A DNA stretch of 64,000 nt, taken from positions 33,053 to 97,052 of the forward strand of contig CBDCVG010000043.1 of NCBI GenBank assembly GCA_965222765.1, read 5' to 3'. The notes beneath the pieces are model-generated. The model ran no database searches and had not been told where the DNA came from. It was given only the letters and a program-made list of their open reading frames with translations. Source of the stretch: Caldora sp. GTDB lineage: Bacteria > Cyanobacteriota > Cyanobacteriia > Cyanobacteriales > Coleofasciculaceae. This document shows positions 1 through 64,000 of the stretch, piece by piece. The position numbers were made by a program, and so were the translations under genes. The number at the start of each line of letters is the position of its first letter. Positions within the stretch are counted from its first letter, which is position 1.

Positions 1-377
1 TGGATGAAAACGGGGATCCTTATCAAATTCGGTATAACCACAATACACGGATACCTCTAGAGGTTTCTTTCGATAAGATTCATGACTTATTGGCAGCCTA
101 TAGGCGATTCTCTCAACTGTTGCAAGATCCTGAATATAATGCCAAGTTTTTGTTGACTCCAGGAAAGGTATTGGTAGTTGACAACTGGCGAGTTCTTCAC
201 GGAAGAACAGGGATTTGGAATCCGAATCTACAACGAATTTTGTTGGGAGCCTATGTAGAAGAGGAAAGCTTCCGGTGTAGACGGCGGATTTTATTGGGGG
301 ACAAAACTGGGATGTCAGATTTGTGGTTAATGGGATGCTCAGATCGTGCTCTAGAAATCCTGGGCGATCGATATTAG
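1..377 (+). CDS. TauD/TfdA-family Fe(II)/2-oxoglutarate dioxygenase, C-terminal part (5' end lies outside the window)
   Basis: Reading frame is open from nt 3 (DENGDPYQIRYNHNTR...), so the listed ORF at 90 is an internal TTG. Motif VVDNWRVLHGR is characteristic of the TauD/TfdA/gamma-butyrobetaine hydroxylase C-terminus. Confidence 0.55.
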   Translation, partial: DENGDPYQIRYNHNTRIPLEVSFDKIHDLLAAYRRFSQLLQDPEYNAKFLLTPGKVLVVDNWRVLHGRTGIWNPNLQRILLGAYVEEESFRCRRRILLGDKTGMSDLWLMGCSDRALEILGDRY

Positions 378-552
378 GGACTTCCTAATCAAGGGACTTG
401 CACAAAAATAATCCAGAGTAGCCTGACCTATAAAAGCTCTTTTTTAGCAAGTCCCTTAGGGAATACATTCTGGCAATCGGGTTTTTGAAGGGAATCACAA
501 AATCACAAAGTTCACAAAGGTAGGTTAAGCTAAGACTAACACCTAACACCTA

Positions 553-3500
553 TTAAAATCTCATTTCGTACCTAACTTTTACTTCATTGAAAAAGTAATC
601 GTAGGAGATACCAACAAAGGCATCTTCTCCTACCTGATAAATACCTTCGGCAATGGGTAAGACTCGCAAATCACTCAAGCCGATGGTTTTGCCTACTGAA
701 CTCACGGATTCTTCAAAGATAAATGAGATATCCCTTAACAAGGGTCTGACGACAAACCGCGTTACGGCAAATCCTAACAGTTGATTGACTATATCTCCAT
801 CTTCTGAACTTTGCTGTATTCCCTGTAAAGTAGAAAGTAAGTTGTTACCTAGCAAGGCGGTAATTTCTGTTTCACTGAGGGAGGGAATACTGGTGAGGGT
901 AACTAAGGAAGAGTTGAGTAGCTGGATGTTGGCTTTGTCTCCTAGATAGGCATATTGTAAACAGCTCTCAAGTTGTTGTAACTCTGCTGGAGAATAGTAA
1001 CTTCCTCCTTCAACAGTCGGATTAATAATATTGTCGGTAATCTGGCAACTACCAGATTGATCTTCATCTAATGCCAGTAATGCCAACAATTGTTTTCCTT
1101 CTCCTTGAATATTAAGATTAACTTTAATTTGTTGGGGTCTGGCTAGTACTAATTGGCTCGTATCGCGGATCTCGTTACGATTACCAAACTCTTCTCTTTC
1201 TAGAAAATTTTGACTACCAGAAGGATCAACAACTACTGCTCCTAATTGGAGATCTATATTAGGATTGAGTAGTCCCTTGTTGGGGGTAAAGGCAATCTCT
1301 TGGCTAACTTCCGGATTACGGGTAACGTGAAACTCGTTGTCGAATAGTTCTACATATCCCCGCCGCAGTTTAATTGTCCCTGCTGGCTCTAATTTCTCTG
1401 GTTCTAATAAGGGACCATTTAAATTTAAACCACCAGTAAAGTGGAATTTAGCAACAAGCAGAGGTTGAATTTTTAAGCCATCCCCCAGTACTAACTGAAA
1501 GTCTTTAAAACTCGGGGTGAGAGCTAAGCCAGCAAGAGGTGAAGCATTGCTATTTTGCTGGCTAACTCCAGTATTTGAAGCAGTAAGGATGGTATCTTTA
1601 GTTTCCTTCTTCTCAGTGATAAACTTAGGGATGAATACCTGACCATGTTCTAAGCGCAGTTCTCCTCCAATTTCTGGCTCTCTTAGTGCTGTACCTGTTA
1701 AGATTACTTCCCCTGCAACATCACCTTTGTACAAATCTTTTAAATTAATTTGACCAGGGGCGATCGCAATTGTGAGAGGATTGGATGAGTCTGGGTCATT
1801 AGTACTGAGAGGTTCCAATAGGGGTAGAACTCCGGCAATGGAAAACTCACTCTCGGCTAAGTTACCTTCAAGTTGCTCTACGGAAATCTGTTGATTGCTC
1901 AGATTTACCTTACCATTGAGCTGGAGTTTTTCGCAGAATTGGTTACTTTTGAAAGTAACGTCATTGAAGCTAATTCCACCGGTAGCAACTAAATCCTGCA
2001 ACTGTAACTGTTCAGCTAGTTTTAAACGTCCACTAGCTTGTAACTCTAGCTCAGTTTCACCCTGCTCCCACTCTACTAATCCTTGGGTAAATAACCCAAT
2101 CAGGGCGATCGCATCAGTGCCTAGCTTAGCATCTAGATGAAAGCGATCGCTAATTCTTGGTACAATGGGGAATGGTAATTGTCCTTGAGCTTGTATACTG
2201 GAGGGCTGGATAGTATTAAAGTTAAGCTGGAAATTGCCATAGCTAAATTGACTTTTGATATCCTCTAAAGGTTGATTATTAACCGTGGCATCCTCTAAAG
2301 AAATTTCCCCTGCTTGAATCTGGAGAGTAGCCAACTTACCTTCTAAACTACCTCCTAAAGAACCACTCACGTTGAGCTTACCTTGGATGTTATCGGGAAT
2401 CGTGACAAAGTGGCGCAGGGTATCCAAGGAGAGATTTTTGACGAGGAAAACTCCTGCTTCTTTGGCTAGAGAAAGTTGTCCTTGATAAGAGAGTAGCGCA
2501 TCTTCAACTTCAACTTGCACTGGTTCGAGGTTGAGTAAGCCTCTTTTTAGATCAATACTTCCCTTAGCAATTAGTTGATCTATATTAATTGTTGTTGGTT
2601 GTTGGTTATTGGTTGTTGGTTGTTGGTTATTGGTTGTTGGTTGTTGGTTATTGGTTGTTGGTTGTTGGTTGTCTGCAACTTCTATAACTGTGGGCTGGGT
2701 ATGCCATACCCAATCATTACCTTGGAGATTGAAGTTAATTTGGGGTTGTTCTAAGTTACCAGCTAAGGTGATTTCTCCGATATAACCCCCCTTGATATCC
2801 AGTTGGCTAGGAATTCCTGGTTCCCCTGCTTTAGCTGCTAACTGTTGCAATTGCATCTCAATTGCTGCTAATAGCTTCAACCTCTCAGCTAGGGAAGCAT
2901 TAGGTGAACCTACTCTTGGCAAAGGTTGCAAATCCACTGCCTTACCCTCAGGGGTTTTAATTCCTCTGGCTAGATCCTGGAAATTAAACCATCCTACAGT
3001 AGTTAGCAGGTCTTCCACATAGCCTTGGGCAATATCAATTTTGCCGTTGAGAGCGCCGGAGTTAAGATTTAAGCCAGCTTCTAGATTGTAGAGACTTTTT
3101 CCCAAAACTAAGGAAGCTTCTGTCAGCTTGGCAATACCATCTCGGTAAGAAAAACCACCAATAAAGTTTTCTGCTTGCAGGTAACCCAGAGCTGGCTTCT
3201 GGATTTCCACCTTACCAGTAGTTGCGAGAGTGAAGAGATTAAGCTCCAGATTCCCTGTTACTTGACCCGCTATTGGAGATGATATACCCACTGGGACAGC
3301 AGGAGCAATATTGAGTAGAGCTAAAGGAAATTCTTGTACTGAGACATCGAAAACTTCACCTCGGCGTTTACCAAGAGCCACAACAGAGTTTTCTCCCACT
3401 CCCTGGCGAAATTCCAAGGAGGTGGGAAGGTAGGGAAATTGACAGCGTCTACTAGTACAAGGTTCTAAACCAGCAGCAATGACATCGGTAGTTCCCCGCA

Positions 3501-6500
3501 AATCAATAGCTACTGCCTTCCCTGTCTGTACTTTCACTTCCCCTGCCATTAAGGGATTGAATATTAAATCATTGATGGCAAAATCCCTGAGTTGTAGTTT
3601 CCCTAATAAATTCAAGTTACCAGGAGCCAAGGGATCTGACAGTAAATTGGCACCCTTGAAGCTACCCTGAAAATTTCCTCTGCCAGCTACTTGGATTTCC
3701 CTCGGCAAAAACTCTGGATTCAATGACTGCTGAGCTGCAACCACCTGAGTTATCAGCCGACTTACTGGCAAGGCATTGGTGTCATAATCTAAGTTTCTGA
3801 TATTCAGGTCTAAGTTAGCAACTTCGGGAATAGTAGCAAGGCGGGAAAGGAGAATGTTACCCTGAGCATCTAAGGATTGCTCTCCCAACTGCACCACTAG
3901 TTGGTTGGCTTGGATAGCAGCAGCAGGATTGATTTGGAGTAAGGGTTGAAGCGCTCCCGATAAGTCTAATTTAGCATCTAAGGTCAGTTGTTCAGGTTTA
4001 AAGGAAGCAAGTAGAGGTTCCTCAGCCACTCCCAACTGATACATGACTTCTAAGGTATTGATGTTAGCAGCTGCAATCTTAGTTTGCCACTGACCATTAT
4101 TTAAGCTACCCCTAACTTGAGCAGTACCATCTGCTCCATCCAGCTCGCCAGCAAAGGTAGCATCAAAGCTGCTCAAATCCCGTTTTTGGTTAAATGCCAG
4201 TAGCTCATCCACTGCACCAGACAACTTTATATTACCTCCCTGAAGAGCAACAGGAACGGGTAATTTAAGCAAATTGTTCAATTGAATACCAGAAGCTCTA
4301 GCTTCAGCGGCTAAAGTACCAGTCTTTAACTCCCCAGTTGCATTTACAGTACCTTCATCCACTCCCAACAAGCCAGCAAAAGTAGTCTCCAACTGACTCA
4401 AGTCTTCAATGGAGCGTACTGCAAGTAACTCATCAACAGAAGTGGAAACTGTAGCATGACCTTCCTGTAGAGCCACCGTTACTGGTAACTGAGGAATTAA
4501 AGGATTGATGGCAATATCAGCAGCTTTCCCTTGAGCTACTAGAGTACCACCCTTGAACTCTCCACTGGCATTAACTCTACCTCCATCTACTCCCAGTAAT
4601 CCAGCAAAAGTTCCATTGACGTTACTCAAGTCTTCAATGGAGCGTACTGCGAGTAACTCATCAACAGAAGTAGCAACTGTAGCGTTACCTTCCTGCAAAG
4701 CAACCGTTACCGGTAACTGAGGTACAAACTTATTTAATTGAATATCAGCAGCTTTCCCTTGAGCTACTAAAGTACCAGCCTTGAACTCTCCACTGGCATT
4801 AACTTTACCTCCATCTACTCCCAGTAATCCAGCAAAAGTACCATTGACGTTACTCAAATTATCAACGGAGCGTACTGCGAGTAACTCATCAATAGAAGTA
4901 GAAACTGTGGCGTTACCTTCCTGCAAAGCAACCGTTACCGGTAACTGAGGTACAAACTTATTTAATTGAATATCAGCAGCTTTCCCTTGAGCTACTAAAG
5001 TACCAGCCTTGAACTCTCCACTGGCATTAACTTTACCTCCATCTACTCCCAGTAATCCAGCAAAAGTACCATTGACGTTACTCAAATCATCAACGGAGCG
5101 TACTGCGAGTAACTCATCAACAGAAGTGGCAACTGTAGCGTTACCTTCCTGCAAAGCAACCGTTACCGGTAACTGAGGCACAAACTTATTTAATTGAATA
5201 TCAGCAGCTTTCCCTTGAGCTACTAAAGTACCAGCCTTGAACTCTCCACTGGCATTAACTTTACCTCCATCTACTCCCAGTAATCCAACAAAGGTTCCAT
5301 TGACGTTACTCAAATCATCAACGGAGCGTACTGCAAGTAACTCATCAACAGAAGTAGAAACTGTGGCGTTACCTTCCTGCAAAGCAACTGTTACTGGTAA
5401 CTGAGGTACAAACTTATTTAATTGAATACCAAAGGCTCTCGCCTCCGCTGCCACAGCACCAGCTTGTAAACTAGCATTGCTATTAACCCTACCCCCTTCT
5501 ACATCCAACTGAAGGTTGGTTGAAGCTTTGATAGTGGCTGGATCTAAGGAATTTAACTTACCTGAGGCATTAATTATTCCCCTTGCCAACTGCCCTGATA
5601 CTGGTAAAAATGGGTCTAATAGTATAGATCTAGCCTGAAGGGATGTCTGCCAATTTTGAGTTTTGAGATTCCCAGTACCAGTAACCATAACAGTACCTTC
5701 CCCTGCTTGCAACTTGGTGTTCAGGATACGAATTTTTTGGTTGCTCAGGATGATTTCACCTGCACCAGTAATATTTAAGGGAGTAGTACCTTTAGTAAAG
5801 GAGACGAAGTTGGGGACTAGGGATCGAGCTCTTGGTATTTTCCAAGTGAGCTTAGCTGAAGGGTTTTCCAGAGTGCCTTGGAGCTTACCTTGGGAAGTGA
5901 GGGTACCGATAGTAATTTCTGATGGTAAGCCATAGGATTTTGCTAGCACTGCATCCACCGGTAGGGAGGTATCAAAATCCAACTCAAGCTTTAGCTGTTT
6001 ATCCTTCGGTAAGGGTTTTTGTTTATCCTTCGGTAAAGGTTTTTCTGCTTCAGCCGCTGAGGCTTTTTCTTGCAGGTACTCAACAAATCCCTGCTTGCTT
6101 TTGACTTTACCACTAGCCTTAAATTCACCCCCTGCTGTTGGTTTCACTGATAAAGATTTAAGCTGAAACTCACTAGGGTTAGCAGCAAAGTCAGCCTTAA
6201 TCCGGGAAAACTTTACTTTATCGATACGGGTAGTTTTGGTGTTGCGAATTTTCCCTATAAGTTCTGGCTTATCGAAGGAACCCTTGAGAGCCAGTTTAGC
6301 TTGCATTTCCCCAGCTATGTCTACCGGCAATTGTACAGATATAGTTTGGAAGAGATTAGATAAACTCAAAGGTTGAAGCTCTAGATTCAAGTCCAACCCT
6401 TTTTTTCCATCAACGATACCGGAGACTAGAGTGGTAATATTTCCATAACTACCCTGAGTGTCTTCAATACTTATCTTCTGTCCCTGAAAGCGCAACAATG

Positions 6501-7455
6501 CCTGAGCCTTTACAACATTATCTAACTGCTCGGCTTCTACTTCAATTCCCTGCAAGCCAAGTACTCCCCACACTTCAGGCAGCTTTTTCTCTGATATTTC
6601 TGGCAAATTGGTAGGCAGTTCTTGGAATTCTGGGAGTTTAAGCTTCAGATTAGCATTGAGTTGGCCCTCTTTAACTTTAATGGGGGAAGAGGGTATCAGG
6701 GAAGCTAAAACTGGTAAGGGTAAATCTTGTACCCGAACAACAGCTTTAGTTTTACCAGTTTCTTTGAGCGTCTCACCATTGATACGCACCTTACCTGTAG
6801 CAATATCGGCAGCGATATCATACTTTAACTGTTGGGGACGGTTTGTTTCAGCGAGGAAGTTAACTTTACCATCGAATTCCACAGCGATGGGAGTAGTTGC
6901 CCCATAAGGTAGAATGGCAATTTGACTCTCGCTAAGATCAACATCAATATCTACAGGAATTGGAGACTCGAATTCCTCTTCACCCTGCTCCAAATTAACC
7001 CATTTTCCCTGCTCAGCTTCATCTACATAAGCATCCACTTCCCCTAAGGTGATTTTGATAGGTAAAGGGCGTCCTGTAATTAATGGTAAGGGATTCCAAT
7101 TAACCTTGATCGACTCCACAGAAACAGTATCAGCATCATCAGGAGTCGAGGGAATAAAACTAGAACCAAGTTGAATACCACTAAGGGAAAAGCTTTCAAC
7201 TTCTCCCACCCTCACTTCCCGTTGGAGGAGCTTGCTGAGTTCAGTTTCCATCAGGGAAGATAAGTTTTGATAAATCCATACCTGTACTCCAATGTATCCC
7301 ACTCCACCAATAGTAAGGCTGGTAACGCCAAAAATCATGGTAGAAGGGCGCCTCAACCACCTCGTCAGGCGAGTGAGAGGATTGATGTTTTGATGGGGAT
7401 TAGGTTCGGGTGGAGTATTGGGGGGGGGATTAGTCATTTGGCACCACTGCAACAA
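553..7455 (-). CDS. tamB: Giant TamB/Tic236-like translocation-and-assembly-module protein (AsmA-like N-terminal signal anchor, beta-helical repeats, DUF490-like C-terminus)
   Basis: 2300 aa. Single N-terminal TM helix (MIFGVTSLTIGGVGYIGVQVWIY), long G/N/L/T-rich beta-strand-like repeats, C-terminal region ending ...YDYFFNEVKVRYEMRF. Size and architecture match cyanobacterial TamB homologues. Confidence 0.65.
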   Translation of the reverse strand: MLQWCQMTNPPPNTPPEPNPHQNINPLTRLTRWLRRPSTMIFGVTSLTIGGVGYIGVQVWIYQNLSSLMETELSKLLQREVRVGEVESFSLSGIQLGSSFIPSTPDDADTVSVESIKVNWNPLPLITGRPLPIKITLGEVDAYVDEAEQGKWVNLEQGEEEFESPIPVDIDVDLSESQIAILPYGATTPIAVEFDGKVNFLAETNRPQQLKYDIAADIATGKVRINGETLKETGKTKAVVRVQDLPLPVLASLIPSSPIKVKEGQLNANLKLKLPEFQELPTNLPEISEKKLPEVWGVLGLQGIEVEAEQLDNVVKAQALLRFQGQKISIEDTQGSYGNITTLVSGIVDGKKGLDLNLELQPLSLSNLFQTISVQLPVDIAGEMQAKLALKGSFDKPELIGKIRNTKTTRIDKVKFSRIKADFAANPSEFQLKSLSVKPTAGGEFKASGKVKSKQGFVEYLQEKASAAEAEKPLPKDKQKPLPKDKQLKLELDFDTSLPVDAVLAKSYGLPSEITIGTLTSQGKLQGTLENPSAKLTWKIPRARSLVPNFVSFTKGTTPLNITGAGEIILSNQKIRILNTKLQAGEGTVMVTGTGNLKTQNWQTSLQARSILLDPFLPVSGQLARGIINASGKLNSLDPATIKASTNLQLDVEGGRVNSNASLQAGAVAAEARAFGIQLNKFVPQLPVTVALQEGNATVSTSVDELLAVRSVDDLSNVNGTFVGLLGVDGGKVNASGEFKAGTLVAQGKAADIQLNKFVPQLPVTVALQEGNATVATSVDELLAVRSVDDLSNVNGTFAGLLGVDGGKVNASGEFKAGTLVAQGKAADIQLNKFVPQLPVTVALQEGNATVSTSIDELLAVRSVDNLSNVNGTFAGLLGVDGGKVNASGEFKAGTLVAQGKAADIQLNKFVPQLPVTVALQEGNATVATSVDELLAVRSIEDLSNVNGTFAGLLGVDGGRVNASGEFKGGTLVAQGKAADIAINPLIPQLPVTVALQEGHATVSTSVDELLAVRSIEDLSQLETTFAGLLGVDEGTVNATGELKTGTLAAEARASGIQLNNLLKLPVPVALQGGNIKLSGAVDELLAFNQKRDLSSFDATFAGELDGADGTAQVRGSLNNGQWQTKIAAANINTLEVMYQLGVAEEPLLASFKPEQLTLDAKLDLSGALQPLLQINPAAAIQANQLVVQLGEQSLDAQGNILLSRLATIPEVANLDLNIRNLDYDTNALPVSRLITQVVAAQQSLNPEFLPREIQVAGRGNFQGSFKGANLLSDPLAPGNLNLLGKLQLRDFAINDLIFNPLMAGEVKVQTGKAVAIDLRGTTDVIAAGLEPCTSRRCQFPYLPTSLEFRQGVGENSVVALGKRRGEVFDVSVQEFPLALLNIAPAVPVGISSPIAGQVTGNLELNLFTLATTGKVEIQKPALGYLQAENFIGGFSYRDGIAKLTEASLVLGKSLYNLEAGLNLNSGALNGKIDIAQGYVEDLLTTVGWFNFQDLARGIKTPEGKAVDLQPLPRVGSPNASLAERLKLLAAIEMQLQQLAAKAGEPGIPSQLDIKGGYIGEITLAGNLEQPQINFNLQGNDWVWHTQPTVIEVADNQQPTTNNQQPTTNNQQPTTNNQQPTTINIDQLIAKGSIDLKRGLLNLEPVQVEVEDALLSYQGQLSLAKEAGVFLVKNLSLDTLRHFVTIPDNIQGKLNVSGSLGGSLEGKLATLQIQAGEISLEDATVNNQPLEDIKSQFSYGNFQLNFNTIQPSSIQAQGQLPFPIVPRISDRFHLDAKLGTDAIALIGLFTQGLVEWEQGETELELQASGRLKLAEQLQLQDLVATGGISFNDVTFKSNQFCEKLQLNGKVNLSNQQISVEQLEGNLAESEFSIAGVLPLLEPLSTNDPDSSNPLTIAIAPGQINLKDLYKGDVAGEVILTGTALREPEIGGELRLEHGQVFIPKFITEKKETKDTILTASNTGVSQQNSNASPLAGLALTPSFKDFQLVLGDGLKIQPLLVAKFHFTGGLNLNGPLLEPEKLEPAGTIKLRRGYVELFDNEFHVTRNPEVSQEIAFTPNKGLLNPNIDLQLGAVVVDPSGSQNFLEREEFGNRNEIRDTSQLVLARPQQIKVNLNIQGEGKQLLALLALDEDQSGSCQITDNIINPTVEGGSYYSPAELQQLESCLQYAYLGDKANIQLLNSSLVTLTSIPSLSETEITALLGNNLLSTLQGIQQSSEDGDIVNQLLGFAVTRFVVRPLLRDISFIFEESVSSVGKTIGLSDLRVLPIAEGIYQVGEDAFVGISYDYFFNEVKVRYEMRF
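2590..2672. repeat. In-frame 21-bp tandem repeat (ttggttgttggttattggttg x4) encoding (NNQQPTT)4 inside tamB
   Basis: Direct reading of the DNA. Translation of the minus strand gives QPTTNNQQPTTNNQQPTTNNQQPTT. Confidence 0.9.
4400..5450. repeat. 228-bp tandem repeat, at least 4 near-identical copies plus diverged flanking copies, encoding a 76-aa module inside tamB
   Basis: Protein shows AADIQLNKFVPQLPVTVALQEGNATV[S/A]TSVDELLAVRSVDDLSNVNGTFAGLLGVDGGKVNASGEFKAGTLVAQGK repeated. The DNA copies (e.g. gcgtactgcgagtaactcatcaa... recurring every 228 nt) are about 95-99% identical. Confidence 0.85.
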
Positions 7456-7496
7456 GCTAGAGTGTTTTGGTGTATCAAACTATTGTGGTGAAAAAT

Positions 7497-7592
7497 TTGG
7501 GAATTGGGAATTGGGAATTGCTAATTGGGAATTTCTCCCTTATCTCCCCATCTCTCCCAGCTCCCCCAGCTCCCTCAGCTCCCTCAGCTCGG
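7497..7592. repeat. STRR heptamer array (GGGAATT) followed by a cagctccct-type short repeat, intergenic
   Basis: gaattgggaattgggaattgctaattgggaatt ... ctcccagctcccccagctccctcagctccctcagctc. Confidence 0.9.
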
Positions 7593-7692
7593 TGTCTCAA
7601 GCCAAAGGAAGCTTTACCCTTCAGACTTCAAAGTCCCTAGAGCAGCGCGGCGGCAATAACCCAAAGCGTGACAAAAGCTTCAAGAGCTTACC

Positions 7693-9585
7693 CTACAAGC
7701 TTTCTTCTCTCCTGCCTCCTGCTTCCTGACTTCTGCCTTCTGGCACTAGTTTCTGAGAAAACTTTTCCAGTACTACTCGATCCCCTCCTTCGGCTTTAGC
7801 TTTATATAGTGCATTGTTAGTCGCATCTATCAGCATTTTAGGGGAAGACTCTAGAGTAGGAACAATGCTAGTTACGCCTAAACTTAAAGTGATATACCGA
7901 TTCACTGGAGAACTGAAATTGGCTAATTTCAACCGCTTAACAATTCCCCGCATCTTTTGAGCAATCCAAACTCCCCCAGGAGCATTGGTATTAGGCAAAA
8001 TTACCCCAAACTCCTGCTCACCGTAGCGAGCTACTAAATCCGTTGGGTGCTCAACTGCTTGGCGAATAGCACTGGCAACTTGTCGCAAACAATCATCCCG
8101 AGCTTGATTGCCATAGGTGTCGTTAAATTCCCGGAAAAAGTCAATATCCGAGACAATTAAAGCGATAGGAGACTGCTCTTGTGCCAATCTCCGCCACTCC
8201 CAGTCTAGATAGCCTTCAAACCAACTGCGATTGGCTAGCTGGGTTAAACCATCTACACAGGTAAGGTACTGTAATTGTTGGTTAGCTTGCTCCAGCTTTT
8301 GAACCAGTTCGGCTTTATCAATGGCAACACCAACTTGGTTTGCTAGTTGTTTGAGTAATTCAACCTGCCACTGTGACCATTTTCGAGGTGCAGTACAATG
8401 ATGGCAAATCAATAATCCCCACAAGTGTTCGCCTGTTAGCAGGGGAACCACAACTTTTGCTCTAATACTGAAGAATTCTAGAAACCTCAGCTGTCCTTGC
8501 TTGAGATCCGCTTTGTAGGTATCCTCGATGATGCGAACCTCTCCTTGCTGGTACTGAGTAAGGTAATTGGGATCGGCAATCCAGGGATCACGACCCTCCC
8601 ATCCTAGCAGGCAAAGCAAATCAGCTGCCACTGACTCCGCTACGACTAAACCATTGCCATCTGAACTAAAGCGATAAATAACTACCTGATCATTCTCCAG
8701 CAACTGACGCACTTGAGTTACTGTAGTGTTAAGAATTTCTTCTAGGTTCAAAGACTGGCGAAGGCGTTGGGAAAAGGCTGCAACTAACTTCTCTTGCTCT
8801 CGCCATTGCTGCTGGATTTCCTGTGCCTGTTGCTGTTGAGTTATGTCCTGAATAACAATTATGCTGCCAATAGCTTTACCTTCATTATTGGTGATGGGAG
8901 TAGCTACACTATTAATCGGTATTTCTTTGCCATTGATGGTTCTTAACAGGTAATGATTTGACAAATTAATTTTGATACCCTTTTGCATTACCTCCATCAG
9001 GGGGTTCTTGATTTTTTTGTGAGTTTGGGCCTGAATAAAAGTCAAAACTTGATTGGTATCTTTACCTAAAACCTCTGTTAGAGACCAACCGGTGAGAGAC
9101 TCGGCAGCCTCATTCATAGATAAAATGCAGCCCCGATGGTCAGTAACAATGGTTGCTTCTCCTATACTAATGAGAGTGTTAACAATTTGTTCTTTAGTTT
9201 CTTGGGAGTGCTTCTCTAACTGATGTCGGCGCAGAGCGATTTCGATGGTTGTCTGTAACTGTTGCTCCTGAAAAGGCTTGACAAGATAGCCATAGGGATT
9301 AGTTCTAATAGCTCGCTGCCAGGTATGTTCATCAGCATGAGCTGTTAGATAGATAATTGGGATATTAAAGCGATCGCGGATTTGTTCAGCAGCGGTGATG
9401 CCATCCATCTCATCTTCGAGGCGAATATCCATTAGTACCAGATCTGGTTTGAGAGCAGCAGGAATTTGAATCGCTTCTGCACCAGAAGTGACATTTGCCA
9501 CCACTTTGTACCCTAATTCTTCTAAGGTTTCTTGAATATCCCAGGCAACAACGCTTTCATCTTCTACAATTAATATTTTGCTCAT
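7693..9585 (-). CDS. Response-regulator receiver + PAS + GAF + GGDEF-like domain protein (GGDEF motif degenerate: RYGEQEF)
   Basis: N-terminus KILIVEDESVV...DLVLMDIRL (CheY-like REC). PAS/GAF core. C-terminus has ...GEQEFGVILPNT in the position of the GG(D/E)EF motif. Confidence 0.7.
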   Translation of the reverse strand: MSKILIVEDESVVAWDIQETLEELGYKVVANVTSGAEAIQIPAALKPDLVLMDIRLEDEMDGITAAEQIRDRFNIPIIYLTAHADEHTWQRAIRTNPYGYLVKPFQEQQLQTTIEIALRRHQLEKHSQETKEQIVNTLISIGEATIVTDHRGCILSMNEAAESLTGWSLTEVLGKDTNQVLTFIQAQTHKKIKNPLMEVMQKGIKINLSNHYLLRTINGKEIPINSVATPITNNEGKAIGSIIVIQDITQQQQAQEIQQQWREQEKLVAAFSQRLRQSLNLEEILNTTVTQVRQLLENDQVVIYRFSSDGNGLVVAESVAADLLCLLGWEGRDPWIADPNYLTQYQQGEVRIIEDTYKADLKQGQLRFLEFFSIRAKVVVPLLTGEHLWGLLICHHCTAPRKWSQWQVELLKQLANQVGVAIDKAELVQKLEQANQQLQYLTCVDGLTQLANRSWFEGYLDWEWRRLAQEQSPIALIVSDIDFFREFNDTYGNQARDDCLRQVASAIRQAVEHPTDLVARYGEQEFGVILPNTNAPGGVWIAQKMRGIVKRLKLANFSSPVNRYITLSLGVTSIVPTLESSPKMLIDATNNALYKAKAEGGDRVVLEKFSQKLVPEGRSQEAGGRREESL

Positions 9586-9589
9586 GATT

Positions 9590-9640
9590 TATTGTTAATT
9601 GCTAATTGTTAATTGTTAATTGTTAATTGTTAATTGTTGA
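9590..9640. repeat. STRR heptamer array (TTAATTG x7)
   Basis: ttgttaattgctaattgttaattgttaattgttaattgttaattgttga. Confidence 0.9.
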
Positions 9641-9749
9641 TAGTAATATTATCTCTTCCTAGGAAAATCGGAAATATGCTCTAAACCCTTCATATATTTT
9701 CTTAGCTTTTCTTTATAAAGATTACAATTCTACATCTACAGACTTCCAT

Positions 9750-11756
9750 CTACCCTGAGGCAGTAAATGTAATCTTAAAAATTGTTTCCTTCTCCCTCTC
9801 AAGTTCAATATTCCCCTTTAGCTGCTTAACTAAAGTCATAACTAGTTTGAGCCCCATAGATTGGACTGTTTGCAGCTCAAAATCTTGAGGCAGGTTATCA
9901 CCACTATTACCAACTGTTAAGATTAGTTGATTGTGAGTACTCGCTTCTAAATTGACAAATACTTCACCTTCTTGATAGTTGCGAAAACCATGTTTAAGGG
10001 CATTGGTAACTAATTCATTAATAATTAATCCACAGGGGACAGCTTGAGCAAGACTAATGAAGATCTCATGCTCTACTGTAACCTTAAAGGAAATAGCATC
10101 AGACTTGACGTTGTAAATCTGAAATAAGTTACCTGTCAGATTGCGCACATATTCAGTAAAGTTGATGCGGCTAAAGTCTCCAGAGCGATACAAATTATCG
10201 TGTACCAGCGCCATTGATTCGACTCGGTTACGGCATTCTTGCAGAATTGCTTGTGCTTGGGAGTCTTCAACACGATTAGCTTGTAGACGCAACAAGCTAG
10301 TAATAATTTGCAAGTTATTTTTCACCCGGTGGTGGATTTCTTTGAGTAGAACTTCTTTTTCCCTCAGGGATATCCGAATTTGTTCGTCTGAGAGTTTACG
10401 TACAGTCACATCCTCAGCAATTCCCGCAAGGCGGTATACTTCTCCATCTTCGTTGTGAATGGGAAAAGTACGCTCGTAGATCCACCGGATTTCTCCATCC
10501 GGTCGCACAATGCGATATTCTTTCGTGGTTGACTCCCCTTGCCGCTGTCGCTCAAAATCAGCGATCGCAATTCCTCGATCTTCCGGATGCACAGCTTCTA
10601 TCCATTGATAAGGAGCAGCCGACAAATTCCCGCAAGAGTATCCCACCATGCGCTCATAGGCAGGACTAACATAGAGCATTCGCTCACTATCTAGGGAAAA
10701 CAGCCAGAAGATATCTTCAATATTATCTGCCAACTGGCGGAACCGTTCCTCACTTTCCCGCAGTGCTGTTGCTGCTTGTCGGCGCTCTGTAACATCTCGC
10801 AAGGCAACCACATAAACTAATACTCCTTGCCAACTAGTTTCGGCTACCCTCATCTCCCCGATAACTAGTCCCCTTTCCGGGTGATTAATTCCTAACTCCG
10901 CTGTTTCTTCTACCACTATTGGCTCACCAAAATCGTGATCCAGCAACTCTTCTGGTTCCTTGCCAAACAGCTTAGCTACTGCTGGGTTAGCAAAACGCAC
11001 AATGCCTTGGAGATCTACTAACAAGATACCATCGGAGATACTGTTGACAATCGTGTATAGCCGTCCTTCACTTTCCCATAAAGCACTCTCAATAAACTTG
11101 TGCTCGGTAATATCTTGAGCTGTAGCAATAATTTGCTCAGGCATACCGTCAGGGGTTCTAGTAAACACCACATTCCGACTGCAAAGCCAACGCCAGGAAC
11201 CATCATTGTGTCTCAGCCGGAACTCCTGCTCAATTACTTCCCCATCACCGACTGTGGCAAATTTCCTGGGAAGTTCTTGAAACAAAGGTAAATCAGCTGG
11301 ATGCAATCTCTCGAGAAAAAACTCTGTTCCTAGTTGCTGGGGTGACTCAGAAGGAAAACCCAACATCTGAAAAACTTGGCGATTAATGTAGATGTTGTAC
11401 TCAGCAATCAAGTCGTAGATATAGAACAGCTGCGGCATCGTATCTGCAATACGCTGTACTAACAGCTGGCTGCGATGTAGTCCCTCTCTACTCTCCTGCA
11501 AGGCTTCCTCTGTCTGTTGATGTTCTTTTACCTCAGCTTGCAGTTGACTATAGTCGAGTTCTAACTCAGCAATTCTTTGTTCAAATTCTGATGCTACCTG
11601 CTCCTGAGCTATTTGCACCTCTTGCAAACTGGTGTGGAGTTCCTCAAAAACTTGTGTTAACCATTGGGATTGTTCCTGAGTTTGAGGTAATTTGTTGACC
11701 CCTTGTTGTAGTAAACTTAGGCGATCGCGCAGATAATCAAATTTGTCATTTGTCAT
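9750..11756 (-). CDS. Multi-PAS sensor histidine kinase, HisKA_2/HWE-type (HHRVKNNLQ) with HATPase_c
   Basis: Coiled-coil N-terminus, at least 3 PAS-like segments, H-box EIHHRVKNNLQIITSLLRLQ, C-terminal ATP-binding region. Sits upstream of, and co-oriented with, the REC-GGDEF gene. Confidence 0.7.
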   Translation of the reverse strand: MTNDKFDYLRDRLSLLQQGVNKLPQTQEQSQWLTQVFEELHTSLQEVQIAQEQVASEFEQRIAELELDYSQLQAEVKEHQQTEEALQESREGLHRSQLLVQRIADTMPQLFYIYDLIAEYNIYINRQVFQMLGFPSESPQQLGTEFFLERLHPADLPLFQELPRKFATVGDGEVIEQEFRLRHNDGSWRWLCSRNVVFTRTPDGMPEQIIATAQDITEHKFIESALWESEGRLYTIVNSISDGILLVDLQGIVRFANPAVAKLFGKEPEELLDHDFGEPIVVEETAELGINHPERGLVIGEMRVAETSWQGVLVYVVALRDVTERRQAATALRESEERFRQLADNIEDIFWLFSLDSERMLYVSPAYERMVGYSCGNLSAAPYQWIEAVHPEDRGIAIADFERQRQGESTTKEYRIVRPDGEIRWIYERTFPIHNEDGEVYRLAGIAEDVTVRKLSDEQIRISLREKEVLLKEIHHRVKNNLQIITSLLRLQANRVEDSQAQAILQECRNRVESMALVHDNLYRSGDFSRINFTEYVRNLTGNLFQIYNVKSDAISFKVTVEHEIFISLAQAVPCGLIINELVTNALKHGFRNYQEGEVFVNLEASTHNQLILTVGNSGDNLPQDFELQTVQSMGLKLVMTLVKQLKGNIELEREKETIFKITFTASG

Positions 11757-11934
11757 TTGTTATTTGTCATTTGTCATTTGTTATTTGTCATTTGTCATTT
11801 GTTATTTGTCATTTGTCATTTGTTATTTGTCATTTGTCATTTGTTATTTGTCATTTGTCATTTGTTATTTGTCATTTGTCATTTGTTATTTGTTGTTTGT
11901 TGTTTGTTGTTTGTTGTTTGTTGTTTGTTGTTTG
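11741..11934. repeat. Long STRR array: (CATTTGT/TATTTGT) about 20 copies followed by (TGTTTGT) about 7 copies. The first units overlap the annotated start codon of the histidine kinase.
   Basis: Direct reading. The +strand ORFs 11743-12105 are translations of this repeat and are not genes. Confidence 0.9.
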
Positions 11935-12289
11935 GGAATCGAAAACAATTGCTGCCAATCCTTTTTCTTCCTGCTCTCCTACTCCTTTTTCCTCTTTGTC
12001 TCCCCATCCCAATGCTATACCAGGGCAAGCTCATCTAAATTAGTATCAAAGACTACAGATAAAAATTCAAGGATAGTGTCACAATCCTCAACTCAGGTTG
12101 ATTAATGTCAACAAATTGCCCTTATTCTCAATAATCTGAGGATTATTCCTTCTGTGATTTGAGAAAGCTGGAAATCTTAATTGCGATCGCAACAACTTGT
12201 TTTCTTCCTGCTTCAAAGCAAGCCAAGAATTCGGAATATATAGAACTAAAGTACTATCTGACACCAGATGACTCAATCTGCTCAAAAAT

Positions 12290-12400
12290 CTAGGACTGAT
12301 GCACCGTAACGGAATTATGTCATCCTGAGCGATAGCGAAGGATCTCCAAACAGCTCCGATGCTTCACTATCACCTATCTCTAGCTCAAGTTGACACTAAT
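12290..12400 (+). repeat. Copy A of an approximately 105-bp dispersed element (inverted copy at 58326-58443)
   Basis: ggactgatgcaccgtaacggaattatgtcatcctgagcgatagcgaaggatctccaaacagctccgatgcttcactatcacc is about 85% identical to the reverse complement of 58340-58443. Confidence 0.75.
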
Positions 12401-12504
12401 GCTCTATACCAAAAAAGTAAAATAAATTCTCTGCTGCGTAAAAGACAAGGAAACTGCTGATAAGTATCACAGCTACCCAAAAATTCACTTCAATTCAGCG
12501 CATT

Positions 12505-15426
12505 ATGAGTCATCGTCTCAAGTATCCATGGATATTGTGGAACAAGCTTCCTAGCTTTGCCTATCACTGTTTCGCTGTATTAGTGAGTTTTGTCTTCTTT
12601 TGGGATGTAGGGATAGGTATTGTTAGAGCAAGTGAGGCTAATGGTAGTAAAGCAGTGCAGATGGCACAACAGGATGATGGTTCTACTGAACCTAATAGTA
12701 GTGCAGCAGAACAAGTCTTTGCTGAGGGAGTGCAACTATATCAGCAAGGAACAGCAGAATCTCGACGACAGGCAATTCCTAAATTTGAACAAGCTGCCAT
12801 CCTCTATCGTCAAGCAGGTGACAAAGGCTCAGAAGCCTCTTCTCTCGTTGCTCTTGGCTTTATCTACAACTCATTAGGAGAAAAGCAGAAAGCCTTAGAA
12901 TTCTACAACCAAGCTTTGCCCCTATTTCGGGCGGTGGAGGATCGAGAGGGGGAAGCCACTACTCTCAATAATATTGGTGCTGTCTACAACTCATTAGGAG
13001 AAAGGCAGAAAGCCTTGGAATTCTACAACCAAGCTTTGCCCCTATTTCGGGCGGTGGGGGATCGAGGGAAGGAAGCCGCTACTCTCACTAATATTGGTGT
13101 TGTCTACGATGATTTAAGAGAAAAGCAGAAAGCTTTGGAATTCTACAACCAAGCTTTGCCCCTATTTCAGGCAGTGGGGGATCGAGGGAAGGAAGCCGCT
13201 ACTCTCACTAATATTGGCTCTGTCTACGATGATTTAAGAGAAAAGCAGAAAGCCTTGGAATTCTACAACCAAGCTTTGCCCCTATTTCGGGCGGTGGGGG
13301 ATCGAGAGGGGGAAGCTGCTACTCTCAATAATATTGGCTTAGTCTACTCTGATTTAGGAGAAAAGCAGAAAGCTTTGGAATTCTGCAACCTAGCTTTGCC
13401 CTTAACACGGGTGGTGGGGGATCGAGGTGGGGAAGCTAATACCCTCCATAACATCGCCTTCTTGCAGCACAGCCAAGGCAATCTGAAAGCAGCGTTAACC
13501 CTGATGGATCGCGCTATCACTATTGTTGAAGAACTCCGCACCAAAATTGGCTCCCAAGAACTCCGCGCCTCCTACTTTGCCACCGTCCAAAAGTACTACG
13601 AATTCTACATCGACTTGCTGATGCAACTGCATCAACAAAACCCCAATCAAGGATACGATGCCCTCGCCCTCCACGCCAACGAACGCTCCCGCGCCCGTAG
13701 TCTTCTCGAACTCCTCACCGAAGCCAATGCAGATATCCGCCAGGGTGTAGAACCCCAACTAATTGAACAAGAGCGCACCTTACAGCAAAAACTTGATGCT
13801 ATTGAAAAACGCCGCGTAGAACTATTCAGTGGCAACTACACCCAACAACAAGCTACCGCAATTGAACAAGAAAGGAAACAACTGCTATCCCAATACCAGG
13901 AAATCCAAACAAAAATCCGCACTACTAGTCCCCGTTATGCTGCTCTAACTCAACCTGAGCCTCTCACTCTCACAGAAATTCAGCAGCAGATTCTAGATGA
14001 AGATACCCTACTATTACAATATTCCCTTGGTAAAGAGCGTAGTTATCTCTGGGCTGTTAGTAAAACCAGCATCAGCAGCTACGAATTACCCCCAAGAGCA
14101 GAAATCGAAACTGCCACCAAACAGTTCTATGAATTACTCAAAACCCCAGGCTTTCATCTAGAAGACACCAGAGGCAGTATTCGAGTAGAAAATGTCAAAG
14201 CCACCGAAGCCGTCAGCCAAATCAGCCAAATGCTCCTAGCACCTGTAGCTGAGGAATTAGGTAACAAACGGCTACTGATTGTTAGTGATGGTGCTTTGCA
14301 GTACATACCCTTCTCGGCTCTACCTCTACCAGGAACCTCCGGTGAGGATGGGGATTGTGTTAACCAAACTACCTCGACAATGGGCAAGGGGTTGCTGGGG
14401 GCGGGTTTATCTAAATTCAAGCAAACAAGGGAATTTGTTGGTGAACCCGCCCCTACAGAGGATGAACAGGAACCTGATGAATCGCAATTGCCTCATATCA
14501 TGGGATTGGTAGGGGCGGGTTTTTCGAGCTCTCAACCAAGAGGCGAAATTCTAGCTAAACCCGCCCTGACGGCATCTGAAACCGCTCCTACGGCTTGCAA
14601 CGAAGAGAGGAAAATTACCCCCCTTCTAGCCAATAACGAAATCGTCAATCTACCTTCTGCCACTACCCTAGGGATTATTCGACAGGAACAAACAACCAGA
14701 AAAACTGCACCTAAAGCGATCGCTATTCTTGCAGATCCTGTCTTTAGCTCCAATGATGAGCGCTTAACTAACAACAAACAAAAGAGCGATCGCACTCTAC
14801 CACAACAACTACTCGATCGCTCTGCCAGAGAAACCGATATCGGTGTCTGGCAAAGGCTACCAGGAACTCGCACTGAAGCCGAAGCCATCATGGCACTAGT
14901 ACCAGATTCAGAACGAGTGCATGGCTTTGACTTTGCTGCCAATCGGGAAATGATCACTAATCCCCAACTGAGTGATTACCGCATCATCCACCTTGCTACC
15001 CACGGCTTACTCAACAGCACCAATCCTGAATTATCCGGAGTCGTACTCTCCCTCTTCGATGAACAAGGCAACTCCCAAAACGGCTTCCTAAGACTCCATG
15101 ATGTCTTCAACCTCAACTTACCTGCGGAACTCGTAGTATTGAGTGCCTGTCAAACGGGATTAGGACAGGAAGTCAAAGGAGAAGGACTAGTGGGGTTGAC
15201 AAGAGGCTTCATGTATGCAGGTTCACCACGGGTATTAGTAAGTCTGTGGAATGTCAGTGATGAAGCCACGGCAGAGATGATGAGTCGCTTCTACCGCAAG
15301 ATGTTAGAAGAAGGCTTGTCAGCAACGGCAGCTTTAAGAGCAGCACAGTTAGAAATGCAACAAGAGACTCAGTGGGATGCTCCTTATTATTGGGCAGCTT
15401 TTACTCTTCAAGGGGAGTGGAGGTAA
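12505..15426 (+). CDS. TPR-repeat + CHAT-domain (caspase-like) protein with N-terminal TM segment
   Basis: Six 42-aa TPR-like units (ALEFYNQALPLFRAVGDR.GEA.TL.NIG.VY..L.EKQK). C-terminal CHAT signature (IIHLATHG ... VLSACQTG ... SLWNVSD). Confidence 0.8.
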   Translation: MSHRLKYPWILWNKLPSFAYHCFAVLVSFVFFWDVGIGIVRASEANGSKAVQMAQQDDGSTEPNSSAAEQVFAEGVQLYQQGTAESRRQAIPKFEQAAILYRQAGDKGSEASSLVALGFIYNSLGEKQKALEFYNQALPLFRAVEDREGEATTLNNIGAVYNSLGERQKALEFYNQALPLFRAVGDRGKEAATLTNIGVVYDDLREKQKALEFYNQALPLFQAVGDRGKEAATLTNIGSVYDDLREKQKALEFYNQALPLFRAVGDREGEAATLNNIGLVYSDLGEKQKALEFCNLALPLTRVVGDRGGEANTLHNIAFLQHSQGNLKAALTLMDRAITIVEELRTKIGSQELRASYFATVQKYYEFYIDLLMQLHQQNPNQGYDALALHANERSRARSLLELLTEANADIRQGVEPQLIEQERTLQQKLDAIEKRRVELFSGNYTQQQATAIEQERKQLLSQYQEIQTKIRTTSPRYAALTQPEPLTLTEIQQQILDEDTLLLQYSLGKERSYLWAVSKTSISSYELPPRAEIETATKQFYELLKTPGFHLEDTRGSIRVENVKATEAVSQISQMLLAPVAEELGNKRLLIVSDGALQYIPFSALPLPGTSGEDGDCVNQTTSTMGKGLLGAGLSKFKQTREFVGEPAPTEDEQEPDESQLPHIMGLVGAGFSSSQPRGEILAKPALTASETAPTACNEERKITPLLANNEIVNLPSATTLGIIRQEQTTRKTAPKAIAILADPVFSSNDERLTNNKQKSDRTLPQQLLDRSARETDIGVWQRLPGTRTEAEAIMALVPDSERVHGFDFAANREMITNPQLSDYRIIHLATHGLLNSTNPELSGVVLSLFDEQGNSQNGFLRLHDVFNLNLPAELVVLSACQTGLGQEVKGEGLVGLTRGFMYAGSPRVLVSLWNVSDEATAEMMSRFYRKMLEEGLSATAALRAAQLEMQQETQWDAPYYWAAFTLQGEWR
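12878..13400. repeat. 126-bp in-frame tandem repeat (about 4 copies) encoding the TPR units of the CHAT protein
   Basis: gaattctacaaccaagctttgcccctatttcgggcggtgg... recurs every 126 nt with only a few substitutions. Confidence 0.85.
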
Positions 15427-15442
15427 TGAGTGCCTGAGGGCG

Positions 15443-15488
15443 AATTAAGAATTAAGAATTAAGAATTAAGAATTAAGAATTAAGAATT
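15443..15488. repeat. STRR heptamer array (AAGAATT x6-7)
   Basis: aattaagaattaagaattaagaattaagaattaagaattg. Confidence 0.9.
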
Positions 15489-15646
15489 GCGTTCTCTGTG
15501 ACTCTGTGGTGATTTCAAGTTTGGTAATGGTTAATCTTTTATTCAGCAAGCCCTACTTTATGCTTGTTTTCATCCACTAGCTGAAGTCAAAGTGGTTTGA
15601 AACTGCGTCTATAATTAAGTGAAACACTACATGAGGAGATCCTTTT

Positions 15647-18220
15647 GTGCAGTCACGTTACAATCCGGTTGAGATAGAGGAAAAATGGCAAAAGATTTGG
15701 ACAGAGCAAGGCTTGTACCAAACCGACACCCAAACCGATAAGCCGAAGTTCTACGCTCTGTCGATGTTCCCCTATCCATCGGGTAATCTGCACATGGGTC
15801 ATGTCCGTAACTATACTATTACGGATGTCATTGCCAGGAAGAGCCGGATGCAAGGTTATCGGGTATTACATCCCATGGGTTGGGATGCCTTCGGTTTACC
15901 GGCAGAAAATGCGGCAATCGCCCGTCAGGTTCATCCAGCCAAATGGACTTATCAAAATATTGCTCAGATGAAGTCTGAGTTAAAGCAGTTAGGACTTTCC
16001 TATGACTGGGATTGTGAGCTTGCTACCTGTTCTGCTGACTATTATCACTGGACTCAGTGGATTTTCTTGCAATTTTTCCAGGCTGGCTTAGCTTACCAAA
16101 AAGAAGCCGCTGTTAACTGGGATCCTGTAGATCAAACAGTATTAGCCAACGAGCAGGTAGATAGTCAAGGTCGTTCTTGGCGTTCCGGTGCCTTAGTAGA
16201 GCGTAAAATGTTAAGGCAGTGGTTCCTCAAAATTACTGACTATGCTGAGGAATTACTCAATGACTTAGATAAATTAACCGGTTGGCCAGAGCGAGTCAAG
16301 GTAATGCAGGCTCACTGGATTGGTAAGTCTGTGGGAGCCTATCTGGAATTTCCCATCGTTGGGTTAGCAGAAAAAATCGGGGTGTTTACCACTCGTCCCG
16401 ATACAGCTTATGGTGTTACTTATGTTGTCCTCGCACCGGAGCATCCCCTCACTGCCAAAGTTACTACTCCTGAGCAACAAGCCTCAATTGAAGCATTTAT
16501 TGAAGAAGTCGCCAATCAGAGTGAACTAGAGCGCACAGCTGAAGATAAACCCAAACGGGGTATTCCTACAGGAGGGAAGGCAATCAATCCCTTTACTGGA
16601 GAAGAGATTCCCATTTTGATTGCTGATTACGTACTCTATGAATACGGTACTGGAGCTGTGATGGGAGTACCAGCTCATGATATCAGGGACTTCAAATTTG
16701 CTACGGAAAAGAATTTACCCATCAAAGTGGTAATTGTACCAACTACAGAAGATGTAGCAACATTCGCTCAAACTCCACTCGAGGAAGCTTACACTGAACC
16801 CGGAATTATGGTCAATTCCGGTGAGTTTAATGGCAAGAACTCGTCGGCAGGCAAACAAGCAGTTATTGAATACGCCCAAGAACAAGGATACGGTAAAGAA
16901 AGAATTCAATACCGCCTCCGAGATTGGCTAATTTCCCGACAAAGGTACTGGGGTGCGCCAATTCCGGTGATTCACTGTCCTCAGTGCGGTACCATACCAG
17001 TACCGGAAGCAGACTTGCCAGTAGAATTACCAGAAAATGTATCATTTACTGGTGGTAAGGTGTCTTCCTTAGCGGAGTTAGCAGACTGGGTAAACGTACC
17101 TTGTCCCAATTGCAGCACAGAAGCAAAGCGGGAAACCGATACCATGGATACCTTCATCGATTCTTCTTGGTATTTCCTCCGCTACCCAGACGCCAACAAT
17201 GGCAAGCAAATATTTGATACCAACCAAACTAATGACTGGATGCCAGTGGATCAATATGTGGGAGGGATTGAACACGCAATTCTGCACTTATTGTACTCCC
17301 GCTTCTTTACTAAAGTACTACGCGATCGCGGTTTATTGAACTTCGATGAACCCTTCCAACGTCTGTTAACTCAAGGTATGGTACAGGGTTTAACTTACCT
17401 CAATCCCCGCACTGGCAAGTGGATTCCTTCAGCAGAAGTAGATCCGGCTGAACCCAAAGATCCGGAAACCGGGGAAACATTGGAAGTTTCCTACAAAACG
17501 ATGTCCAAATCCAAGTACAACGGTGTTGCTCCCAAGGAGGTAATTAATAAGTACGGAGCAGATACTGCCAGGATGTTCATTCTCTTCAAAGCACCACCAG
17601 AAAAAGACTTGGAGTGGGATGAAGCAGATGTAGAAGGGCAATTCCGTTTTCTCAACCGCGTCTGGCGTTTGGTGACAGAGTTTGCTGCCAAAAATACTGA
17701 ATACTCTACTGCAAAACTGAAAAAGTTGAGTAAAGATGAAAAAGATTTGCGGCGAGCAATCCACACAGCCATTAAAGAAGTAACTGAGGATTTAGAGGGA
17801 GATTACCAATTCAATACTGCGGTTTCGGAGTTAATGAAACTCAGCAACGCTCTTACTGATGCTAACTGCCAAGATTCCCCAGTATATGCTGAAGGAATTG
17901 AAACTCTCATCCTGTTATTGGCTCCCTTTGCACCCCACATTGCCGAGGAACTATGGCAACAAATTGGTCATACTGATTCAGTACATACCCAAAACTGGTC
18001 TAAATATGATCCAGCTGCCTTAGTAGCCGATGAAATTACCCTAGTAATTCAAATTATGGGCAAAACCCGTGGCACAATTCAAGTACCAGCACAATCGGAT
18101 AAACAAGCCTTGGAACAGTATGCCAGAGAATCAGAGGTTGCCGAGCGCTATCTTCAGGGTAAAGAGATTAAAAAGGTGATTGTCGTACCTGGAAAGTTGG
18201 TAAATTTTGTAGTGGGTTGA
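15647..18220 (+). CDS. leuS: Leucine--tRNA ligase
   Basis: GTG start. [14 protein letters not shown], class I HIGH-type motif [20 protein letters not shown], 857 aa. Confidence 0.95.
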
Positions 18221-18226
18221 AGAATT

Positions 18227-18430
18227 GGCTTGCTGAATAAGTCGTAATTTTCGGGTTGCCATAGATGTTAGGTGGTAGTAGCGCGACACAGCTAAAAATG
18301 TAGGTTGGGTGTAACGAAGTGAAACCCAACAGAATATACGCCGGTGTTGGGTTACGAAGAAAGCTCCACCCAACCTACTTATTCTCTCATTTTAGCTGTG
18401 TCGCGCCAGTAGCATTGTTTAGAGTAGTTG
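18227..18430 (+). mobile_element. MITE-like element immediately 3' of leuS: GGCTTGCTGAATAAGTCGTAATTTTCGG head followed by an approximately 150-bp imperfect palindrome
   Basis: Head motif is shared with 54226, 35354 and 63450 (+) and with 15538 and 34787 (-). Long inverted repeat cgcgacacagctaaaaatgtaggttgggtg ... cacccaacctact ... cattttagctgtgtcgcg. Confidence 0.6.
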
Positions 18431-18747
18431 ATAGTGCTGCTAATCAAAAGGCTTGTCCGGTCTTTTCAACTTGTTACATAAATGGAGCAGCCGAAGGTAT
18501 AAAATAATGGTGTCAACTAGATAGCAAACATTATTAATTCTTAATTCCGCGCAGCGCTACTAGTGACTCAAATCACAGGCAAGCAACTCATATCTCACAC
18601 AAAAACCTGATGCTAATTTCAGTTTGTGGTGTTTGACTTAACAAGTTGTTGGGACGCAAATCATTTAGTCCCTCAAGTAAATATCTCAATATTAACCATG
18701 TCAGCTCAAAAAATATTTAATTTATCAGTACAACGGAGAAAAAAACA

Positions 18748-19236
18748 ATGCAACTAAAGATTTTAGCAACTCTTGCCTTAGTAACTCCTCTGTTTCTAAC
18801 TAGCTCAGTTAAAGCCGAAAATCCTGATCATGTGCAACAGCTATTGCTAACTAAAGAATGTGCCGGTTGTAATTTAGCAGGAGCTGACCTTTCAGAAACA
18901 GATCTTTCAGAAACCCATTTGATTGGTGCTGACTTGAGGAACGCTAACCTACGAGGAACCAATTTAGTTGATGCTAATTTAGAAGGTGCGGATCTCAATG
19001 GAGCTAATCTACAAGGCGCTAACTTAACAGCAGCTTTTCTGACCAATGTCTGCCTTAATGATACCAATCTTAACCAGGTTAATTTAACCCGTGCTCAGAT
19101 TTATGATACAGATGTGTCAGGAGCCTTAATGGAAGAAATCATCTTAACTGATGCTGAAGTATATAACACTAGTATTGGTATTGGTGGAGTATATCCTGTA
19201 GAGGTAGGCTCTTCTCCTTGTAGCCTGGACAATTGA
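18748..19236 (+). CDS. Secreted pentapeptide-repeat protein
   Basis: Signal peptide MQLKILATLALVTPLFLTSSVKA, then consecutive A(D/N)LxG pentapeptide repeats (ADLSE TDLSE THLIG ADLRN ANLRG TNLVD ANLEG ADLNG ANLQG ANLTA). Confidence 0.85.
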   Translation: MQLKILATLALVTPLFLTSSVKAENPDHVQQLLLTKECAGCNLAGADLSETDLSETHLIGADLRNANLRGTNLVDANLEGADLNGANLQGANLTAAFLTNVCLNDTNLNQVNLTRAQIYDTDVSGALMEEIILTDAEVYNTSIGIGGVYPVEVGSSPCSLDN

Positions 19237-19247
19237 GTTAGGACATA

Positions 19248-21026
19248 ATGACCCAACAAGATGACCGTCAACCAATTATCCCAGCTAAAGAGGCTCTTTG
19301 GGGTCACAAGTGGGGATTTGCTGATACTTACTTGAAAATCAATAATGACGGCTCAGTAACGATGATAGGCGGGCGCTATCATCTATCGGGTTACAAAATG
19401 CCCCATCTTCTACCCTACATTGAAGAACTCTTAGATATCAAAATCGAGCCAAGCGATCGCTTAGAAGAAGTCGCAAATCCCTACATTGCTCCCCCAAATT
19501 ACCACCAAGATTTCTGCGAAGCGATCGCTAATTTATTTCCTACTAACCAATATAGCTTTGAAGACTCCGAACGCTTAGTTCATAGCCACGGACAAACTAC
19601 CTTTGACGAAGTTTACAAAGTCCTGTATGCCAAGTTAGAACGCTTGGTAGACATGGTATTTTACTGCGAATCCACAGCAGATGCTCAAAAGCTAATCGAG
19701 TTAGCTACCAAATATAATGTTTGCCTTGTACCGTTCGGAGGAGGAACTAGCGTTAGTTGCGCCCTAAAACTACCACTAGCAGAAACCCGGATGATTGTCG
19801 CCGTAGACATGAGACGGATGAATCAAATTGAGTGGATTGATCAGGAAAACCTCCGTGCTTGTATCCAGGCAGGGATTACAGGGAAGCAACTAGAAGCGGA
19901 GTTAAATAAAGCAGGTTTTGTTTGTGGGCATGAACCAGATAGTTTAGAGTTATCTACTTTAGGGGGTTGGATTGCCACTAATGCTAGTGGGATGAAGAAA
20001 AACCGCTATGGCAATATAGAACAAATTGTAGAAAACATTACTATCTTGACACCAACGGGGATACTCGAACAAATAGAACCAACACCCCGTGCTTCGATGG
20101 GAATGCAACTCAATCATCTTCTGTTTGGTAACGAAGGTAACTTGGGGTTAATTACCAAAGCCGTGATCAAAATTCATCCCTTACCCCAGGTGACTAAATA
20201 TGGCTCCCTGATTTTCCCCAATTTTGAACTAGGGGTAAAATTCCTCTATGAATTAGCTCATAGTGGATTTGTCCCTGCTAGTGTCCGTTTAGTCGATAAT
20301 AATCAATTTCGCTTTGGTCAAGCCTTAAAACCACAAACTACTGGTAGTCAAGCTTACATCGATAAGCTGAAAAAGTTTTACGTACTTAAGCTACGAGGTT
20401 TCAATCCCCGGCAAATGGTAGCTACAACTATTGTCATGGAAGGCTCTGCCGAAGAAGTTGCCTATCAACAAACCCACATTTATGCTCTAGCCAAGCAATT
20501 CCAGGGTTTAGCTACTGGTGAAGGGAACGGGAAGCGGGGTTATATGCTCACCTATGCCATTGCCTATTTAAGAGACTTTTTATCTTCTCATTATATTATT
20601 GGCGAAACCTTTGAAACTTCCGTAGCTTGGAGTAAAATTCAACAACTATGTAGTGGTGTCGAACAGCAACTCCAAGAGCAACACAGCCAGTTAAATTTAC
20701 CAGGAAAACCCTATCTTTCCTATCGCATCAGTCAGGTTTATCACACTGGGGTATGTGTTTATTTCATGTTTGGTATCTACGTCAAAGGAGTTGAACAGCC
20801 AGAAGTCATTTGTAGTCAAATTGAGCATTCTTTGCGACAAACGATTATTGCTAATGGCGGTTCTATTTCCCATCATCACGGCGTAGGCAAAATCCGCCAA
20901 GATTTCATGCAAGATACCCTATCTCCTGCTAGTATTGAACTACTACGCCAACTCAAGCAGGCTAGCGATCCGCAAAATATTTTTGGCATTCGTAACAATG
21001 TTTTTGCTGAGGATAAGTCATACTAA
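19248..21026 (+). CDS. FAD-linked oxidase, alkyl-DHAP-synthase/D-lactate-dehydrogenase superfamily
   Basis: PCMH-type FAD-binding motif VPFGGGTSV. C-terminal HHHGVGKIR motif typical of the FAD-oxidase C-terminal domain. Confidence 0.7.
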   Translation: MTQQDDRQPIIPAKEALWGHKWGFADTYLKINNDGSVTMIGGRYHLSGYKMPHLLPYIEELLDIKIEPSDRLEEVANPYIAPPNYHQDFCEAIANLFPTNQYSFEDSERLVHSHGQTTFDEVYKVLYAKLERLVDMVFYCESTADAQKLIELATKYNVCLVPFGGGTSVSCALKLPLAETRMIVAVDMRRMNQIEWIDQENLRACIQAGITGKQLEAELNKAGFVCGHEPDSLELSTLGGWIATNASGMKKNRYGNIEQIVENITILTPTGILEQIEPTPRASMGMQLNHLLFGNEGNLGLITKAVIKIHPLPQVTKYGSLIFPNFELGVKFLYELAHSGFVPASVRLVDNNQFRFGQALKPQTTGSQAYIDKLKKFYVLKLRGFNPRQMVATTIVMEGSAEEVAYQQTHIYALAKQFQGLATGEGNGKRGYMLTYAIAYLRDFLSSHYIIGETFETSVAWSKIQQLCSGVEQQLQEQHSQLNLPGKPYLSYRISQVYHTGVCVYFMFGIYVKGVEQPEVICSQIEHSLRQTIIANGGSISHHHGVGKIRQDFMQDTLSPASIELLRQLKQASDPQNIFGIRNNVFAEDKSY

Positions 21027-21057
21027 ATAAACACTCAAAATAATTTAAAAATGACTT

Positions 21058-21687
21058 ATGGCTCAAGCCCAAGCAGAACCTCAACTATACAGCTTTGATG
21101 AATTTATCAGCTGGTACCCTGAAAACTCAGAACTCCGATACGAACTGCATGATGGAGTAATTATCGCAATGCCCAAGCCTAAGGGAAAACATTCAAATCT
21201 AACAGGTTCCCTTATCGAGCAACTGTTAATAACTATCCGGCAGATGGGCAAAGGTGGCATTTGGACTATTCCTAGAGAATCGATTGTCAAACCTAAACGC
21301 GAAAAATCAGGTTATGAGCCGGACATTATCGTTTTGAACCAAGAAGTTCTGGGAACCGAATCCCGATGGGAAAGCGAATCGATTATCCAAAATCCTGACT
21401 CAGTCAAATTAATTGTCGAAGTTGTTTCAACTAATTGGCGTGACGATTACTACAATAAACTTCGAGATTATGAAGAAATGGGCATTGAGGAATATTGGAT
21501 TCTCGATTACGCAGCATTGGGGGCGAGAAAGTTCATAGGTAACCCCAAGCAACCGACACTTTTTGTTTGTAATTTGGTTGACGGAGAATATCAAATGAAT
21601 CCATTTACAGAAAGCAGTCCTATTATTTCCCCAACTTTTTCCCAGTTCAACTTATCCGCACAACAAATTTTTGATCTGGCTTTGTAG
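21058..21687 (+). CDS. Uma2-family (DUF820) PD-(D/E)XK endonuclease
   Basis: YELHDGVII ... YEPDIIV ... EYWILDY, the hallmark Uma2 segments. Confidence 0.75.
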   Translation: MAQAQAEPQLYSFDEFISWYPENSELRYELHDGVIIAMPKPKGKHSNLTGSLIEQLLITIRQMGKGGIWTIPRESIVKPKREKSGYEPDIIVLNQEVLGTESRWESESIIQNPDSVKLIVEVVSTNWRDDYYNKLRDYEEMGIEEYWILDYAALGARKFIGNPKQPTLFVCNLVDGEYQMNPFTESSPIISPTFSQFNLSAQQIFDLAL

Positions 21688-21708
21688 GAAAGTTAAGTCA
21701 AATTGTCC

Positions 21709-21766
21709 ATTGATAATTGATAATTGATAATTGATAATTGATAATTGATAATTGATAATTGATAAA
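21709..21766. repeat. STRR heptamer array (TTGATAA x8)
   Basis: ttgataattgataattgataattgataattgataattgataattgataa. Confidence 0.9.
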
Positions 21767-21826
21767 TTTGTTCTAAGACCTCTTCTCTTCGTTGGCTAAA
21801 TTATCACAGCTTCAATCGATCACTAT

Positions 21827-22648
21827 ATGAGCAAATTTAATAACCAAGTAGTATTAATTACAGGAGCATCTGCTGGTATTGGAGCAGCTCTTGCCCGGGA
21901 GTTTGCTTTTCAAGGAGCTAATCTAGTCCTATTAGCACGGCGCACAGAGAGATTAGCAGCCATTGCTGCAGAAATTGACCCTACAGGTCAAAAAGTGCTT
22001 ACTATACCCTGTGATGTTACTAAAGATGGTGATCTAGAGCGAGCAGTAAGTCTTGCCCATAATAAATTTACCAAGATTGATATTGCGATCGCTAACGCTG
22101 GTTGGTCTTTAAAGGACAATCTTGAAAACCTAAGCTTAGATGATTATCGTCTACTGTGGGAGACTAATGTCTTTGGCGTACTCCGCACCATTTACGCCAC
22201 CCTAGATGATTTGAAGCAAACTCAAGGTAGATTAGTGATCATCAGTAGCGTCAAAAGCTACATCTCTTTGGGTGGTGATTCTGCCTATAGCAGCAGCAAG
22301 TTTGCCCTCAGAGCTTTATGTGAATCATTATCTAGCGAATTAGCACCCTACGGAGTATCAGTTACCCACGTCTGCCCTGGTTACGTTGCTACAGAAATTC
22401 GTCAAATAGACAATCAGGGAACTTTCCACAGTGATTGGCAGGATCATGTTTCTCCACGGCTGTTAATGAGTGCCGAACAAACAGCAAAGCAGATTATACA
22501 AGCCATGGACAGAAGGCAACGGGAACAGGTACTGACTTACTATGGCAAGTTGATAGTTTTTCTCAAGCGCCACCTGCCTTGGTTAGTGTTCTGGTTAATT
22601 TCAATCCTGCAAATTAAGGCAGTTGCTAAACCCAAAAATATGACTTAA
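21827..22648 (+). CDS. SDR-family short-chain dehydrogenase with C-terminal hydrophobic tail
   Basis: VVLITGASAGIGAALAREFA (TGxxxGxG), catalytic YSSSK, C-terminal LPWLVFWLISIL. Confidence 0.85.
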   Translation: MSKFNNQVVLITGASAGIGAALAREFAFQGANLVLLARRTERLAAIAAEIDPTGQKVLTIPCDVTKDGDLERAVSLAHNKFTKIDIAIANAGWSLKDNLENLSLDDYRLLWETNVFGVLRTIYATLDDLKQTQGRLVIISSVKSYISLGGDSAYSSSKFALRALCESLSSELAPYGVSVTHVCPGYVATEIRQIDNQGTFHSDWQDHVSPRLLMSAEQTAKQIIQAMDRRQREQVLTYYGKLIVFLKRHLPWLVFWLISILQIKAVAKPKNMT

Positions 22649-23023
22649 TTCCGCGTAGCGGTACTAGATTAATTTTTGTTTTGATTTTGTCAACTAATCA
22701 TAATTCATGTATTTTTTTGCAATCTATTATTGAATTTGATTGAAAAAATCAAAATTCTTTTTCAAGAACACGTCATAGTCATTTATTAGTACAAAAGACT
22801 TTCTGGCCAATGACTAATGACAAAAACTCTCGTGTTTTAGTAGGAATTTTTAAGATTTACTATAGAAATCATGGTTAACTAATTGAGTTATACTGTTAAT
22901 TTGACCATCTGTGAGCACACCTTAAAGCATTACAAGAGCTGGCATCTAGTAGTAGGTTTACGATGGTAAGGTTTTCAAACTCTGCCAAGGTTTTACGTAT
23001 TATTACCTATAAAGGGATTAATC

Positions 23024-25333
23024 ATGGCTCAAATCGATTTACAACTCCAGGCAATTGATATTAATAGCTGGGAACAAAAGCCTATTAATATCTCTGCTCA
23101 AATTCAGTCTCACGGAGTATTGTTGGTTCTAGAAGAACCTGAGCTCAAGATATTACAAGTTAGCAGCAATACATCCAGTATTTTAGGCATATCTCCCGAA
23201 AATATACTGCATCAAAAACTCGAAGACTTATTAGATCCTTTCCAAGTTGATAGACTCAAAACCGGATTAGCCGATGACAACCTGGATTTTATCAACCCGA
23301 CTAAGGTTTGGATCAGGAAAAAGGGAGACGATTACGTAGTATTTGATAGTATTTTTCATCGCAACTCAGATGGATTGCTAATTCTTGAATTAGAGCCAGC
23401 CATCTCCCAAGATAATATCCCCTTCTTAAGCTTTTATCATCTAGCGAGAGCATCCATCAACCAACTTCAATCAACATCTACTCTCCGTGACTTTTGTCAA
23501 ATTATTGTTAAAGAGGTACGACAAGTTACTGGATTTGACAGAGTCATGCTTTATAAATTTGATGAGGATGGGCATGGAAGTGTTATTGCAGAAGAAAAGC
23601 TAGAAAGTATGGAACCTTACCTAGGTCTCCACTACCCAGAGTCAGATATTCCTAAAGTTGCCAGAAAATTATTCAGTTCTAATTGGATCAGATTAATTCC
23701 TGATGCTCATGGTCAGTTGGCGGAAATTCTCTCTGCCGATAACCCCATTAGCCAGGAGCCCCTGGATTTAACCCACTCTATTCTCAGAAGTGCTTCCTCC
23801 TGTCATCTAGAATATTTGCACAATATGGGAGTTGGTGCTTCGCTGACGATCTCTTTAATTAAAGACCAAAAACTCTGGGGATTAATTGCCTGCCATCATC
23901 AGACACCAAAGTATGTTTCCTATGAACTAAGAAAAGCCTGCGAATTTTTAGGACGAGTGATATTTTCGGAAATCTCTGCTCGAGAAGAAACTGAAGATTA
24001 CGACTATCGCATGAAACTGACATATATCCAATCAGTGTTGATTGACTATATGTCCCAAGAAGCAAACTTTATTGATGGTTTAGTCAAACATGAGCCTAAT
24101 TTACTAGATTTAACTTCTGCTCAAGGAGCAGCTGTGTGTTTGGGTGACCGTTGCACTGTAATTGGTGAAACTCCCACAGAAGAAGAACTGAATTTCCTCA
24201 TGCAATGGCTGAAAAAGCATGTTGACAAAGAAGTCTTCTATACTGATTCCTTGCCTCTGATTTATGCAGATGCAGAAAAATTTAAAGATATGGCTAGTGG
24301 TTTACTTGCCATCGCCATTTCTGAGAGAAACTATGTATTGTGGTTTCGACCAGAAGTTATTCAAACAGTAAATTGGGGAGGGGATCCTAATAGAGCATTT
24401 GAAACCAAACACTCAGAAGGAAATCTCTGCCTGTCTCCTCGTAAGTCATTCGAGTTGTGGAAACAAACGGTTCGATTAAAGTCTTTACCTTGGAAACAGG
24501 TAGAAATTAAAGCAGCACTGGAACTGAGGAAAGCACTGATTAATCTTATTCTGCGTCAAGCCGATGAACTTGCTCAATTAGCTCAGGATCTAGAGCGTTC
24601 TAATGCTGAACTGAAAAAGTTTGCCTATGTTGCCTCCCATGATCTTCAAGAACCGCTCAATCAAGTAGCAAACTATGTACAGTTATTAGAGATGCGCTAT
24701 GAAGAGCGGCTTGATGAAGATGCCAAGGATTTCATTACCTTTGCTGTAGAGGGAGTCAGCTTGATGCAGACACTGATTGATGATGTGTTGGCTTACTCAA
24801 AAGTTGATTTGAAAGGCATTGAGTTTGAACTCACGGAGGTAGAGACGGCTCTAGAGCAAGCTCTGAGTAATTTGCGGGGGCGCGTCTATGAGACTGGAGC
24901 AATTATTACCCAAGAGTCCTTACCAACTGTGATGGCTGATAGTACTCAGCTGATGCAATTATTTCAAAATCTGATTGGTAATGCCATTAAGTTCCGGAGT
25001 AAACAACCACCAAAAATCCATATAGGAGCAAAACGGTTGGAAGATGCTTGGTTATTCTCCGTCCAGGATAATGGCATTGGCCTTGAACCACAGTTTGCTG
25101 AGCGCATTTTTGTTATCTTTCAGCGTCTGCATACGCGGGATGAGTATCAGGGTACAGGCATGGGTTTGGCTATCTGTAAAAAGATTATAGAGTGCCATCG
25201 GGGTCGTATTTGGGTAGAGTCAGAACTTGGACAAGGCGCAACGTTCTACTTTACTATTCCAGTGGGGGGACGTGAACATGAGCGTAGGAACGGAAGAAAA
25301 GCACAAAGTAATCTTCTTAGTAGAGGACAATAA
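23024..25333 (+). CDS. cph1: Cph1-type cyanobacterial phytochrome (PAS-GAF-PHY-HisKA-HATPase)
   Basis: IQSHGVLLVLEEPELKILQVSSN (phytochrome PAS). GAF chromophore pocket RSASSCHLEYLHNMGVGASLTISL with Cys-His. H-box ASHDLQEPL. G-boxes. Confidence 0.85.
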   Translation: MAQIDLQLQAIDINSWEQKPINISAQIQSHGVLLVLEEPELKILQVSSNTSSILGISPENILHQKLEDLLDPFQVDRLKTGLADDNLDFINPTKVWIRKKGDDYVVFDSIFHRNSDGLLILELEPAISQDNIPFLSFYHLARASINQLQSTSTLRDFCQIIVKEVRQVTGFDRVMLYKFDEDGHGSVIAEEKLESMEPYLGLHYPESDIPKVARKLFSSNWIRLIPDAHGQLAEILSADNPISQEPLDLTHSILRSASSCHLEYLHNMGVGASLTISLIKDQKLWGLIACHHQTPKYVSYELRKACEFLGRVIFSEISAREETEDYDYRMKLTYIQSVLIDYMSQEANFIDGLVKHEPNLLDLTSAQGAAVCLGDRCTVIGETPTEEELNFLMQWLKKHVDKEVFYTDSLPLIYADAEKFKDMASGLLAIAISERNYVLWFRPEVIQTVNWGGDPNRAFETKHSEGNLCLSPRKSFELWKQTVRLKSLPWKQVEIKAALELRKALINLILRQADELAQLAQDLERSNAELKKFAYVASHDLQEPLNQVANYVQLLEMRYEERLDEDAKDFITFAVEGVSLMQTLIDDVLAYSKVDLKGIEFELTEVETALEQALSNLRGRVYETGAIITQESLPTVMADSTQLMQLFQNLIGNAIKFRSKQPPKIHIGAKRLEDAWLFSVQDNGIGLEPQFAERIFVIFQRLHTRDEYQGTGMGLAICKKIIECHRGRIWVESELGQGATFYFTIPVGGREHERRNGRKAQSNLLSRGQ

Positions 25334-25724
25334 AGCTGATATTCGCCTGATTCAAGAAGCTCTCAAAAATAGTTCAGTACCACACCAAGTGGTGACGGTT
25401 AGGAATGGTATGGATGCTATGGCTTACTTACGCCAAGAGGGCGAATATGTTGATGCGCTCCGTCCAGATCTAATCCTGCTAGATTTGAATTTACCAAGGA
25501 AGGATGGCAGAGAGGTGCTAGCGGAAATTAAAGCTGATCCGAAGCTCAAACGCATTCCAGTGGTAGTGCTAACGACTTCGAGGAATGAGGATGATATTTT
25601 CCATAGCTATAACTTGCATGTAAATTGCTACATTACTAAATCCCGCAACCTCAGTCAGCTATTCCAAATTGTCAAGGGTATTGAAGAGTTTTGGCTAGAA
25701 ACCGTTACTCTGCCATCCGAGTGA
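25278..25724 (+). CDS. rcp1: Rcp1-like CheY-type response regulator partner of Cph1
   Basis: MSVGTEEKHKVIFLVEDNKADIRLIQEAL resembles Rcp1 N-terminus. D...D...K receiver residues. ATG at 25278 overlaps the cph1 3' end in another frame. The longer listed ORF start (25227) is unlikely. Confidence 0.75.
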   Translation: MSVGTEEKHKVIFLVEDNKADIRLIQEALKNSSVPHQVVTVRNGMDAMAYLRQEGEYVDALRPDLILLDLNLPRKDGREVLAEIKADPKLKRIPVVVLTTSRNEDDIFHSYNLHVNCYITKSRNLSQLFQIVKGIEEFWLETVTLPSE

Positions 25725-25778
25725 GACGAAATTGACGCAGGGAAAAGGGAATGCTGGAAACAAGGAGACAAAGGAGAA

Positions 25779-25818
25779 ATTCTTAATTCTTAATTCTTAA
25801 TTCCCAATTCCCAATTTA
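25779..25818. repeat. STRR heptamers (TTCTTAA / TTCCCAA)
   Basis: ttcttaattcttaattcttaattcccaattcccaatt. Confidence 0.9.
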
Positions 25819-25847
25819 GGAGCTAAGGAGGTAAAAACTAGAAGATT

Positions 25848-27014
25848 ATGCCTTTAAGCTCAGTAAAAATCTTGTTGATTGAGGACAACTTAGCAGAAGC
25901 CAGACTACTGCAAGAAGTGCTTAAGGGCGCTACATTAAAACAGTTTAGTTTGCTACATGTCAAGCGATTAAGGGAAGCCCTCGACCAACTCAATCAAGAT
26001 GAGTTTGATATCATCTTGTTGGATCTGAGCTTACCAGATAGTCAAGGATTGTCATCCCTCACTCCTCTTATCAACCGTGCCCCTAGCATACCAATCGTTG
26101 TACTAACGAATACCAACGACAATGAACTGGCAATTGAAGCAGTCAGACAAGGAGCGCAAGATTATTTGGTTAAGCGTCAGCTCAATAGAGAAGTGTTGAT
26201 TCGCTCCGTAAGCTATGCCATTGAGCGCAAACAAGCTTTGGAGGAATTACGGGAAGTCAACGAAACCTTAGAAATCCAGGTTCAGGAACAGACTGCGGAG
26301 TTAATGAAAGCCAAAAAGCTTAACCAACTCAAATCTGAGTTTGTCTCTATGCTCTCTCACGACTTTCGCAATCCTCTCAATACGATTCTCCTTTCGACTG
26401 GATTACTTCAAGAGAACACCTACAAATTAACTAAGGAGAAAAAACTTACTCATTTCCAACTGATTCGCTCGGCGATCAATAATATGACTCAGTTATTGGA
26501 TGAAGTTTTATTGATCGGTAAAGCAGATTCCGGTAGTCTTAAGTTTCAACCTACCCCACTGGCTTTGGAGTCGTTCTGCCATCAGTTGGTAGAAGAGCTA
26601 CAACTAACAGCTAGCAAGAAACATCAGTTAGTTTTCACCAACTTTGGGGAATTGGACGAAGCACTATGGGATAAAAGCCTACTAAGACACATTTTTGGCA
26701 ATTTGCTGGACAACGCTATTAAATATTCACCAGAAGGTGGTATAGTTCGATTTCAACTGATAGTTCAGGAAAAAACAGTCATCTTCCGGATTCAAGACCA
26801 AGGGATTGGCATTCCTCCTGAATACCAAAAGCAAATATTCGATCCTTTTACTCGTGCTAGCAATGTTAACACAATTACTGGAACTGGTTTAGGTCTAGCA
26901 ATGGTTAACAGATGTGTAGAGCTTCATGGTGGTCAAATTTATGTGGAGAGTGAAGTGGGAGTAGGTACAACTTTTATTGTTACCCTACCGTTGCTCTTCC
27001 CACCAAAGCCTTAA
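25848..27014 (+). CDS. Hybrid response-regulator / histidine kinase (REC-HisKA-HATPase_c)
   Basis: KILLIEDNLAEARLL...DIILLDLSLPD receiver. H-box SHDFRNPLNTIL. N/G-boxes GNLLDNAIKYS ... GTGLGLAMV. Confidence 0.8.
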   Translation: MPLSSVKILLIEDNLAEARLLQEVLKGATLKQFSLLHVKRLREALDQLNQDEFDIILLDLSLPDSQGLSSLTPLINRAPSIPIVVLTNTNDNELAIEAVRQGAQDYLVKRQLNREVLIRSVSYAIERKQALEELREVNETLEIQVQEQTAELMKAKKLNQLKSEFVSMLSHDFRNPLNTILLSTGLLQENTYKLTKEKKLTHFQLIRSAINNMTQLLDEVLLIGKADSGSLKFQPTPLALESFCHQLVEELQLTASKKHQLVFTNFGELDEALWDKSLLRHIFGNLLDNAIKYSPEGGIVRFQLIVQEKTVIFRIQDQGIGIPPEYQKQIFDPFTRASNVNTITGTGLGLAMVNRCVELHGGQIYVESEVGVGTTFIVTLPLLFPPKP

Positions 27015-27238
27015 TGATTGTACGGCTTCAATTTCATCTTCTTTCACTTGCTCGAGAAACCCATATAGCTGTTCTTTTAGTACCTGCTGCAACCACTGGC
27101 AATCATTAACATCAACATCTGTTTTACATAGCGAGAATTGACCAATTTGACTTCCAGATCAAATGATTCCAAAATGAAGTATCGTAAAGTTTTAATAAAC
27201 ATATAGTCATTCATAGTCATTCATGTCATAATGTGGAC

Positions 27239-27319
27239 ATGAAGCTTTCAGAATATGCCAAAAAAGTAGGAGTGAGTTATAGAACCGCCTGGAGGTGGTG
27301 GAAACAAGGGACTAACTAA
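27239..27319 (+). pseudogene. tnpA: Remnant of IS607-family tnpA (serine recombinase): only the N-terminal MerR-like HTH (26 codons) survives
   Basis: MKLSEYAKKVGVSYRTAWRWWKQGTN* matches the conserved N-terminal HTH of IS607 TnpA and then terminates. tnpB follows 50 nt downstream. Confidence 0.55.
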
Positions 27320-27368
27320 GGTTATCAACGGAGAAGAGCATAGCTGAATTAACATCTAATGGACAGTA

Positions 27369-28592
27369 ATGTTACTAGCAGAAAGACACATTATTAAGAA
27401 AGGACATCGATTTTGGACCCAGATAGATAATTTATCTTGGCAGTCCAAAAATCTTTACAACTCAGCTAATTATATAATCCGTCAAAACTTTATTTATGGC
27501 TATGGCTATTTGACTTATAATCAGATGGCTTCACTGATGAAAACAAAGGAGCAATATCAAGCCTTACCCGCTAAAGTTTCACAGCAAATATTAAGAGCAT
27601 TACACCGTAACTGGAAATCATTTTTGGCAGCATCATCAGAATTTAAGACTAATCCTAATAAGTTTCTGGGAAAACCGAAAATCCCCGGTTATAAAGATAA
27701 AAACAAGGGGAGAAATCTTTTAGTCTATACGATTCAAGCTCTGAGTAAAGTCGCCCTAAAACAGGGTTTGCTCAAACTATCGGGGACTTCAATCGAGTTG
27801 ACTACTAGAGTTGCAAACTTGATCGCTGAAGTCAGAATTGTTCCCAAATGTGATTGTTATGTAATCGAGGTTATTTATGAAAAAAATGAACAGTTCTTAG
27901 TCCCTAATGAGAAAATAGCGGCAATAGATTTGGGGGTAGATAATTTGATGGCTGTAACTTCAAATCAACCGGATTTTACTCCTTTGTTGATTAATGGTAG
28001 ACCCTTAAAAAGCCTGAACCAATTTTATAACCAACGTCGTGCTTTCTTACAATCGAGATTACCAGGTAATCGTCAAACTTCTCAAAGAATTCGCCGTCTA
28101 ACTCGCTGTCGCAATCAGAAAGTAGATGATTATCTTCACAAGGCTAGTCGTTATTTAGTTAATCTCTTGACACAGCAACAAATTACCACTTTAGTTATTG
28201 GCAATAATCTCGGCTGGAAACAAGAGGTAAACTTAGGGAAAGTCAATAACCAAAAATTTGTGACTATCCCCCATGCTCGATTAATTGACATGATTACTTA
28301 CAAATGTCAATTAGTAGGAATACATGTGATTCTTCAAGAAGAATCCTATACTAGTGCTTCTAACTTTTTCAATAATGATCCGCTCCCAGTTTATGGACAG
28401 ATAACTGAAAAACCAGTTTTTTCAGGAAAAAGAATAAAGCGAGGTTTATATCGTACAGATGGAGGATTTCTCTGTCAATCCGATGTGATGGGTTCCTACA
28501 ATATTTTAAGAAAAGCATTCCCAAATGCGTTTACTCGCTATGGGATAGAGAGGTGCGTAGTTCACCCCAGGAGAATTAATCTCTCAAAGTGA
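27369..28592 (+). CDS. tnpB: TnpB-like RNA-guided-nuclease-family protein (IS607-type OrfB) with RuvC D/E/D residues present but zinc-finger cysteines lost
   Basis: RuvC-I IAAIDLGVDNL. RuvC-II LQEESYTSASNFF. RuvC-III region FLCQSDVMGSYNILRKAF. The usual CxxC...CxxC is replaced by ...FSGKRIKRGLYRTDGGFLCQSD. Confidence 0.65.
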   Translation: MLLAERHIIKKGHRFWTQIDNLSWQSKNLYNSANYIIRQNFIYGYGYLTYNQMASLMKTKEQYQALPAKVSQQILRALHRNWKSFLAASSEFKTNPNKFLGKPKIPGYKDKNKGRNLLVYTIQALSKVALKQGLLKLSGTSIELTTRVANLIAEVRIVPKCDCYVIEVIYEKNEQFLVPNEKIAAIDLGVDNLMAVTSNQPDFTPLLINGRPLKSLNQFYNQRRAFLQSRLPGNRQTSQRIRRLTRCRNQKVDDYLHKASRYLVNLLTQQQITTLVIGNNLGWKQEVNLGKVNNQKFVTIPHARLIDMITYKCQLVGIHVILQEESYTSASNFFNNDPLPVYGQITEKPVFSGKRIKRGLYRTDGGFLCQSDVMGSYNILRKAFPNAFTRYGIERCVVHPRRINLSK

Positions 28593-28789
28593 AAGTGAAA
28601 GGAATTTCTGAAATGAAATTCAGTCTGTCTATATTTGACTATACTTTTACCAACTATGTCCTGACCTGGGGATGTCACTACAGATAATCTTTCAAACGGG
28701 ATAGGAAATTTTTCCTTCCTCAGAGCCCCCTCCCTCCTGCCTTCTAATGCTTATTACTTCAAAATGCAAGCCCTAATTAGGACTTAATT

Positions 28790-31696
28790 ATGACGCTAAC
28801 TCAGGTTTGGGGAGCTTTGCTCATTTTTACTGTCTGTCCCCTGTTGGGGGGAGTTCCCCTAATTGCCGGGATTACCTACGCACTAACAAGGCGTCAGCTA
28901 GCGCAGTTGGGTACTGGTAATATATCTGTGTCAGCAGCTTTTTACCACGGGGGACGCTTAGTTGGTATCCTGGCAGTTTTGTCGGAGGCAGGCAAGGGAA
29001 TTGCTGCTGTTTTACTGGCTCGTTACTTCTTTCCGACAGAACTATCATGGGAGCTGATTGCTCTAATTATGCTGGTAATGGGTAGATACTGGATGGGTAA
29101 AGGAGCAGGGACGACTAATGTAGTCTGGGGCTTTGTGGTACATGACCCGATCGCGGCTTTCTTGATATTCTTAATTGGGGGAATTAGTTTTACCATATTC
29201 CGCGATCGCACTAGTGGACGGCTGGGGGTACTCATCCTGATGCCTATGATGTTAGCACTGGTATACCCTCAAGACTTATCAAGAGTAGTATTCGCAGCTG
29301 TCCTTGGTTTATTACTCGGTTGGATTTATCAAAAAATCCCCGATGATTTAGAACTTCCCACTAAACAAGGTAAGGCAGAATCTCAAAGAGTGTTTCGTTT
29401 TTTTCGAGGCGATCGCGCCATAGTTTCTCTTAATAGTAAGCTAGATGCCCAGAAGGTGGGGCAAAAAGCTGCAACCCTATCTCAATTAAAGGATTGGGGT
29501 TATCCTGTACCTCCTGGTTGGGTTCTACCACCGGGAGATGATGCCACACCCCTGATTAAACACCTCCCAGTTTCCGAATCTCAACCTCTGGTAGTACGCT
29601 CTTCAGCAGTAGGGGAAGATTCAGAATTTGCCTCTGCAGCAGGAGTATATCAAAGTGTTTTGCATGTCACCAATCCCCTAGCTTTGCAGGAAGCGATTAC
29701 CCTAGTCCTAGCATCTTACAGGAAACCAGTTGCAGCTCAATATCGACGCGATCGCTCTTTGCCAGATATCTCCATGGCAGTGCTGATTCAGCAACAAATT
29801 CCGGGGGTTTTTTCTGGGGTTGCTTTTAGCCGAGATCCGATTGCTCAACAGGGAGAGGCAGTATTAATCGAGGGATTACCGGGGGATGCGACTAGAGTAG
29901 TATCAGGACAAGTGACACCAGAGCAGTATCGAGTGTATCTCCAGGAATCACAAAGGGCAACAGAAGGAGAAAATCAACCCGTTATCACCTCACAAATCGA
30001 AGGTACTGGTGATGTACCTCCAACCCTAGTAAAGCAAGTAGCGATCCTAGCCAGGGAACTGGAGAAACGATACGACAGCATTCCCCAGGACATCGAATGG
30101 ACTTATGATGGTCAACAGTTATGGTTACTACAAGCACGACCGATTACTACCCTGCAGCCTCTTTGGACTCGTAAAATTGCTGCTGAGGTGATTCCTGGTT
30201 TAATTAGACCCCTTACTTGGTCGATTAATCGTCCCCTCACTTGCGGTGTTTGGGGGGAAATCTTTACTCTAGTATTAGGTAAGCGAGCAGCTGGTTTAGA
30301 TTTTAATCAGACAGCAACCCTTCACTATTCCCATGCCTACTTCAATGCCACTCTGTTAGGGCAAATTTTTCGCCGCATGGGTTTGCCAGCAGAAAGTTTG
30401 GAATTTCTCACCAGAGGAGCTAAGTTCTCCAAACCGCCTACTAGTTCCACTCTGCGGAATCTGCCGGGATTACTGCGCTTACTGGGTAAGGAATGGAATT
30501 TAGAACAAGAATTTGAATTAGATTACCAACAACAATTTGCCCCCACCCTGAGTCAGCTGCATAGTCAAGAGTTGTCTCAATTGTCCCCTTCAGCCTTACT
30601 AGAAAGAATAGACGGGATTTTAGAGGTTTTGCAACAAGCTACTTACTACAGCATCCTTGCTCCCCTAAGTAGCTCCCTGCGACAAGCATTGCTGCAAGTT
30701 AAAGATACAGAACTAGATAACAGCCAAACACCAGAAGTTGCCAGTTTGCGATCGCTTTCTCAAATAGCAGCAGATGCTCGTCATTTATTATCCCAGGAGC
30801 AAGTAATTAGTGATAGTGGTGCTTCCCTGTTTACTACCCTAGCAGAAAGCCCAGACGGTCAAAGTATTGTGGAGCAGTTTGAGCAATTTTTAGAGAGTTA
30901 TGGCTACCTGAGTGAAGTAGCAACCGATATTGCCATTCCCACCTGGAAAGAAGACCCCAGAGCCGTGCGGCGACTATTTACTCAATTTCTCTCTAATCCT
31001 CCTCCAAAGTCTGTACCACCGACACAACAGGGTTTACGAGCCCAGCTAGTACAGGTACGCTTAAATCTGAAAGGTAGAGTTACCCAAGTTTACTCTGAGT
31101 TGTTGGCTCATCTTCGCTGGAGCTTTGTGGCACTGGAAACTACTTGGTTACAAGGGGGTCTACTATCAGAACCAGGGGATATTTTTTTCTTGGAGTTTGC
31201 CCAAATCCGTTCTTTAGTTGCCAATGCTGATTTGGAATTAAAACAGCAGCTTCCCCAATTATTACAACAGCAGCGCAGTGAACTGGAAAGGAACCGTCAA
31301 TTGGCGAGTATACCTTTCTTAGTCTATGGGAATAATCCTCCTGCTCCGGTTGCCTCTATTTCTCCATCCCTTCAACGACAGCTGCAAGGCATTGGTGCTA
31401 GTGCTGGACAAGCAGAGGGTTTGGTGAAGGTAGTGACAGACTTCCAATCCTGTGATGATTTTGACAGTCAAACTATTCTCGTTGTACCTTACACTGACTC
31501 TGGTTGGGCTCCTCTACTCGCCCGAGCTGGTGGTTTAATTGCAGAAGTGGGAGGGCGTCTTTCCCATGGTGCCATTGTAGCTCGTGAGTATGGCATCCCA
31601 GCGGTTATGGATATCCCTAATGCTATCCAAGTATTACATGATGGTCAAAAGGTACGTATTGATGGTCAGTTGGGTATTGTTGAAATACTGGATTGA
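28790..31696 (+). CDS. Fusion protein: divergent PlsY-like polytopic membrane domain (about 190 aa) + PEP-synthase-N-like ATP-grasp domain + PEP-utilising swivel phosphohistidine domain, with no TIM-barrel
   Basis: N-terminus GTGNISVSAA / EAGKGIAAVLLA / GRYWMGKGAGTTN parallels the PlsY motifs GSGNxGATN / D..KG / GHxxxxFKGGKGVAT. Middle KVGQKAATLSQLKDWGYPVPPGWVL (PPDK_N). C-terminus GGRLSHGAIVAREYGIPAV (catalytic His of the PEP-utilising mobile domain). Confidence 0.65.
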   Translation: MTLTQVWGALLIFTVCPLLGGVPLIAGITYALTRRQLAQLGTGNISVSAAFYHGGRLVGILAVLSEAGKGIAAVLLARYFFPTELSWELIALIMLVMGRYWMGKGAGTTNVVWGFVVHDPIAAFLIFLIGGISFTIFRDRTSGRLGVLILMPMMLALVYPQDLSRVVFAAVLGLLLGWIYQKIPDDLELPTKQGKAESQRVFRFFRGDRAIVSLNSKLDAQKVGQKAATLSQLKDWGYPVPPGWVLPPGDDATPLIKHLPVSESQPLVVRSSAVGEDSEFASAAGVYQSVLHVTNPLALQEAITLVLASYRKPVAAQYRRDRSLPDISMAVLIQQQIPGVFSGVAFSRDPIAQQGEAVLIEGLPGDATRVVSGQVTPEQYRVYLQESQRATEGENQPVITSQIEGTGDVPPTLVKQVAILARELEKRYDSIPQDIEWTYDGQQLWLLQARPITTLQPLWTRKIAAEVIPGLIRPLTWSINRPLTCGVWGEIFTLVLGKRAAGLDFNQTATLHYSHAYFNATLLGQIFRRMGLPAESLEFLTRGAKFSKPPTSSTLRNLPGLLRLLGKEWNLEQEFELDYQQQFAPTLSQLHSQELSQLSPSALLERIDGILEVLQQATYYSILAPLSSSLRQALLQVKDTELDNSQTPEVASLRSLSQIAADARHLLSQEQVISDSGASLFTTLAESPDGQSIVEQFEQFLESYGYLSEVATDIAIPTWKEDPRAVRRLFTQFLSNPPPKSVPPTQQGLRAQLVQVRLNLKGRVTQVYSELLAHLRWSFVALETTWLQGGLLSEPGDIFFLEFAQIRSLVANADLELKQQLPQLLQQQRSELERNRQLASIPFLVYGNNPPAPVASISPSLQRQLQGIGASAGQAEGLVKVVTDFQSCDDFDSQTILVVPYTDSGWAPLLARAGGLIAEVGGRLSHGAIVAREYGIPAVMDIPNAIQVLHDGQKVRIDGQLGIVEILD

Positions 31697-31803
31697 CAAA
31701 AAATTGTTCAACGGTTAAGTCCCTTGAAAAGCGTCCCGATTGATTTTTTTAATTTGTCAACTCAGGAGAACCATGAGACCTTCTACTCTATTTTAACTAG
31801 GAC

Positions 31804-33141
31804 TTAATTTTTAATACCCTTAAACTGTTCTTGTGCTGCCTTAAAGGCTTCTTTCATAACCAACTGAATCTTGTCAGGATCCGGTTTTTTACCCCCCATT
31901 AAATCTCCAAAGTAAACACAGGCTCCTTCACCTAGTGCCCAGGTATAGGCAGCTGCCCAGGAAGCAGCAATCACACTACCGAAGACGGGTAGGAATTTGA
32001 TTAACTCCCGCCCAACTGCCTGTGCGAGGAAACCACCAGCAATTGCACTGACAACTCCTCCAGCTTGAGATGAGGTCAACGTTTGCCCATACAATTGTCC
32101 CAAAAGACCTACCATCGAGACTTGCAAAGTCGTGAGTACAGGCATAGTAGCAAATGGTAAGGGTACAGCTGCTAAGGTAGCCGCCATAATAGCAAATGCC
32201 AACATGTAACGCCTTCCAACATCCCGGTAGAGGTTACCCAATTGCTTACTAGCATCCTCATCTAATAGCTGATAAATGGCACGAGCTTCAACTTCCGGGA
32301 GGAGCTCTGCTAGAGTATCCCTCAGGGCTTCTAAGCCATAAAATACTGGATTATAGTTATCTTCCTCTAAGGTGAAGTCGATTAATACAGTGCGATCGCA
32401 CAATTCTGCAAAAGCTTGCTTAATCCCTTCAAAGACTCGGTTAACTTCTTCATAGTCAGGTGGATAGGCAGGATGATCCCCAATATTGGGAGGATAAACC
32501 TCATGCAAGCAAGTAACTGCCAACAGACAGGGAATATCTGGATACTGCTGACGCAGCTGTTGCGCTATTTGTCGTAGCGTGTCAGTAGCAAAATCATTGA
32601 TTTTGACAGTTAAAATCAGGACTCTGGCACAACTAGTAGACTCTTGCAAATCCCCAACTAGTTCCTGAATAATGACCTGAGTATCCTGGTTGACATCTCC
32701 GAGTCCCACCGTATCAGTAAAAATAAGCAAGGGTAGGTCATCCGAAGGATAGGCATAGCGCTCAGTATGTTGGGTGTGGGGACGAAATCCCTGGCCAATA
32801 ATTTCAGCAGAAACTCCCGTCAATCCCCGCACAATCGAACTTTTTCCAGCTTGGGGTTTTCCAATCAGAAGAGCTTCTGTAGTTGGCAGTTCTGCTCTAA
32901 CCGTCTCCAAAATTTCTGCAACCTGAGCCTCGTTGACGCTAAATAATTCAACAGCTGTTTGTGCTACTTGCTCTATGGGTAGAAGTTTCATCAAACTGCT
33001 TGTTGTACTATGCCAAACCCCAGTAATGCGGTTTGTCCAAGAATCCTTTTGTGGTTCATTTGTACTATTTTTAGTAGATTCATCCAACTCCTGAGAATCA
33101 GTTGCAGGGGAGTGAGCATTATGTTCCTCAGTCATAGGCAA
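31804..33141 (-). CDS. GTPase (MMR_HSR1-like G domain) with C-terminal DUF697/YcjF-like membrane domain
   Basis: G1 GKPQAGKSS, G3 DTVGLGD. C-terminal hydrophobic helices AIMAATLAAVPLPFATMPVLTTLQVSMVGLLGQLYG. Confidence 0.6.
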   Translation of the reverse strand: MPMTEEHNAHSPATDSQELDESTKNSTNEPQKDSWTNRITGVWHSTTSSLMKLLPIEQVAQTAVELFSVNEAQVAEILETVRAELPTTEALLIGKPQAGKSSIVRGLTGVSAEIIGQGFRPHTQHTERYAYPSDDLPLLIFTDTVGLGDVNQDTQVIIQELVGDLQESTSCARVLILTVKINDFATDTLRQIAQQLRQQYPDIPCLLAVTCLHEVYPPNIGDHPAYPPDYEEVNRVFEGIKQAFAELCDRTVLIDFTLEEDNYNPVFYGLEALRDTLAELLPEVEARAIYQLLDEDASKQLGNLYRDVGRRYMLAFAIMAATLAAVPLPFATMPVLTTLQVSMVGLLGQLYGQTLTSSQAGGVVSAIAGGFLAQAVGRELIKFLPVFGSVIAASWAAAYTWALGEGACVYFGDLMGGKKPDPDKIQLVMKEAFKAAQEQFKGIKN

Positions 33142-34800
33142 AAGTGGCAGATAGCTTCTAACTCAATCCTATCTATACGAGGCTGGTTTTGCAGGAGAGA
33201 AACAACATATAGATTTAAAGGTGCGTTACGCTACGCCTACGCTAACACACCCTACAAATCGAGGCTTTGCGTAAGTCCTGAGATTGACATCCTCCCTCCG
33301 CTAACCTCTAACGAGGTATAGCAGGGGATTCCCAAGAGTTCTTGGTTCGCAGTTCATCGAGCCGACTTAGAACCAGAGCGTCTCCGTTCTTGAGCCAGAG
33401 GTCAGTTTCTCCCTGCGCTTTCGAGCTTTTGGCTCCGGATTCTGTATGCCCTACAGTACCGTTTAAATATTCAGCTAATAACAATAATCCTTTTTTCAAG
33501 ATGTTTTTGGCTGCGTTATGGTCGCGGTCTAATACCGTTTTACAATTACTGCATTTATGTGTTCTGGTGCTAAGTGTTTTCTTCACCTTCGCCTTACAAC
33601 ATGAGCAATCAACAGTTGTATTGTGAGGCACTACAGCAATAACTATCACACCATACACTTTGGCAAAGTATTGAAGCCATTTGGTGAATCGATACCAAGA
33701 TGCATCGCTGATGGATTTAGCTAGCTGGTGATTTTTTACCATGTTTTTTATCTTCAAGTCCTCGTAGACAATTAAATCTTTCGACTTAACTAGCGCCAAA
33801 GCATCTTTACGAGCTTTGTCTTCACGCTGTCTACTTACCTTCAGATGTTGCTTCGCTAAAGCCTTGCGTGCCTTGTGGTATCTGTTAGACTGTTTCTTCT
33901 TTTCAACATGTTTCTTGGAAACTCGACGTTGAAGCATCTTTAATCTTCGTTCGGATTTCCTCAAATATCGAGGGTTGTCAACAGTATTTCCATCGGAATC
34001 GGTATAGAACTCTTTTAGTCCTAAATCAATTCCCGTCATTTTCCCTTGAAATTCATGCTTCTCTCGTCTATCCCAATCCACTAAGAACTGAGCATAGTAG
34101 CCGTCAGCACGTCTTATGACTCGAACTCTTCGGATTTGTTTTTCCCTGGTCCAAACTAAATCCCTAGAACTCCACAAATCCATCATTCCGACTTGAAAAC
34201 CATCAGTGAAAGTTATAGTCCTTCTCTCAGCAGACAATTTCCACCCTGAATTTTTGTACTCGAGGGAACGACTGAATTTTTTGTAGCGAGGATAGCCTTT
34301 TTTACCGGGTTTTCCTAATCTACAGTTTTCATAAAAACGCTGAATGGCAGACCATGCCCTATCAGCGTGAGCCTGCCTTGCTTGGGAGTTGAGTTTTTTC
34401 GCCCAAGGGGCAAGTTTGTCCTTAGCTAGTAGGGCGCAAAGCTTTTGGAGGTCGTTACGAGTGACCCGTCTGTTATCTTCCCAATAGCGCAAACAGGTGT
34501 TGCGGATGAACTGCCCTGTTCGGATTGCTTCATCCAACTTGCTGTACTGAACTTTGGTTCCTTTGAGCTTGGCTTCAATGACTAGCATGAGACCAAGCAT
34601 AACATATTTTACCGACTACGAATACAGGTATAATTATTTGGATTCGCTACCGCTCAATTGTTAGCTGGTCGGCATTCATCTCACCGCTAAACCATTGGCG
34701 GTACTCGGCTACGCCTCGATAAATCCGCCTCGGTTATAGCGGGAGCCTTCTGCCGACATTAAGGTAAAATTTTATAGGTTATGCTTTTATTCAGCAGCCC
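33142..34800 (-). mobile_element. tnpB-only IS200/IS605-family (IS1341-like) element: LE with subterminal hairpins (about 34600-34800), tnpB, RE/omega-RNA region (about 33142-33400)
   Basis: Complete TnpB ORF. LE hairpin gtcggcattc...gccttctgccgac. RE-proximal segment tttgtagggtgtgttagcgtaggcgtagcgtaacgcac has a solo homologue at 54150-54195. Confidence 0.6.
33308..34600 (-). CDS. tnpB: TnpB (IS200/IS605 OrfB) RNA-guided endonuclease, apparently intact
   Basis: N-terminus VIEAKLKGTKVQYSKLDEAIRTGQFIRNTCLRYW. RuvC-I IDLGLKEFYTDSDG. RuvC-II E in YEDLKIKNM region. Zn finger CSCCKAKVKK...HKCSNCKTVLDRDHNAAKNI. Confidence 0.85.
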   Translation of the reverse strand: MLGLMLVIEAKLKGTKVQYSKLDEAIRTGQFIRNTCLRYWEDNRRVTRNDLQKLCALLAKDKLAPWAKKLNSQARQAHADRAWSAIQRFYENCRLGKPGKKGYPRYKKFSRSLEYKNSGWKLSAERRTITFTDGFQVGMMDLWSSRDLVWTREKQIRRVRVIRRADGYYAQFLVDWDRREKHEFQGKMTGIDLGLKEFYTDSDGNTVDNPRYLRKSERRLKMLQRRVSKKHVEKKKQSNRYHKARKALAKQHLKVSRQREDKARKDALALVKSKDLIVYEDLKIKNMVKNHQLAKSISDASWYRFTKWLQYFAKVYGVIVIAVVPHNTTVDCSCCKAKVKKTLSTRTHKCSNCKTVLDRDHNAAKNILKKGLLLLAEYLNGTVGHTESGAKSSKAQGETDLWLKNGDALVLSRLDELRTKNSWESPAIPR

Positions 34801-34807
34801 CTAATTA

Positions 34808-35311
34808 TTGCAATCTATGGAATTAGACAACTACTGGCTCGGTTTAGATCCTGGACTTGCTCGCATTGGTTGGAGCATTGTCGCTGAAGACAAAGACAAT
34901 CAACCTCATCTGGTTGATTGTGGCACAATTGAGACAAGTAAAAACTTAACTACTCCTCAAAGGCTTGTAGAAATAGAACAAGATTTGATGGAATTACTCA
35001 AGGAATTCTCCCCAGATAATATAGCATTAGAAATGCCTTTTTTTAGTAGACAAATAAAGGCAGCTGGAGGAGTTTTACAGGCAGTAGGAATTATTAATTT
35101 GGTTTGTTATCGAGAAGCAGGGCTGCTCCCTATATCCCTCCATCAAGCAAGTTGGAAGGCACACCTTGGTAACGGCAGAGCAACCAAAAATGAAATAGCT
35201 GAAATTATCCAGTCCCTTTTTGATTTGAAACAACTTCCCATTGATGATACCGTTGACGCAGTCGGTATAGCTTACGCAGGAATGTGCGGTTTAACCAACA
35301 ATATCAGCTGA
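34808..35311 (+). CDS. ruvC: Crossover junction endodeoxyribonuclease RuvC
   Basis: WLGLDPGLARIGWSIV ... catalytic E/D pattern. The true start is probably the ATG at 34817 (MELDNYWLG). Confidence 0.8.
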   Translation: MQSMELDNYWLGLDPGLARIGWSIVAEDKDNQPHLVDCGTIETSKNLTTPQRLVEIEQDLMELLKEFSPDNIALEMPFFSRQIKAAGGVLQAVGIINLVCYREAGLLPISLHQASWKAHLGNGRATKNEIAEIIQSLFDLKQLPIDDTVDAVGIAYAGMCGLTNNIS

Positions 35312-35497
35312 AGTAGGCAATTGGGCTAAGCACAGCGCTAAAGACAATAATTCGGGCTTGCTGAATAAGTGCAAAGAAATTGAGCCCATTTGATTCAATT
35401 TCCTTGCACTTTCGTTGAGATTAACTCAAAATTTGTTACTTGTTACTCGTTACTTTGTACTTCCTTAAATGCTTCCATTTGACTTTTTCAGCAAACC

Positions 35498-36775
35498 CTA
35501 CATAGTTAGTGACTGCGGATTAGTTTCAATCAACTTTGCCAAGTCTTGCAAGAAGGCTGCTGCATGAGCACCGTAAATAATCCGATGATCACAGGTAATA
35601 TTTACTTGCATCTGACGCTGCACCCCCATCCAACCGTTAGCAGTGGCAACCACTTGTGGACGGGATGCCCCAATCGCTAAAATTGAACCCTGTCCTGGTG
35701 GTAAGATGGCATCAAAACGGTCAACGCCAAACATCCCTAAATTCGATAGGGTGAAGGTGCCAGAGTTATATTCATCTGGTTGCAATTGCTTATTTCTGGA
35801 ACGTTCTACTAAATTTTTCCAGCCGCGAGACAGAGAATAGATATCCACTTGATCCGCATTTTTTAATACTGGCGTAATCAAGCCACCATCATCCATTGCC
35901 ACAGCTACAGCAATATTAATGGCACTTTGATATTGAATGCCTCCTTCTGTATAACTGGCATTAACCAGAGGATGTTTTTGCAACGTTACTGCTACTGCTT
36001 TAGCAAGCAGTGCTGTCATTGTCACTCCCTTAGACTTAATTTGTTTATAGACTTTATCCAACTCATCAGTGGTAATGGTATACCCAACCCGGTAAGTAGG
36101 CATTTGTAGGCTAGCAACCATATTCCGTACTACCGCATTTTGCAGCGTATTCAAAGCTACAACTTCACCAGTAGCTATCCCTGGGGTAGGCACTACTGCT
36201 GCTGGGGAAGGAGCTGAGGGGACAGTAGTCGTTGGGGTTACTGGAGCAGGAGCAGGAGTGCTAATTTTGCCTGTAGCTTTTTCTACATCTTCAGCAACAA
36301 TACGTCCGTGGGGACCGGTACCTTTTAATGTATTAAGGTCTACCTTTAGTTCCTTAGCTAACTTACGAGCGCGAGGAGAGGCGATCATCCTGCCATTGCG
36401 GCGGCTGGGACTGTCTTGAACTACAGTTGTAGTTGCTGGTACAGGCTCAGGTGCTGCTGTTGCTTGCTCCTTAGTTGCCACAGCCGATGGTTGACTCATT
36501 TGAGCCGCTTTTTGTTGAGCTACCTCAATGTCTGCTTCCGTTTCTGCAATTAGTGCAATTGGAGCACCTACAGGAGCAGATTCACCAGCCGGTACTGTGA
36601 TTACTGCCAGATAGCCCTCATAAAAGGACTCAACATCCATATCCGCCTTGTCAGACTCAACCACTACCACGGTTTCACCTTTTTCGATTTTATCCCCCGG
36701 TGATTTTTCCCAGGCAACTATTTTGCCTTCGGTCATGGTAGAACTGAGGGCTGGCATGAAAACGTCGTGGATCAT
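35498..36775 (-). CDS. pdhC: Dihydrolipoamide acetyltransferase, E2 component of pyruvate dehydrogenase
   Basis: Lipoyl domain ...VVESDKADMDVESF. Ala/Pro linker. E3-binding segment. Catalytic C-terminus DHRIIYGAHAAAFL. Confidence 0.9.
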   Translation of the reverse strand: MIHDVFMPALSSTMTEGKIVAWEKSPGDKIEKGETVVVVESDKADMDVESFYEGYLAVITVPAGESAPVGAPIALIAETEADIEVAQQKAAQMSQPSAVATKEQATAAPEPVPATTTVVQDSPSRRNGRMIASPRARKLAKELKVDLNTLKGTGPHGRIVAEDVEKATGKISTPAPAPVTPTTTVPSAPSPAAVVPTPGIATGEVVALNTLQNAVVRNMVASLQMPTYRVGYTITTDELDKVYKQIKSKGVTMTALLAKAVAVTLQKHPLVNASYTEGGIQYQSAINIAVAVAMDDGGLITPVLKNADQVDIYSLSRGWKNLVERSRNKQLQPDEYNSGTFTLSNLGMFGVDRFDAILPPGQGSILAIGASRPQVVATANGWMGVQRQMQVNITCDHRIIYGAHAAAFLQDLAKLIETNPQSLTM

Positions 36776-36922
36776 GGTTTAATTTTCCGAATTAACTTCA
36801 ATGTGAGCTAGCAAGAACCTTTGCCAGATCGCATTGTAGCTTGAGGGGGTGAGCGAAAAAAGGTGTGGCAGAGCTTTTTTGAGTGTTGAAGAATAGAATG
36901 TGATATAGCAATTCTCGTATCC

Positions 36923-37969
36923 ATGAGGTATATCTCCTATTCCCTATTCCCCATTCCCCATTCCCAAAAACCAATAACTAATGTACCTCACAAGTATGAG
37001 AAACGCTATATGAGAAAGGTATTTTGGCTAAGTTTGCTGGTTATTAGTTTGTTATTTGCTCTGTTATTAGGTTTCTGGAACGAAGTAGGACATACCAAAT
37101 TTGCAATTGCCAAAACGCTGCCAGAAGCCCAAATTAACTATCAGTCCCATCAACTAGATTCAAGTGTAGTCCACAGTCTCTTGATTCCTGTTTCCAGTGG
37201 CTTTGTCGTAAAAACTGCTTCGTCTGAACAACTCATTTCTTTGGAACACTTTGCCCAACAGCATCAGACATTAGTAGTAATCAACGGTGGTTTTTTTGAC
37301 CCTAACAACCAAAAAACTACATCTTACATTGTCCAAGAAGGGCAATTAGTCGCAGATCCCCGGCTCAATGAAGGGCTGATGGATAATCCTAACAATGCGC
37401 CTTACTTAGATAAAATTCTCAACCGGACTGAATTTCGCCGCTACAGTTGTGGGTCAACTTTTCGTTATGATATTGCCCTACACAGCGAAGCCATTCCTGA
37501 AGATTGTATCTTAGTTGATGCCCTAGGAGGTGGGCCAGGTTTGCTACCAGCGCTAACTTTATTTCAAGAAGGCTTTTTGGATTTTGAAGACGGGAAAGTT
37601 ATTCGTGATGCCTTGGGAACTAAACGGCTCAATGCACGGAGCGCGGTGGGCATTACTTATGAGGGTGATATTTTACTAGTCATGGCGGCTCAAAAACCAG
37701 AATTACCCCAAAATAGTGGAGTATCTCTGCCAGAATTGGCTGAATTTATGAAAAGTTTTGGAGTAGAAAAAGCGATGAATTTAGATGGGGGAAGTTCTTC
37801 TGCTCTTTATTACCAAGGTGAGACTTTTTATGGCAGAGTTACTCGAGATGGAGATAGAGTACAACGACCAATTAAATCGGTTCTGGTTGTTACTCCTTAT
37901 CAACGTTCTATTGCTAGCGATCGCGCAGTTGTGTTTCTAGCTTGTCCAAATATTCTTTCGGGAAAATAG
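36923..37969 (+). CDS. Phosphodiester glycosidase-family (DUF2233/NAGPA) protein with N-terminal TM anchor
   Basis: MNLDGGSSSALYYQGETFYG motif. The probable real start is MRKVFWLSLLVISLLF (about 36999). Upstream TCCCCAT-type heptamers. Confidence 0.7.
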   Translation: MRYISYSLFPIPHSQKPITNVPHKYEKRYMRKVFWLSLLVISLLFALLLGFWNEVGHTKFAIAKTLPEAQINYQSHQLDSSVVHSLLIPVSSGFVVKTASSEQLISLEHFAQQHQTLVVINGGFFDPNNQKTTSYIVQEGQLVADPRLNEGLMDNPNNAPYLDKILNRTEFRRYSCGSTFRYDIALHSEAIPEDCILVDALGGGPGLLPALTLFQEGFLDFEDGKVIRDALGTKRLNARSAVGITYEGDILLVMAAQKPELPQNSGVSLPELAEFMKSFGVEKAMNLDGGSSSALYYQGETFYGRVTRDGDRVQRPIKSVLVVTPYQRSIASDRAVVFLACPNILSGK

Positions 37970-38531
37970 TTAAGTGTCCATAGAAAGCCTTGCCACTGTC
38001 AGTATTGGTTACCTCCATCCAATAAGCATAGCGCTCTCCTAAGAGTAATTCTCCCTCCTGAGCAGCCAATAAAGGTCGCTCTTGCCGCCGTGCTAAATCT
38101 ACAGTTTCTGGGGTGGGGTAGTCGTACACTAGTCTAGCTCGCTGGTAGTCTTGATAAATCGCTGGACCGTAGATGACTCTTAGAGATTCTTTCAGCCGGT
38201 TAGGTGTCACACCATTAATCTGGTCATAGAAGGCAATGCGTTCCTTACGAATTTGCCCTCGGTCTTTGACCAAAGTCAGCTCACCTGGAGGCAACACACT
38301 AGCTTCAAAGGTAAACTGCTGAGCAGCTGTATTGCTCTTGCGCACTCTTAATCCATCAATAACATTAGGTCGTAGGGTGGGATGAGCATTGATCCAGGCA
38401 GCAACTGTCTCAGTACTCTCCCCCGGTAGAGCTTTGGCAGCAGAGGTAAACAGGAAAAAGTAAAAAGGAAAAAGTAAAAAATATTTATTGGGGCTTTTTG
38501 TCTTTGCTTGTCTTAGTTGTCTATTTTTCAT
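37914..38531 (-). CDS. Hypothetical secreted protein (N-terminus uncertain; encoded partly by an A-rich repeat)
   Basis: ORF only. Convergent 56-nt overlap with the preceding gene. No recognisable motif. Confidence 0.4.
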   Translation of the reverse strand: MKNRQLRQAKTKSPNKYFLLFPFYFFLFTSAAKALPGESTETVAAWINAHPTLRPNVIDGLRVRKSNTAAQQFTFEASVLPPGELTLVKDRGQIRKERIAFYDQINGVTPNRLKESLRVIYGPAIYQDYQRARLVYDYPTPETVDLARRQERPLLAAQEGELLLGERYAYWMEVTNTDSGKAFYGHLTIFPKEYLDKLETQLRDR

Positions 38532-39562
38532 TAGCTTGGTTGAATTGCAACTTTAATTGCCTGACGATTTTTCATATCTTCAAACGCCTGCTCTAAATCC
38601 TTTAGGGGTCTATAGTCACTAATGAGTAGTTCAAAGGGTATAACTCGACTTGCTAACAGTGATAGAGCCTCTCGGACAAAGGTTGGTGTGTTGTGAAAGA
38701 CACCTTTGAGGGTCAAAGCATTGTAATGTAGTTGTTCGGTACTGACGGTAATGGTGGTATCCCGAGGACAGCCACCAAATAAGTTAATAGTGGCACCAGG
38801 ACGACTACAAGCGATCGCAGTTTCCCAAACACTGGGGATACCCGTTGCCTCAATTACAATATCTGCCCCCCAACCATCAGTTAAGTCTCGCACCAATGCT
38901 GGTACATCACTTAAATTATGGTAGTTAAATGTTCGAGATGCCCCTAATTTTGCCCCAATTTGCAGGCGTTGCTCATGACCCCCGAAGAGAAACACCTCTG
39001 CGACTGATTGCTGAGCTATTACTGCCGTGAACATCAGACCAATTGCACCATCTCCGATGACCACTACCCGGTCAGCAGGTTGGATATTAGAACATGCTAC
39101 CCCATGCAACACACAAGCGAGGGGTTCTGTCATTGATGCTAGAGCATTATCCAAATGATCTGGTACGGCTAAGAGATTATGTTGCACAATTGGTGAGGGT
39201 ATTTTGAGGTACTCAGCAAAAGTGCCATTGTTGAAGATCAAATTGGGACACAAGGAATACTCGCGGCGATGGCAGAAAAAACAATTCATACAGGGAGCAG
39301 AGTTGTTGGCAACTACGCGATCGCCAATTTTCCAGCCCGTGACTCCCTCTCCTAGGGAAACAATTTCACCGACGGCTTCGTGACCAAATAATGTAGGGAG
39401 TTGCAGCATTTTGGCATGACCACCACGACGCCATACTTTCAGATCTGTACCGCAGGTTGTTGCCGTCCCAACTTTAATCACAATCTCACCTGTAGCAGCT
39501 GTGGGGACATGAACTTCTTCCAATCGCAAATCTTCTTGACCGTAGAGTAATGCTGCTAGCAA
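38531..39562 (-). CDS. Zn-dependent medium-chain alcohol/sorbitol dehydrogenase family oxidoreductase
   Basis: GHEAVGEIVSLGEGV (catalytic Zn), structural-Zn cysteines CMNCFFCHRREYSLC, Rossmann GDGAIGLM. Confidence 0.85.
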   Translation of the reverse strand: MLAALLYGQEDLRLEEVHVPTAATGEIVIKVGTATTCGTDLKVWRRGGHAKMLQLPTLFGHEAVGEIVSLGEGVTGWKIGDRVVANNSAPCMNCFFCHRREYSLCPNLIFNNGTFAEYLKIPSPIVQHNLLAVPDHLDNALASMTEPLACVLHGVACSNIQPADRVVVIGDGAIGLMFTAVIAQQSVAEVFLFGGHEQRLQIGAKLGASRTFNYHNLSDVPALVRDLTDGWGADIVIEATGIPSVWETAIACSRPGATINLFGGCPRDTTITVSTEQLHYNALTLKGVFHNTPTFVREALSLLASRVIPFELLISDYRPLKDLEQAFEDMKNRQAIKVAIQPS

Positions 39563-39642
39563 GATGAATCACCTCTGAGCGTTTTTATCCTTAAATCTTA
39601 TCTAAGTTAATCTTATCTAAGATCGAGAAAAGGCTTTTCAGC

Positions 39643-39978
39643 TCAAGGATCAAGTGTTTTCTCCCGATTTACTTCCGTCACATTTCCATTTACCGTACCC
39701 AGCTGTTGACGAACATCATCAATTGCTGTATTAAGTTGGGCAATTTTATCTTCTAAGCTGCGACGAGCTGCTTCAATACTTTCTTCAGCCTTCATCTGAC
39801 TCTTTCTACCCTTAATAGCTCTAGCTTTTGATAAGCTGGAATTGAGAAAAGACTGCTCTTGCTCCTCATCTTCATTATCTTTTTGACTAGCAACCAGAAC
39901 TCCTGCTATTCCACCAACCAAGGCGCCAAATAATGCTCCAGCGAAAAATCCGCTTGTAAAACCATCCCGTTGACTCAT
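39643..39978 (-). CDS. YtxH-like small membrane protein (glycine-zipper TM + coiled coil)
   Basis: GFTSGFFAGALFGALVGGIAGVLVA followed by a charged helical tail. Confidence 0.6.
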   Translation of the reverse strand: MSQRDGFTSGFFAGALFGALVGGIAGVLVASQKDNEDEEQEQSFLNSSLSKARAIKGRKSQMKAEESIEAARRSLEDKIAQLNTAIDDVRQQLGTVNGNVTEVNREKTLDP

Positions 39979-40042
39979 ATTTCTGTTTTACCTTTGATTT
40001 ATTAATACTTCAAGATTAACGGTTGACTAATCCTGTTGCCTA

Positions 40043-40699
40043 CTAACTGGAAGTGCCAAAAATGCGATCGCCTGCATCTCCTAATCCTGGAACAATATAG
40101 CCTTGAGAGTTAAGCTCTTCGTCAATCATCGCAGTATAAATGTTCAAACCTGGATAATCTGTACCTAACTTTTTTAATGCTGGTGGAGCTGCAACAACGC
40201 TGACAATCCGTATCATCGCCGCATCAACACCTCGCTTGGTTAGTTCTGCCATCGCCACCATCATAGAGTTACCAGTTGCTAGCATCGGATCAGTAATTAA
40301 TATTCGTGTCTGGGGATCAAATTGCTGGGGCAATTTATTTAAGTAACAGCTGGCTTCAAGGGTTTCCTCATTCCTCACTATACCCAGATGGTAAATCGAG
40401 GCCAAAGGTAACAAGGTTTGAGCTCCTTCTAGCAATCCCAATCCTGCTCGCAGAATTGGTATTACAACTAGTGGCTTCTCTGGATTTACTATCGTCACTG
40501 TGCACGGAGCTAGGGGCGTCTGTATTACCATTTCCTCCGTGGGTAACCAGTCACGAACTGCTTCATAGGTTAGCCAGCGTCCCAATTCCTTAATCGCAGT
40601 TTTAAACAGTGGCGAAGGTGTTGCCACATCACGGGCAACCCCTAGCCAATGTTTAATCAGGGGATGGGGTGGGACATAAACACGGAGTTGAAGAGTCAT
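40043..40699 (-). CDS. upp: Uracil phosphoribosyltransferase
   Basis: MTLQLRVYVPPHPLIKHWL ... IPILRAGLGL ... DPMLATGNS ... YIVPGLGDAGDRIFGT. The start was trimmed from the listed ORF (40861) to the internal ATG that gives a 219-aa UPRT. Confidence 0.9.
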   Translation of the reverse strand: MTLQLRVYVPPHPLIKHWLGVARDVATPSPLFKTAIKELGRWLTYEAVRDWLPTEEMVIQTPLAPCTVTIVNPEKPLVVIPILRAGLGLLEGAQTLLPLASIYHLGIVRNEETLEASCYLNKLPQQFDPQTRILITDPMLATGNSMMVAMAELTKRGVDAAMIRIVSVVAAPPALKKLGTDYPGLNIYTAMIDEELNSQGYIVPGLGDAGDRIFGTSS

Positions 40700-40990
40700 A
40701 AAAGCTAGGTCAGAAGGAATGACAGAGTGAAGTCCAGCAACCATAATAATGCTTTTGAGGTTCTGGCTGGGTGTTCTAGCTCTGCTCTTTGAGCAATTAT
40801 CCTTCCAAGTATTGACATTTATTTTCAATAATTCTATATTTAATTTTAGTGTTCTCCTCATCTATTAAGGATCGGCAGGTGGGGGCAGTAAGCGATCGCA
40901 AGCTGACCCCTACTTTTTATTTAGAATCTTGCTCAAGAAACGTTAAACTCAAATACGTCAGGCTAATTTCCTAAAAAACTGCGTATTTTC

Positions 40991-42553
40991 ATGACTGCTG
41001 CGTTCAACTCTCGCTCATTGACTGATCGCTCCGGTTCCCTCTCTGAGGCATCATCGGTATTTGACGTCATTGTTATTGGCTCTGGAATTGGAGGACTAGT
41101 AACAGCAACCCAACTAGCTGCCAAAGGAGCCAAAGTACTAGTACTGGAGAGCTACATCATTCCTGGTGGTAGCTCTGGCTATTTTGAGCGAGAAGGGTAT
41201 CGCTTTGATGTAGGAGCATCGATGATTTTTGGCTTTGGTACCCAGGGAACGACTAATCTCCTCACTAGGGCACTTGAAGCAGTGGATGTTAGCTTGGAAA
41301 CTATTCGGGACCCTGTGCAGATTCATTATCATCTTCCTGCTGGTTTGGAGCTGAAAGTTCATCAAGATTATGAGAATTTTTTGCAAGAACTAACTGCTCA
41401 CTTCCCGCAAGAACGGGAAGGTATTCGCAAGTTTTATGACGAATGTTGGAAGGTATTCAACTGCCTGAACTCGATCGAGTTACTGTCTTTGGAAGAACCC
41501 CGGTATCTAATGCGGGTATTTTTCCAAAATCCGCTGGCTTGTTTGGGTTTAGTCAAGTACTTGCCTCAGAATGCAGGTGACATTGCTCGCAAGTATATTA
41601 GTAACCCCCAATTATTAAAGTTTATTGATATGGAGTGCTACTGTTGGTCAGTTGTACCTGCTGACAAGACACCAATGATTAATGCTGGGATGGTATTCTC
41701 AGACCGACATTATGGTGGCATTAATTATCCTAAAGGAGGTGTAGGTAAAATTGCCCAAAAACTGGTGGAGGGATTGGAGAAAGCTGGGGGTCAGATTCAG
41801 TATAAGGCGAGAGTAAAGGAAATTCTGACTCACAATGGCAAGGCAGTGGGTGTCAAGCTTACCACTGGTAAGGAATATCGAGCCAAGCGAATTGTCTCCA
41901 ATGCTACCCGGTGGGATACTTTTAATAAATTGTTGCCAGCAGAGAAGATGCCAGCAGCAGAAAAGAGGTGGCAACAACGTTATCAGAAGTCACCCAGTTT
42001 TTTAAGTTTGCACTTGGGAGTTGAAGAGTCAGTTTTCCCAGCAGGTACAGAATGTCACCATATTGTGCTAGAAGACTGGGAAAAAATGGAAGACCCAGAA
42101 GGCACAATTTTTGTTTCAATTCCTACTCTGCTTGATCCAGATTTAGCACCAGCCGGCTACCATATTGTCCACACTTTTACTCCTAGTTGGATGTCAAATT
42201 GGCAGGGATTGTCTGTCAAGGAATATGAACAGAAAAAGGAAGATGCAGCACAACGCTTGATTGAAAGATTGGATAAGATTTTTCCTGGTTTAGATGCCGG
42301 ACTAGGCTATATGGAGATAGGTACGGCACGCAGCCATAAACGGTTTTTAGGTCGAGAAGATGGGACTTATGGTCCAATTCCAAGGCGCAAGTTAATGGGG
42401 TTGTTAGGGATGCCGTTTAATCGCACAGCAGTACCGGGATTGTACTGTGTGGGTGATAGTACTTTTCCTGGACAGGGTTTGAATGCAGTAGCATTTTCCG
42501 GATTTGCCTGTGCTCACCGTATAGCTGTGGATTTGGGAATTGTTAATTGTTAA
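40991..42553 (+). CDS. crtH: FAD-dependent carotenoid isomerase/phytoene-desaturase-family oxidoreductase (CrtH-like)
   Basis: [29 protein letters not shown] dinucleotide-binding fold. About 520 aa, the length and layout of cyanobacterial cis-carotene isomerase. Confidence 0.6.
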
Positions 42554-42674
42554 TTGTTAATTGTTAATTGTTAATTGTTAATTGTTAATTGTTAATTGTT
42601 AATTGTTAATTGTTAATTGTTAATTGGTAATTGGTAATTGGTAATTGGTAATTGGTAATTGGTAATTGGTAATT
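42538..42674. repeat. STRR array: (TTAATTG) about 13 copies then (TTGGTAA) about 7 copies
   Basis: Direct reading. It begins inside the last codons of crtH. Confidence 0.9.
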
Positions 42675-42734
42675 CCTCCGTTGTCTCCCCCAGTTCTCCA
42701 ATCTCCCGATGTCCAATCAGTGATTTGAACGATA

Positions 42735-43466
42735 TTAAACTAATTCCGATGGATCGATTCCGAGTTCTCTTAATCGTGCGGCGAGCCGCTCGGCTCGTTC
42801 TCGTTCGTATTCAGCTCGTTCTCGTTCGTATTCAGCTCGTTCTCCTTCTTCACGATAAGTTCGTAAATATTCTTGAGCCTGAGGATTAAAAAACCGCAAT
42901 TGACCATCTCGAAGTAGATGCATCTCTAACCCTAACACCTGAGAAGGGAAAGAAAGTGTTCCATCTTCTAAATGATTGGGGGTGAGGACTTGATAGTTCT
43001 GTTTCACTAAACGCCGCCCTTTCAGTGCTGGCTTAAGATAATCTCCAGTGGGGTCATATTGGAAATATTCCGACACACCCATTCGAGCATAAGTATCCGG
43101 TTTCTCTCGTTCGTCCTTATTTCGGGTACTTCTAGAAGTCACCTCTAGAATCCAGTCCGGCGTTTTCCCACTTTCTTCCCAAACTTTGTAACTTCTGCGG
43201 GGACGATTTTCCACTCCAAAGACAACAAACACATCAGGACAAACAACCGCATCGGGAACCCCTTGCTCGTAAGATAGCCACAGATTACCGGAAACGTAGA
43301 CATCTGTACGATGTTGAAAATAGAGTTTGAGGGATTCAACACCATAAACCAGATAATCTCGATTGGGGTCGCTTTCTGCCATAGGAGAGCCGTCGGGTTC
43401 TGGATAAACTATTGGGGTTTTCAGATGTGCTTGAGTCATGGCTGGTGAATCTGTAGCAGACCGCAA
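42735..43466 (-). CDS. Uma2-family endonuclease with C-terminal (ERAEYER) repeat tail
   Basis: Uma2 core (DYLVYGVESLK...YEQGVPDAVVCPDVFVVFG...). C-terminus encoded by a cgttctcgttcgtattcagctcgttctcgttcgtattcagctcgttc duplication. Confidence 0.7.
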   Translation of the reverse strand: MRSATDSPAMTQAHLKTPIVYPEPDGSPMAESDPNRDYLVYGVESLKLYFQHRTDVYVSGNLWLSYEQGVPDAVVCPDVFVVFGVENRPRRSYKVWEESGKTPDWILEVTSRSTRNKDEREKPDTYARMGVSEYFQYDPTGDYLKPALKGRRLVKQNYQVLTPNHLEDGTLSFPSQVLGLEMHLLRDGQLRFFNPQAQEYLRTYREEGERAEYERERAEYERERAERLAARLRELGIDPSELV

Positions 43467-43555
43467 TTAATAAGCTGACACCAGTTCATTATAATAAACT
43501 ACCCCATTTGTGAGCTAAACTTACGGTCTTGATGATGAAAAAATGCGATTGCAAC

Positions 43556-44203
43556 TCACAAGTTGTACAAATTCTTGAACCAATTCACGAACGTCTGAGC
43601 TTTTGGATGCTTGGGATCTAGAATTCTCTCCATGATGGCATTGTGTAGTTGTCTTCCTGGTGGTTCTTGCCAAGCTAGCCAAGTGAAAATGTGAGCTTTA
43701 TCTAGATGAACATCTTTGAAAGGTGCGTTTCTATTTTTAGCTGCTGATACTGCTTCTTGAGCATATTCCCAAAGTGGTTCACTCTCATCTGGAACCAGGT
43801 ATGCCAAGAAAGTTTCCAACATTCCTCGCATTTTGTTATCTGGCATAATCCAGACACCAAACTTAACCTCATTTGGCAGGCAATGAATTAATCCTGTCTC
43901 AGGCAGTTCTTCAGGGATATCATGAATAGCTGGTAAACAAGAATTCCTTATACTCTGCCATCGTCCGGATGGATTATCATCAGCATCTACCATTAATCCT
44001 AGAGAGGTAAGTCCTGATGCTTTTAATTCCGTAGAAATGGTTGACGGTTCAATAACATTTCTGTCGCCATCAAGAGATTTAATATAGACAATTGGGTTAT
44101 CTTTTATTCCCCAGTCAATTCCGTTAGCTTCTATCAAATAAGGTATAGTTCGTTTCTCTTGTTCACCTTCCACTAGCAAAAGATTTTGGTGTCTCTTTGC
44201 CAT
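43556..44203 (-). CDS. DUF4276/RloB/AbiLii-like small protein with TOPRIM-like acidic motifs
   Basis: NLLLVEGEQEK (Glu) and LMVDADDNP (DxD), reminiscent of the TOPRIM catalytic E ... DxD. Its start lies 3 nt after the stop of the upstream ATPase gene (operon). Confidence 0.55.
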   Translation of the reverse strand: MAKRHQNLLLVEGEQEKRTIPYLIEANGIDWGIKDNPIVYIKSLDGDRNVIEPSTISTELKASGLTSLGLMVDADDNPSGRWQSIRNSCLPAIHDIPEELPETGLIHCLPNEVKFGVWIMPDNKMRGMLETFLAYLVPDESEPLWEYAQEAVSAAKNRNAPFKDVHLDKAHIFTWLAWQEPPGRQLHNAIMERILDPKHPKAQTFVNWFKNLYNL

Positions 44204-44205
44204 AA

Positions 44206-45315
44206 TCAGCGCACCTCAATTCCCCGTTCTGCTGCAATGGCAATTTCTTTTTCGGTAAAAACTACACTTGTTTTTTTATCTGGTTCTATACGTTGAATGG
44301 TAATGCCATCAGCCGCTACGTCTTCCCGGCTGGCAATGGTAGCTAAGCTAGTCCAACAGTCACTGTTATGGGTAGTTGCAAAAACCTGCACATCTAGTTT
44401 TTTGGCTGTTTCCCAGATTAGCTTCCACATATCAGACAAAGTAGTAAAGTGGAGACCAGTATCAATTTCATCAATAAGTAGGACTCCTCCTTTTACAGAT
44501 ACAATTGCGAGTGCAAGTCCCAGCATACGCCATATTCCATCCCCTAAACTACCAATAGGTACACGTTGCTCACTGTCAGAAAGACGCACAACAAAGCCAC
44601 CGCGAGAACCAGAATACTTATATCTCCCAGAACTAACTGATGCAATACGCTCAATTCTAGGTTCAATAGTCTGAAGTGCTTCATATATAAGTTTTTCTTC
44701 CGCTGTCAGTACTATTTGCTCGAACAGTTCAGTCATTGTTTCTATAGTTAGGGAGGATGATCTGATTAATTTTGTTTTTGGGGTTAGCTTTTTATTAGCT
44801 ATGCGCCAGCTATGAATATCTTGATCAGAAAGATATAGACATCCATTAGGTGATAAAAGTGGTTGCCTGAATACTAGTGCGTCTCCATGAGTCCAATTAA
44901 TACTCAAATAAAGCCTTTTTGCTAACTCATGTAAGGGATCATCAACTGGAGTCTCAGCAAGCTGGTGACTAAGAATTGGATCTACTCCTATCGAGACAAA
45001 AAGCTTCTGTTGATTATGATCATTTATCCCTAATATAGAAAATGTACTAACTTTTTCAATGTCATGCCCATAAAAAAGATGACAAACATTAAGATCAGGA
45101 GCTTCTTTGTCATCATTCCAAGAATACTCACCTCGTTCAATCATTAGATCACGAAGCGGCTCAAGATTAGCCTGTGAACATAGCAGTTTAATTGCTTCTA
45201 GGATTGATGTTTTGCCACTGTTATTGACACCAACCAGCAAATTGACTCTACCAAGTTGCTGAAGCTCAAACGACTCGAAGCCGCGAAAGTTTTCTATCTT
45301 GAGAGTCTTCAACAT
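44206..45315 (-). CDS. AAA_21/ABC-type (OLD/AbiLi/RecF-like) ATPase
   Basis: LKIENFRGFESFELQQLGRVNLLVGVNNSGKTSILEAI (Walker A). VLLIDEIDTGLH (Walker B). FATTHNSDC (H-loop). Confidence 0.75.
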   Translation of the reverse strand: MLKTLKIENFRGFESFELQQLGRVNLLVGVNNSGKTSILEAIKLLCSQANLEPLRDLMIERGEYSWNDDKEAPDLNVCHLFYGHDIEKVSTFSILGINDHNQQKLFVSIGVDPILSHQLAETPVDDPLHELAKRLYLSINWTHGDALVFRQPLLSPNGCLYLSDQDIHSWRIANKKLTPKTKLIRSSSLTIETMTELFEQIVLTAEEKLIYEALQTIEPRIERIASVSSGRYKYSGSRGGFVVRLSDSEQRVPIGSLGDGIWRMLGLALAIVSVKGGVLLIDEIDTGLHFTTLSDMWKLIWETAKKLDVQVFATTHNSDCWTSLATIASREDVAADGITIQRIEPDKKTSVVFTEKEIAIAAERGIEVR

Positions 45316-45520
45316 AATCTCGTAGTTTAGGAGGCAATTGGCTGATATTAGGATAAGCGATCTTGAGTGCGATCGCTGCTAGGTATTAATTGCATCTTCA
45401 TGGAGAATTGGTATAAGTTATTTATGCACGGATTTTTAGAGATCGCCAAGCCTCAGCACTTAATCCAGTTTCTTTTCCGGTACTGATACTAAATCCGGTT
45501 ACGAAAACCCACTTAAGCAC

Positions 45521-46531
45521 CTACACAAAATTAATTACATATTCTTCACCAAAATTGTCAAGCACTTTTTTGAGATATTTAAGAAAACTGTCCCAGTTTT
45601 CGTAAGCATCAATTTCAATCCACTCATACTTAATAAATTTCCAGAGAATTTCGATTAAGTTATGCTTTGGCGAGTAAGTTGGCAACCAAAATATCTCTAA
45701 TTTTTTGGCTTTCCATTCTTCTAATTTTTCGAGTATTTTATCGCTTGTATGGATTGAAGCTTGATCCATAACTACAACAGTAATTTTTCTTAAATCTTTA
45801 CTATAATTATCTAAAAAGTTAATGACAATTTCACTGTCAATTGTACCCTGATGTATTTCGTAATCTAATTGATTTTCACATCCCATTAATCCCAGAACAT
45901 TTATTCTTTTACTTTGGCAACTCTTAAGAATTATTCTTTCTAACTTTTCTTGCCATCCGTAAGGAATATCTGGCTTCAAAGAAAATCCACTTTCATCTAA
46001 ATATCTTAAGTTAATTTCTCCTTTTTTAGCTTGCTCTTTTAGCTCTTCTAGTCTAGGCAGTTTCACCTCTAACTCCCACTCATCAGGGATTTTACTCATT
46101 CCTCTCTTCATTCTTTTCCATTTCATGTCCAACTTTTTTATAATTCTTTTTATTGTTTCTTTACTTACGTCTATTGACCATTCTTTACTGATTTTAAGTT
46201 TAACTTTTTTGAGGCTTTTGGGTTCAGATTTAACCCAGTTTTTTACTTGCTGTTTTTGCTCCTGATTTAACTTGGATTTTCTGCCCCTACCTTTTTGATT
46301 GTAGATTCCTTTTAATTGTTGATCTTCCCACCTAGTCAACCAATTATATATAGTTTTTCTATTAACTCTAAATATTGACGCTAATTCGTTAATAGAAAAT
46401 TTTTGATGACTCAACAGTATACATTTTGCTCTGTCTCTCACTTGAGGAAATTTACTTTGCCAACTTATTCTTTCTAAAAGCTTTTTTGTTTCGGCATTTA
46501 ATTCTCTAATAAATCTCATATGAATCACCAT
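45521..46531 (-). CDS. IS630/Tc1-mariner-family transposase
   Basis: N-terminal HTH (NELASIFRVNRKTIYNWLTRW). DDE region YLDESGFSL ... VMDQASIH ... LPTYSPKHNLIEILW. Confidence 0.8.
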   Translation of the reverse strand: MVIHMRFIRELNAETKKLLERISWQSKFPQVRDRAKCILLSHQKFSINELASIFRVNRKTIYNWLTRWEDQQLKGIYNQKGRGRKSKLNQEQKQQVKNWVKSEPKSLKKVKLKISKEWSIDVSKETIKRIIKKLDMKWKRMKRGMSKIPDEWELEVKLPRLEELKEQAKKGEINLRYLDESGFSLKPDIPYGWQEKLERIILKSCQSKRINVLGLMGCENQLDYEIHQGTIDSEIVINFLDNYSKDLRKITVVVMDQASIHTSDKILEKLEEWKAKKLEIFWLPTYSPKHNLIEILWKFIKYEWIEIDAYENWDSFLKYLKKVLDNFGEEYVINFV

Positions 46532-46671
46532 TTTGCCTTCTTTTATCTAAGGATATATTATTATTACTAAAATAGGCAATTAATTTTGTGTACCTGCTTA
46601 TATGAGAAATGTAACTTGTGATCACTGGTTGAATTCTCTCTGATTTGTTAGGGGAGGTATGGAAACCCGAT

Positions 46672-48516
46672 TCAGTATGATACAGTTCTGTATGCCTGAT
46701 AAGGGTGATTAGGTTGATCTGGGTATTTGAGTTCCAGTAAATTCTCTGAGAGCATTGGCTTGACGTAGTGGTTCCGGATGCTGTCTGGTTCGCGTCCCAA
46801 CAGGTCAGCTAATGTTCGGAGTTGGAGGTAATGTTCGGAGCAAAGTTTTAGAATGGCTTTCTCCACTATGCTCTTATCTACGCGACCTTTCTCACGGATA
46901 GGAGCTGCAATCTTCTGCAAACGCTCGTAATGTTCGGAGCTGGACTCGTAATGTTCGGAGCTGGACTCGTAATGTTCGGAGCTGGACTCGTAATGTTCGG
47001 AGCTTGGAAACAGTGAAAGCAAATCAGATTGATTTTGGTTTGGGAGAGTATAGTGGGTACCACGACCACGACCAAATTGTTCAAGCCAGCCCTTATTTAC
47101 AAGACGCTTGAGGCATTCGCCTATTTCTCTGGGATGCTCCTGTCTATAACACTGAATGTCAGCATTACTAATGTTTCCAAATCTATGGGCTAGTACCAGG
47201 ATAATTCGGTCTAGCTCAGTCAGACCGCAATAGGAGTCATCACCTACAATCTCTTTTAATTCCTTCTCAACATTTTCGGGTATCAGGCTGACCATTGATA
47301 GAGCAACAGATGTCAGCTCCAAGTCTAATTTTTCTGACACTAAGGGTTTAAACCATTGCTGCTCTCTCCAGGCACGGAGAATTTTCTGAAAACCAGAGCC
47401 TGCTTTTTCTCCTAAACCTAACATTTGAAACATCTTTTGCAGGTTCGGGTGACGAGCATCGCTAATACCACCTTCATAAAGACGCTGACGAGAGATTCTC
47501 AAACGACCGGGATTAGAGAAGAAGAAACCGTCTAATAGTTTAATAACTCTGATGGGACGTGTAGATTGATGGTCAGCATGGATTAGGGTATTAACTAAAG
47601 CTTCTCGCAGTGCCTCATGTACATGGGTTTCACCCTGACGCACAGCGCCCTTGTCAAGTTGAAATGGGACATCTAAATCATTAACTAAGCGACTATAGAC
47701 CCGATAGTAGAAGTTAAAAAGATTAGGCTCCCATCTTCCATCAATGGTTAAGCGATAAGTCCATCGTGTCTCTGGATCATCAGAAAGCTGCTCCTGGTAA
47801 TCAAGCTGGTAGTAAGGCAGGAAATCTTGGATAGTACGTTCACGACCGAACATAAGTAAACCAGCTAATGTTAATCCTTCTTTACCTGTGTTGCGATCTC
47901 TACGCCAACCACCTAGCTGACAGAGCAGATTCCGATCATCTAGAGCCAGCCAAGGGTGATCAGGTTCCCTGGAGCTAAACCGCTGGCGAAATGATTTCAC
48001 TGTTTCTGGATCGAGGTCAGCAAGTTCAAAACCTTCTAAAATTTGCAGGTCTTGAGGGCTATCGCTGGCATCCCGTATCATCTGCCACACTTCCTCTTTT
48101 GTGCAGCGGTAATCCCCCTCATAATTACGTTTGTAACTGCCAGTCATGGGATTATTGTTGATATACACAGGTCGCTGGGTACGTGCGGCTCTGGGTACCC
48201 AAATAGTGATTAAGCTGTGTCCATCAACTTTTGAAACGTTTACATCAGAGTTAGAGCAGATTGGGGTATTGAGTTTTTGTTGGTTGTTATGAATATCCCA
48301 GAAGTTTTTCTGTGCACCATTGGGGTTGCGTACTCCAGAAATGCTCAGCCTACCCTTAGTCTCACTTACACCGAGTACAATATAGCCTCCATCTGTATTG
48401 GCAAAGGCAGATACCGTTTCCCACAAATCTTTTGGTAATCCTCCATTGGCAGATTTGAACTCAAGGTCTTCATCTTCTCCGATATCTAGACGTTGTAGTA
48501 ACGTTTCTACATCCAT
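46672..48516 (-). CDS. AlbA_2 (Schlafen-like) + HATPase_c_4 + C-terminal HTH putative nucleic-acid-binding ATPase/regulator, with (SEHYESS)4 repeat insert
   Basis: N-terminus DLEFKSANGGLPKDLWETVSAFANTDGGYIVLGV (AlbA_2). 24-bp tandem ctcgtaatgttcggagctggact x4 at 46918-47012 encodes SEHYESSSEHYESS... Confidence 0.65.
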   Translation of the reverse strand: MDVETLLQRLDIGEDEDLEFKSANGGLPKDLWETVSAFANTDGGYIVLGVSETKGRLSISGVRNPNGAQKNFWDIHNNQQKLNTPICSNSDVNVSKVDGHSLITIWVPRAARTQRPVYINNNPMTGSYKRNYEGDYRCTKEEVWQMIRDASDSPQDLQILEGFELADLDPETVKSFRQRFSSREPDHPWLALDDRNLLCQLGGWRRDRNTGKEGLTLAGLLMFGRERTIQDFLPYYQLDYQEQLSDDPETRWTYRLTIDGRWEPNLFNFYYRVYSRLVNDLDVPFQLDKGAVRQGETHVHEALREALVNTLIHADHQSTRPIRVIKLLDGFFFSNPGRLRISRQRLYEGGISDARHPNLQKMFQMLGLGEKAGSGFQKILRAWREQQWFKPLVSEKLDLELTSVALSMVSLIPENVEKELKEIVGDDSYCGLTELDRIILVLAHRFGNISNADIQCYRQEHPREIGECLKRLVNKGWLEQFGRGRGTHYTLPNQNQSDLLSLFPSSEHYESSSEHYESSSEHYESSSEHYERLQKIAAPIREKGRVDKSIVEKAILKLCSEHYLQLRTLADLLGREPDSIRNHYVKPMLSENLLELKYPDQPNHPYQAYRTVSY

Positions 48517-48896
48517 TCAATATGAAAAATAAGTGGTAGATACTTCAGGTAGTAAAATTTGTCTTTTCTAATTCTAGTGCGATCGCAAATCTAGCCAGTC
48601 ACCATTCAAGATAGTGCCTGAGAGAAGTACGGCATGTCCTCTCAAATTGTGATCCACCAAAAAATTCATGATCGAGACTCAAACTTAGCTTTTGCCGCTT
48701 GAAGTTTTGCTCGAACAGCTTCTTGACTCGGTTTGGGTGGTTGGGCAGTGAGGCAAGGATTTCACTTTAAGTTGACACCAATGATTGCATACGCCCAGTA
48801 CCATTTTAGGCACGATAGATCCTACCAAAATGGGCAATTTATCAGTCCAGTTGTTAAAAATATCGATTTTGCCCACCCTACGCTCTCATGCAGGCG

Positions 48897-48929
48897 AGAT
48901 GCCCGACTTCTTTAATAAGTCGGGCATCT
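48897..48929. terminator. Perfect 12-bp-stem hairpin between hpnH 3' end and the upstream region (candidate bidirectional terminator)
   Basis: agatgcccgact tctttaataa agtcgggcatct. The flanking T-run is weak, so intrinsic-terminator status is uncertain. Confidence 0.4.
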
Positions 48930-48958
48930 GGAGTATTTGCGATCGCACTTTAGCCGAC

Positions 48959-49981
48959 TTACCTACTCCCTAATAACGCACCAACAGAGCGCCCGATATT
49001 CCCTGGCTGCATCGCATCCATTGCGGCTGTGGGTTCATAACCACAATGCACCATACAGTCAGCACATTGGGGATTACCACTGGCACGACCATAGTTATCC
49101 CAGTTGGTTTCTTGTAGCAGTTCTTTGAAACTAGTATAATGCCCTTCATTCAAAAGATAGCAGGGCTTTTGCCAACCGAGGACACTGTAGCTAGGACTAC
49201 CCCAAGGAGTACATTCGTAGTCTTTCTCACCAATGAGAAAATCTAAGAACAGGGGATTGTGATTGAAGTTCCAGTGCTTTTTACCTGCCTTGAAGGGAGC
49301 CAGAATTTCCCGGAATAGAGCCTTTGTTTGTTCACGCTTGAGAAAATGTTCTTGATCCGGTGCCCACTCGTAACTATAACCAGGAGAAATCATCATCCCA
49401 TCAATATCTAAGGTATTGAGAAAGTCAAAGAAATCCTGCATTTGTTTGGGATCAGTTCCCTCAAAAATTGTGGTGTTGGTGGTGACCCGAAATCCCTTGG
49501 CTTTAGCTGCACGAATTGCTTGTACTGCCTTATCAAAAACCCCTTGGCGATCAACACATTTATCGTGTAAATCCCGCAAACCATCTAGGTGAACACTGAA
49601 GGTTAGGTAAGGAGAAGGTTGAAATTTATCCAGGCTCTTTTCTAACAACAAGCCATTGGTACAGAGGTAAACAAACTTCCGGCGCTCTACCAATCCCTTG
49701 ACAATTTCGTCAATTTGTGGGTGTAATAAGGGTTCTCCCCCAGGAATGGAGACAACGGGAGCGCCACACTCTTCAGCTGCGGTGAAGCACTCTTGTGGAG
49801 TCAAGTTACGTTTAAGTATATCTGTGGGATGCTGAATTTTGCCACAACCAGAACAGGCAAGATTACAGCGGAACAGGGGTTCTAACATTAAGACTAGGGG
49901 GAACTTTTTGCGTCCCATTAGCCGTTGAGTGACTAGGTATTTCCCGACTTCAAGAGCTTGTTGTAATTGAATTGCCATCAA
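48959..49981 (-). CDS. hpnH: Adenosylhopane synthase HpnH (radical SAM)
   Basis: [28 protein letters not shown] (CxxxCxxC) ... [13 protein letters not shown]. Closely matches the HpnH N-terminus. Confidence 0.85.
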
Positions 49982-50016
49982 TATCTCCTCTCACCGTAAA
50001 TCTAAAATCTAAAATA

Positions 50017-50994
50017 TCAATGGTCTCCAAACCAATCCACTGCATCTTTTAGTGCTTTTGTCAAGTCAGATTGGGGTAAACCCAATTCTTTTACTGCCTT
50101 AGATGCATCATAATACATTAGTTGTTGAGACATCCGAACTCCATCTAAGGGGACGGAGGGTGGTTTACCCAAAGGAGCAAGCAGGTATTCATCAATCCAA
50201 GCAACAGTTAAGGGTAACCAAACCGGTACTGTTTGTTGAGGTGCTCTCATACCGGTTATTAGACCGAGTTGGTCAAGTATGGCTTTGAGGGTAAGGTTTT
50301 GGTTACCTAAAATGTAGCGTTCTCCCGATTTGCCCTTGTTTAAAGCTAGCAGGTGTCCCCAGGCTACATCTCGCACGTCAATGAAATTCAACCCCGTATC
50401 TACATAAAAAGGCATTTGTTGACGCAAGAAGCGCACAATAATGTCACCGGTGGGAGTTGGTTTAATGTCCCAGGGACCAATTGGACTGCTAGGATTAACA
50501 ATTACAATGTCTTGACCCGCTTGAGCTGCTTGCTTTGCCTCTTGTTCAGCAAGATATTTAGACTTTTTGTAGTGACCTACCAGTTGCTCTAGGGGACTTT
50601 GATGGGTTTCATCTACTACCTTACCAGCTTTACCTACCCCGATCGCAGCCACAGAACTAGTGTAAACAGTGCGCTCAATTCCAGCTTTACGAGCGCTCAA
50701 GAGTACATTGCGGGTTCCTAGGACATTATTGCGGTAGAGTGCCTCCCGGTCAGTCTGCCAGAGGGAATAATGAGCTGCGACATGGAAGAGTACTTGAGAA
50801 CCTTGCATCTGTTGGTAGAGGTTGGGATCATTCAATTCACCCTTAACTATTTCTACATCTAGATTCTGGAGGTTATCGAGTCGGCTAGTGGGACGCACAA
50901 GCGATCGCACCTGGTATCCTTCCTGTAGTAGTAAACGCACCAGGTTAGCACCAATAAATCCTGTGCTTCCCGTGACAAAGGCTCTTATTGACAT
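50017..50994 (-). CDS. hpnA: Hopanoid-associated NAD-dependent sugar epimerase/dehydratase HpnA
   Basis: AFVTGSTGFIGANLVRLLLQEGYQVRSLVR ... YKKSK (YxxxK). Adjacent to and upstream of hpnH. Confidence 0.8.
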   Translation of the reverse strand: MSIRAFVTGSTGFIGANLVRLLLQEGYQVRSLVRPTSRLDNLQNLDVEIVKGELNDPNLYQQMQGSQVLFHVAAHYSLWQTDREALYRNNVLGTRNVLLSARKAGIERTVYTSSVAAIGVGKAGKVVDETHQSPLEQLVGHYKKSKYLAEQEAKQAAQAGQDIVIVNPSSPIGPWDIKPTPTGDIIVRFLRQQMPFYVDTGLNFIDVRDVAWGHLLALNKGKSGERYILGNQNLTLKAILDQLGLITGMRAPQQTVPVWLPLTVAWIDEYLLAPLGKPPSVPLDGVRMSQQLMYYDASKAVKELGLPQSDLTKALKDAVDWFGDH

Positions 50995-51060
50995 TGTCCT
51001 TTGTTGTTTGTCCTTTGTTGTTTGTCCTTTGTTGTTTGTCCTTTGTTGTTTGTTGTTTGG
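50995..51060. repeat. 14-bp tandem (tgtcctttgttgtt x4) plus TGTTTGT units abutting the hpnA start codon
   Basis: Direct reading. Confidence 0.9.
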
Positions 51061-51311
51061 GAATTGGAGATGTCTCCCCTAGCTCCCTATCTCCCTAGTG
51101 CAGCGCGGCAGAAGTATAGTCATTCCAGTTTAGACTGATACAAACTTTTTGGTGTAAATCTTGCTGTAAAAGGTTTTCGACGGAAAGAAGTGTTTCATTC
51201 TTATGTGAAATGACTATAACTAACCAGTTTGAGATCGATAGAATCCTTACTCTATAAGCATTCTTAATTCTTAATTCTTCATTCTTAATTCCGCGCAGCG
51301 GTACTAGCTCC

Positions 51312-53903
51312 TTACTCCCCAGTTGCTGCAGGTGCAACCTTCCTGGCAGCCGGAGGGGCTGGGGGAGCTGCTATTGGTGCAGATTGAAATTTGGGAGCAG
51401 GAGCCGCAGGTGCCGGTGCCGGTGGTGCTGCTTTTTGTACTGGTGCGGAGTAGGTGCGTGCTGACTGCCTCGGAGCAGAGTAGGTGCGTGTTGACTGTCT
51501 GGGAGCAGAGTAGGTGCGTGCTGACTGTCTGGGAGCAGAGTAGGTAGGTGCGGAGTAGTTTCTTGCAGGTGCTCGGTAAGTAGAACGTCTTGCAGGTTGA
51601 GACTGGCTGTAACTTCTACCGCTACTACCTTGGTTGTAACTGCGATTGTAGTTACGGTTGTAATTACGATTATAGTTACGGTTGTAATTACGGTTGTAAT
51701 TGCGGTTTCCTCTATACTGCCTATTGGTTCCAGTATAATTTTGCTTGGGAACTGTAGGTGGTATATATTTTTTCACAATTTCCCGTTTGGGTTTTATGGG
51801 CTTTGCTTTAATATTGCCTTTGCGATTTTCTAGGTTATTGGGACGCTTAGGAAAATTCTCAACATTCAAGTCTTCTACTACCTGAACCATGAAATTACGC
51901 CAGGTATAGGCAGCAGTACTACTCGAACTCCAAGTAGGTTTGTTGTTATCGTTGCCTAGCCAAACCCCGGCTACTAGCTGAGGGATGTAGCCCACAAACC
52001 AGAGATCACGAACTTCATCAGTGGTGCCAGTTTTCCCAGCAACAGGTCGATTCAGTGCAGCCCCTCTACCTGTACCATAGTTAACTACTCCCTGTAACAT
52101 CCAGGTCATAATTGCAGCAGTGTCTTCCTCAAGCGCTCGCTGACTGTTTAAACTCTGCTCGTAAATTACATTGCCGTGCTGGTCAAGAATGCGCTTGATG
52201 CCGTAAGGTTCGGTGTGAATTCCTTTGGCTGCTAGAGTACCATAAGCACTAGTCATTTCTAGCAGATTTACCTCAGATGCTCCCAATGCCAGGGAGTAGG
52301 TAGACTGGAGCTCTGATTCAATACCCATTTTGTGGGCAATTTCAATAGTTGGGTCCCAACCAACTGAGATTAAGGCTTTGACGGCAACTATGTTGACGGA
52401 GTATTTTAGGGCCTCAATGATCGAAGTCCAACCCCGGAAAGTTTCAGTATAGTTTTTGGGTTTGTAGCCATCAACAATGTATTCAGAGTCGAGGTAACCT
52501 CGGTTAGGAGAGAAACCAGCTTCGATCGCAGTAGAGTAAACGAAGGTTTTGAAGGTAGATCCGGGCTGACGGTGAGATTGGGTAGCACGGTTTAAATAAT
52601 TATTACTTTCTAGGTCATTAAAATCTTTGCCCCCTACCATTGCCTTAATATGACCATTGCGTGGATCGATCGCTACTAGAGCTGCTTGATCAAATCCCTG
52701 GTAACTACCATAGTTGCTTACAGCATTTTTGATTGTTTTCTCCGCTGCTGTTTGCCACTCCCGATTGAGAGTCGTTTCTATAGTTAACCCCTTCACCTCC
52801 AGCACCGCTTTAGAGACTCGTTTAGGTAACTCCTGTTGAATGTACTCGGTAAAGTAACTTGCTTCACGCTCTAGTCGCTTCGGTTTACTTGGGTTAATCT
52901 TCAAGGGCGATGCGATCGCTTTTTTAGCTTCAGCCTCGGTAATAAACCCACTTTTTTGCATCCTTTCCAGTACTAGATTACGCCGCTCTTTGGCGAGCTT
53001 TTTATTGCTCACTTTTCCTTCTACCAAAGGCGAGTAAACACTAGGAGCAGGAGGCAAGCCAGCCAACATTGCCATTTCCGGTAGAGTCAGTTTTTCTACC
53101 GGTTTACTGAAATATACCCAAGCTGCATCAGCAACACCGTAGGCTCCAGAACCCAAATAGACTAGATTTAAGTAACGCTCCAGGATTTGCTCTTTGTCTA
53201 CATCATGCTCAATTTTTTGAGCAGTACGCATTTCCTTGAGTTTACGCGACCAACTAACCTCTTGGTTAAAGTAAACAATTCTAGCCAGCTGCTGGGTGAT
53301 GGTACTACCCCCTTCAACCACTTTCCCTGCTAGCAAATTAGCACCCGCAGCACGGACAATACCCTGGAAATCTACCCCATGATGTTCTTCAAAACGCTGA
53401 TCTTCGATCGCAATGAAGGCATCAATCAAGGTTTCGGGTACTTCCCAAATCTTCAGGGTTTCGTGAGTTGCTGGTCCGATTTGCTGTAATATAGTTCCGT
53501 CTGAGGCTTTGATGGTGATCGTGTCATCTCTGACATAAGTTAAGACATCTTCAGTAGAGTCAGGGACATTTTTCTCCAGGACATACAAACCCCAACCAAG
53601 TGCGATCGCACTGCTACTAACCCCCAGCCCCAGCCAAAACCAATAGCGGCGATGTAGTTTCAGCGGTCCGGTAAATGGCTGGGCAACATAACTAGAAGCA
53701 CGCTTGAGTCCTTTGACAGTAAGAGTCGCTCCCTGTTTGACTCGGTTCACTAACTTTTTAGCTGGTGAAGGTTGCTTCTTCTCTTCTTCTGGCTGCTCTG
53801 GTTGAACCTCAGTTTCAGAAACGTCTGGCGTTTCCCCTTCTGTAGATGCCACTGACTCAGATTCGCTAGATAGCTCTTTTTCCTTTGGGATGAAATTTGC
53901 CAA
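51312..53903 (-). CDS. mrcA: Class A penicillin-binding protein 1A (GT51 transglycosylase + transpeptidase) with long low-complexity C-terminal tail
   Basis: GT51 motif EDQRFEEHHGVD. TPase STFK. Tail has (NYNR)n and (YSAPRQSART)4 encoded by 12-bp and 30-bp tandem repeats at about 51466-51720. Confidence 0.85.
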   Translation of the reverse strand: MANFIPKEKELSSESESVASTEGETPDVSETEVQPEQPEEEKKQPSPAKKLVNRVKQGATLTVKGLKRASSYVAQPFTGPLKLHRRYWFWLGLGVSSSAIALGWGLYVLEKNVPDSTEDVLTYVRDDTITIKASDGTILQQIGPATHETLKIWEVPETLIDAFIAIEDQRFEEHHGVDFQGIVRAAGANLLAGKVVEGGSTITQQLARIVYFNQEVSWSRKLKEMRTAQKIEHDVDKEQILERYLNLVYLGSGAYGVADAAWVYFSKPVEKLTLPEMAMLAGLPPAPSVYSPLVEGKVSNKKLAKERRNLVLERMQKSGFITEAEAKKAIASPLKINPSKPKRLEREASYFTEYIQQELPKRVSKAVLEVKGLTIETTLNREWQTAAEKTIKNAVSNYGSYQGFDQAALVAIDPRNGHIKAMVGGKDFNDLESNNYLNRATQSHRQPGSTFKTFVYSTAIEAGFSPNRGYLDSEYIVDGYKPKNYTETFRGWTSIIEALKYSVNIVAVKALISVGWDPTIEIAHKMGIESELQSTYSLALGASEVNLLEMTSAYGTLAAKGIHTEPYGIKRILDQHGNVIYEQSLNSQRALEEDTAAIMTWMLQGVVNYGTGRGAALNRPVAGKTGTTDEVRDLWFVGYIPQLVAGVWLGNDNNKPTWSSSSTAAYTWRNFMVQVVEDLNVENFPKRPNNLENRKGNIKAKPIKPKREIVKKYIPPTVPKQNYTGTNRQYRGNRNYNRNYNRNYNRNYNRNYNRSYNQGSSGRSYSQSQPARRSTYRAPARNYSAPTYSAPRQSARTYSAPRQSTRTYSAPRQSARTYSAPVQKAAPPAPAPAAPAPKFQSAPIAAPPAPPAARKVAPAATGE

Positions 53904-54224
53904 CTTTTACTCCTCATACTAAATTGTGATTTAAAAATATTACTTCCTCTATTTCACAGCAACTCCTCCTCTACTCCTAATCAACTGATACAGGCGGTCA
54001 CCTGAAGGTAATTTGATATAAGTTATACCAGTAGCTGAGACTACTGTTTGCCTATTGTAAAGTTTCCGAGCAAGAGTTGCCCTTAATACCGATTTTCCTT
54101 TTGAACTTTATCCGAATCAGCTAAGAAATTGCAATGTTTAGAGCAAAAGAATGTACCCTTTGTAGGGTGTGTTAGCGAAGCGTAACGCACAGTCCGGCAG
54201 GTATTTTGATTTTCAGAGATTACC

Positions 54225-54522
54225 TAGGGCTTGCTGAATAAGTCGTAATTTTCGGGTTACCATAGGTGGTAGGTAAGATTAATGGTGGTAGAATGTTTGG
54301 TTGATGAGGCTCTCTTGAGCAGTGATAGGTACATTCATTTTCACCACACCCCACACCCTACACCCTGTCTCCTTTTTAGCTTTGTTGTCACCCCTTGAGA
54401 AATCGGGGTTTACGACCCCCGTTTTGAGCAAACCCCTAAAACCCTGTAGAGACGTTGCATGCAACGTCTCTACAGGATCGGACTTGTCTGGCATAGCTTC
54501 CACACTTATGCAGCAAGCCCTA
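54225..54522 (+). mobile_element. MITE-like element with 18-bp terminal inverted repeats and an internal 34-bp perfect palindrome
   Basis: TIR tagggcttgctgaataag (54225) / cttatgcagcaagcccta (54505). Palindrome cctgtagagacgttgcatgcaacgtctctacagg at 54443-54476. The head is identical to the element at 18227. Confidence 0.6.
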
Positions 54523-54692
54523 CCGAATATCCCTCTTCTGTCACTTTCCGAAATTCTGACGAAATTCCGTCATTACAGCTAACGACACCTAACGAGAGAA
54601 TCAAGGTTTGACCCCCATTTTTCGGAGTCTGACAGAAGAGGGATAAACTATCAGCTAATGCTCATTCAATTTATCAAGGTAATTCTTCCATT

Positions 54693-55550
54693 ATGAGAAG
54701 GGTAGCTACTTCATATTTAGTGTTCATGGCAACGGTCGTTGGGCTAGGAACGGCTACCATTGAGATTGGCAAGGCTGAGAGTTTAGCTGCCCTAGCAACC
54801 GAGGGAGGAGCTTCTTCGGAGACGAGTAATTACCTGATGGCTCAACTGTTTTATCCTCCAGTAACCGATCCATCAGCATTGAGGGTTCCAGGTAGGGGTC
54901 GAGCCAGTGAACCAGCCAACTTGGGGCGTCTTATCTTTGAATTTGAGGACAGCAATTTCCCAGAATCACTACCAGAAGGCACACTGTTCTACTCTGAGGT
55001 GGCGCAAAAACCACTCACCAAGGACAGCTTTGAGGCAATTGTTGATGCGCTGGTGGCAAGCGGTGTAACTACTGAGGCGATTGAGGTGAAAATCACATCA
55101 CCTCGCCCTAGCGTGTTGCCCTTTCCCTTTCCTTCGACTGGAACACCAGGAAGTGCCAAGATATTGGTCAAAGTCGAACAACCGACTCGTGAACGCTTAG
55201 AGCCGATTGTCACTACAATCAGCGAAGCTACTAGCAAGAATGATTCTCTCTCTATTTCAAGTGTAAATGTGCAGTATTTTGCCAAAGACTGTGAGGTTTT
55301 AGAAAGAGCCGCTTATCAGGCAGCAGTGCGAGATGCTCAAAACCGAGCTAGTGCTATTGCCGAGGCAATGGGAGCCACAATGAGAGGAGTTGGCTCGGTA
55401 GCAGAGCCGTTTTATAAAGTTTACTTTTCTGGATGCAACAATGATGCAAGCTTGCCTTTTGTGGGTGATGATACATCCCCTTATGATCCAGATGCTCCGA
55501 TGGAGATAGAGGTAAATAAGGAAATTTTTGTTACTTTTCCTGTGGAATAG
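54693..55550 (+). CDS. SIMPL-domain (DUF541) periplasmic protein
   Basis: Signal-anchor N-terminus. C-terminal segment ...AAYQAAVRDAQNRASAIAEAMGATMRGVGSVAE is typical of SIMPL/26-kDa periplasmic immunogenic proteins. Confidence 0.55.
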   Translation: MRRVATSYLVFMATVVGLGTATIEIGKAESLAALATEGGASSETSNYLMAQLFYPPVTDPSALRVPGRGRASEPANLGRLIFEFEDSNFPESLPEGTLFYSEVAQKPLTKDSFEAIVDALVASGVTTEAIEVKITSPRPSVLPFPFPSTGTPGSAKILVKVEQPTRERLEPIVTTISEATSKNDSLSISSVNVQYFAKDCEVLERAAYQAAVRDAQNRASAIAEAMGATMRGVGSVAEPFYKVYFSGCNNDASLPFVGDDTSPYDPDAPMEIEVNKEIFVTFPVE

Positions 55551-55582
55551 CTCGGTTATAAATCAAGTGAAAAATAAGTGCT

Positions 55583-56550
55583 ATGTCAGAAGCAAACGAC
55601 GAGATGTTTGAAAGCATCGAGCCAGAGGAGTTTAGCTCCGAAAGGGGATTAGATTATACGCGACTTTGTGATCTCTTAGCAGCAGGAAAGTGGGAAGAGG
55701 CTAATACCTAAACCTTCAATTTTATGCTCAAAGCGTTTGGTTACGAAGGAGAAGATGACTATTTTAGCTGTCTTCCGGGAGAAGCCCCACGTCCTACCCC
55801 GTAGGGGAGGCGTGGGATGAATCCCGGCCAGGCTCTAGACACTTGGGACAACTATTCGTGCTACAATTTAAGATAAACAAAGGTAACAAAGCCTAAAATG
55901 CTGGTTACCAATAACTGAACTTAGACAACTTGAAATATGGGGTTCCATCCAGTAAGTGTTCTTTTACTGAACTATCTGTGGGTGGGTAAAATTTCAACAG
56001 TACATAGATTGAAATAGTATGTGTGTATTGAAAAGGGGCGGTGGGGCATCCCGTCTCGTTAATAAAGCTCAGTTAATGTCCGACGGGATACCGGGAGTCG
56101 CTGAGAAGCCCACACTTACCCGATAGGGAAGTGTGGGAGTATGTCACAATAGAAGATATTCCCTGTACCGACCTACGCACGATTGATCAGCTTTGGGTAA
56201 AATACAGCGATGGTCACTTTGGTTTCAGCGTACAAAAACGCATCTGGGAAGAACTTGGTGGCAAAGTAGATGCTCAAACGGAGAATATGCTAGCAGAACG
56301 CATCGGTTGGAGCAAAGGAGGTAGGTGGTTGTATGCTTGCGATTTGACATTTTCTCTGGCTCTTAATGAAGGGTTTCTCCCATTGAAATATTACCCACTT
56401 AGTTTCCGTGTTACTTTTTCGCAGCGACTTGTGGACTGTGGCATAGAAGCGTTCCGACCTTCTGCTGATGATGCTTGTTCAATCTGTGCCAGTGCACGAT
56501 TGTTTGATCCGCATGGACAAACCGATTTTCCGTTAAACCACTGCAGTTAG
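55583..56550 (+). pseudogene. gun4-like (GUN4-domain, Ycf53-like) gene disrupted by an in-frame TAA (55709) and a 316-bp insertion (about 55775-56090)
   Basis: N-terminal part GLDYTRLCDLLAAGKWEEANT*TFNFMLKAFGYEGEDDYF. Downstream part DREVWEYVTIEDIPCTDLRTIDQLWVKYSDGHFGFSVQKRIW. The two halves are colinear with GUN4 domains but separated and out of register. Confidence 0.6.
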
Positions 56551-57472
56551 GGACAGTCGATTTGAGTAAACGATAGTCATCCGGCTGAACAAAGTTCAAC
56601 TCAAACCAAACAGCAATCTTTGCAATTAAACGACTGAGGAAAGACCAACGGAAGGGAGCATAGTATCGAAAGTTGATCCAAGTATTGTCCTGATCAATCG
56701 GGGTTAGGGTAACAAACAGCTTAGTCCCACCCCACCCAAAATCAAAAACAGATAGGTTAGGAAATAAAATCTCATTCTTGAATTCAAAGGAAAGTCCACC
56801 CTTCCGCTCACTCTTGAGAACACCTTGAGTTTTGATTTGATTGCCAGTCACCTGAGTTTCCAGGCAGTCAATACGCTTGACTGTCGCCATCCCTAACGAT
56901 TTAGCAATCCGATGGTGAGCAAAGGCAAAGTGATGAAGATCAATCAAGGCACTTTCGGCAGCACGGGTGAAATGAATATCCCACACTAATTCTTCATCTG
57001 CCCAACGACGGGGTTGATCCTTCAGTTCCGTAAACCAAGGAATTTCAACAGCTGCCGTTTGTTCATTCCCCCACCACAACCAAATCAATCCATGGGATTC
57101 TTCCACTTTGTAGGATTCAACCCGCATAGCTGGACTAATCTGAGCTCCTTTACCTTCACAGGGCATTAATACACAATGACCATTGGCTGCAAATTGAAAT
57201 CCATGGTAAGGACATTCCAGACAACTTTTCCCATTCTGAGTGGCAATTTTACCTAAGGCTAAGTCAACACCTCGATGAGGACAGTGACGACTTTGACAGA
57301 CAATCTTACCGTCAGCATCCCGCCAGAGTACCAGCTCCATCCCTAGGCGACGGATACCCAGGGGTTTAGATTGAACTTTATGGGATGCTGCGATCGCATA
57401 CCAAGCAACTGGAAATGTAGCTTCTAATGCTGGGAGATTATTAGTTTGAGGAGCTAGGGAAGATAAGACCAT
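56411..57472 (-). CDS. Rieske [2Fe-2S] non-haem-iron oxygenase (PAO/KshA-like alpha subunit)
   Basis: CPHRGVDLALG ... CPYHGF (CxH...CxxH Rieske box), followed by a catalytic domain with His/Asp ligand candidates. Confidence 0.75.
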   Translation of the reverse strand: MVLSSLAPQTNNLPALEATFPVAWYAIAASHKVQSKPLGIRRLGMELVLWRDADGKIVCQSRHCPHRGVDLALGKIATQNGKSCLECPYHGFQFAANGHCVLMPCEGKGAQISPAMRVESYKVEESHGLIWLWWGNEQTAAVEIPWFTELKDQPRRWADEELVWDIHFTRAAESALIDLHHFAFAHHRIAKSLGMATVKRIDCLETQVTGNQIKTQGVLKSERKGGLSFEFKNEILFPNLSVFDFGWGGTKLFVTLTPIDQDNTWINFRYYAPFRWSFLSRLIAKIAVWFELNFVQPDDYRLLKSTVPNCSGLTENRFVHADQTIVHWHRLNKHHQQKVGTLLCHSPQVAAKK

Positions 57473-57556
57473 AGGACTAAATCACAACAGTTGTTATCTA
57501 TTTACATCATAACAGTTGTTATAAACTAGGCAAGTACTTCATTTAAATTTGCAGAC

Positions 57557-58150
57557 ATGAGTGCTCTGGTAGATAAGCAAACTGAGTGGCGCTCGAAGGT
57601 GGCAACAGCAGCTTTAGGATTAATTAACCGTGAAGGATTGAAAGGAGCCAGTTTGCGAGCGATCGCCCGTGAACTTGACAGTACAACGGGAGTGTTAACC
57701 CACTACTTCCGTAACAAGGATGAATTATTGCTGTTTGTGCTGGAAACAATCATGATCCGTCTTGCTGAAATCATGATGCAAGCTGCAGATGGTACTCAAG
57801 GGTTGCAGCGCCTAAAGGTAATGATGTTGGGGATATTACCCACCACTCCTGAGCTAGTGACTATTTGGCGGGTTTGGTTAGCCTTTGTGGGAGCAGCACT
57901 GGGTGATAGTGGATTAGTCGAGGAGCACAAACGTCACTACGCTAACCTTAAAGCCTTTATTGGAGAAGAACTGGCTGTGTTGCAAGCAGGGGGTGAAATC
58001 AGTTCGGAGCTAGATCTAGATTTTGAAGCTGCTGCCTGGATTGCCACCTTTGATGGCATTGGCGTGAATATGATCGCTGCTCCCCAATCCTACTCACCTG
58101 AAGAGTTAGAAACTTTGGTCAGCCGATACTTGCAAACTTTAGAACCTTAA
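57557..58150 (+). CDS. TetR/AcrR-family transcriptional regulator (divergent from the Rieske oxygenase gene)
   Basis: HTH LKGASLRAIARELDSTTGVLTHYFRNKDEL. Confidence 0.8.
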   Translation: MSALVDKQTEWRSKVATAALGLINREGLKGASLRAIARELDSTTGVLTHYFRNKDELLLFVLETIMIRLAEIMMQAADGTQGLQRLKVMMLGILPTTPELVTIWRVWLAFVGAALGDSGLVEEHKRHYANLKAFIGEELAVLQAGGEISSELDLDFEAAAWIATFDGIGVNMIAAPQSYSPEELETLVSRYLQTLEP

Positions 58151-58325
58151 GGAACTGACTAAGCTATTCTGCATTTAAATTTTTTAAGTTAAACCCTTGT
58201 GATAAAGAATATGGGTTTCAAAAATCCTAATTTAAATGCGTTTTAACTCATTGATTAAAAGTAGGACATGCTAGTATTTATCCTAATTATTCATTGCACT
58301 TTTGTGCAATTATCAACTCCATCTT

Positions 58326-58443
58326 TTACAGGACTTACGCACTCAAGTGTCATGCTGAGGTGATAGAGAAGCATCACCGACCGTTTGGAGATCCTTCGCT
58401 ATTGCTCAGGATGACATAATTACGTGACGGTGCGTAAGTCCTA
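58326..58443 (-). repeat. Copy B of the approximately 105-bp dispersed element, here bounded by 13-bp inverted repeats (aggacttacgcac / gtgcgtaagtcct)
   Basis: Reverse complement aligns with 12290-12400. Confidence 0.75.
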
Positions 58444-58579
58444 TTTTAGTAAAAAATATAATCTCAAAGAACAGTTTGATTACTTAGTAATTTCGCTGAA
58501 AGTATTTTTTTAAAGATTCGGTAAAGATATTTATTCACCAGAGCTTTATTTCGAGCATTGATTGTATACTCATCAATAA

Positions 58580-59623
58580 TTGTTGCTCCAGTTGATAAAG
58601 TGCTTGACTATTCTAGTAGCGCCCCATGGAGCAACCTTAGTGAATCTACTATTTAAGATAAAATTTATGAAATTACTAAATTCTAGTAAATTTTTGCCTA
58701 TAGGAATCGCCGCTATCGGTACTTTAGCTCCATTGAGCTTGGGGATTTCTCCTACTGCTGAAGCAGCATCTTTAAAAACAATCACAGCTTCAGCATTCGC
58801 ACAAACTCGTTCTAGCGATGCTGATTTTCCCTTCTTTTTTACGTTCTCTTTTCCTGATCAGCCGAGAACAGGGGCAACCGCTATAGCTGTATCTATTGCT
58901 GACACTTCTGTAGGAAGGGCGGATGCCTTTGCAAGTTCAACAGCTATACGAACTGCAACTGGTAATTTGTTCTTTTCAACTCAAGAGCGTCAGGAAATCC
59001 TGCGAAGGACTCCTGGTGCCTTGCAAGCTTTTGCTGTGACTAATGCAGATGCAGCACCGGATCCATTTGAATCTCCTGCTCTCCCCAATGTTGTTAATGA
59101 AGAGGGCACTCCTTTGTCTATGGAAGAGAAGTTTGAATCGGATCTGAATACATCTTTGGAAATTACGTTTAATGATGAAACAGACCAAATTTTATTTGAT
59201 TTTTTAGGTAGTGCTCTACTGAAAACTGAGGGTCTGTTTGCCTTTTCAACAGGTATTAGACTAGAGTCTGTTGGATTAGGACTCTTACGCTCGTTTACTA
59301 TCAATGAAAGTTTTGAACTCGCTTTTCAAGGAGGTTGGGGATTAGACGATTTGTCAGTTACGCAAGATAGAAGCTCTTTTTTTGCTGATTTGGACAATCT
59401 GGATTTTGCAATTCCCGTTGCTTCAGAATTTACCAGAGAAGATTTTCAAAATCTCGACTTTAGATTTAACGGCTCAGGTATTGTTGAAGCCGCTTCAGTT
59501 CCAGAACCAGCTTCTCTACTTGGTTTCCTCTCAGTGGGTATTATAGGTGCTGGTTCAGTAATTAGTAGGTTGCGTAGAAAAGATATGAGTATTAATCAAA
59601 AAGTACTGAATCTAAACGACTAG
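58580..59623 (+). CDS. PEP-CTERM (exosortase-sorted) secreted protein
   Basis: C-terminus VPEPASLLGFLSVGIIGAGSVISRLRRKD (PEP motif + TM + basic tail). The probable true start is MKLLNSSKFLPIGIAAIGTLAPLSLGISPTAEA (58637), which carries a signal peptide. Confidence 0.8.
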   Translation: MLLQLIKCLTILVAPHGATLVNLLFKIKFMKLLNSSKFLPIGIAAIGTLAPLSLGISPTAEAASLKTITASAFAQTRSSDADFPFFFTFSFPDQPRTGATAIAVSIADTSVGRADAFASSTAIRTATGNLFFSTQERQEILRRTPGALQAFAVTNADAAPDPFESPALPNVVNEEGTPLSMEEKFESDLNTSLEITFNDETDQILFDFLGSALLKTEGLFAFSTGIRLESVGLGLLRSFTINESFELAFQGGWGLDDLSVTQDRSSFFADLDNLDFAIPVASEFTREDFQNLDFRFNGSGIVEAASVPEPASLLGFLSVGIIGAGSVISRLRRKDMSINQKVLNLND

Positions 59624-59795
59624 CAGCAACCTTGAAGGAACCATATTGAGGTCGAGATGAAGAATAGTAGCCACGGCTAACTTGCGAGGGATAACAGTGA
59701 GAGTAGTTAAATCTTAATTGATGTCCACCATTGATCGTGGTCGCTTGATCCGCTGTAAGTTCTGTAAACAATGGATGTTTTCGATTAATTTTCAT
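59592..59795 (-). CDS. Candidate double-glycine-leader (bacteriocin/RiPP-type) precursor peptide, 67 aa
   Basis: Leader MKINRKHPLFTELTADQATTINGG (L-12, I-4, GG) then a 43-aa Ser/Tyr/Arg-rich core with one Cys. TATAAT and a weak RBS upstream. Overlaps 32 nt of the PEP-CTERM gene end on the other strand. Confidence 0.35.
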   Translation of the reverse strand: MKINRKHPLFTELTADQATTINGGHQLRFNYSHCYPSQVSRGYYSSSRPQYGSFKVAASRLDSVLFD

Positions 59796-60080
59796 TGCTT
59801 GAGTCCTGTTTGATTATACATACGTACTTACTTACCCTTACTCAAGTAAGAGATTTTATCCGGATAGTATCAAGTGCTTAAACACTCTGAGCGATAGCGT
59901 TTACGCCAAGGGGATGCTTAGCAAACGTACGGGTGAGGTGAAATTTACAGTGGCTTTCAATAAATAAGGCTCCGAGGCAGAGGGCTCCAAGGCATAAGAA
60001 AAAAAACGACAATCTAGGTTTACAACTCGTTTGGAAACACTATATTTCGTTATCGTATGTTCCGAATTCTTCCACACTAA

Positions 60081-60663
60081 TCACCTCGCCTCCAGAACCT
60101 GTGTAGCTGTCAGCCCCAATTCAGGAAAAGTCCGAGAGACAATCCGCTGATTGCCAGAAAACTCAGTTGCCTGATACCTACCATTCACCAACAGCAGTAC
60201 AATCACAACCTTTGCTTGAGGGTCAACAATCCAGTATTCAGGAATGCCCCGCTGCTCATACTGTAGGCGCTTCTCAACATAATCACGTTTGTAGTTCTCA
60301 TCCTTTTGGCTTCTGTAGGGGCTGACGACCTCAACAACTAACTGTGGGGGCGGCATATCGAGAGTGATAGTGCATCGTTTTTCGGGTTGGGTGAGATGCT
60401 CTTCCCTAATCACCACTAAGTCAGGGAAGCGATTTTGTCGCTTCCCAATTACTTGCAGTTCACAGCAATTAGTAGGCAAGACAAAACGTCGGTCAACCAT
60501 TTGGACTAATTCATCTCTTAGCCACAGGGACATCCAGATATTTCTTTTTGATTCTGGTGGCACTTCTACCAACTCCCCATCGAACAATTCATAGCGGTTA
60601 TCTGTGCCATCGTCATATTCGAGATATTGCTCAAAGGTCAGTTTTACTGGTGTGTGGGTCATT
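60081..60663 (-). CDS. Uma2-family endonuclease (third copy in window), translationally coupled to the upstream RHH gene
   Basis: YELFDGELVEV ... FPDLVVI ... EYWIVDPQ. The start was chosen at MTHTPVKL (ATG about 4 nt after the RHH stop) rather than the longer listed ORF. Confidence 0.7.
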
Positions 60664-60666
60664 TTC

Positions 60667-60870
60667 TTAGTTTTTTTGAGATTCACTTCTTTTGCCAAGC
60701 CAGTCGCTTACCAATTCAGAAATCACATCACTCATAGATTTACCCGCTTTTAGGCATTCAAGTTTGAATTCTTTCTTTATCTCCGATGGGACATAGGCGT
60801 TTATTTGTGAGAGTTTGCGTTTATCATCATTCATCCTTCTGAATTTCCTAAACCATGCATCTATGGTCAT
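60667..60870 (-). CDS. Ribbon-helix-helix (CopG/Arc/ParG-like) DNA-binding protein
   Basis: KRKLSQINAYVPSEIKKEFKLECLKAGKSMSDVISELVSDWL: beta-strand + two helices, the RHH pattern. Confidence 0.6.
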   Translation of the reverse strand: MTIDAWFRKFRRMNDDKRKLSQINAYVPSEIKKEFKLECLKAGKSMSDVISELVSDWLGKRSESQKN

Positions 60871-60882
60871 TGTCGCTTAGTC

Positions 60883-60950
60883 TGCTAGTCGTTAGCAAAG
60901 AAAGATGATGTGATGATTTGTCATTATGTCTGCTAATCATTATAATGACA
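60883..60950. promoter_or_regulatory. Two palindromic candidate operators in the RHH promoter/5'UTR
   Basis: Perfect palindrome tgctagtcgttagca (60883-60897). 9-bp IR tgtcattat ... ataatgaca (60919-60950) embedding a TATAAT. Confidence 0.45.
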
Positions 60951-60958
60951 GCATAGCT

Positions 60959-61014
60959 AAACGGCAATACCGTATCACTGAAACGGCACTATTGCCGGAA
61001 CAGCAAAACGGCAC
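60959..61014. repeat. Three iteron-like direct repeats AAACGGCA(C) spaced 22 and 26 bp apart, upstream of the RHH-Uma2 pair
   Basis: aaacggcaataccg ... gaaacggcactattgccgg ... aaaacggcacaac, followed by a T7 run. Confidence 0.5.
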
Positions 61015-61209
61015 AACTTTTTTTAGACAAAAAATGGCTGAAAATCAAGCACAGTAAGTAATAGAAGTACGGCACAGCAATGTGCTACCGCTACCTACCG
61101 CTACTACCCCGGCACAAGAGGTATTACCTCAAACCTATACCACAATTTCGTTCACCCAGTGTAGCCAGTGCAAGCGAGTAGAATCCCCGCTGCTGTTTTA
61201 CAGGGAGTG

Positions 61210-62640
61210 TCAAAATGATGCCTGTAAACCAATAGTTAACTGCCAATCAGTTTCCAGTTGGGGACCATCCAAAGATTGAACAAGAGGTAATGCAAACTCA
61301 ATCCCTAAGCGTGTTCCTTTGAGAGCACCACTGGGAGCATAGAGGTTCAACCCTAAACCTAAGTCTAACCGTTCACCACCCCGTAGATCCGGGTCTGCAG
61401 TGGGAATCATCATGGGATTGAGGAGAGGATCAGCTCCACTGATATTACCCAAAGTTTTGAAGTCAAGCCGCAATGAAGTACTGAGCCAATCTACCCATTT
61501 ATTAGCAATCCAGCCTGTGAGATTAAATTGATCTCCGAGCTGATAATCATTACTATTTTCTCCCAAGCGGACTATAGCACTTCCCTGAGCTCCCCAAGAA
61601 AACTTATCTACCTGACCTAAGTAAGTAATACCAGGTCGCAGATCAAAAGTACCAGAGCCAATCTGCATCGGATACGGTAGCCTCACATTGTTACCTGCTG
61701 GCGTATCATCTCGCTCGTCAATTGAGCCAGTAGGAAAACTCATCCCTAGATTAAAGTGCAAGCGCTGTCGATTTTGACGCAGGACGTTGTAAAGTGCTGT
61801 CAGCTGAAGGTCACCAAATCCTTCTGAATTGGTGGTAAAGTTCACCCCTGTACGGGTAAGGTGATCCATCTCCTTCAAGACATAAGGAACCATCACCATC
61901 AAGGTAAGATCATCTGTTGGAGCATACATTCCCCCAAACATGTGCATTTCCATGTCCATGTCAGTCGGAGTCACAGGAAACTGCTGCAAAACTTCCTGAT
62001 CACTTAGATCCTCAGTACCATCCCGGTTCCCATCCATCCTCATGAACATATAACGGTAGGAAAACATAAACTCCGCCGCTTGATGAGTATGCTCCCCCAT
62101 CACACTAATAGGAGCATGACCATCCGGTCGAGCTGAAGTCCATTGGAGCTCACCACTACCAGAGTTACTCCCATCATTACTATCACTCAATAAGAGATTA
62201 AAATTGTCAACATTCTGGACTGACAAAGTAGGGAAAATATCCTGCTCATTCCGTTGTACTGATAAAGTCGTCGAGGTTAGAGATGGTAGCTCATCAGGGG
62301 TAATGCCAATAGTAGTAGCCTCTAATGGTTCAGCAACCGACTCTGTAATTGCTGTAGTTTGGTTCGTTAAAACCTTTTCACTAACTGATCCAGGGTTATT
62401 CAGTTCAGGTGGTGGGTTTTTACCAATCTCGATCGTATTAATTGGTAAGAGTGCTTCTGCTGTTAACTTGGTAGTTAACTCACTAGTCGTCTCGATAGTA
62501 GCAGTTGGGGGTAAATTGTTTATAGGTACTGAGTTATCTTTAGTGACGGAATACTCTGCTAGCTCAGCCTTAGTTGTTGCTGAACAACTCAAGAAAATTC
62601 CTAGCGTAACTAAACTAATTTGGCAGTAATTCCACTTCAA
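61210..62640 (-). CDS. Outer-membrane beta-barrel protein (MetA-pathway/'transporter' PF13557-like), signal peptide, C-terminal Phe
   Basis: N-terminus MKWNYCQISLVTLGIFLSCSATTKA. C-terminus alternating hydrophobic strands ending ...QLTIGLQASF. Confidence 0.55.
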   Translation of the reverse strand: MKWNYCQISLVTLGIFLSCSATTKAELAEYSVTKDNSVPINNLPPTATIETTSELTTKLTAEALLPINTIEIGKNPPPELNNPGSVSEKVLTNQTTAITESVAEPLEATTIGITPDELPSLTSTTLSVQRNEQDIFPTLSVQNVDNFNLLLSDSNDGSNSGSGELQWTSARPDGHAPISVMGEHTHQAAEFMFSYRYMFMRMDGNRDGTEDLSDQEVLQQFPVTPTDMDMEMHMFGGMYAPTDDLTLMVMVPYVLKEMDHLTRTGVNFTTNSEGFGDLQLTALYNVLRQNRQRLHFNLGMSFPTGSIDERDDTPAGNNVRLPYPMQIGSGTFDLRPGITYLGQVDKFSWGAQGSAIVRLGENSNDYQLGDQFNLTGWIANKWVDWLSTSLRLDFKTLGNISGADPLLNPMMIPTADPDLRGGERLDLGLGLNLYAPSGALKGTRLGIEFALPLVQSLDGPQLETDWQLTIGLQASF

Positions 62641-62795
62641 GGGGCAAACCTCTTATCAAAAGAAGGAAAGGTTAAAGATTAGTTAAGTACCTTAGTGGGG
62701 TCTGCTGCCTGAGTCAAAAGACAAATTGTCACAGTTGGTAATAATACCAGTTAAAATGTAATGACCCTGAATCAGTTATTGCGGCTACTCTACCT

Positions 62796-63002
62796 ATGTT
62801 TGAAGGCTTTTGGGAAAACGTCTTGCGCTATCCCCGCTACATGATTAGCATCATTTTCGGCATCTTCTATTCGTTCTTCTTGTGGTTTAAACCACTTCTA
62901 GATCGTCCTGTAACTGCGATCGCACTCATACTTATGATAGTGGCAGGTTTCTTTTTCATTACTTTTACCCTTCGTGCCATGCTAGGGCTAAGTTCAGTTT
63001 AG
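62796..63002 (+). CDS. Small two-TM membrane protein (conserved hypothetical) upstream of rbfA
   Basis: Two hydrophobic helices, ORF only. Confidence 0.45.
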   Translation: MFEGFWENVLRYPRYMISIIFGIFYSFFLWFKPLLDRPVTAIALILMIVAGFFFITFTLRAMLGLSSV

Positions 63003-63044
63003 ACTAGAACAATAAACTGCCCATATTGTTAGCAAGGGGGCATT

Positions 63045-63446
63045 ATGGCTACCAATCGCCGTATTTCTCGAGTGTCTTCCCTAATTAAGCAGGAAGTCAG
63101 TCAAATGTTATTAAGCGACATCAAAGATGATCGTGTAGGTGCTGGGATGGTGAGCGTCACGAATGTAGACGTTTCTGGAGACCTCCAGCACACAAAAATC
63201 TATGTGTCAATTTATGGCACTGACGAGGCAAAGGCAGAAACTATGGCGGGATTAGAGTCTGCCACGGGTTATGTCCGCCGGGAATTGGGTAAACGCATCC
63301 GCTTACGCCGTACACCAGAGGTCAAATTTATTGAAGATAGAGGTCTCGAGTATAGCGATCACATGATGACATTGCTCAATCAGCTCTCTCAGGAGCGTCA
63401 GAACAAAGAGCTCAATCATGCTGCTATATCTGAGCAGGAAGACTAA
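63045..63446 (+). CDS. rbfA: Ribosome-binding factor A
   Basis: [18 protein letters not shown] ... [50 protein letters not shown]. Confidence 0.9.
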
Positions 63447-63739
63447 TTAGGGTTGGCTGAATAAGTCAAATGGGAGCATTTGAGGAAGTAAAAATTAAGC
63501 TCATCCCACGACTAAAGTACGTGGGATTTCGCGTCATTAGTCATTAGTCATTTGTCCTTTGTACTAATGACCAATGACAAAGTGGGAAATTTCCTCGAAG
63601 CCTGACAAGTTGGAGGAGATTTCCCGCTTTTTGTGAGCTCAGCGTATTGTATACTTATTTGCTTGTCGGGGGGATAATTCATGAATTGCCTCTCTAGGTG
63701 ACATAACTGCTAGGCAATTTTTGCAAGGTCTTTCTTAGC

Positions 63740-64000
63740 ATGGGATTAAAGCTGGAACATTCATCTGAGCCAAACTCTCTAAACAATTTGGAGAACCTCT
63801 CCTTAGAAGAACAAGTAGCCCAAATGATAGTAGTTAGGGCATCTGGCTACTTGTTCGATCACCAAATTCAGTACCCGGATTGGGAACCTCCAGCAAAGCA
63901 ACTACAGCATTGGTTGCAGGATTTAGGTGTTGGTGGCGTGATTTTGGTGGGAGGTAGCGCTGGAGAAGTTGCTATCCGGTCGCAACAACTGCAAAACTGG
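63740..64000 (+). CDS. nagZ: Glycoside hydrolase family 3 beta-N-acetylhexosaminidase (NagZ-like), 5' part (continues beyond the window)
   Basis: LSLEEQVAQMIVVRASG ... DLGVGGVILVGG, the GH3 N-terminal motifs. Confidence 0.65.
   Translation, partial: MGLKLEHSSEPNSLNNLENLSLEEQVAQMIVVRASGYLFDHQIQYPDWEPPAKQLQHWLQDLGVGGVILVGGSAGEVAIRSQQLQNW

What the first reader, a model, noticed from the sequence alone, without database searches (positions are those of the whole stretch)
28790..31696. Membrane PlsY-like domain fused to a PEP-synthase/rifampin-phosphotransferase-like swivel-His kinase
Seen: the first approximately 190 aa form a polytopic membrane domain. Its three conserved segments line up with the PlsY motifs but with substitutions at key positions (GTGNISVSAA instead of GSGNxGATN; R instead of the motif-3 His). 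This is followed by a PPDK_N ATP-grasp domain and a C-terminal PEP-utilising mobile domain with the catalytic His (GGRLSHGAIVARE). There is no PEP/pyruvate TIM-barrel. Established: ATP-grasp plus a swivel-His domain without a TIM barrel is the architecture of rifampin phosphotransferases and related small-molecule kinases. Inference: this is a membrane-anchored ATP-dependent phosphotransferase acting on a lipid or membrane-associated substrate. The PlsY-like domain is possibly repurposed as a substrate-binding anchor.
Basis: partly seen in the sequence, partly recalled or inferred. Interest (0 to 1): 0.5.

Follow-up and report, generated by a model that had tools for sequence, protein, structure and literature searches.

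The report
Membrane PlsY-like module fused to dikinase
This gene encodes an uncharacterised but widely conserved enzyme in which a membrane domain derived from the lipid-synthesis enzyme PlsY (with its glycerol-phosphate site lost) is joined to an ATP-driven phosphate-shuttling kinase of the rifampin-phosphotransferase type. The same pairing occurs in Asgard archaea, where the membrane part has been counted as evidence for bacterial-type lipid synthesis.

Summary
There is no PEP/pyruvate TIM barrel.

It is not an artefact. Full-length orthologues occur in at least 275 cyanobacterial species. The host is Symploca-like, not Nostocales. A distant clade of the same fusion occurs in Lokiarchaeota, Bathyarchaeia and Dehalococcoidales. 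Where the kinase is a separate gene, a PlsY-like gene lies next to it in 13 of 16 well-flanked loci, against 0 of about 30 for unrelated RPH-like kinases.

The membrane module is not a true PlsY. Of 37 kinase-linked copies, none keeps His177 or Asn180 and 2 keep Arg45, all needed to bind G3P. The phosphate-hole glycines are kept in 36-37 of 37. It scores 15.9 bits against NCBI's PlsY model (cut-off 137.2). It is as conserved as the catalytic domains.

Best reading: a membrane-integral dikinase acting on a lipid or amphiphile held by the PlsY-derived pocket. The substrate is unknown. By-product: the 'PlsY' of Thorarchaeota SMTZ1-83 used in lipid-divide studies belongs to this kinase-linked family.

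The parts
28790..31696 (+). Whole gene: 968-aa PlsY-like/RPH-like dikinase fusion (stop codon 31694-31696)
   Evidence: ORF list. End-to-end orthologues. Coordinates verified.
28790..29359 (+). PlsY-fold membrane module, aa 1-190, seven TM helices, N-out/C-in
   Evidence: PF02660, 56.3 bits. Foldseek 5xj5: TM-score 0.75, rmsd 2.7 A. Model helices include the short TMH4 at 108-118, as in aaPlsY. Loop charges fit the topology.
28910..28948 (+). Motif-1-like cytoplasmic loop G41-T-G-N-I-S-V-S-A-A-F-Y-H53 (PlsY Ser35->T42, Thr41->S48, Asn42->A49, Arg45->Y52)
   Evidence: Alignment with aaPlsY. G41, T42, G43, N44 and H53 are invariant in 30 cyanobacterial orthologues.
29081..29119 (+). His92-equivalent R99 plus a shortened Gly-rich 'phosphate hole' loop, G98-R-Y-W-M-G-K-G-A-G-T-T-N110
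   Evidence: Gly103 kept in 37/37 and Gly105 in 36/37 kinase-linked sequences. G105-N110 are invariant.
29327..29350 (+). Motif-3 position after TM7, Y180-Q-K-I-P-D-D-L187 (PlsY His177->Y180, Asn180->I183)
   Evidence: His177 0/37, Asn180 0/37. P184, D185, D186 and L187 are invariant.
29360..29434 (+). Poorly conserved linker, aa 191-215
   Evidence: Mean pairwise identity 0.53 and 4% invariant columns. Low pLDDT, about 58-62.
29435..30163 (+). ATP-grasp (PPDK_N) domain, aa 216-458, with K226, R270 and S289 matching RPH-Lm Lys22, Arg117 and Thr136
   Evidence: PF01326, 143 bits. Alignment to RPH-Lm. Residue roles from PMC4844700. K226 and R270 are invariant.
30164..31369 (+). Central helical RPH-type (rifampin-binding-domain-like) acceptor domain, aa 459-860. 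Y768 and R776 lie on the helix that carries Arg666/Glu667 in RPH.
   Evidence: PF27448 Rph_4th precomputed. Foldseek full-length match to 5hv1. Profile alignment. R776 invariant in 62/62 fused sequences.
31370..31693 (+). Swivel phosphohistidine domain, aa 861-968; carrier His926 is codon 31565-31567 in G921-GRLSHGAIVARE-933
   Evidence: PF00391, 77.7 bits. Alignment to RPH-Lm His825. H926 invariant in both clades.

Best explanation
The gene encodes a membrane-integral small-molecule dikinase.

Shown:
- An RPH-type catalytic machine (ATP-grasp, central acceptor domain, C-terminal swivel His926) is joined to the cytoplasmic C-terminus of a seven-helix PlsY-fold module.
- This partnership of PlsY-like module and kinase is conserved, fused or as adjacent genes, across cyanobacteria, Chloroflexi and archaea.

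Inferred by homology with RPH, PPDK and HpeHI:
- His926 attacks the beta-phosphate of ATP in the ATP-grasp site.
- AMP and Pi are released.
- The swivel domain then carries the phosphoryl group to an acceptor site.

Inferred from the residue pattern:
- The PlsY-derived module no longer binds glycerol-3-phosphate.
- It keeps the Gly-rich 'phosphate hole' and the hydrophobic groove that in PlsY hold acyl-phosphate.
- It therefore serves as the pocket for a lipid or amphiphilic substrate or product, at the cytoplasmic membrane face next to the kinase.

The most likely chemistry is phosphorylation of a membrane lipid head group (a carboxylate or hydroxyl). The product would be either final or an activated intermediate whose phosphate then leaves in a transfer step. 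PlsY (acyl-phosphate) and PigC-type relatives of RPH both use that logic. My preferred specific guess is free fatty acid to acyl-phosphate, with low confidence (about 0.2). The substrate has not been identified.
For: Architecture and catalytic residues. K226, R270, S289 and H926 match RPH-Lm Lys22, Arg117, Thr136 and His825, whose roles are described in PMC4844700.

Partnership:
- Fused in at least 275 cyanobacterial species.
- Fused in a distant clade at 26-30% identity end to end, named by sources as Lokiarchaeota, Bathyarchaeia and Dehalococcoidales.
- In 3/3 split loci examined by gene calls, the PF02660 gene is directly adjacent on the same strand, in either order.
- In a wider sample, 13/16 well-flanked loci of this kinase clade have a fused or adjacent PlsY-like ORF. 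None of about 30 more distant RPH-like kinases has one.
- Linked kinases form one clade in an NJ tree.

The module is functional but is not a PlsY:
- Mean pairwise identity is 0.68 with 25% invariant columns, equal to the catalytic domains. The linker has 0.53 and 4%.
- Among 37 linked sequences, His177 is kept in 0, Asn180 in 0 and Arg45 in 2, while Gly103 is kept in 37 and Gly105 in 36. The roles of these residues come from PMC5700162.

Topology places the kinase on the side of the PlsY active site.

Precedent for PlsY fused to an acyl-phosphate-supplying component: the PlsY-DegV/FakB fusions noted in PMC5700162.
Against: - No substrate has been identified, and no experiment exists for any member (searches found no literature).
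- The central RPH-type domain is itself large and conserved. It could hold the acceptor on its own, which would leave the membrane module a lesser role.
- The pocket residues differ between the three subclades (cyanobacterial T/Y/R/Y/I, clade-2 fused S-T/G/A-T/Y/x, Asgard split x/M-I/H/M-T/E-D), so substrates may differ.
- No swivel-His dikinase is known to phosphorylate a carboxylate (own knowledge), which weakens the fatty-acid guess.
- Cyanobacterial loci give no operon context.
Confidence: 0.55

Rival explanations
1. It is a true G3P acyltransferase with a built-in acyl-phosphate generator. The kinase would make acyl-phosphate from free fatty acid and the PlsY domain would transfer the acyl group to glycerol-3-phosphate, recycling fatty acid directly to lysophosphatidic acid. 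This matches the database name 'glycerol-3-phosphate acyltransferase'.
For: PF02660 match above cut-off. PlsY fold. Phosphate-hole glycines kept. PlsY-DegV/FakB fusions exist. Sources name many members 'glycerol-3-phosphate acyltransferase'.
Against: - Arg45, His177 and Asn180 are absent (Y52, Y180, I183). Mutating each of them removes more than 90% of aaPlsY activity (PMC5700162).
- Among 37 linked sequences the counts are 2, 0 and 0.
- NCBI's PlsY equivalog TIGR00023 gives 15.9 bits against a cut-off of 137.2, while a canonical Nodularia PlsY scores 197.6.
- Ordinary standalone PlsY exists across Nostocales, including Nodularia, a genus that also has the fusion.
Confidence: 0.1
2. The PlsY-like domain is only a membrane anchor, or a localisation or regulatory module. 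The dikinase would phosphorylate a soluble cytoplasmic metabolite in its central domain.
For: The central RPH-type domain is large and conserved and has its own invariant residues (Y768, R776). In RPH the acceptor site lies wholly in that domain. Two well-flanked loci of the clade lack a nearby PlsY-like gene (L096, L103).
Against: - An anchor should tolerate substitutions. Here 48/190 columns are invariant, including polar pocket residues at the PlsY active-site positions, and conservation equals that of the catalytic domains.
- The Gly-rich phosphate hole is kept in 36-37 of 37 sequences.
- The pairing persists when the two are separate genes, in either order. That is hard to explain for a passive anchor.
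Confidence: 0.13
3. It is a detoxification or resistance enzyme. Like RPH, it would inactivate a hydrophobic xenobiotic or antibiotic by phosphorylation, with the PlsY-like module capturing membrane-partitioned compounds. In some archaea a MacB-type ABC exporter would then remove the product.
For: The closest solved and characterised relatives are rifampin phosphotransferases. MacB_PCD/FtsX and ABC_tran genes abut the module in a Thorarchaeota locus and a Lokiarchaeota locus, in different orders.
Against: - The gene behaves as a vertically conserved chromosomal gene across cyanobacterial orders, with 58-96% identity and no resistance-island context.
- The RPH equivalog model scores 195 against a cut-off of 999.
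- RPH's second-site Arg666/Glu667 are not conserved at the aligned positions.
- The ABC linkage was seen in only 2 loci.
Confidence: 0.1
4. It is an assembly or frameshift artefact, or a decaying pseudogene.
For: The gene is flanked by two TnpB-type transposon ORFs in this window.
Against: The frame is uninterrupted. There are hundreds of full-length orthologues from independent assemblies. All domains show strong purifying conservation.
Confidence: 0.01

Closest known systems
Rifampin phosphotransferase RPH (Listeria RPH-Lm, PDB 5FBS/5HV1) and the wider RPH-type small-molecule dikinase family
   Same: The domain order is the same: ATP-grasp, helical central acceptor domain, C-terminal swivel His. 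It is the top sequence hit and the top fold hit in the PDB. Equivalents of Lys22, Arg117, Thr136 and His825 are present (K226, R270, S289, H926). There is no TIM barrel.
   Different: - It has an extra N-terminal seven-helix PlsY-fold module.
- Sequence identity is only about 19-20%.
- NCBIfam's RPH equivalog scores 195 bits against a cut-off of 999.
- RPH's second-site Arg666/Glu667 align to S769/E770; the family's own invariants are Y768 and R776.
- The acceptor is therefore not expected to be rifampin.
PlsY, acyl-phosphate:glycerol-3-phosphate acyltransferase (aaPlsY, PDB 5XJ5-5XJ9)
   Same: It has the seven-TM fold, including the short TMH4 (TM-score 0.75, rmsd 2.7 A). It matches PF02660. 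It keeps the Gly-rich motif-2 'phosphate hole', and a Ser at the Thr41 position.
   Different: The G3P phosphate clamp and 2-OH ligands are replaced: Ser35->Thr, Arg45->Tyr, His177->Tyr, Asn180->Ile, Ser142->Arg. His92 is replaced by Arg, and the loop before motif 2 is 5-7 residues shorter. It fails the TIGR00023 equivalog. It is fused or genetically coupled to a kinase, which has not been reported for PlsY (PMC5700162 lists only DegV fusions).
Prodiginine ligases PigC / RedH / HapC
   Same: They have the RPH-like three-domain architecture and are among the best NCBIfam matches (215 and 209 bits). They use phosphorylation to activate a substrate that then reacts with loss of phosphate. That logic would also suit a PlsY-derived partner.
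   Different: Scores are far below the cut-offs (1300 and 1350). They are soluble enzymes with no membrane module, and there is no prodiginine gene context here.
Two-component phenolic dikinases HpeHI / CreHI / phenylphosphate synthase PpsAB
   Same: They belong to the same superfamily and show that RPH-type dikinases can be split into separate genes that work together (PMC12167813). HpeI (9GOJ) is a fold and sequence hit for the ATP-grasp domain.
   Different: They are split between the ATP-grasp and the central-plus-swivel parts, not between a membrane module and the kinase. They are soluble and act on phenols.
Fatty acid kinase FakA/FakB feeding PlsY, and the PlsY-DegV fusions
   Same: This is a functional analogy: a kinase produces a lipid phosphate (acyl-phosphate) that a PlsY-fold protein binds. 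A fusion of PlsY with a Fak component has been noted.
   Different: FakA is a Dak-type kinase and is not homologous to swivel-His dikinases. FakB/DegV is a soluble fatty-acid binder, and its PlsY partner is canonical.
PEP synthase / pyruvate phosphate dikinase (the database name of many members)
   Same: It shares the ATP-grasp and phosphohistidine swivel domains.
   Different: It has no PEP/pyruvate-binding TIM barrel, the swivel domain is C-terminal and not central, and all PEP synthase equivalog cut-offs are missed by a factor of 3-6.

Membership tests
PlsY (acyl-phosphate:G3P acyltransferase, EC 2.3.1.275) | Seven-TM PlsY fold / Pfam PF02660 match | tested here: met
   PF02660, 56.3 bits against 24.1. 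Foldseek 5xj5: TM-score 0.75, rmsd 2.7 A over 179 columns.
PlsY (acyl-phosphate:G3P acyltransferase, EC 2.3.1.275) | Passes NCBI's curated PlsY equivalog model TIGR00023 (cut-off 137.2 bits) | tested here: not met
   Window aa 1-200 scores 15.9 bits; a canonical Nodularia PlsY control scores 197.6 bits.
PlsY (acyl-phosphate:G3P acyltransferase, EC 2.3.1.275) | G3P phosphate clamp Ser35, Arg45, Lys104, Asn180 | tested here: not met
   T42, Y52, K104 (or A106, depending on gap placement) and I183. Among 37 kinase-linked sequences, Arg45 is kept in 2 and Asn180 in 0. Residue roles from PMC5700162.
PlsY (acyl-phosphate:G3P acyltransferase, EC 2.3.1.275) | G3P 2-OH ligands His177 and Ser142 | tested here: not met
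   Y180 and R144. His177 is kept in 0/37.
PlsY (acyl-phosphate:G3P acyltransferase, EC 2.3.1.275) | Acyl-phosphate binding: motif-2 Gly loop ('phosphate hole'), Thr41, His92 | tested here: inconclusive
   Gly103 is kept in 37/37 and Gly105 in 36/37. Thr41 is Ser, a change that is tolerated in aaPlsY. His92 is Arg, and the loop is shortened.
PlsY (acyl-phosphate:G3P acyltransferase, EC 2.3.1.275) | Acyltransferase activity on G3P | not testable with these tools
   Requires an enzyme assay or complementation.
RPH-type small-molecule dikinases | ATP-grasp domain with Lys22, Arg117 and Thr136 equivalents | tested here: met
   K226, R270 and S289. PF01326 scores 143 bits.
RPH-type small-molecule dikinases | C-terminal swivel domain with GGxxxH carrier histidine | tested here: met
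   G921-G-R-L-S-H926, invariant in both clades. PF00391 scores 77.7 bits. The T/S that lies 8 residues before the His in relatives is Ala918 here, and Ser or Thr in some orthologues.
RPH-type small-molecule dikinases | Helical central acceptor domain of the RPH type, with no TIM barrel | tested here: met
   PF27448 Rph_4th precomputed. Foldseek aligns 917 columns with 5hv1. The family profile aligns to RPH 544-879. No PF02896 match.
RPH-type small-molecule dikinases | Dikinase chemistry (ATP -> AMP + Pi + phospho-acceptor via phospho-His) | not testable with these tools
   Requires biochemistry.
Rifampin phosphotransferase proper (RPH) | Passes the RPH equivalog model; second-site Arg666/Glu667; rifampin-binding residues | tested here: not met
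   NF041857 scores 195 bits against 999, and NF000283 scores 126 against 1700. Arg666/Glu667 align to S769/E770.
PEP synthase / PPDK | PEP/pyruvate-binding TIM barrel (PF02896) and a central position of the swivel domain | tested here: not met
   No PF02896 match. The swivel domain is C-terminal. PEP synthase equivalogs score 146-227 bits against cut-offs of 598-1063.
Prodiginine ligases PigC/RedH | Passes the PigC or RedH equivalog model | tested here: not met
   215 bits against 1300, and 208.7 against 1350.

The most novel reading that the evidence does not exclude
The PlsY-like module and RPH-like dikinase together form a previously unrecognised membrane lipid-activation system. The dikinase would phosphorylate a lipid head group inside the membrane, for example free fatty acid to acyl-phosphate. 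The PlsY-derived module would then hold that lipid phosphate or pass its lipid group to an acceptor other than glycerol-3-phosphate. This ancient two-part machine would be shared by cyanobacteria, Chloroflexi, Bathyarchaeia and Asgard archaea. If so, the 'PlsY' genes cited as evidence for bacterial-type ester-lipid synthesis in Asgard archaea would belong to a different pathway.
Probability: 0.25. Interest if true: 0.8.

Novelty: new variant of a known kind. Interest (0 to 1): 0.62.

Why it matters
1. It defines a large, conserved and completely uncharacterised enzyme family. The family is present in at least 275 cyanobacterial species and in several archaeal and bacterial phyla. Its public names ('glycerol-3-phosphate acyltransferase', 'pyruvate phosphate dikinase', 'pyruvate, water dikinase') contradict each other and are probably all wrong.

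2. It would be the first RPH-type dikinase built into the membrane. That extends a family known for antibiotics, phenols and pigments to a probable lipid substrate.

3. It bears on the 'lipid divide' and on eukaryote origins.
- Papers from 2017 to 2026 count plsY homologues in Loki-, Thor- and Heimdallarchaeota as bacterial-type phospholipid genes (PMC6431249, PMC6737245, PMC13400652).
- At least the Thorarchaeota SMTZ1-83 sequence used (KXH70014.1) is the kinase-coupled, clamp-less type.
- It lies 3 nt downstream of the dikinase gene, scores 64.9 bits against TIGR00023 (cut-off 137.2), and has no Ser35, Arg45, His177 or Asn180.
- That inference can now be tested directly.

Tried and rejected
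- **Conserved operon partners in cyanobacteria.** I clustered ORFs within 6 kb in 80 loci. This gave only generic families (pentapeptide repeats 17/80, sensor kinases) or lineage-specific synteny (psbA 9/80, SGNH hydrolase 9/80). There is no partner.
- **Literature.** Searches for the fusion, for PlsY-like paralogues and for swivel+PlsY found nothing. One query was rejected for syntax.
- **Riboswitch or other RNA, promoter and terminator around the gene.** No Rfam hit at E<=1. Promoter and terminator matches were not above shuffled expectation.
- **Single-sequence PDB search.** It did not reach PlsY. The family profile and the fold search were needed.
- **Geometry of the swivel His relative to the PlsY-like pocket.** Not possible, because model coordinates and PAE are not exposed.
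- **Substrate hints from archaeal contexts.** These were a MacB-type ABC in 2 loci, UbiA/GtrA/GT87 in one, DedA/VTT in one and an acyl-CoA synthetase in one. They are too few and too varied to build on.
- **The NJ tree.** It has no support values, and a few long-branch outliers are probably mis-picked ORFs. I use it only as supporting evidence.
- **Rejected readings.** PEP synthase/PPDK (no TIM barrel), RPH proper, PigC/RedH (all far below cut-offs), and artefact.

Full report
**1.

Window 28790-31696 (+) is a single 968-aa ORF. Its start is conserved in orthologues.

Pfam finds three domains above the curated cut-offs:
- G3P_acyltransf/PlsY, aa 16-178, 56.3 bits against a cut-off of 24.1.
- PPDK_N, aa 263-456, 143 bits.
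- PEP-utilizers, aa 892-962, 77.7 bits.
- There is no PEP/pyruvate TIM barrel.

The quoted motifs are at the stated places.

An AlphaFold2 model built on 62 sequences is confident (pLDDT 83.8, pTM 0.63). Its best matches among solved structures are:
- Full-length rifampin phosphotransferase RPH-Lm (5hv1), E=1.5e-31 over 917 columns.
- For the N-terminal part, PlsY from Aquifex (5xj5), TM-score 0.75 and rmsd 2.7 A over 179 columns.

The model reproduces PlsY's seven helices, including the unusually short TMH4 (aa 108-118). Loop charges fit an N-out/C-in topology, so the kinase sits in the cytoplasm on the side of the PlsY active site.

Residues 459-860 form a conserved helical domain homologous to RPH's rifampin-binding domain (PF27448 Rph_4th). 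The protein is therefore a PlsY fold plus a complete RPH architecture.

**2. It is a real, old and widespread gene**

- All 120 best database relatives are full-length fusions at 65-100% identity.
- A scan of one genome per species found relatives in at least 275 species. The 80 loci fetched are labelled almost entirely as cyanobacteria: Symploca, Moorena, Coleofasciculus, Oscillatoria, Crinalium, Chroococcidiopsis, Pleurocapsa, Halothece, Leptolyngbya JSC-1, Scytonema, Nodularia, Brasilonema and others.
- The window is 96% identical to Symploca sp. SIO2C1 and shares a 90% cluster with its NEP09276.1. The host is therefore Symploca-like, not Nostocales.
- Cyanobacterial loci show no conserved neighbour. 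In this window the gene lies between two TnpB-type ORFs.

**3. The partnership of PlsY-like module and kinase is the conserved unit**

An exhaustive search with the membrane domain alone found only 134 cluster representatives among 1.84 billion at E<=1e-3. Many are 900-1150 aa long.

Distant long hits, at 28-31% identity in the membrane domain, have the same three Pfam domains. They align end to end with the window protein (26-30% identity, E about 1e-93 to 1e-106). Sources name members of this second clade from Dehalococcoidales, Bathyarchaeia and Lokiarchaeota.

The same search found many kinase-only proteins of about 780 aa from Thor- and Lokiarchaeota. In all three loci inspected through gene calls, a PF02660 gene is directly adjacent on the same strand:
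- Upstream with a 60-nt gap (L081).
- Downstream with a 3-nt gap (L084).
- Upstream with an overlap (L087).

In a wider sample of 80 metagenomic loci:
- Kinases at least 36% identical to the split kinases had a fused or adjacent (<=700 nt) PlsY-like ORF in 13 of the 16 loci with at least 1 kb on both sides. One more lay at 3.5 kb, and two loci had none.
- The 28-33% group consisted mainly of 15 cyanobacterial-type fusions.
- None of about 30 more distant RPH-like kinases had a PlsY-like gene. These serve as an internal control.

An NJ tree of the kinase parts puts all linked kinases in one clade. The cyanobacterial branch is uniformly fused. In the other branch, fused and split forms interleave. 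The unlinked kinases form a separate clade (no support values, and a few long-branch outliers).

This is classic fusion-and-adjacency evidence that the two parts work together.

**4. The membrane module is PlsY-derived but is not a PlsY**

Structure-function work on aaPlsY (PMC5700162) defines these roles:
- G3P phosphate clamp: Ser35, Arg45, Lys104, Asn180.
- G3P 2-OH ligands: Ser142, His177.
- Acyl-phosphate side chains: Thr41, His92.
- The motif-2 Gly loop forms a main-chain 'phosphate hole'.

In an alignment with aaPlsY and other canonical PlsYs, the window protein has:
- T42, S48, A49, Y52 and R99.
- A loop before motif 2 that is 5-7 residues shorter.
- G103-K104-G105-A106-G107-T108-T109.
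- R144, Y180 and I183.

Across 37 kinase-linked PlsY-like sequences, 18 fused and 19 separate:

| aaPlsY residue | Kept in |
|---|---|
| His177 | 0/37 |
| Asn180 | 0/37 |
| Arg45 | 2/37 |
| Gly103 | 37/37 |
| Gly105 | 36/37 |

NCBI's curated PlsY equivalog TIGR00023 has a cut-off of 137.2 bits:

| Protein | Score (bits) |
|---|---|
| Canonical Nodularia PlsY (P0396) | 197.6 |
| Window module | 15.9 |
| Thorarchaeota partner (P0372, KXH70014.1) | 64.9 |
| Second split partner (P0374) | 74.2 |
| Clade-2 fused module (P0235) | 82.8 |

Ordinary standalone PlsY of about 226 aa is present throughout Nostocales, including Nodularia, a genus that also carries the fusion. The fusion is therefore an additional paralogue, not the housekeeping enzyme. 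Same-genome co-occurrence was not shown.

The module is not a loose anchor either. Within cyanobacteria it has mean pairwise identity 0.68 and 25% invariant columns. The values are 0.64 and 26% for the ATP-grasp domain, 0.62 and 23% for the central domain, 0.72 and 31% for the swivel domain, and only 0.53 and 4% for the linker. The invariant residues include the polar ones at the PlsY active-site positions.

**5. The kinase looks competent**

- K226, R270 and S289 align with RPH-Lm Lys22, Arg117 and Thr136 (ATP site). H926 aligns with the carrier His825 (residue roles from PMC4844700).
- With the family profile, RPH's second-site helix (Tyr-Arg666-Glu667-x-x-Lys670) aligns to the window helix 749-789.
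- At the aligned positions the residues differ (Y768-S769-E770). Y768 is invariant among the 30 cyanobacterial orthologues and at least 90% conserved across both clades, and R776 is invariant in all 62 fused sequences of both clades.
- The acceptor site is thus in the same place but built differently, as expected for a different substrate.
- All characterised families are missed by wide margins in NCBIfam: PEP synthase subfamily 227 bits against 945, PigC 215 against 1300, RedH 209 against 1350, RPH 195 against 999.

**6. Most likely mechanism**

By homology (inferred):
- His926 takes the beta-phosphate of ATP in the ATP-grasp domain.
- AMP and Pi are released.
- The swivel domain then delivers the phosphoryl group to an acceptor.

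From the residue pattern (inferred), the PlsY-derived module has lost G3P binding. It keeps the phosphate hole and the lipid groove, and sits directly under the kinase at the cytoplasmic membrane face. The acceptor or product is therefore most probably a lipid or amphiphile whose (phospho) head group occupies that pocket.

Both parent families use phosphate as a leaving group: acyl-phosphate in PlsY, and phosphorylated intermediates in the PigC-type relatives. An activate-then-transfer reaction is therefore plausible.

Free fatty acid to acyl-phosphate is my preferred specific guess, at about 0.2. PlsY-DegV/FakB fusions are a precedent for joining PlsY to an acyl-phosphate supplier. However, no swivel-His dikinase is known to phosphorylate a carboxylate.

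Archaeal contexts are too sparse to decide. They comprise MacB-type ABC transporter genes abutting the module in one Thor- and one Lokiarchaeota locus, UbiA/GtrA/GT87 in the latter, and a divergent DedA/VTT gene in another locus.

Rivals, weighed in the structured fields: true G3P acyltransferase with a built-in acyl-phosphate generator (0.10), passive anchor (0.13), xenobiotic-inactivating kinase (0.10), artefact (0.01).

**7. A consequence outside the window**

Lipid-divide studies list plsY homologues of Asgard archaea as bacterial-type phospholipid genes (PMC6431249; PMC6737245; still cited in 2026, PMC13400652).

The 'PlsY' used for Thorarchaeota SMTZ1-83 is KXH70014.1 (supplementary file 5 of PMC6431249). 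That is exactly the PF02660 gene lying 3 nt downstream of the dikinase in L084. It lacks Ser35, Arg45, His177 and Asn180 and fails the PlsY equivalog.

At least this Asgard 'PlsY' therefore belongs to the kinase-linked family. It should not be read as evidence for G3P acylation without a test. I could not check the two other sequences used there (KKK43281.1, OLS29070.1).

**8. Verdict**

- The thing itself is a new, uncharacterised variant of the RPH-type dikinases with a repurposed PlsY-fold membrane partner.
- No paper in the searched library describes it. Public records name it inconsistently.
- The substrate is unknown, so the mechanism remains a reasoned inference.

Noticed in passing
L084:8362-9156 (Thorarchaeota SMTZ1-83, KXH70014.1); see also L081:2812-3522 and L087:5406-6023: The 'PlsY' of Thorarchaeota SMTZ1-83 used in lipid-divide phylogenies (PMC6431249, supplementary file 5) is the gene 3 nt downstream of an RPH-like dikinase. 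It lacks the G3P-clamp residues and scores 64.9 bits against a cut-off of 137.2 for the PlsY equivalog.
   Followed up: partly
window 27369-28592 (+) and 33308-34600 (-): Two TnpB-type ORFs (OrfB_IS605 plus Cas12f1-like TNB domain) flank the gene and its convergent neighbour. This may explain why the local gene order differs from other cyanobacteria.
   Followed up: partly
window 31804-33141 (-): The convergent neighbour encodes a 445-aa protein with an MMR_HSR1 GTPase domain and a weak C-terminal DUF697 membrane-region match (25.7 bits, below the cut-off of 27.7). It was not among the neighbour families conserved across orthologous loci.
   Followed up: partly
window 23024-27014 (+): Upstream lies a phytochrome-type sensor kinase (PAS_2-GAF-PHY-HisKA-HATPase, 769 aa). 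Two response-regulator-like ORFs follow it (25227-25724 and 25848-27014); these two were judged by eye from the translations, not scanned. This is an ordinary light-signalling cluster, unrelated to the finding.
   Followed up: partly
L088:9054-11012 and L084:4036-5988: A MacB_PCD/FtsX permease and ABC ATPase pair directly abuts the dikinase/PlsY-like module in one Lokiarchaeota locus and one Thorarchaeota locus, in different gene orders. L088 also has GT87, UbiA and GtrA genes upstream, which are related to polyprenyl-phosphate sugar metabolism.
   Followed up: no
proteins P0180, P0183, P0185, P0187, P0193, P0196, P0217: This is a group of 344-424-aa relatives. In P0180, the only one whose sequence I read, the membrane domain lacks the motif-1 loop and is followed by a degenerate, truncated ATP-grasp-like region. 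P0180 had no Pfam hit. They may be decayed or specialised paralogues.
   Followed up: no
protein P0156 (207 aa): A standalone PlsY-like protein carries the cyanobacterial-type motifs (GTGNIGVSAAFHHGG, GR..., ADDLDL) but has no kinase part. It may be a natural split form or a truncated gene call.
   Followed up: no
L013 (labelled Candidatus Sericytochromatia) and P0094 (labelled Candidatus Obscuribacterales): Cyanobacterial-type fusions at 69-73% identity to the window protein sit in bins labelled as non-photosynthetic relatives of cyanobacteria. This could be mis-binning or lateral transfer.
   Followed up: no

Follow-up and report, generated by a model that had tools for sequence, protein, structure and literature searches.

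A probable tnpB-only IS200/IS605-family element in a Caldora sp. contig: its ends, its predicted guide and the unrelated repeats beside it

Introduction

Where does a tnpB element end on its right side, and hence where does the guide of its omega-RNA begin? It is established that an omega-RNA takes its guide from the flank of the right end (RE) (PMC8612924, PMC10055086). The question is raised here by a locus in a 64-kb stretch of a Caldora sp. contig (CBDCVG010000043.1; 64,000 nt, hereafter the window, in whose coordinates all positions are given), in which a tnpB gene lies next to short repeats that recur elsewhere in the same DNA. A sequence-only reading of the window had taken these repeats to be part of the RE and had placed the guide accordingly. 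Here, the ends of the element are mapped against its relatives, and the protein, the RNA and the neighbouring repeats are considered in turn.

Results

The ends were mapped by blastn of the element against 80 related loci. Across approximately 30 cyanobacterial copies with unrelated flanks, similarity stops at 33280-33285 and starts at 34767-34775. The right end lies at 33284, beyond which none of the 32 other copies shares any sequence, and the flanks of the other copies are mutually unrelated at both ends. On the left, the target or transposon-adjacent motif (TAM) TTAC (34764-34767, minus strand), which stands outside the element, precedes the left end (LE) in the window and in 20/20 other aligned copies. 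The complete element spans 33284-34763 (minus strand, 1,480 bp) and ends ...GATGTCAA. A syntenic empty site was found in Symploca sp. SIO2C1 (locus L081), reading ...TTAC|TCTCAGGATTTACGCA. There, window position 34764 is joined straight to 33283, TTAC is kept (...TTAC|TCTC...) and the flanks, which are 98% and 89-94% identical to those of the window, abut exactly with no target duplication. Never-occupied and precisely excised states of such a site look alike. The sequence-only reading had put the RE boundary at about 33221 and had proposed alignment to empty sites as a check; both the copies with unrelated flanks and the syntenic empty site place it 63 bp away, at 33284.

The two termini are not inverted repeats of one another. 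This is the pattern of the IS200/IS605 family, whose members insert 3′ of a specific motif of 4-5 nt, leave the target unduplicated and lack terminal inverted repeats. We consider it very likely that 33284-34763 is a non-autonomous insertion sequence (IS) of this family, of the tnpB-only (IS1341) type, and this level of confidence extends to the explanation as a whole, namely IS1341-type identity together with single-strand movement and an omega-RNA-guided TnpB. As bacterial mobile genes go it is an ordinary one: the copy looks intact, and the type is very common.

The longest tnpB ORF (33308-34600, minus strand, 430 aa) opens at an upstream ATG at 34600. Relatives start with MLVIEAK, and the conserved ATG at 34588, giving a coding sequence of 33308-34588 (minus strand, 426 aa), is more likely to be the start. 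The protein matches the Pfam families OrfB_IS605 (3.7e-20) and Cas12f1-like_TNB (1.1e-18), and aligns to the ISDra2 TnpB structures 8EXA and 8H1J (E 1e-32, residues 26-383). GIDLG, YEDL and DRDHNAAKNI align with GVDVG, TEHL and DRDENAALNI of ISDra2, the stretches that hold the RuvC catalytic residues; RuvC Asp/Glu/Asp and the zinc finger CxxC...CxxC are kept. Pfam and the ISDra2 alignment therefore agree on a full-length TnpB with RuvC and zinc-finger motifs, as had been proposed.

The earlier statement that tnpA is absent also stood up. Within its boundaries the element has only 175 nt of non-coding sequence before 34588 and 24 nt after the ORF, and no Y1 transposase (Y1_Tnp) was found across the 64-kb window. 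tnpA was sought by tblastn with an IS608 TnpA sequence as probe, and matches were confirmed by Pfam. None of the tnpA-bearing relatives found by tblastn shares the TTAC/TCAA ends; those from Moorena (L076, L068) have a TTGAC target motif, and another (L058) is frameshifted. Ends, protein domains and absent tnpA together bear out the description of the locus as an intact tnpB-only IS200/IS605 element. A scan of 33000-35000 returned no sigma-70-like promoter site, a kind of scan that is uninformative for cyanobacteria.

An element with no tnpA of its own or in the window, located in the conserved spacer between ruvC and a GTPase gene, might be a relic that no longer moves, or its TnpB might have been domesticated as a TldR-like regulator or a host-co-opted nuclease. 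We regard this as improbable. Exapted TldR proteins typically lose the RuvC Asp/Glu/Asp motifs, which are kept here. Moreover, both ends are complete and fit the consensus of the mobile copies, whose flanks are unrelated. The nearest sister genome has no insertion at this site, which makes the insertion a recent one and not a feature conserved in the host. Recent mobility is also indicated by copies of ~91% identity that the sister genome carries elsewhere, at contig ends (L028, L029, L069).

The ends of the presumed IS1341-type element are structured. The LE (34589-34763, minus strand) has an outer stem GTCGGCA/TGCCGAC (34668-34757) around a CTCCCGCTA...TAGCGGTGAG hairpin. This stem, already noted from the sequence, is conserved in 20 relatives, and the alignment of 21 copies gives 24 pairs, 7 of them with compensatory changes. 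Within the RE segment (33284-33328, minus strand), a subterminal hairpin (33293-33328) is followed by AGGATGTCAA. The cleavage motif TCAA occupies 33284-33287, and the terminus ...ATGTCAA or a near variant is present in 33/33 copies. The 3′ end of TCAA is 10 nt from the foot of this hairpin, and the corresponding spacing on the left is 18 nt. As is characteristic of the family, the subterminal imperfect palindromes of LE and RE are similar and in the same orientation: CTCCCGCTA...TAGCGGTGAG of the LE resembles CCCCTGCTA...TAGCGGAGGG of the RE, both with compensatory changes, and the LE hairpin (34680-34745) weakly matches the RE-hairpin part of the covariance model R1 described below (12.1 bits). 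The two ends also change together, with CCCGCTA becoming CCCGTTA at both in L012, L030 and L009.

The RE hairpin is the last helix of a larger structure. An alignment of 33 copies (A1) contains 46 pairs in 8 helices, with 98.4% paired and compensatory changes in 27/46 pairs; none of 500 shuffles was as good, and slid controls were 33-45% paired. Model R1 scores 149.5 bits on the window element; in 36 held-out relatives it picked out the structure over the 3′ end of tnpB (16-100 bits), in sense orientation in every case. Covariation and the held-out matches point to the final ~180 nt of the element being a conserved omega-RNA, as had been predicted for its right end. The structured part of the scaffold is placed at 33284-33461 (minus strand), where it covers the RE and the final ~150 nt of tnpB, with an assumed 5′ end. 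Rfam gave no family at gathering thresholds for the whole window, and only chance-level matches around the element at E<=10.

With the RE boundary at 33284, the guide would therefore start at 33283 (TCTCAGGACTTACGCA...), and not at about 33221 as previously placed. The predicted guide segment, the first 20 nt past the RE (33264-33283, minus strand; TCTCAGGACTTACGCAAAGC), is flanking DNA of presumed length; past the RE, sequence is unrelated in 33/33 copies. At the L081 empty site, TTAC is followed by a sequence that differs from the predicted guide at 1 of 20 positions.

The flank that would supply this guide is itself repetitive. It holds, at 33205-33280 (minus strand), the left part of a putative MITE of IS701 type, with a terminal inverted repeat (TIR) CAGGACTTACGCAAAGCCTCGATTTGTAGGGTG and an internal hairpin repeat, including both of the motifs that had been flagged as RE-like. 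All of 33202-33283 can be found in the L081 empty site, where the IS is missing, and the complete unit there is CTCT|CAGGATTTACGCA...TGCGTAAGTCCTG|CTCT. The motif CAGGACTTACGCA occurs at 33268-33280 (minus), 58329-58341 (plus) and 58431-43 (minus, one mismatch), so its reported recurrence at the termini of an element at 58326-58443 was correctly seen. That element is a complete MITE with IS701-type TIRs (58329-58443, unstranded, 115 bp), bounded by the duplication TTTTA (58324-58328 / 58444-58448), and 12291-12351 is a second, degenerate copy. CAGGACTTACGCA is the start of the 29-bp TIR of ISPlag1, an IS701-group IS of Planktothrix (CAGGACTTACGCAAGCACGCTATATATAG; PMC2464740). The first 14 nt of this TIR equal the RE-flank motif and the first 13 nt the 58329 terminus, with one mismatch at the 58443 terminus; the TIR also matches Oscillatoria plasmid MITEs. 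The window copies are 75-115-bp non-coding MITEs, whereas ISPlag1 is a 1.3-kb IS with a DDE transposase, and the affiliation concerns the flank repeats only, not the tnpB element. A shared TIR, a unit length of 90-115 bp, the lack of coding capacity and the duplications (TTTTA at 58324/58444, CTCT in L081) place 33205-33280 and 58329-58443 with the IS701-group MITEs. On these comparisons, the repeats at the RE are best read as an older IS701-type MITE and not as RE-derived. The IS landed 3 nt outside this MITE, so part of the guide happens to equal the MITE terminal repeat.

Could this position be functional, with the guide steering TnpB against other MITE or IS701-family copies? The guide does hold the 13-nt TIR core at its positions 4-16, and the core recurs in the window and in unrelated cyanobacteria. 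However, in a target TTAC must stand directly 5′ of the match, and TCT, which opens the guide, must be in register. The window has one further full MITE, but there TTAC abuts AGGAC, so it is out of register. Besides the occupied junction, no sequence within 3 mismatches of TTAC + 16 nt occurs in the window. Nor does the family as a whole favour this flank, given that the guides of the other 32 copies are unrelated. We judge such a function to be highly improbable; if it were real, a guide overlapping an IS701-type terminal repeat would let TnpB attack another transposon family.

The other flagged motif, a 38-bp piece said to recur near 54150-54195 on the opposite strand, was likewise confirmed in the sequence. 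It consists of two blocks, TTTGTAGGGTGTGTTAGCG, exact at 33240-33258 (minus) and 54159-54177 (plus), and AGCGTAACGCAC, exact at 33221-33232 (minus) and 54179-54190 (plus), with 7 nt between the blocks in one copy and a single nucleotide in the other; two such matches arose in 0/100 shuffles. The second copy (54159-54190, plus strand) has the form GTAGGGTGTGTTAGCG-n-GCGTAACGCAC, which is also found in Gloeothece verrucosa and Nostoc plasmids and twice in L081, with no tnpB near the Gloeothece and Nostoc copies. The piece is, as judged from these occurrences, a hairpin repeat that extends to other cyanobacterial orders; a literature search by its sequence returned nothing relevant. R1 gave no match at 54150-54195 or at 58326-58443 (E<=10, filters off). 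That the RE reaches about 33221, with the 38-bp segment and CAGGACTTACGCA as RE sequence and the copies at 54150 and 58326-58443 as PATE-type derivatives or orphan omega-RNA scaffolds, is scarcely credible: the repeats do exist, no more than 63 bp from the tnpB right end, but other copies share nothing past 33284, the stretch already stands in the empty site without the IS (which we count as refuting), CAGGACTTACGCA belongs to an IS701-group TIR that also flanks Oscillatoria plasmid MITEs, the hairpin repeat occurs away from tnpB, and R1 is silent at both loci. Element boundaries elsewhere and an unrelated repeat family at 54150 were two of the outcomes by which the sequence-only reading was to be judged wrong, and both were observed.

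The notion of a PATE or orphan scaffold thus fails for 58326-58443 and for 54150, where the match belongs to an unrelated repeat family and the shared motifs lie outside the IS; it holds for a different locus. At 55768-56147 (plus strand) there is a protein-less IS200/IS605 miniature (PATE-like, 380 bp) with an omega-RNA-like right half, in which R1 matches 56038-56147 (15.7 bits). The miniature follows TTTAG (55763-55767) and interrupts a GUN4-like gene, whose frame is restored once the insert is taken out (...DYFRIEDIPCTDLRTIDQLWV). Its LE and RE hairpins are alike and in direct orientation, and TTTAG| before the LE and ...GTCAC| at the RE end are found in the window, L163 and L176. In metagenomes, the pattern GAGAAGCCC...GGGAGTATGTCA turned out to be an RE motif of wide occurrence, gut metagenomes included, and not miniature-specific, after which only loci with extended blastn similarity were taken as relatives. 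These end ...GGGAGTATGTCAC|, and some stand directly after tnpB. The RE region of the miniature shares homology with tnpB elements at their 3′ ends and shows covariation (9/24 pairs). Hairpins, a family-specific flanking motif, the lack of an ORF and insertion without duplication mark it as a PATE. A chance origin of the 56038-56147 match was ruled out by the ends, the insertion into a reading frame and the relatives. Some metagenomic relatives carry a small ribbon-helix-helix gene in place of tnpB.

The window appears from these alignments to hold two separate components, a TnpB of the TTAC...GTCAA subfamily and a miniature of the TTTAG...GTCAC subfamily with a conserved omega-RNA-like scaffold.

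Discussion

If the tnpB-only, IS1341-type reading is correct, the element would move as single-stranded DNA by 'peel and paste', by analogy with ISDra2, ISGst and IS608. Its two hairpins would be recognised by a Y1 transposase (TnpA) supplied in trans, which would cleave after TTAC and after TCAA. The omega-RNA, with a 3′ extension from the flank (TCTCAGGACTTACGCAAAGC), would lead TnpB to cut TTAC followed by that sequence, which is the exact joint left by excision, or an unoccupied allele, and recombinational repair from an occupied copy would then restore the element. The occupied site would be immune because TCAA, not TTAC, adjoins the guide match. Precedents for such use of TnpB and omega-RNA have been described (PMC8612924, PMC10055086).

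Judged by motifs and spacings, the ends can be likened to those of IS608 from Helicobacter pylori, on which the picture of single-strand 'peel and paste' movement in the family is modelled, with TTAC on the left, TCAA on the right and hairpin spacings of 19 and 10 nt (PMC3201880), against 18 and 10 nt here. In both, the left cleavage and target motif TTAC lies outside the element, the right cleavage motif TCAA lies inside, and the target is not duplicated. IS608 contains tnpA and tnpB, whereas the present element contains tnpB only and is hosted by a cyanobacterium. ISGst of Geobacillus stearothermophilus comprises tnpB-only elements with clade-specific TAM/TEM, a covariation-modelled omega-RNA and same-genome PATE-like relatives with omega-RNAs (Meers et al., PMC10055086). 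The Caldora locus is similar in being tnpB-only, in its conserved LE and RE, in its covariation-backed omega-RNA and in the protein-less PATE-like element at 55768-56147. However, the host phylum and the end sequences are different, and the PATE in the window (TTTAG...GTCAC) is of another subfamily than the tnpB element (TTAC...GTCAA). With ISDra2 of Deinococcus radiodurans (PDB 8EXA, 8H1J, 8BF8), the element shares the RuvC-bearing motifs and zinc finger of TnpB and, by prediction, a structured RNA across the tnpB 3′ end and RE with a guide from the flank. ISDra2 is autonomous, with tnpA, and its TnpB lacks the ~40 extra C-terminal residues found here, which are encoded by the omega-RNA region. 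The TAM of ISDra2 is TTGAT, compared with TTAC here.

The main value of these results is a correction. Unrelated small repeats that adjoin a tnpB element can misplace its right boundary, and hence its guide, by 63 bp, and copies with different flanks together with a single empty site are enough to decide the matter. The element adds a well-delimited cyanobacterial TnpB whose TAM is TTAC, whose omega-RNA has covariation support and whose natural target is predicted; conceptually it offers nothing new, and its TnpB is usable as a candidate compact nuclease.

Lastly, use across subfamilies may be considered, in which orphan scaffolds would be loaded in trans by a non-cognate TnpB; alternatively, the ribbon-helix-helix relatives might use the RNA otherwise than for DNA cleavage. 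We think such readings very unlikely. The GUN4-disrupting miniature and its relatives with ribbon-helix-helix cargo are minor leads on how scaffolds persist without a nuclease gene.

Identity and boundaries of the tnpB element

A tnpB-only IS200/IS605 element had been proposed here from the sequence alone, and rightly so. On the minus strand, a 430-aa ORF (33308-34600) contains the Pfam domains OrfB_IS605 and Cas12f1-like_TNB, and the ISDra2 TnpB structures 8EXA, 8H1J and 8BF8 align to residues 26-383 of its product (E 1e-32). GIDLG, YEDL and DRDHNAAKNI were aligned to the ISDra2 motifs bearing the RuvC catalytic residues, and both CxxC pairs are kept. Since relatives start at MLVIEAK, translation of tnpB probably begins at 34588. 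Relatives numbered 447 in a scan restricted to one genome per species, and 80 loci among them were retained; the closest are all from filamentous cyanobacteria (80-90% amino-acid identity). The element belongs to a very large known kind, tnpB-only IS200/IS605, and is an ordinary and well-preserved example; the side observations reported below are modest leads.

When the element and its flanks were compared with the 80 loci (blastn), homology started at 34767-34775 and stopped at 33280-33285 in approximately 30 independent copies. Every copy lined up has a left end (LE) reading TTAC-CTTAATGTCGGCAGAAGG, preceded by unrelated sequence, and a right end (RE) reading ...GGGAG(G/T)ATGTCAA, after which the sequence is again unrelated. 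The GTPase gene beside the element has a 95%-identical orthologue on a contig of Symploca sp. SIO2C1 (L081), where the gene order (E2 acyltransferase, ruvC, GTPase) is the same as in the window. There, the ruvC-GTPase intergenic sequence runs from ...CTATAAAATTTTAC directly into TCTCAGGATTTACGCAAAGCCTCTATTTGTAGGGTGTGTTAGCGTAGCGTAACGCACCTTTAAATC...; L081 3057-3393 matches window 35100-34764 at 98%, and L081 3394-3469, starting at the very next base, matches window 33283-33202 at 89%. By this alignment the Symploca junction is identified as the empty site, which places the element at exactly 33284-34763 (1,480 bp) and assigns TTAC at 34764-34767 to target DNA, with insertion occurring without duplication. 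The sequence-only reading had put the RE boundary, and with it the start of the guide, at about 33221. The true end is 63 bp further in, at 33284, and the predicted guide is instead the flank from 33283 downward, TCTCAGGACTTACGCAAAGC.

Repeats in the flank

The repeats cited in that reading are themselves genuine, being exact matches that chance does not explain: TTTGTAGGGTGTGTTAGCG and AGCGTAACGCAC are present at 33221-33258 (-) and 54159-54190 (+), and CAGGACTTACGCA at 33268-33280 (-) and at both termini of 58329-58443. Their derivation from the RE is contradicted, as both motifs sit in 33221-33280, outside the tnpB element, and are already present in the Symploca empty site. In L081 the flank motifs make up a complete small unit, CAGGATTTACGCA...hairpin...TGCGTAAGTCCTG, bordered on each side by CTCT. 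A full-text sequence search revealed that CAGGACTTACGCAAGCACGCTATATATAG is the 29-bp terminal inverted repeat (TIR) of ISPlag1, an IS701-group element of Planktothrix (PMC2464740). An ISPlag1-type terminus continuing ...CCTCTATATGTAGGGTG flanks tandem MITEs on an Oscillatoria nigro-viridis plasmid. In the window, IS701-type MITEs with the TIR CAGGACTTACGCA... comprise a complete copy of 115 bp at 58329-58443 with a TTTTA duplication (58324-58448 including the duplications), a degenerate copy at 12291-12351 and a truncated copy adjoining the tnpB element at 33205-33280. The second repeat, a hairpin unit of the form GTAGGGTGTGTTAGCG-n-GCGTAACGCACC for which no name was found in the literature searched, has a near-identical copy downstream of a cysteine desulfurase gene on a Gloeothece verrucosa plasmid, a nearly identical inverted pair on a Nostoc plasmid and two near-identical copies in L081. 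These flank repeats are classed as host repeat families unrelated to IS200/IS605.

Several minor observations concern these repeats. The fuller hairpin unit, GTAGGGTGTGTTAGCG-n-GCGTAACGCACC(T)TAAATCTATAT, is nearly unchanged across Symploca-like, Gloeothece (Chroococcales) and Nostoc genomes (the window, L085 and L086), and the copy at 33221-33258 has 6 nt extra (TAGGCG) in its loop relative to L081. L081 3470-3925 is a 456-bp stretch, absent from the window at 33205-33210, in which the right TIR of the MITE, one more copy of the hairpin repeat and a counterpart of window 54528-54645 are found; the window's lineage has probably undergone a deletion between small repeats. Further small dispersed repeats are clustered at 54150-54650, 18227-18273, 35342-35370, 34777-34811 and 63438-63466. 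Among the motifs seen are GGCTTGCTGAATAAG (47 nt, 94% identity between 18227 and 54228), with a similar copy just outside the LE of the tnpB element, and TATCCCTCTTCTGTCACTTTCCGAAA, an inverted pair at 54528/54620.

A conserved, predicted omega-RNA

The expectation of an omega-RNA region near the 3′ end of tnpB was borne out. The 260 nt ending at the RE terminus were aligned for 33 distinct copies; the consensus has 55 pairs, and compensatory changes occur in 27. The structure was trimmed to 46 pairs in 8 helices for counting; paired cells amounted to 98.4% against 88% in shuffles, and changes on both sides were found in 27 pairs and 143 cells, against 13.9 and 29.6. None of 500 shuffles matched the observed pairing and covariation, and with the 3′ partners shifted by 1-3 columns, pairing fell to 33-45%. 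The structured part extends from window 33461 to 33284, overlapping tnpB over its final ~150 nt. R1, a covariance model built on the last 132 nt, scored 149.5 bits for the element in the window itself and matched the tnpB 3′ end in 36 more distant loci outside the seed (16-100 bits), always on the sense strand and with RE ends of ...GGGAGTGTCAA or ...GGGAGTATGTCAA in all cases. Covariation and R1 matches in relatives therefore establish a conserved RNA structure. R1 found no match at 54150 or 58326 (E≤10, filters off), which argues against these two sites as omega-RNA scaffolds of the tnpB element.

Some element copies carry hairpin insertions of 25-60 nt (for example GTAGGCGAAGCCTTCCCGTAGGG), within the LE in L006, L011 and L014 and in a loop of the omega-RNA region in L023 and L026. 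Tiny nested repeats therefore invade element copies and leave the conserved helices intact.

Element ends, proposed mechanism and transposase partner

The LE folds into a GTCGGCA/TGCCGAC outer stem enclosing covarying inner helices. Its hairpin (CTCCCGCTA...TAGCGGTGAG) is similar to that of the RE (CCCCTGCTA...TAGCGGAGGG), the RE part of R1 weakly matches the LE, and the two ends change in concert, with CCCGTTA...TAACGGG at both in L012, L030 and L009. From TTAC to the LE hairpin is 18 nt, and from the RE hairpin to the end of TCAA 10 nt, compared with 19 and 10 nt in IS608, whose TnpA cuts after TTAC and TCAA, excising a single-stranded circle and resealing the donor with TTAC retained (PMC3201880). 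On the model of ISDra2 and ISGst (PMC8612924, PMC10055086), omega-RNA-loaded TnpB would cut TTAC followed by the flank sequence, as present at the donor joint after excision or in an unoccupied allele, and repair from an occupied copy would restore the element; the occupied junction would be spared by having TCAA in place of TTAC. When TTAC plus 16 nt of guide was sought in the window with up to 3 mismatches, this junction alone matched.

No tnpA was found in the element or in the 64-kb window, and no matching partner was found among the TnpA-bearing relatives compared. Two Moorena loci (L076, L068) were rejected on their target motif, TTGAC, and a Phormidiaceae MAG locus (L058) on its frameshifted tnpA adjoining an inverted LE-like end. 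This IS200-type tnpA (L058 661-1172; Pfam Y1_Tnp, 4e-31) lies ~150 nt from a tnpB-element copy, and the LE-like end that follows has the architecture of the tnpB-element LE but is flanked by another tetranucleotide. The missing transposase partner may be related to this tnpA.

A miniature element in a GUN4-like gene

The only other notable R1 match in the window (15.7 bits) is at 56038-56147 (+) and terminates in GAGAAGCCCACACTTACCCGATAGGGAAGTGTGGGAGTATGTCAC. Approximately 350 nt upstream of this RE is a hairpin resembling it and oriented the same way, within a CCGGGA...TCCCGG outer stem like that of the main LE. The unit, a 380-bp stretch without a protein at 55768-56147 (+), is preceded by TTTAG, ends in ...GGGAGTATGTCAC and splits a GUN4-like gene (55583-56553). 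Its in-silico deletion restores ...GYEGEDDYFRIEDIPCTDLRTIDQLWVKYS..., matching GUN4-like homologues. The gene also holds an in-frame TAA (EEANT*TF) and is therefore now a pseudogene.

A scan of metagenomes for the RE motif yielded 120 loci, about a dozen of which have 80-250 nt in common with the right half of the miniature, nearly all these alignments stopping at 56147-56154. In L152, L196 and L113, sequence homologous to this half lies directly 3′ of a tnpB gene. Both LE and RE are common to three metagenome contigs, L163 (2319-2910), L176 (1166-1770) and L110. The elements in L163 and L176 contain no tnpB; in its place, on the opposite strand and flanked by the LE and the omega-like RNA, is a 52-53-aa ribbon-helix-helix ORF (Pfam RHH_1 in L163) with the C-terminus ...RSLAIRRPPH. 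In the window copy as well as in L163 and L176, TTTAG precedes the LE, and the RE terminates in ...GTCAC. Compensatory changes were found in 9 of 24 pairs of the right-hand RNA region across 13 sequences. The stretch is classified as a PATE-like miniature of the IS200/IS605 family with an orphan omega-RNA-like scaffold in its right half, of a second subfamily different from that of the window's tnpB element. The suggestion of a PATE or orphan scaffold in the sequence-only reading thus holds for the existence of such an object, but it lies elsewhere than claimed and is unrelated to the repeats cited.

Other features of the window

Intergenic 7-nt tandem-repeat arrays, typical of filamentous cyanobacteria, are numerous (AATTGTT, ATTTGTC, AATTAAG, AATTGGG and similar) and occur at 2559-2682, 7481-7547, 9576-9650, 11741-11941, 15443-15495, 21701-21767, 25779-25816, 42531-42688 and 50985-51066. 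Two genes of the Uma2 family (putative restriction endonuclease-like) are found at 21058-21687 and 60081-60698.

Follow-up and report, generated by a model that had tools for sequence, protein, structure and literature searches.

A two-gene ABC ATPase and DUF3226 operon of Caldora sp.: a candidate split OLD-type TOPRIM nuclease module

The window analysed here, a stretch of 64,000 nucleotides from a Caldora sp. contig (CBDCVG010000043.1, positions 33,053 to 97,052), contains two adjacent genes on the minus strand whose products raise a question: do a 369-aa ATPase (gene A, 44206-45315) and a 215-aa DUF3226 protein (gene B, 43556-44203) form an ATPase-regulated TOPRIM nuclease, and does such a pair serve in defence? 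A sequence-only reading of the same DNA had taken the two for a split ATPase and TOPRIM-like pair of the OLD/AbiL/PARIS kind. Both open reading frames that it described are present on the minus strand with the sizes it gave, and translation returned every motif that it had quoted, namely the Walker A, Walker B and H-loop motifs of the ATPase and LLLVEGEQE and LMVDADDNP of the small protein. The predicted masses are 41 kDa for gene A and 25 kDa for gene B. With a pI of about 5.4-5.5, both are acidic, and their charge gives no hint of a substrate.

The translation of gene A contains the Walker A motif GVNNSGKTS (45205-45231), a signature-like IGSLGDG (44536-44556), the Walker B motif VLLIDEID (44461-44484) and the H-loop TTHN (44365-44376), all on the minus strand, and these ATPase motifs were all invariant in the relatives compared. 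In Pfam, gene A matched AAA_15 (7e-25) and AAA_21 (1e-18). As judged from its sequence, gene A is predicted to be a catalytically intact SMC/Rad50/OLD-type ABC ATPase. The best named match in PADLOC was AbiLi (PDLC02336; E 2e-49, residues 1-369 vs 1-340 of 340). The AriA models of PADLOC were matched in two partial stretches only (9e-26), HEC-01A was matched weakly (1e-14), and gene A resembled PtuA, GajA and AriA equally well. In the predicted model of gene A, the longest helix had about 18 residues and the helices of the insert had at most 11; the protein probably has nothing resembling the coiled-coil legs of AriA. A database ATPase, P0271, was 100% identical to gene A, and no contig record encoding it was found.

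RecF and Rad50 models also matched the N-terminus of gene A, and the top structural matches included SMC and Rad50 heads. Such matches would suit a housekeeping pair for DNA repair or processing, in which an SMC/Rad50/RecF-like ATPase acts with a Toprim partner (compare RecF-RecR and SbcCD). However, the RecF, Rad50 and other NCBIfam matches were far under their cut-offs and covered the P-loop region only, and the best full-length matches of the ATPase were of the defence type (PDC-M38A, AbiLi, AriA).

Gene B was matched by Pfam DUF3226 (PF11536) along the complete model (1-208 of 208), with 235.5 bits vs a cut-off of 27 bits. Residue conservation was followed in 59 relatives with 32-57% identity. 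E12, D73 and E130 were invariant; position 16 was acidic in 54 of the 59, D75 was D or N in all, N123 was kept in 58 and K169 in 57. The putative metal-site residues E12 and E16 are in LLLVEGEQE (44156-44182), D73 and D75 in LMVDADDNP (43970-43996), D122, N123 and E130 at 43814-43846 and K169 within 43688-43714, all on the minus strand. The Glu ... DxD arrangement of TOPRIM proteins, which the sequence-only reading had pointed out in the small protein, is kept in these relatives, apart from the D/N exchange at position 75. In the predicted model, gene B adopts a TOPRIM fold followed by a helical domain, with the conserved Glu after strand 1 and the DxD after strand 3.

Database comparisons of gene B gave fainter signals. 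A secondary match to the Pfam OLD-like_TOPRIM family was found in 21 of the 59 relatives (best 4.1e-5), and every other secondary family was matched by one member only. The gene B of the window scored 13.8 bits against OLD-like_TOPRIM, vs a cut-off of 23.2 bits, and its hhalign comparison with P2 Old (P 0.001, probability 20%) aligned it at the expected strand. A Foldseek search returned no matches, and phmmer and profile hmmsearch runs against PDB sequences gave nothing significant, the best being the Toprim protein 1t6t (E 0.84). The link of gene B to TOPRIM is a probable one, drawn from structure and motifs, and is weak at the level of sequence.

The closest parallel in detail was the C-terminal region of a class 2 OLD, that of Burkholderia pseudomallei (BpOLD, PDB 6NK8), which has 16% identity to gene B. 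The order and spacing of the conserved residues mirror those of BpOLD E400, E404, D455, D457, T506/E508 and K562. The helix that directly follows the Toprim sheet holds E508 in BpOLD and E130 in the model of gene B, whereas K169 is in the third post-sheet helix and K562 in the fifth. These equivalences were drawn from residue order, spacing and secondary structure. The arrangement of the conserved residues in gene B resembles that of the two-metal nuclease site in class 2 OLD. Among them are counterparts of the acidic residues and the Lys employed in cleavage by OLD, which speaks against a housekeeping repair pair.

The HMM searches against Pfam and PADLOC that had been proposed were run, and both genes fell into catalogued families. 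Gene B matched DUF3226 at 6.8e-70 and PDC-M38B (PDLC04624) at 4.1e-77 (residues 6-214 vs 13-219 of 220), and gene A matched PDC-M38A (PDLC04611) at 1.2e-91 (1-369 vs 1-383 of 383). Moreover, the two genes are adjacent and co-oriented, as PDC-M38 requires, and no structural difference from PDC-M38 was seen. By every testable feature, the pair is predicted to be a member of this PADLOC phage-defence candidate. PDC-M38 is one of 145 "guilt-by-embedding" candidates, which were nominated from their embedding in BREX, DISARM or type I RM loci; two or more kinds of cassette went into it, and its authors list it as a candidate (Payne et al. 2024, bioRxiv 10.1101/2024.01.29.577857). Clustered at 50% identity, DUF3226 forms about 2,157 groups from at least 586 species, and no mention of DUF3226, PF11536 or PDC-M38 was found in the literature searched. 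The pair had been suggested to be an uncharacterised defence or abortive-infection pair; a defence function is still a candidate one, but the family itself had already been catalogued, both as DUF3226 and as PDC-M38.

The arrangement of the two genes was uniform across the loci compared. At the junction (44204-44217, minus strand), a GAGG Shine-Dalgarno sequence (44214-44217) within the 3' end of gene A is followed by TGA-TT-ATG; the ATG of gene B begins at the third base past the stop, with 2 nt between, which agrees with the earlier description of a small protein beginning 3 nt on. This layout suggests that A and B may be translationally coupled, and similarly tight spacing was seen in 80 of 80 genome loci. 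The ATPase was directly upstream on the same strand at all 87 loci (80/80 in genomes, 5/5 on viral-catalogue contigs and 2/2 on plasmids), and this obligate pairing held down to 26% identity. The divergences of A and B were correlated (r = 0.75), and dN/dS was 0.09-0.37 for both genes, which indicates that both are under purifying selection. The locus is probably a tightly coupled, self-contained two-gene operon of the kind that joins an ABC ATPase to an OLD-type TOPRIM nuclease.

The probable promoter region of the operon is its leader (45316-45468, minus strand), which carries a HIP1-centred hairpin, AGCGATC-N8-GATCGCT. The leader is about 95% identical to its counterpart in Symploca sp. SIO2C1. 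Its conservation is confined to close relatives and absent in more distant loci; therefore, the leader is no hallmark of the DUF3226 pair family, and a conserved operator or ncRNA in it was dropped for the same limit. The promoter and terminator scan gave counts at background level, with no convincing promoter in the leader.

The pair has spread horizontally, also on plasmids. Identity within the family was about 60% across cyanobacterial orders, and relatives at 50-56% identity were found in cable bacteria, Planctomycetota and one gammaproteobacterium. On a 6.4-kb ColE-type mobilizable plasmid of Citrobacter, the pair is essentially the sole cargo besides the rep and mob genes, and on an Acinetobacter plasmid it adjoins BrnTA. 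No match to the pair was found in 50,697 phage records. In two Symploca species the pair sits at a shared chromosomal site, and its position varies between genera and also within Symploca (locus L001 vs the window and locus L084).

A small plasmid with hardly any other cargo, and a BrnT/BrnA neighbour on another, are what one would expect of a toxin-antitoxin-like addiction or stabilisation module, in which the TOPRIM nuclease is the toxin, the ATPase neutralises it, and the pair keeps itself selfishly on plasmids and chromosomes, phage defence being absent or incidental. The strict bicistronic layout and the co-divergence of A and B agree with such a module, and PARIS has been described as type II TA-like, with AriA as the antitoxin. 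Nevertheless, the ATPase comes first and the nuclease second, there is no small labile antitoxin, the stable chromosomal site in two Symploca species needs no addiction, and PDC-M38 cassettes were found embedded in RM, BREX or DISARM loci. Moreover, toxin-antitoxin behaviour and defence are compatible, since PARIS shows both. We consider a primarily selfish module rather unlikely. 

The surroundings of the pair were compared with the claim of a defence island. The neighbours named by the sequence-only reading are all in place: a 7-nt STRR array (42538-42674) and, by Pfam match, a Uma2 protein (42735-43466), an IS630-type DDE_3 transposase (45521-46531) and a SLFN_AlbA_2 plus HATPase_c_4 protein (46672-48516). 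In the window, the pair sits in an accessory islet of about 6 kb flanked by housekeeping genes. The immediate neighbours in the 80 genomes were mostly housekeeping genes as well (MetH, tRNA synthetases, GroEL, U32 peptidase); recognisable RM or other defence genes made up about 10 of 147 immediate neighbours. Uma2 was the only neighbour family enriched beside the pair in these genomes, by a census built on multiple seeds (a single seed gave 4 ORFs only). The cyanobacterial pairs are mostly outside RM, BREX and DISARM loci, unlike the embedding behind the PDC nomination. The defence-island claim holds weakly: the accessory islet of the window stands, but the surroundings, here and in the 80 genomes, are mostly housekeeping.

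Largely housekeeping neighbours would again fit a DNA repair or processing pair, as would the identity of about 60% across orders together with the purifying selection. However, the pair is also found on small plasmids and in distant phyla, with identities like those within cyanobacteria, and its genomic position changes from genus to genus and differs even among Symploca species. With the distant RecF and Rad50 matches described above, a repair role seems highly improbable.

Among the named systems that join an ATPase to a TOPRIM protein, PARIS and AbiL are validated split ones. The conserved E/D residues and the OLD-like_TOPRIM matches of gene B, together with the AbiLi match of gene A, upheld the view that the window pair is of this general kind. 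Neither observation named beforehand as refuting that view was made, be it a small protein lacking a TOPRIM-like fold or conserved acidic residues, or a pair confined to the chromosomal core. AbiL, from Lactococcus plasmids, is likewise a plasmid-borne two-gene ATPase and TOPRIM/OLD-like system, and the predicted structure of AbiLii superposes on OLD nuclease. Its partner is AbiLii, whereas here it is a DUF3226 protein: neither AbiLii nor RloB was matched by gene B in PADLOC and Pfam (E up to 0.1), and its PADLOC matches were PDC-M38B models only. In OLD classes 1-3, the ATPase and Toprim are in one polypeptide, whereas the window pair consists of two ORFs. Gabija has a UvrD-like helicase, GajB, as partner; no such helicase adjoins the window pair, and no UvrD/PcrA-like helicase was present among the window neighbours or in the list of neighbour families from the 80 loci. 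Nor was an RT domain, as in the retron systems of OLD class 3, found among the window neighbours or the top neighbour families. HEC-01 (split) and HEC-04 (fused), which are embedded in Hma loci, follow the same logic of an ABC ATPase with an OLD-like TOPRIM; the sequence relation to HEC-01 is weak, HEC-01B being unmatched. HEC-04 defends and requires its Walker A lysine and E/D/D residues, and HEC-01, the single split ATPase and TOPRIM candidate assayed, gave no defence in those assays (Payne et al. 2024).

PARIS, the proposed class 4 OLD, deserves separate consideration, since AriA/AriB and the window pair have a split architecture in common. If the window pair worked as PARIS does, an oligomeric ATPase scaffold would sequester the TOPRIM protein until a phage anti-restriction protein released it, and the nuclease dimer would then cleave host tRNA; the embedding of PDC candidates in RM systems would fit the idea of an RM back-up. 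The details of the proteins point elsewhere. The small partner is, as had been noticed, much shorter than AriB (25 vs 35 kDa), and the ATPase has 369 aa and 41 kDa vs the 55 kDa of AriA. AriA has a coiled-coil trigger-binding domain, whereas the model of the window ATPase, with its short helices, appears to have no coiled-coil insert and no legs that could form a trigger pocket. No AriB model was among the PADLOC matches of gene B (E up to 0.1), and DUF4435 was matched by one of the 59 relatives (E 0.31). AriAB fusions exist, whereas DUF3226 representatives measure 101-274 aa and no fusion to an ATPase was present among the best 150 of the 2,157 clusters. Furthermore, Deep et al. hold the other named two-gene systems of ATPase and toprim/OLD to be structurally distinct from PARIS. 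A PARIS-specific mode is thus very doubtful for this pair. As a candidate fusion, P0141 (1,747 aa, 27 matched stretches) was rejected as a low-complexity repeat artefact.

The reading that we favour, with moderate confidence, is that of an ATPase-regulated TOPRIM nuclease which acts as a defence or abortive-infection module and belongs to PDC-M38. We infer that A and B would be made in a fixed stoichiometry and would form a complex, in which the ATPase would sense a phage or mobile-element cue and gate the nuclease. The activated TOPRIM nuclease would then cut nucleic acid in an Mg2+- or Mn2+-dependent manner, with nicking or degradation of DNA slightly favoured over cleavage of tRNA or other RNA, and the invader would be destroyed or the infection would abort. 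A bolder version is tentative: the DUF3226 pairs might be a distinct, minimal and obligately split OLD branch, especially common in cyanobacteria, that cleaves DNA rather than tRNA by an OLD-like two-metal mechanism and constitutes a new cyanobacterial defence family, possibly with the adjacent Uma2 nucleases. Infection would then be sensed otherwise than in PARIS, because an ATPase of the window type has no coiled-coil trigger pocket.

At present, the result is a well-supported and unsurprising annotation of a credible defence-like module. If the proposed activity is true, the pair would be a split OLD-type nuclease that is compact (41 + 25 kDa) and tractable. It could help to clarify how ABC ATPases control TOPRIM nucleases, a question that work on OLD and PARIS has raised, and to show whether all pairs of ATPase and TOPRIM protein work alike. 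If defence were confirmed, this would give Pfam DUF3226 its first function and validate one PADLOC candidate, and the pair would join the small number of defence families characterised in filamentous cyanobacteria.

The two genes lie co-oriented on the minus strand, the ATPase ORF (369 aa) at 44206-45315 and the small-protein ORF (215 aa) at 43556-44203. The motifs reported in the sequence-only reading were all found and their coordinates verified, namely Walker A GVNNSGKTS, Walker B VLLIDEID and H-loop TTHN in the ATPase, and LLLVEGEQE and LMVDADDNP in the small protein. The gene junction reads GAGGTGCGC-TGA-TT-ATG, with a spacer of 2 nt, and the Shine-Dalgarno sequence of the small-protein gene is located inside the 3' end of the ATPase gene, as is common in translationally coupled genes. 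The operon leader (45316-45468, minus strand) was approximately 95% identical to that of the closest relative, Symploca sp. SIO2C1, and was better conserved than the synonymous sites of the ORFs (dS 0.16-0.21). HIP1 (GCGATCGC) is present in the leader, and a hairpin, AGCGATC-N8-GATCGCT, is built on it. HIP1 and the set of homologues found point to a filamentous cyanobacterium similar to Symploca as the source of the window. Leader conservation was also looked for in more distant loci and was not found there.

The small protein matched Pfam DUF3226 over the whole model (6.8e-70, 1-208/208) and also the PADLOC model PDC-M38B (4.1e-77). Literature searches for DUF3226, PF11536 and PDC-M38 returned no paper naming any of them, and PDB searches with the small protein detected no solved structure by sequence. 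Its relatives formed 875 clusters at 90% identity in a word-indexed search and 2,157 clusters at 50% identity in an exhaustive one; among the best 150 of the 2,157, almost all DUF3226 representatives were standalone proteins of approximately 215 aa. One representative, P0141 (1,747 aa, score 9e-50, 27 matched stretches), was considered as a DUF3226 fusion and ruled out, being the translation of a low-complexity tandem repeat.

The Glu...DxD arrangement had been read earlier as a TOPRIM signature. Across 59 DUF3226 members of 32-57% identity, E12, D73, G116, W118, M120, P121, G127, E130 and W208 were invariant, position 16 was acidic in 54, D75 was D in 50 and N in nine, D122 was D in 50 and N in eight, and N123 and K169 were kept in 58 and 57, respectively; the reading is thus supported by E12, D73 and D75. 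The two-metal site of BpOLD, the class 2 OLD protein of Burkholderia pseudomallei, consists of E400 and E404 (i+4), D455-x-D457, T506/E508 and K562, of which T506/E508 lie where the helical domain's first helix begins (PMC6755086). In DUF3226, E12 and E16 follow strand 1 in the same order and spacing as E400/E404, D73-x-D75 stands at the end of strand 3 as the counterpart of D455-x-D457, and D122-N123 and E130, which fall in the loop that follows the last strand and in the helix next to it, the first one, correspond to T506/E508. A conserved Lys also lies in a later helix, whose number differs from that of the BpOLD Lys. From this order and spacing we infer the residue equivalences, the Lys being the least sure, and the TOPRIM reading can be extended to a full OLD-like set of putative catalytic residues. 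In the AlphaFold model of the small protein (pLDDT 80, pTM 0.76), five helices come after a beta-alpha core, and Foldseek returned no significant match to this model. Sequence comparison lent TOPRIM weak, though consistent, support: of 59 diverse DUF3226 members, 21 had a secondary match to Pfam OLD-like_TOPRIM (best 4.1e-5), while every other secondary family was matched by one member only, and hhalign placed the LLVEG strand of the DUF3226 profile on residues 392-439 of phage P2 Old (EEVLLVEGKTE; P 0.001, probability 20%).

The ATPase matched the Pfam families AAA_15, AAA_21, SMC_N and AAA_23. By a wide margin its top PADLOC match was PDC-M38A (1.2e-91, end to end), followed by AbiLi (2e-49, end to end), AriA (9e-26, partial), GajA and PtuA; in NCBIfam, RecF, PtuA and Rad50 gave sub-threshold matches confined to the P-loop. 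Since Walker A, the Q-loop region, the signature-like SxGDG, the Walker B D-E and the H-loop His were invariant or nearly so in 40 homologues, the enzyme looks catalytically intact.

The two genes behave as a unit. In each of 80 genome loci from different species, an ATPase homologue directly preceded the DUF3226 gene in the same orientation, with gaps of a few to approximately 50 nt and one exception of 253 nt. The same arrangement occurred in five IMG/VR contigs and on two plasmids, where identity to the window proteins was 26-38%. Divergence of the two proteins from the window proteins was correlated (r = 0.75, 75 loci), and both genes were under purifying selection (dN/dS 0.09-0.37). A conserved third gene was sought among 544 flanking ORFs and none was found (414 clusters, 354 singletons).

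From gene cassettes that lie within BREX, DISARM and type I RM loci, 145 phage defence candidates were collected and added to PADLOC; PDC-M38 is among them and was assembled from at least two types of ATPase>>partner cassette (Payne et al. 2024, bioRxiv 10.1101/2024.01.29.577857, and its supplement). Every feature of PDC-M38 and DUF3226 that can be checked by sequence was present, placing the pair in this catalogued candidate kind. In the same study, the fused ATPase-TOPRIM HEC-04 protected against phage, dependent on the Walker A lysine and the E/D/D residues, and no defence was seen for the split HEC-01. The definition of the OLD classes rests on a protein in which ATPase and Toprim are fused and on its gene context, and PARIS has been proposed as a split class 4. 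Classes 1-3 were excluded, as the two proteins are separate and neither a helicase nor a retron accompanies them; the pair is not AbiL proper either, for the ATPase is AbiLi-like but its partner carries no AbiLii/RloB signal. Of the recognised two-gene ATPase plus TOPRIM/OLD systems (AbiL, RloAB, an unnamed Nostoc system and PARIS), a mechanism has been worked out for PARIS only: an AriA hexamer sequesters AriB, which is released upon Ocr binding and cleaves tRNA. The PARIS authors regard the other systems as structurally distinct. Membership in PARIS was excluded by the lack of a DUF4435/AriB signal and of a coiled-coil ATPase. The coiled-coil legs of AriA form the trigger pocket, whereas the modelled insert that separates the N-terminal from the C-terminal half of the ATPase core consists of strands and short helices (up to 11 residues) and holds nothing similar. 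A PARIS-like mechanism of sequestration and tRNA cleavage is very unlikely.

All neighbours named in the sequence-only reading were present in the window. The Uma2 gene (PF05685; PADLOC single-gene candidate PDC-S03; 42735-43466, minus strand) carries an in-frame 21-nt repeat at 42793-42848 that encodes ERAEYER units in its C-terminus, and the STRR array (AATTGTT, 7 nt, x 19.6, 99% matches; 42538-42674) lies between it and a CrtH-like gene. An intact IS630-family element (45514-46600), with a 336-aa DDE_3 transposase (45521-46531) and 30-nt inverted repeats of 87% complementarity (45514-45543 and 46571-46600), separates the operon from the AlbA_2 gene. Approximately 198 nt lie between this insertion and the ATPase start, and homology to Symploca SIO2C1 stops approximately 153 nt upstream of the ATG. 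The gene at 46672-48516 (minus strand) encodes a 614-aa SLFN_AlbA_2, HATPase_c_4 and Fic-like_C protein; it contains a perfect in-frame 21-nt tandem repeat (46924-47004, 3.9 copies, SSEHYE units), and its N-terminal half matched a PADLOC pAgo-associated model (1.7e-14). Beyond the islet made up of Uma2, the pair, IS630 and the AlbA_2 gene (approximately 42.7-48.5 kb), the genes are housekeeping, with PDH E2, alcohol dehydrogenase, UPRTase and a CrtH-like oxidoreductase on one side and an HpnH-like radical SAM enzyme, an epimerase and PBP1 on the other.

In Symploca sp. SIO2C1, whose ATPase and DUF3226 proteins are 91% and 88% identical to those of the window, the pair occupies the same site, beside the same CrtH-like, UPRTase and ADH genes, without Uma2; in a more distant Symploca (locus L001) it lies at another site. 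Immediate neighbours in the 80 loci were mainly housekeeping genes (MetH in eight loci, tRNA synthetases, GroEL, U32 peptidase, ABC transporters), recognisable defence genes (type I and IIG RM, DpdF and others) were sporadic, and several PADLOC matches among the neighbours were generic ATPase or GTPase cross-matches. The proposed defence-island context thus holds weakly, as an accessory islet in the window, and "defence island" overstates such housekeeping-dominated neighbourhoods; the pair is a self-contained cassette, usually alone. Uma2 was enriched directly beside the pair, making up 12/148 rank-1 and 6/139 rank-2 neighbours versus 5/791 from rank 3 outwards (odds ratio 7.4, p 1e-5). The 12 adjoining cases (loci L001, L010, L017, L026, L028, L036, L038, L040, L050, L058, L060 and L068) were mostly on the same strand, and eight were Nostocales with one common arrangement; the adjacency may reflect a common insertion hotspot or a functional link.

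The species scan confirmed the pair family in at least 586 species. At 50-56% identity the pair occurred in cable bacteria, Planctomycetota and one gammaproteobacterium, the DUF3226 proteins of Ca. Electrothrix / Electronema (loci L047, L053, L066, L067, L071) and Planctomycetota (L061, L072, L074-L076, L079) being 51-56% identical to the cyanobacterial one. Since this divergence is about that among cyanobacteria themselves, inter-phylum transfer is suggested. More distant pairs (26-29% identity) were carried by two small mobilizable MOBQ plasmids: a ColE-type Citrobacter plasmid (NZ_CP055541.1, 6.4 kb, locus L081), with the pair as essentially its sole cargo, and an Acinetobacter plasmid (NZ_CP038011.1, locus L082), in which the pair adjoins BrnT/BrnA and the ATPase, annotated as two fragments, may be disrupted. 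None of 50,697 GenBank phage records carried the pair. Its presence in distant phyla and on small mobilizable plasmids is evidence that the pair is accessory rather than core; with housekeeping genes so often adjoining it, a housekeeping repair pair was weighed too and appears very unlikely. A TA-like addiction module, for which obligate pairing and plasmid carriage would speak, is an unlikely reading.

We consider it probable that the pair defends against phages or other mobile DNA, as a TOPRIM nuclease module of OLD type under the control of its ATPase. What the data show is the families to which the proteins belong, their fold, the residues conserved in them, the obligate pairing, the purifying selection and the mobility of the pair; that the two form a complex, and its trigger, substrate and phenotype, are inferred. 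DUF3226 is a large family without literature and the pair is compact, which makes it an attractive experimental target.
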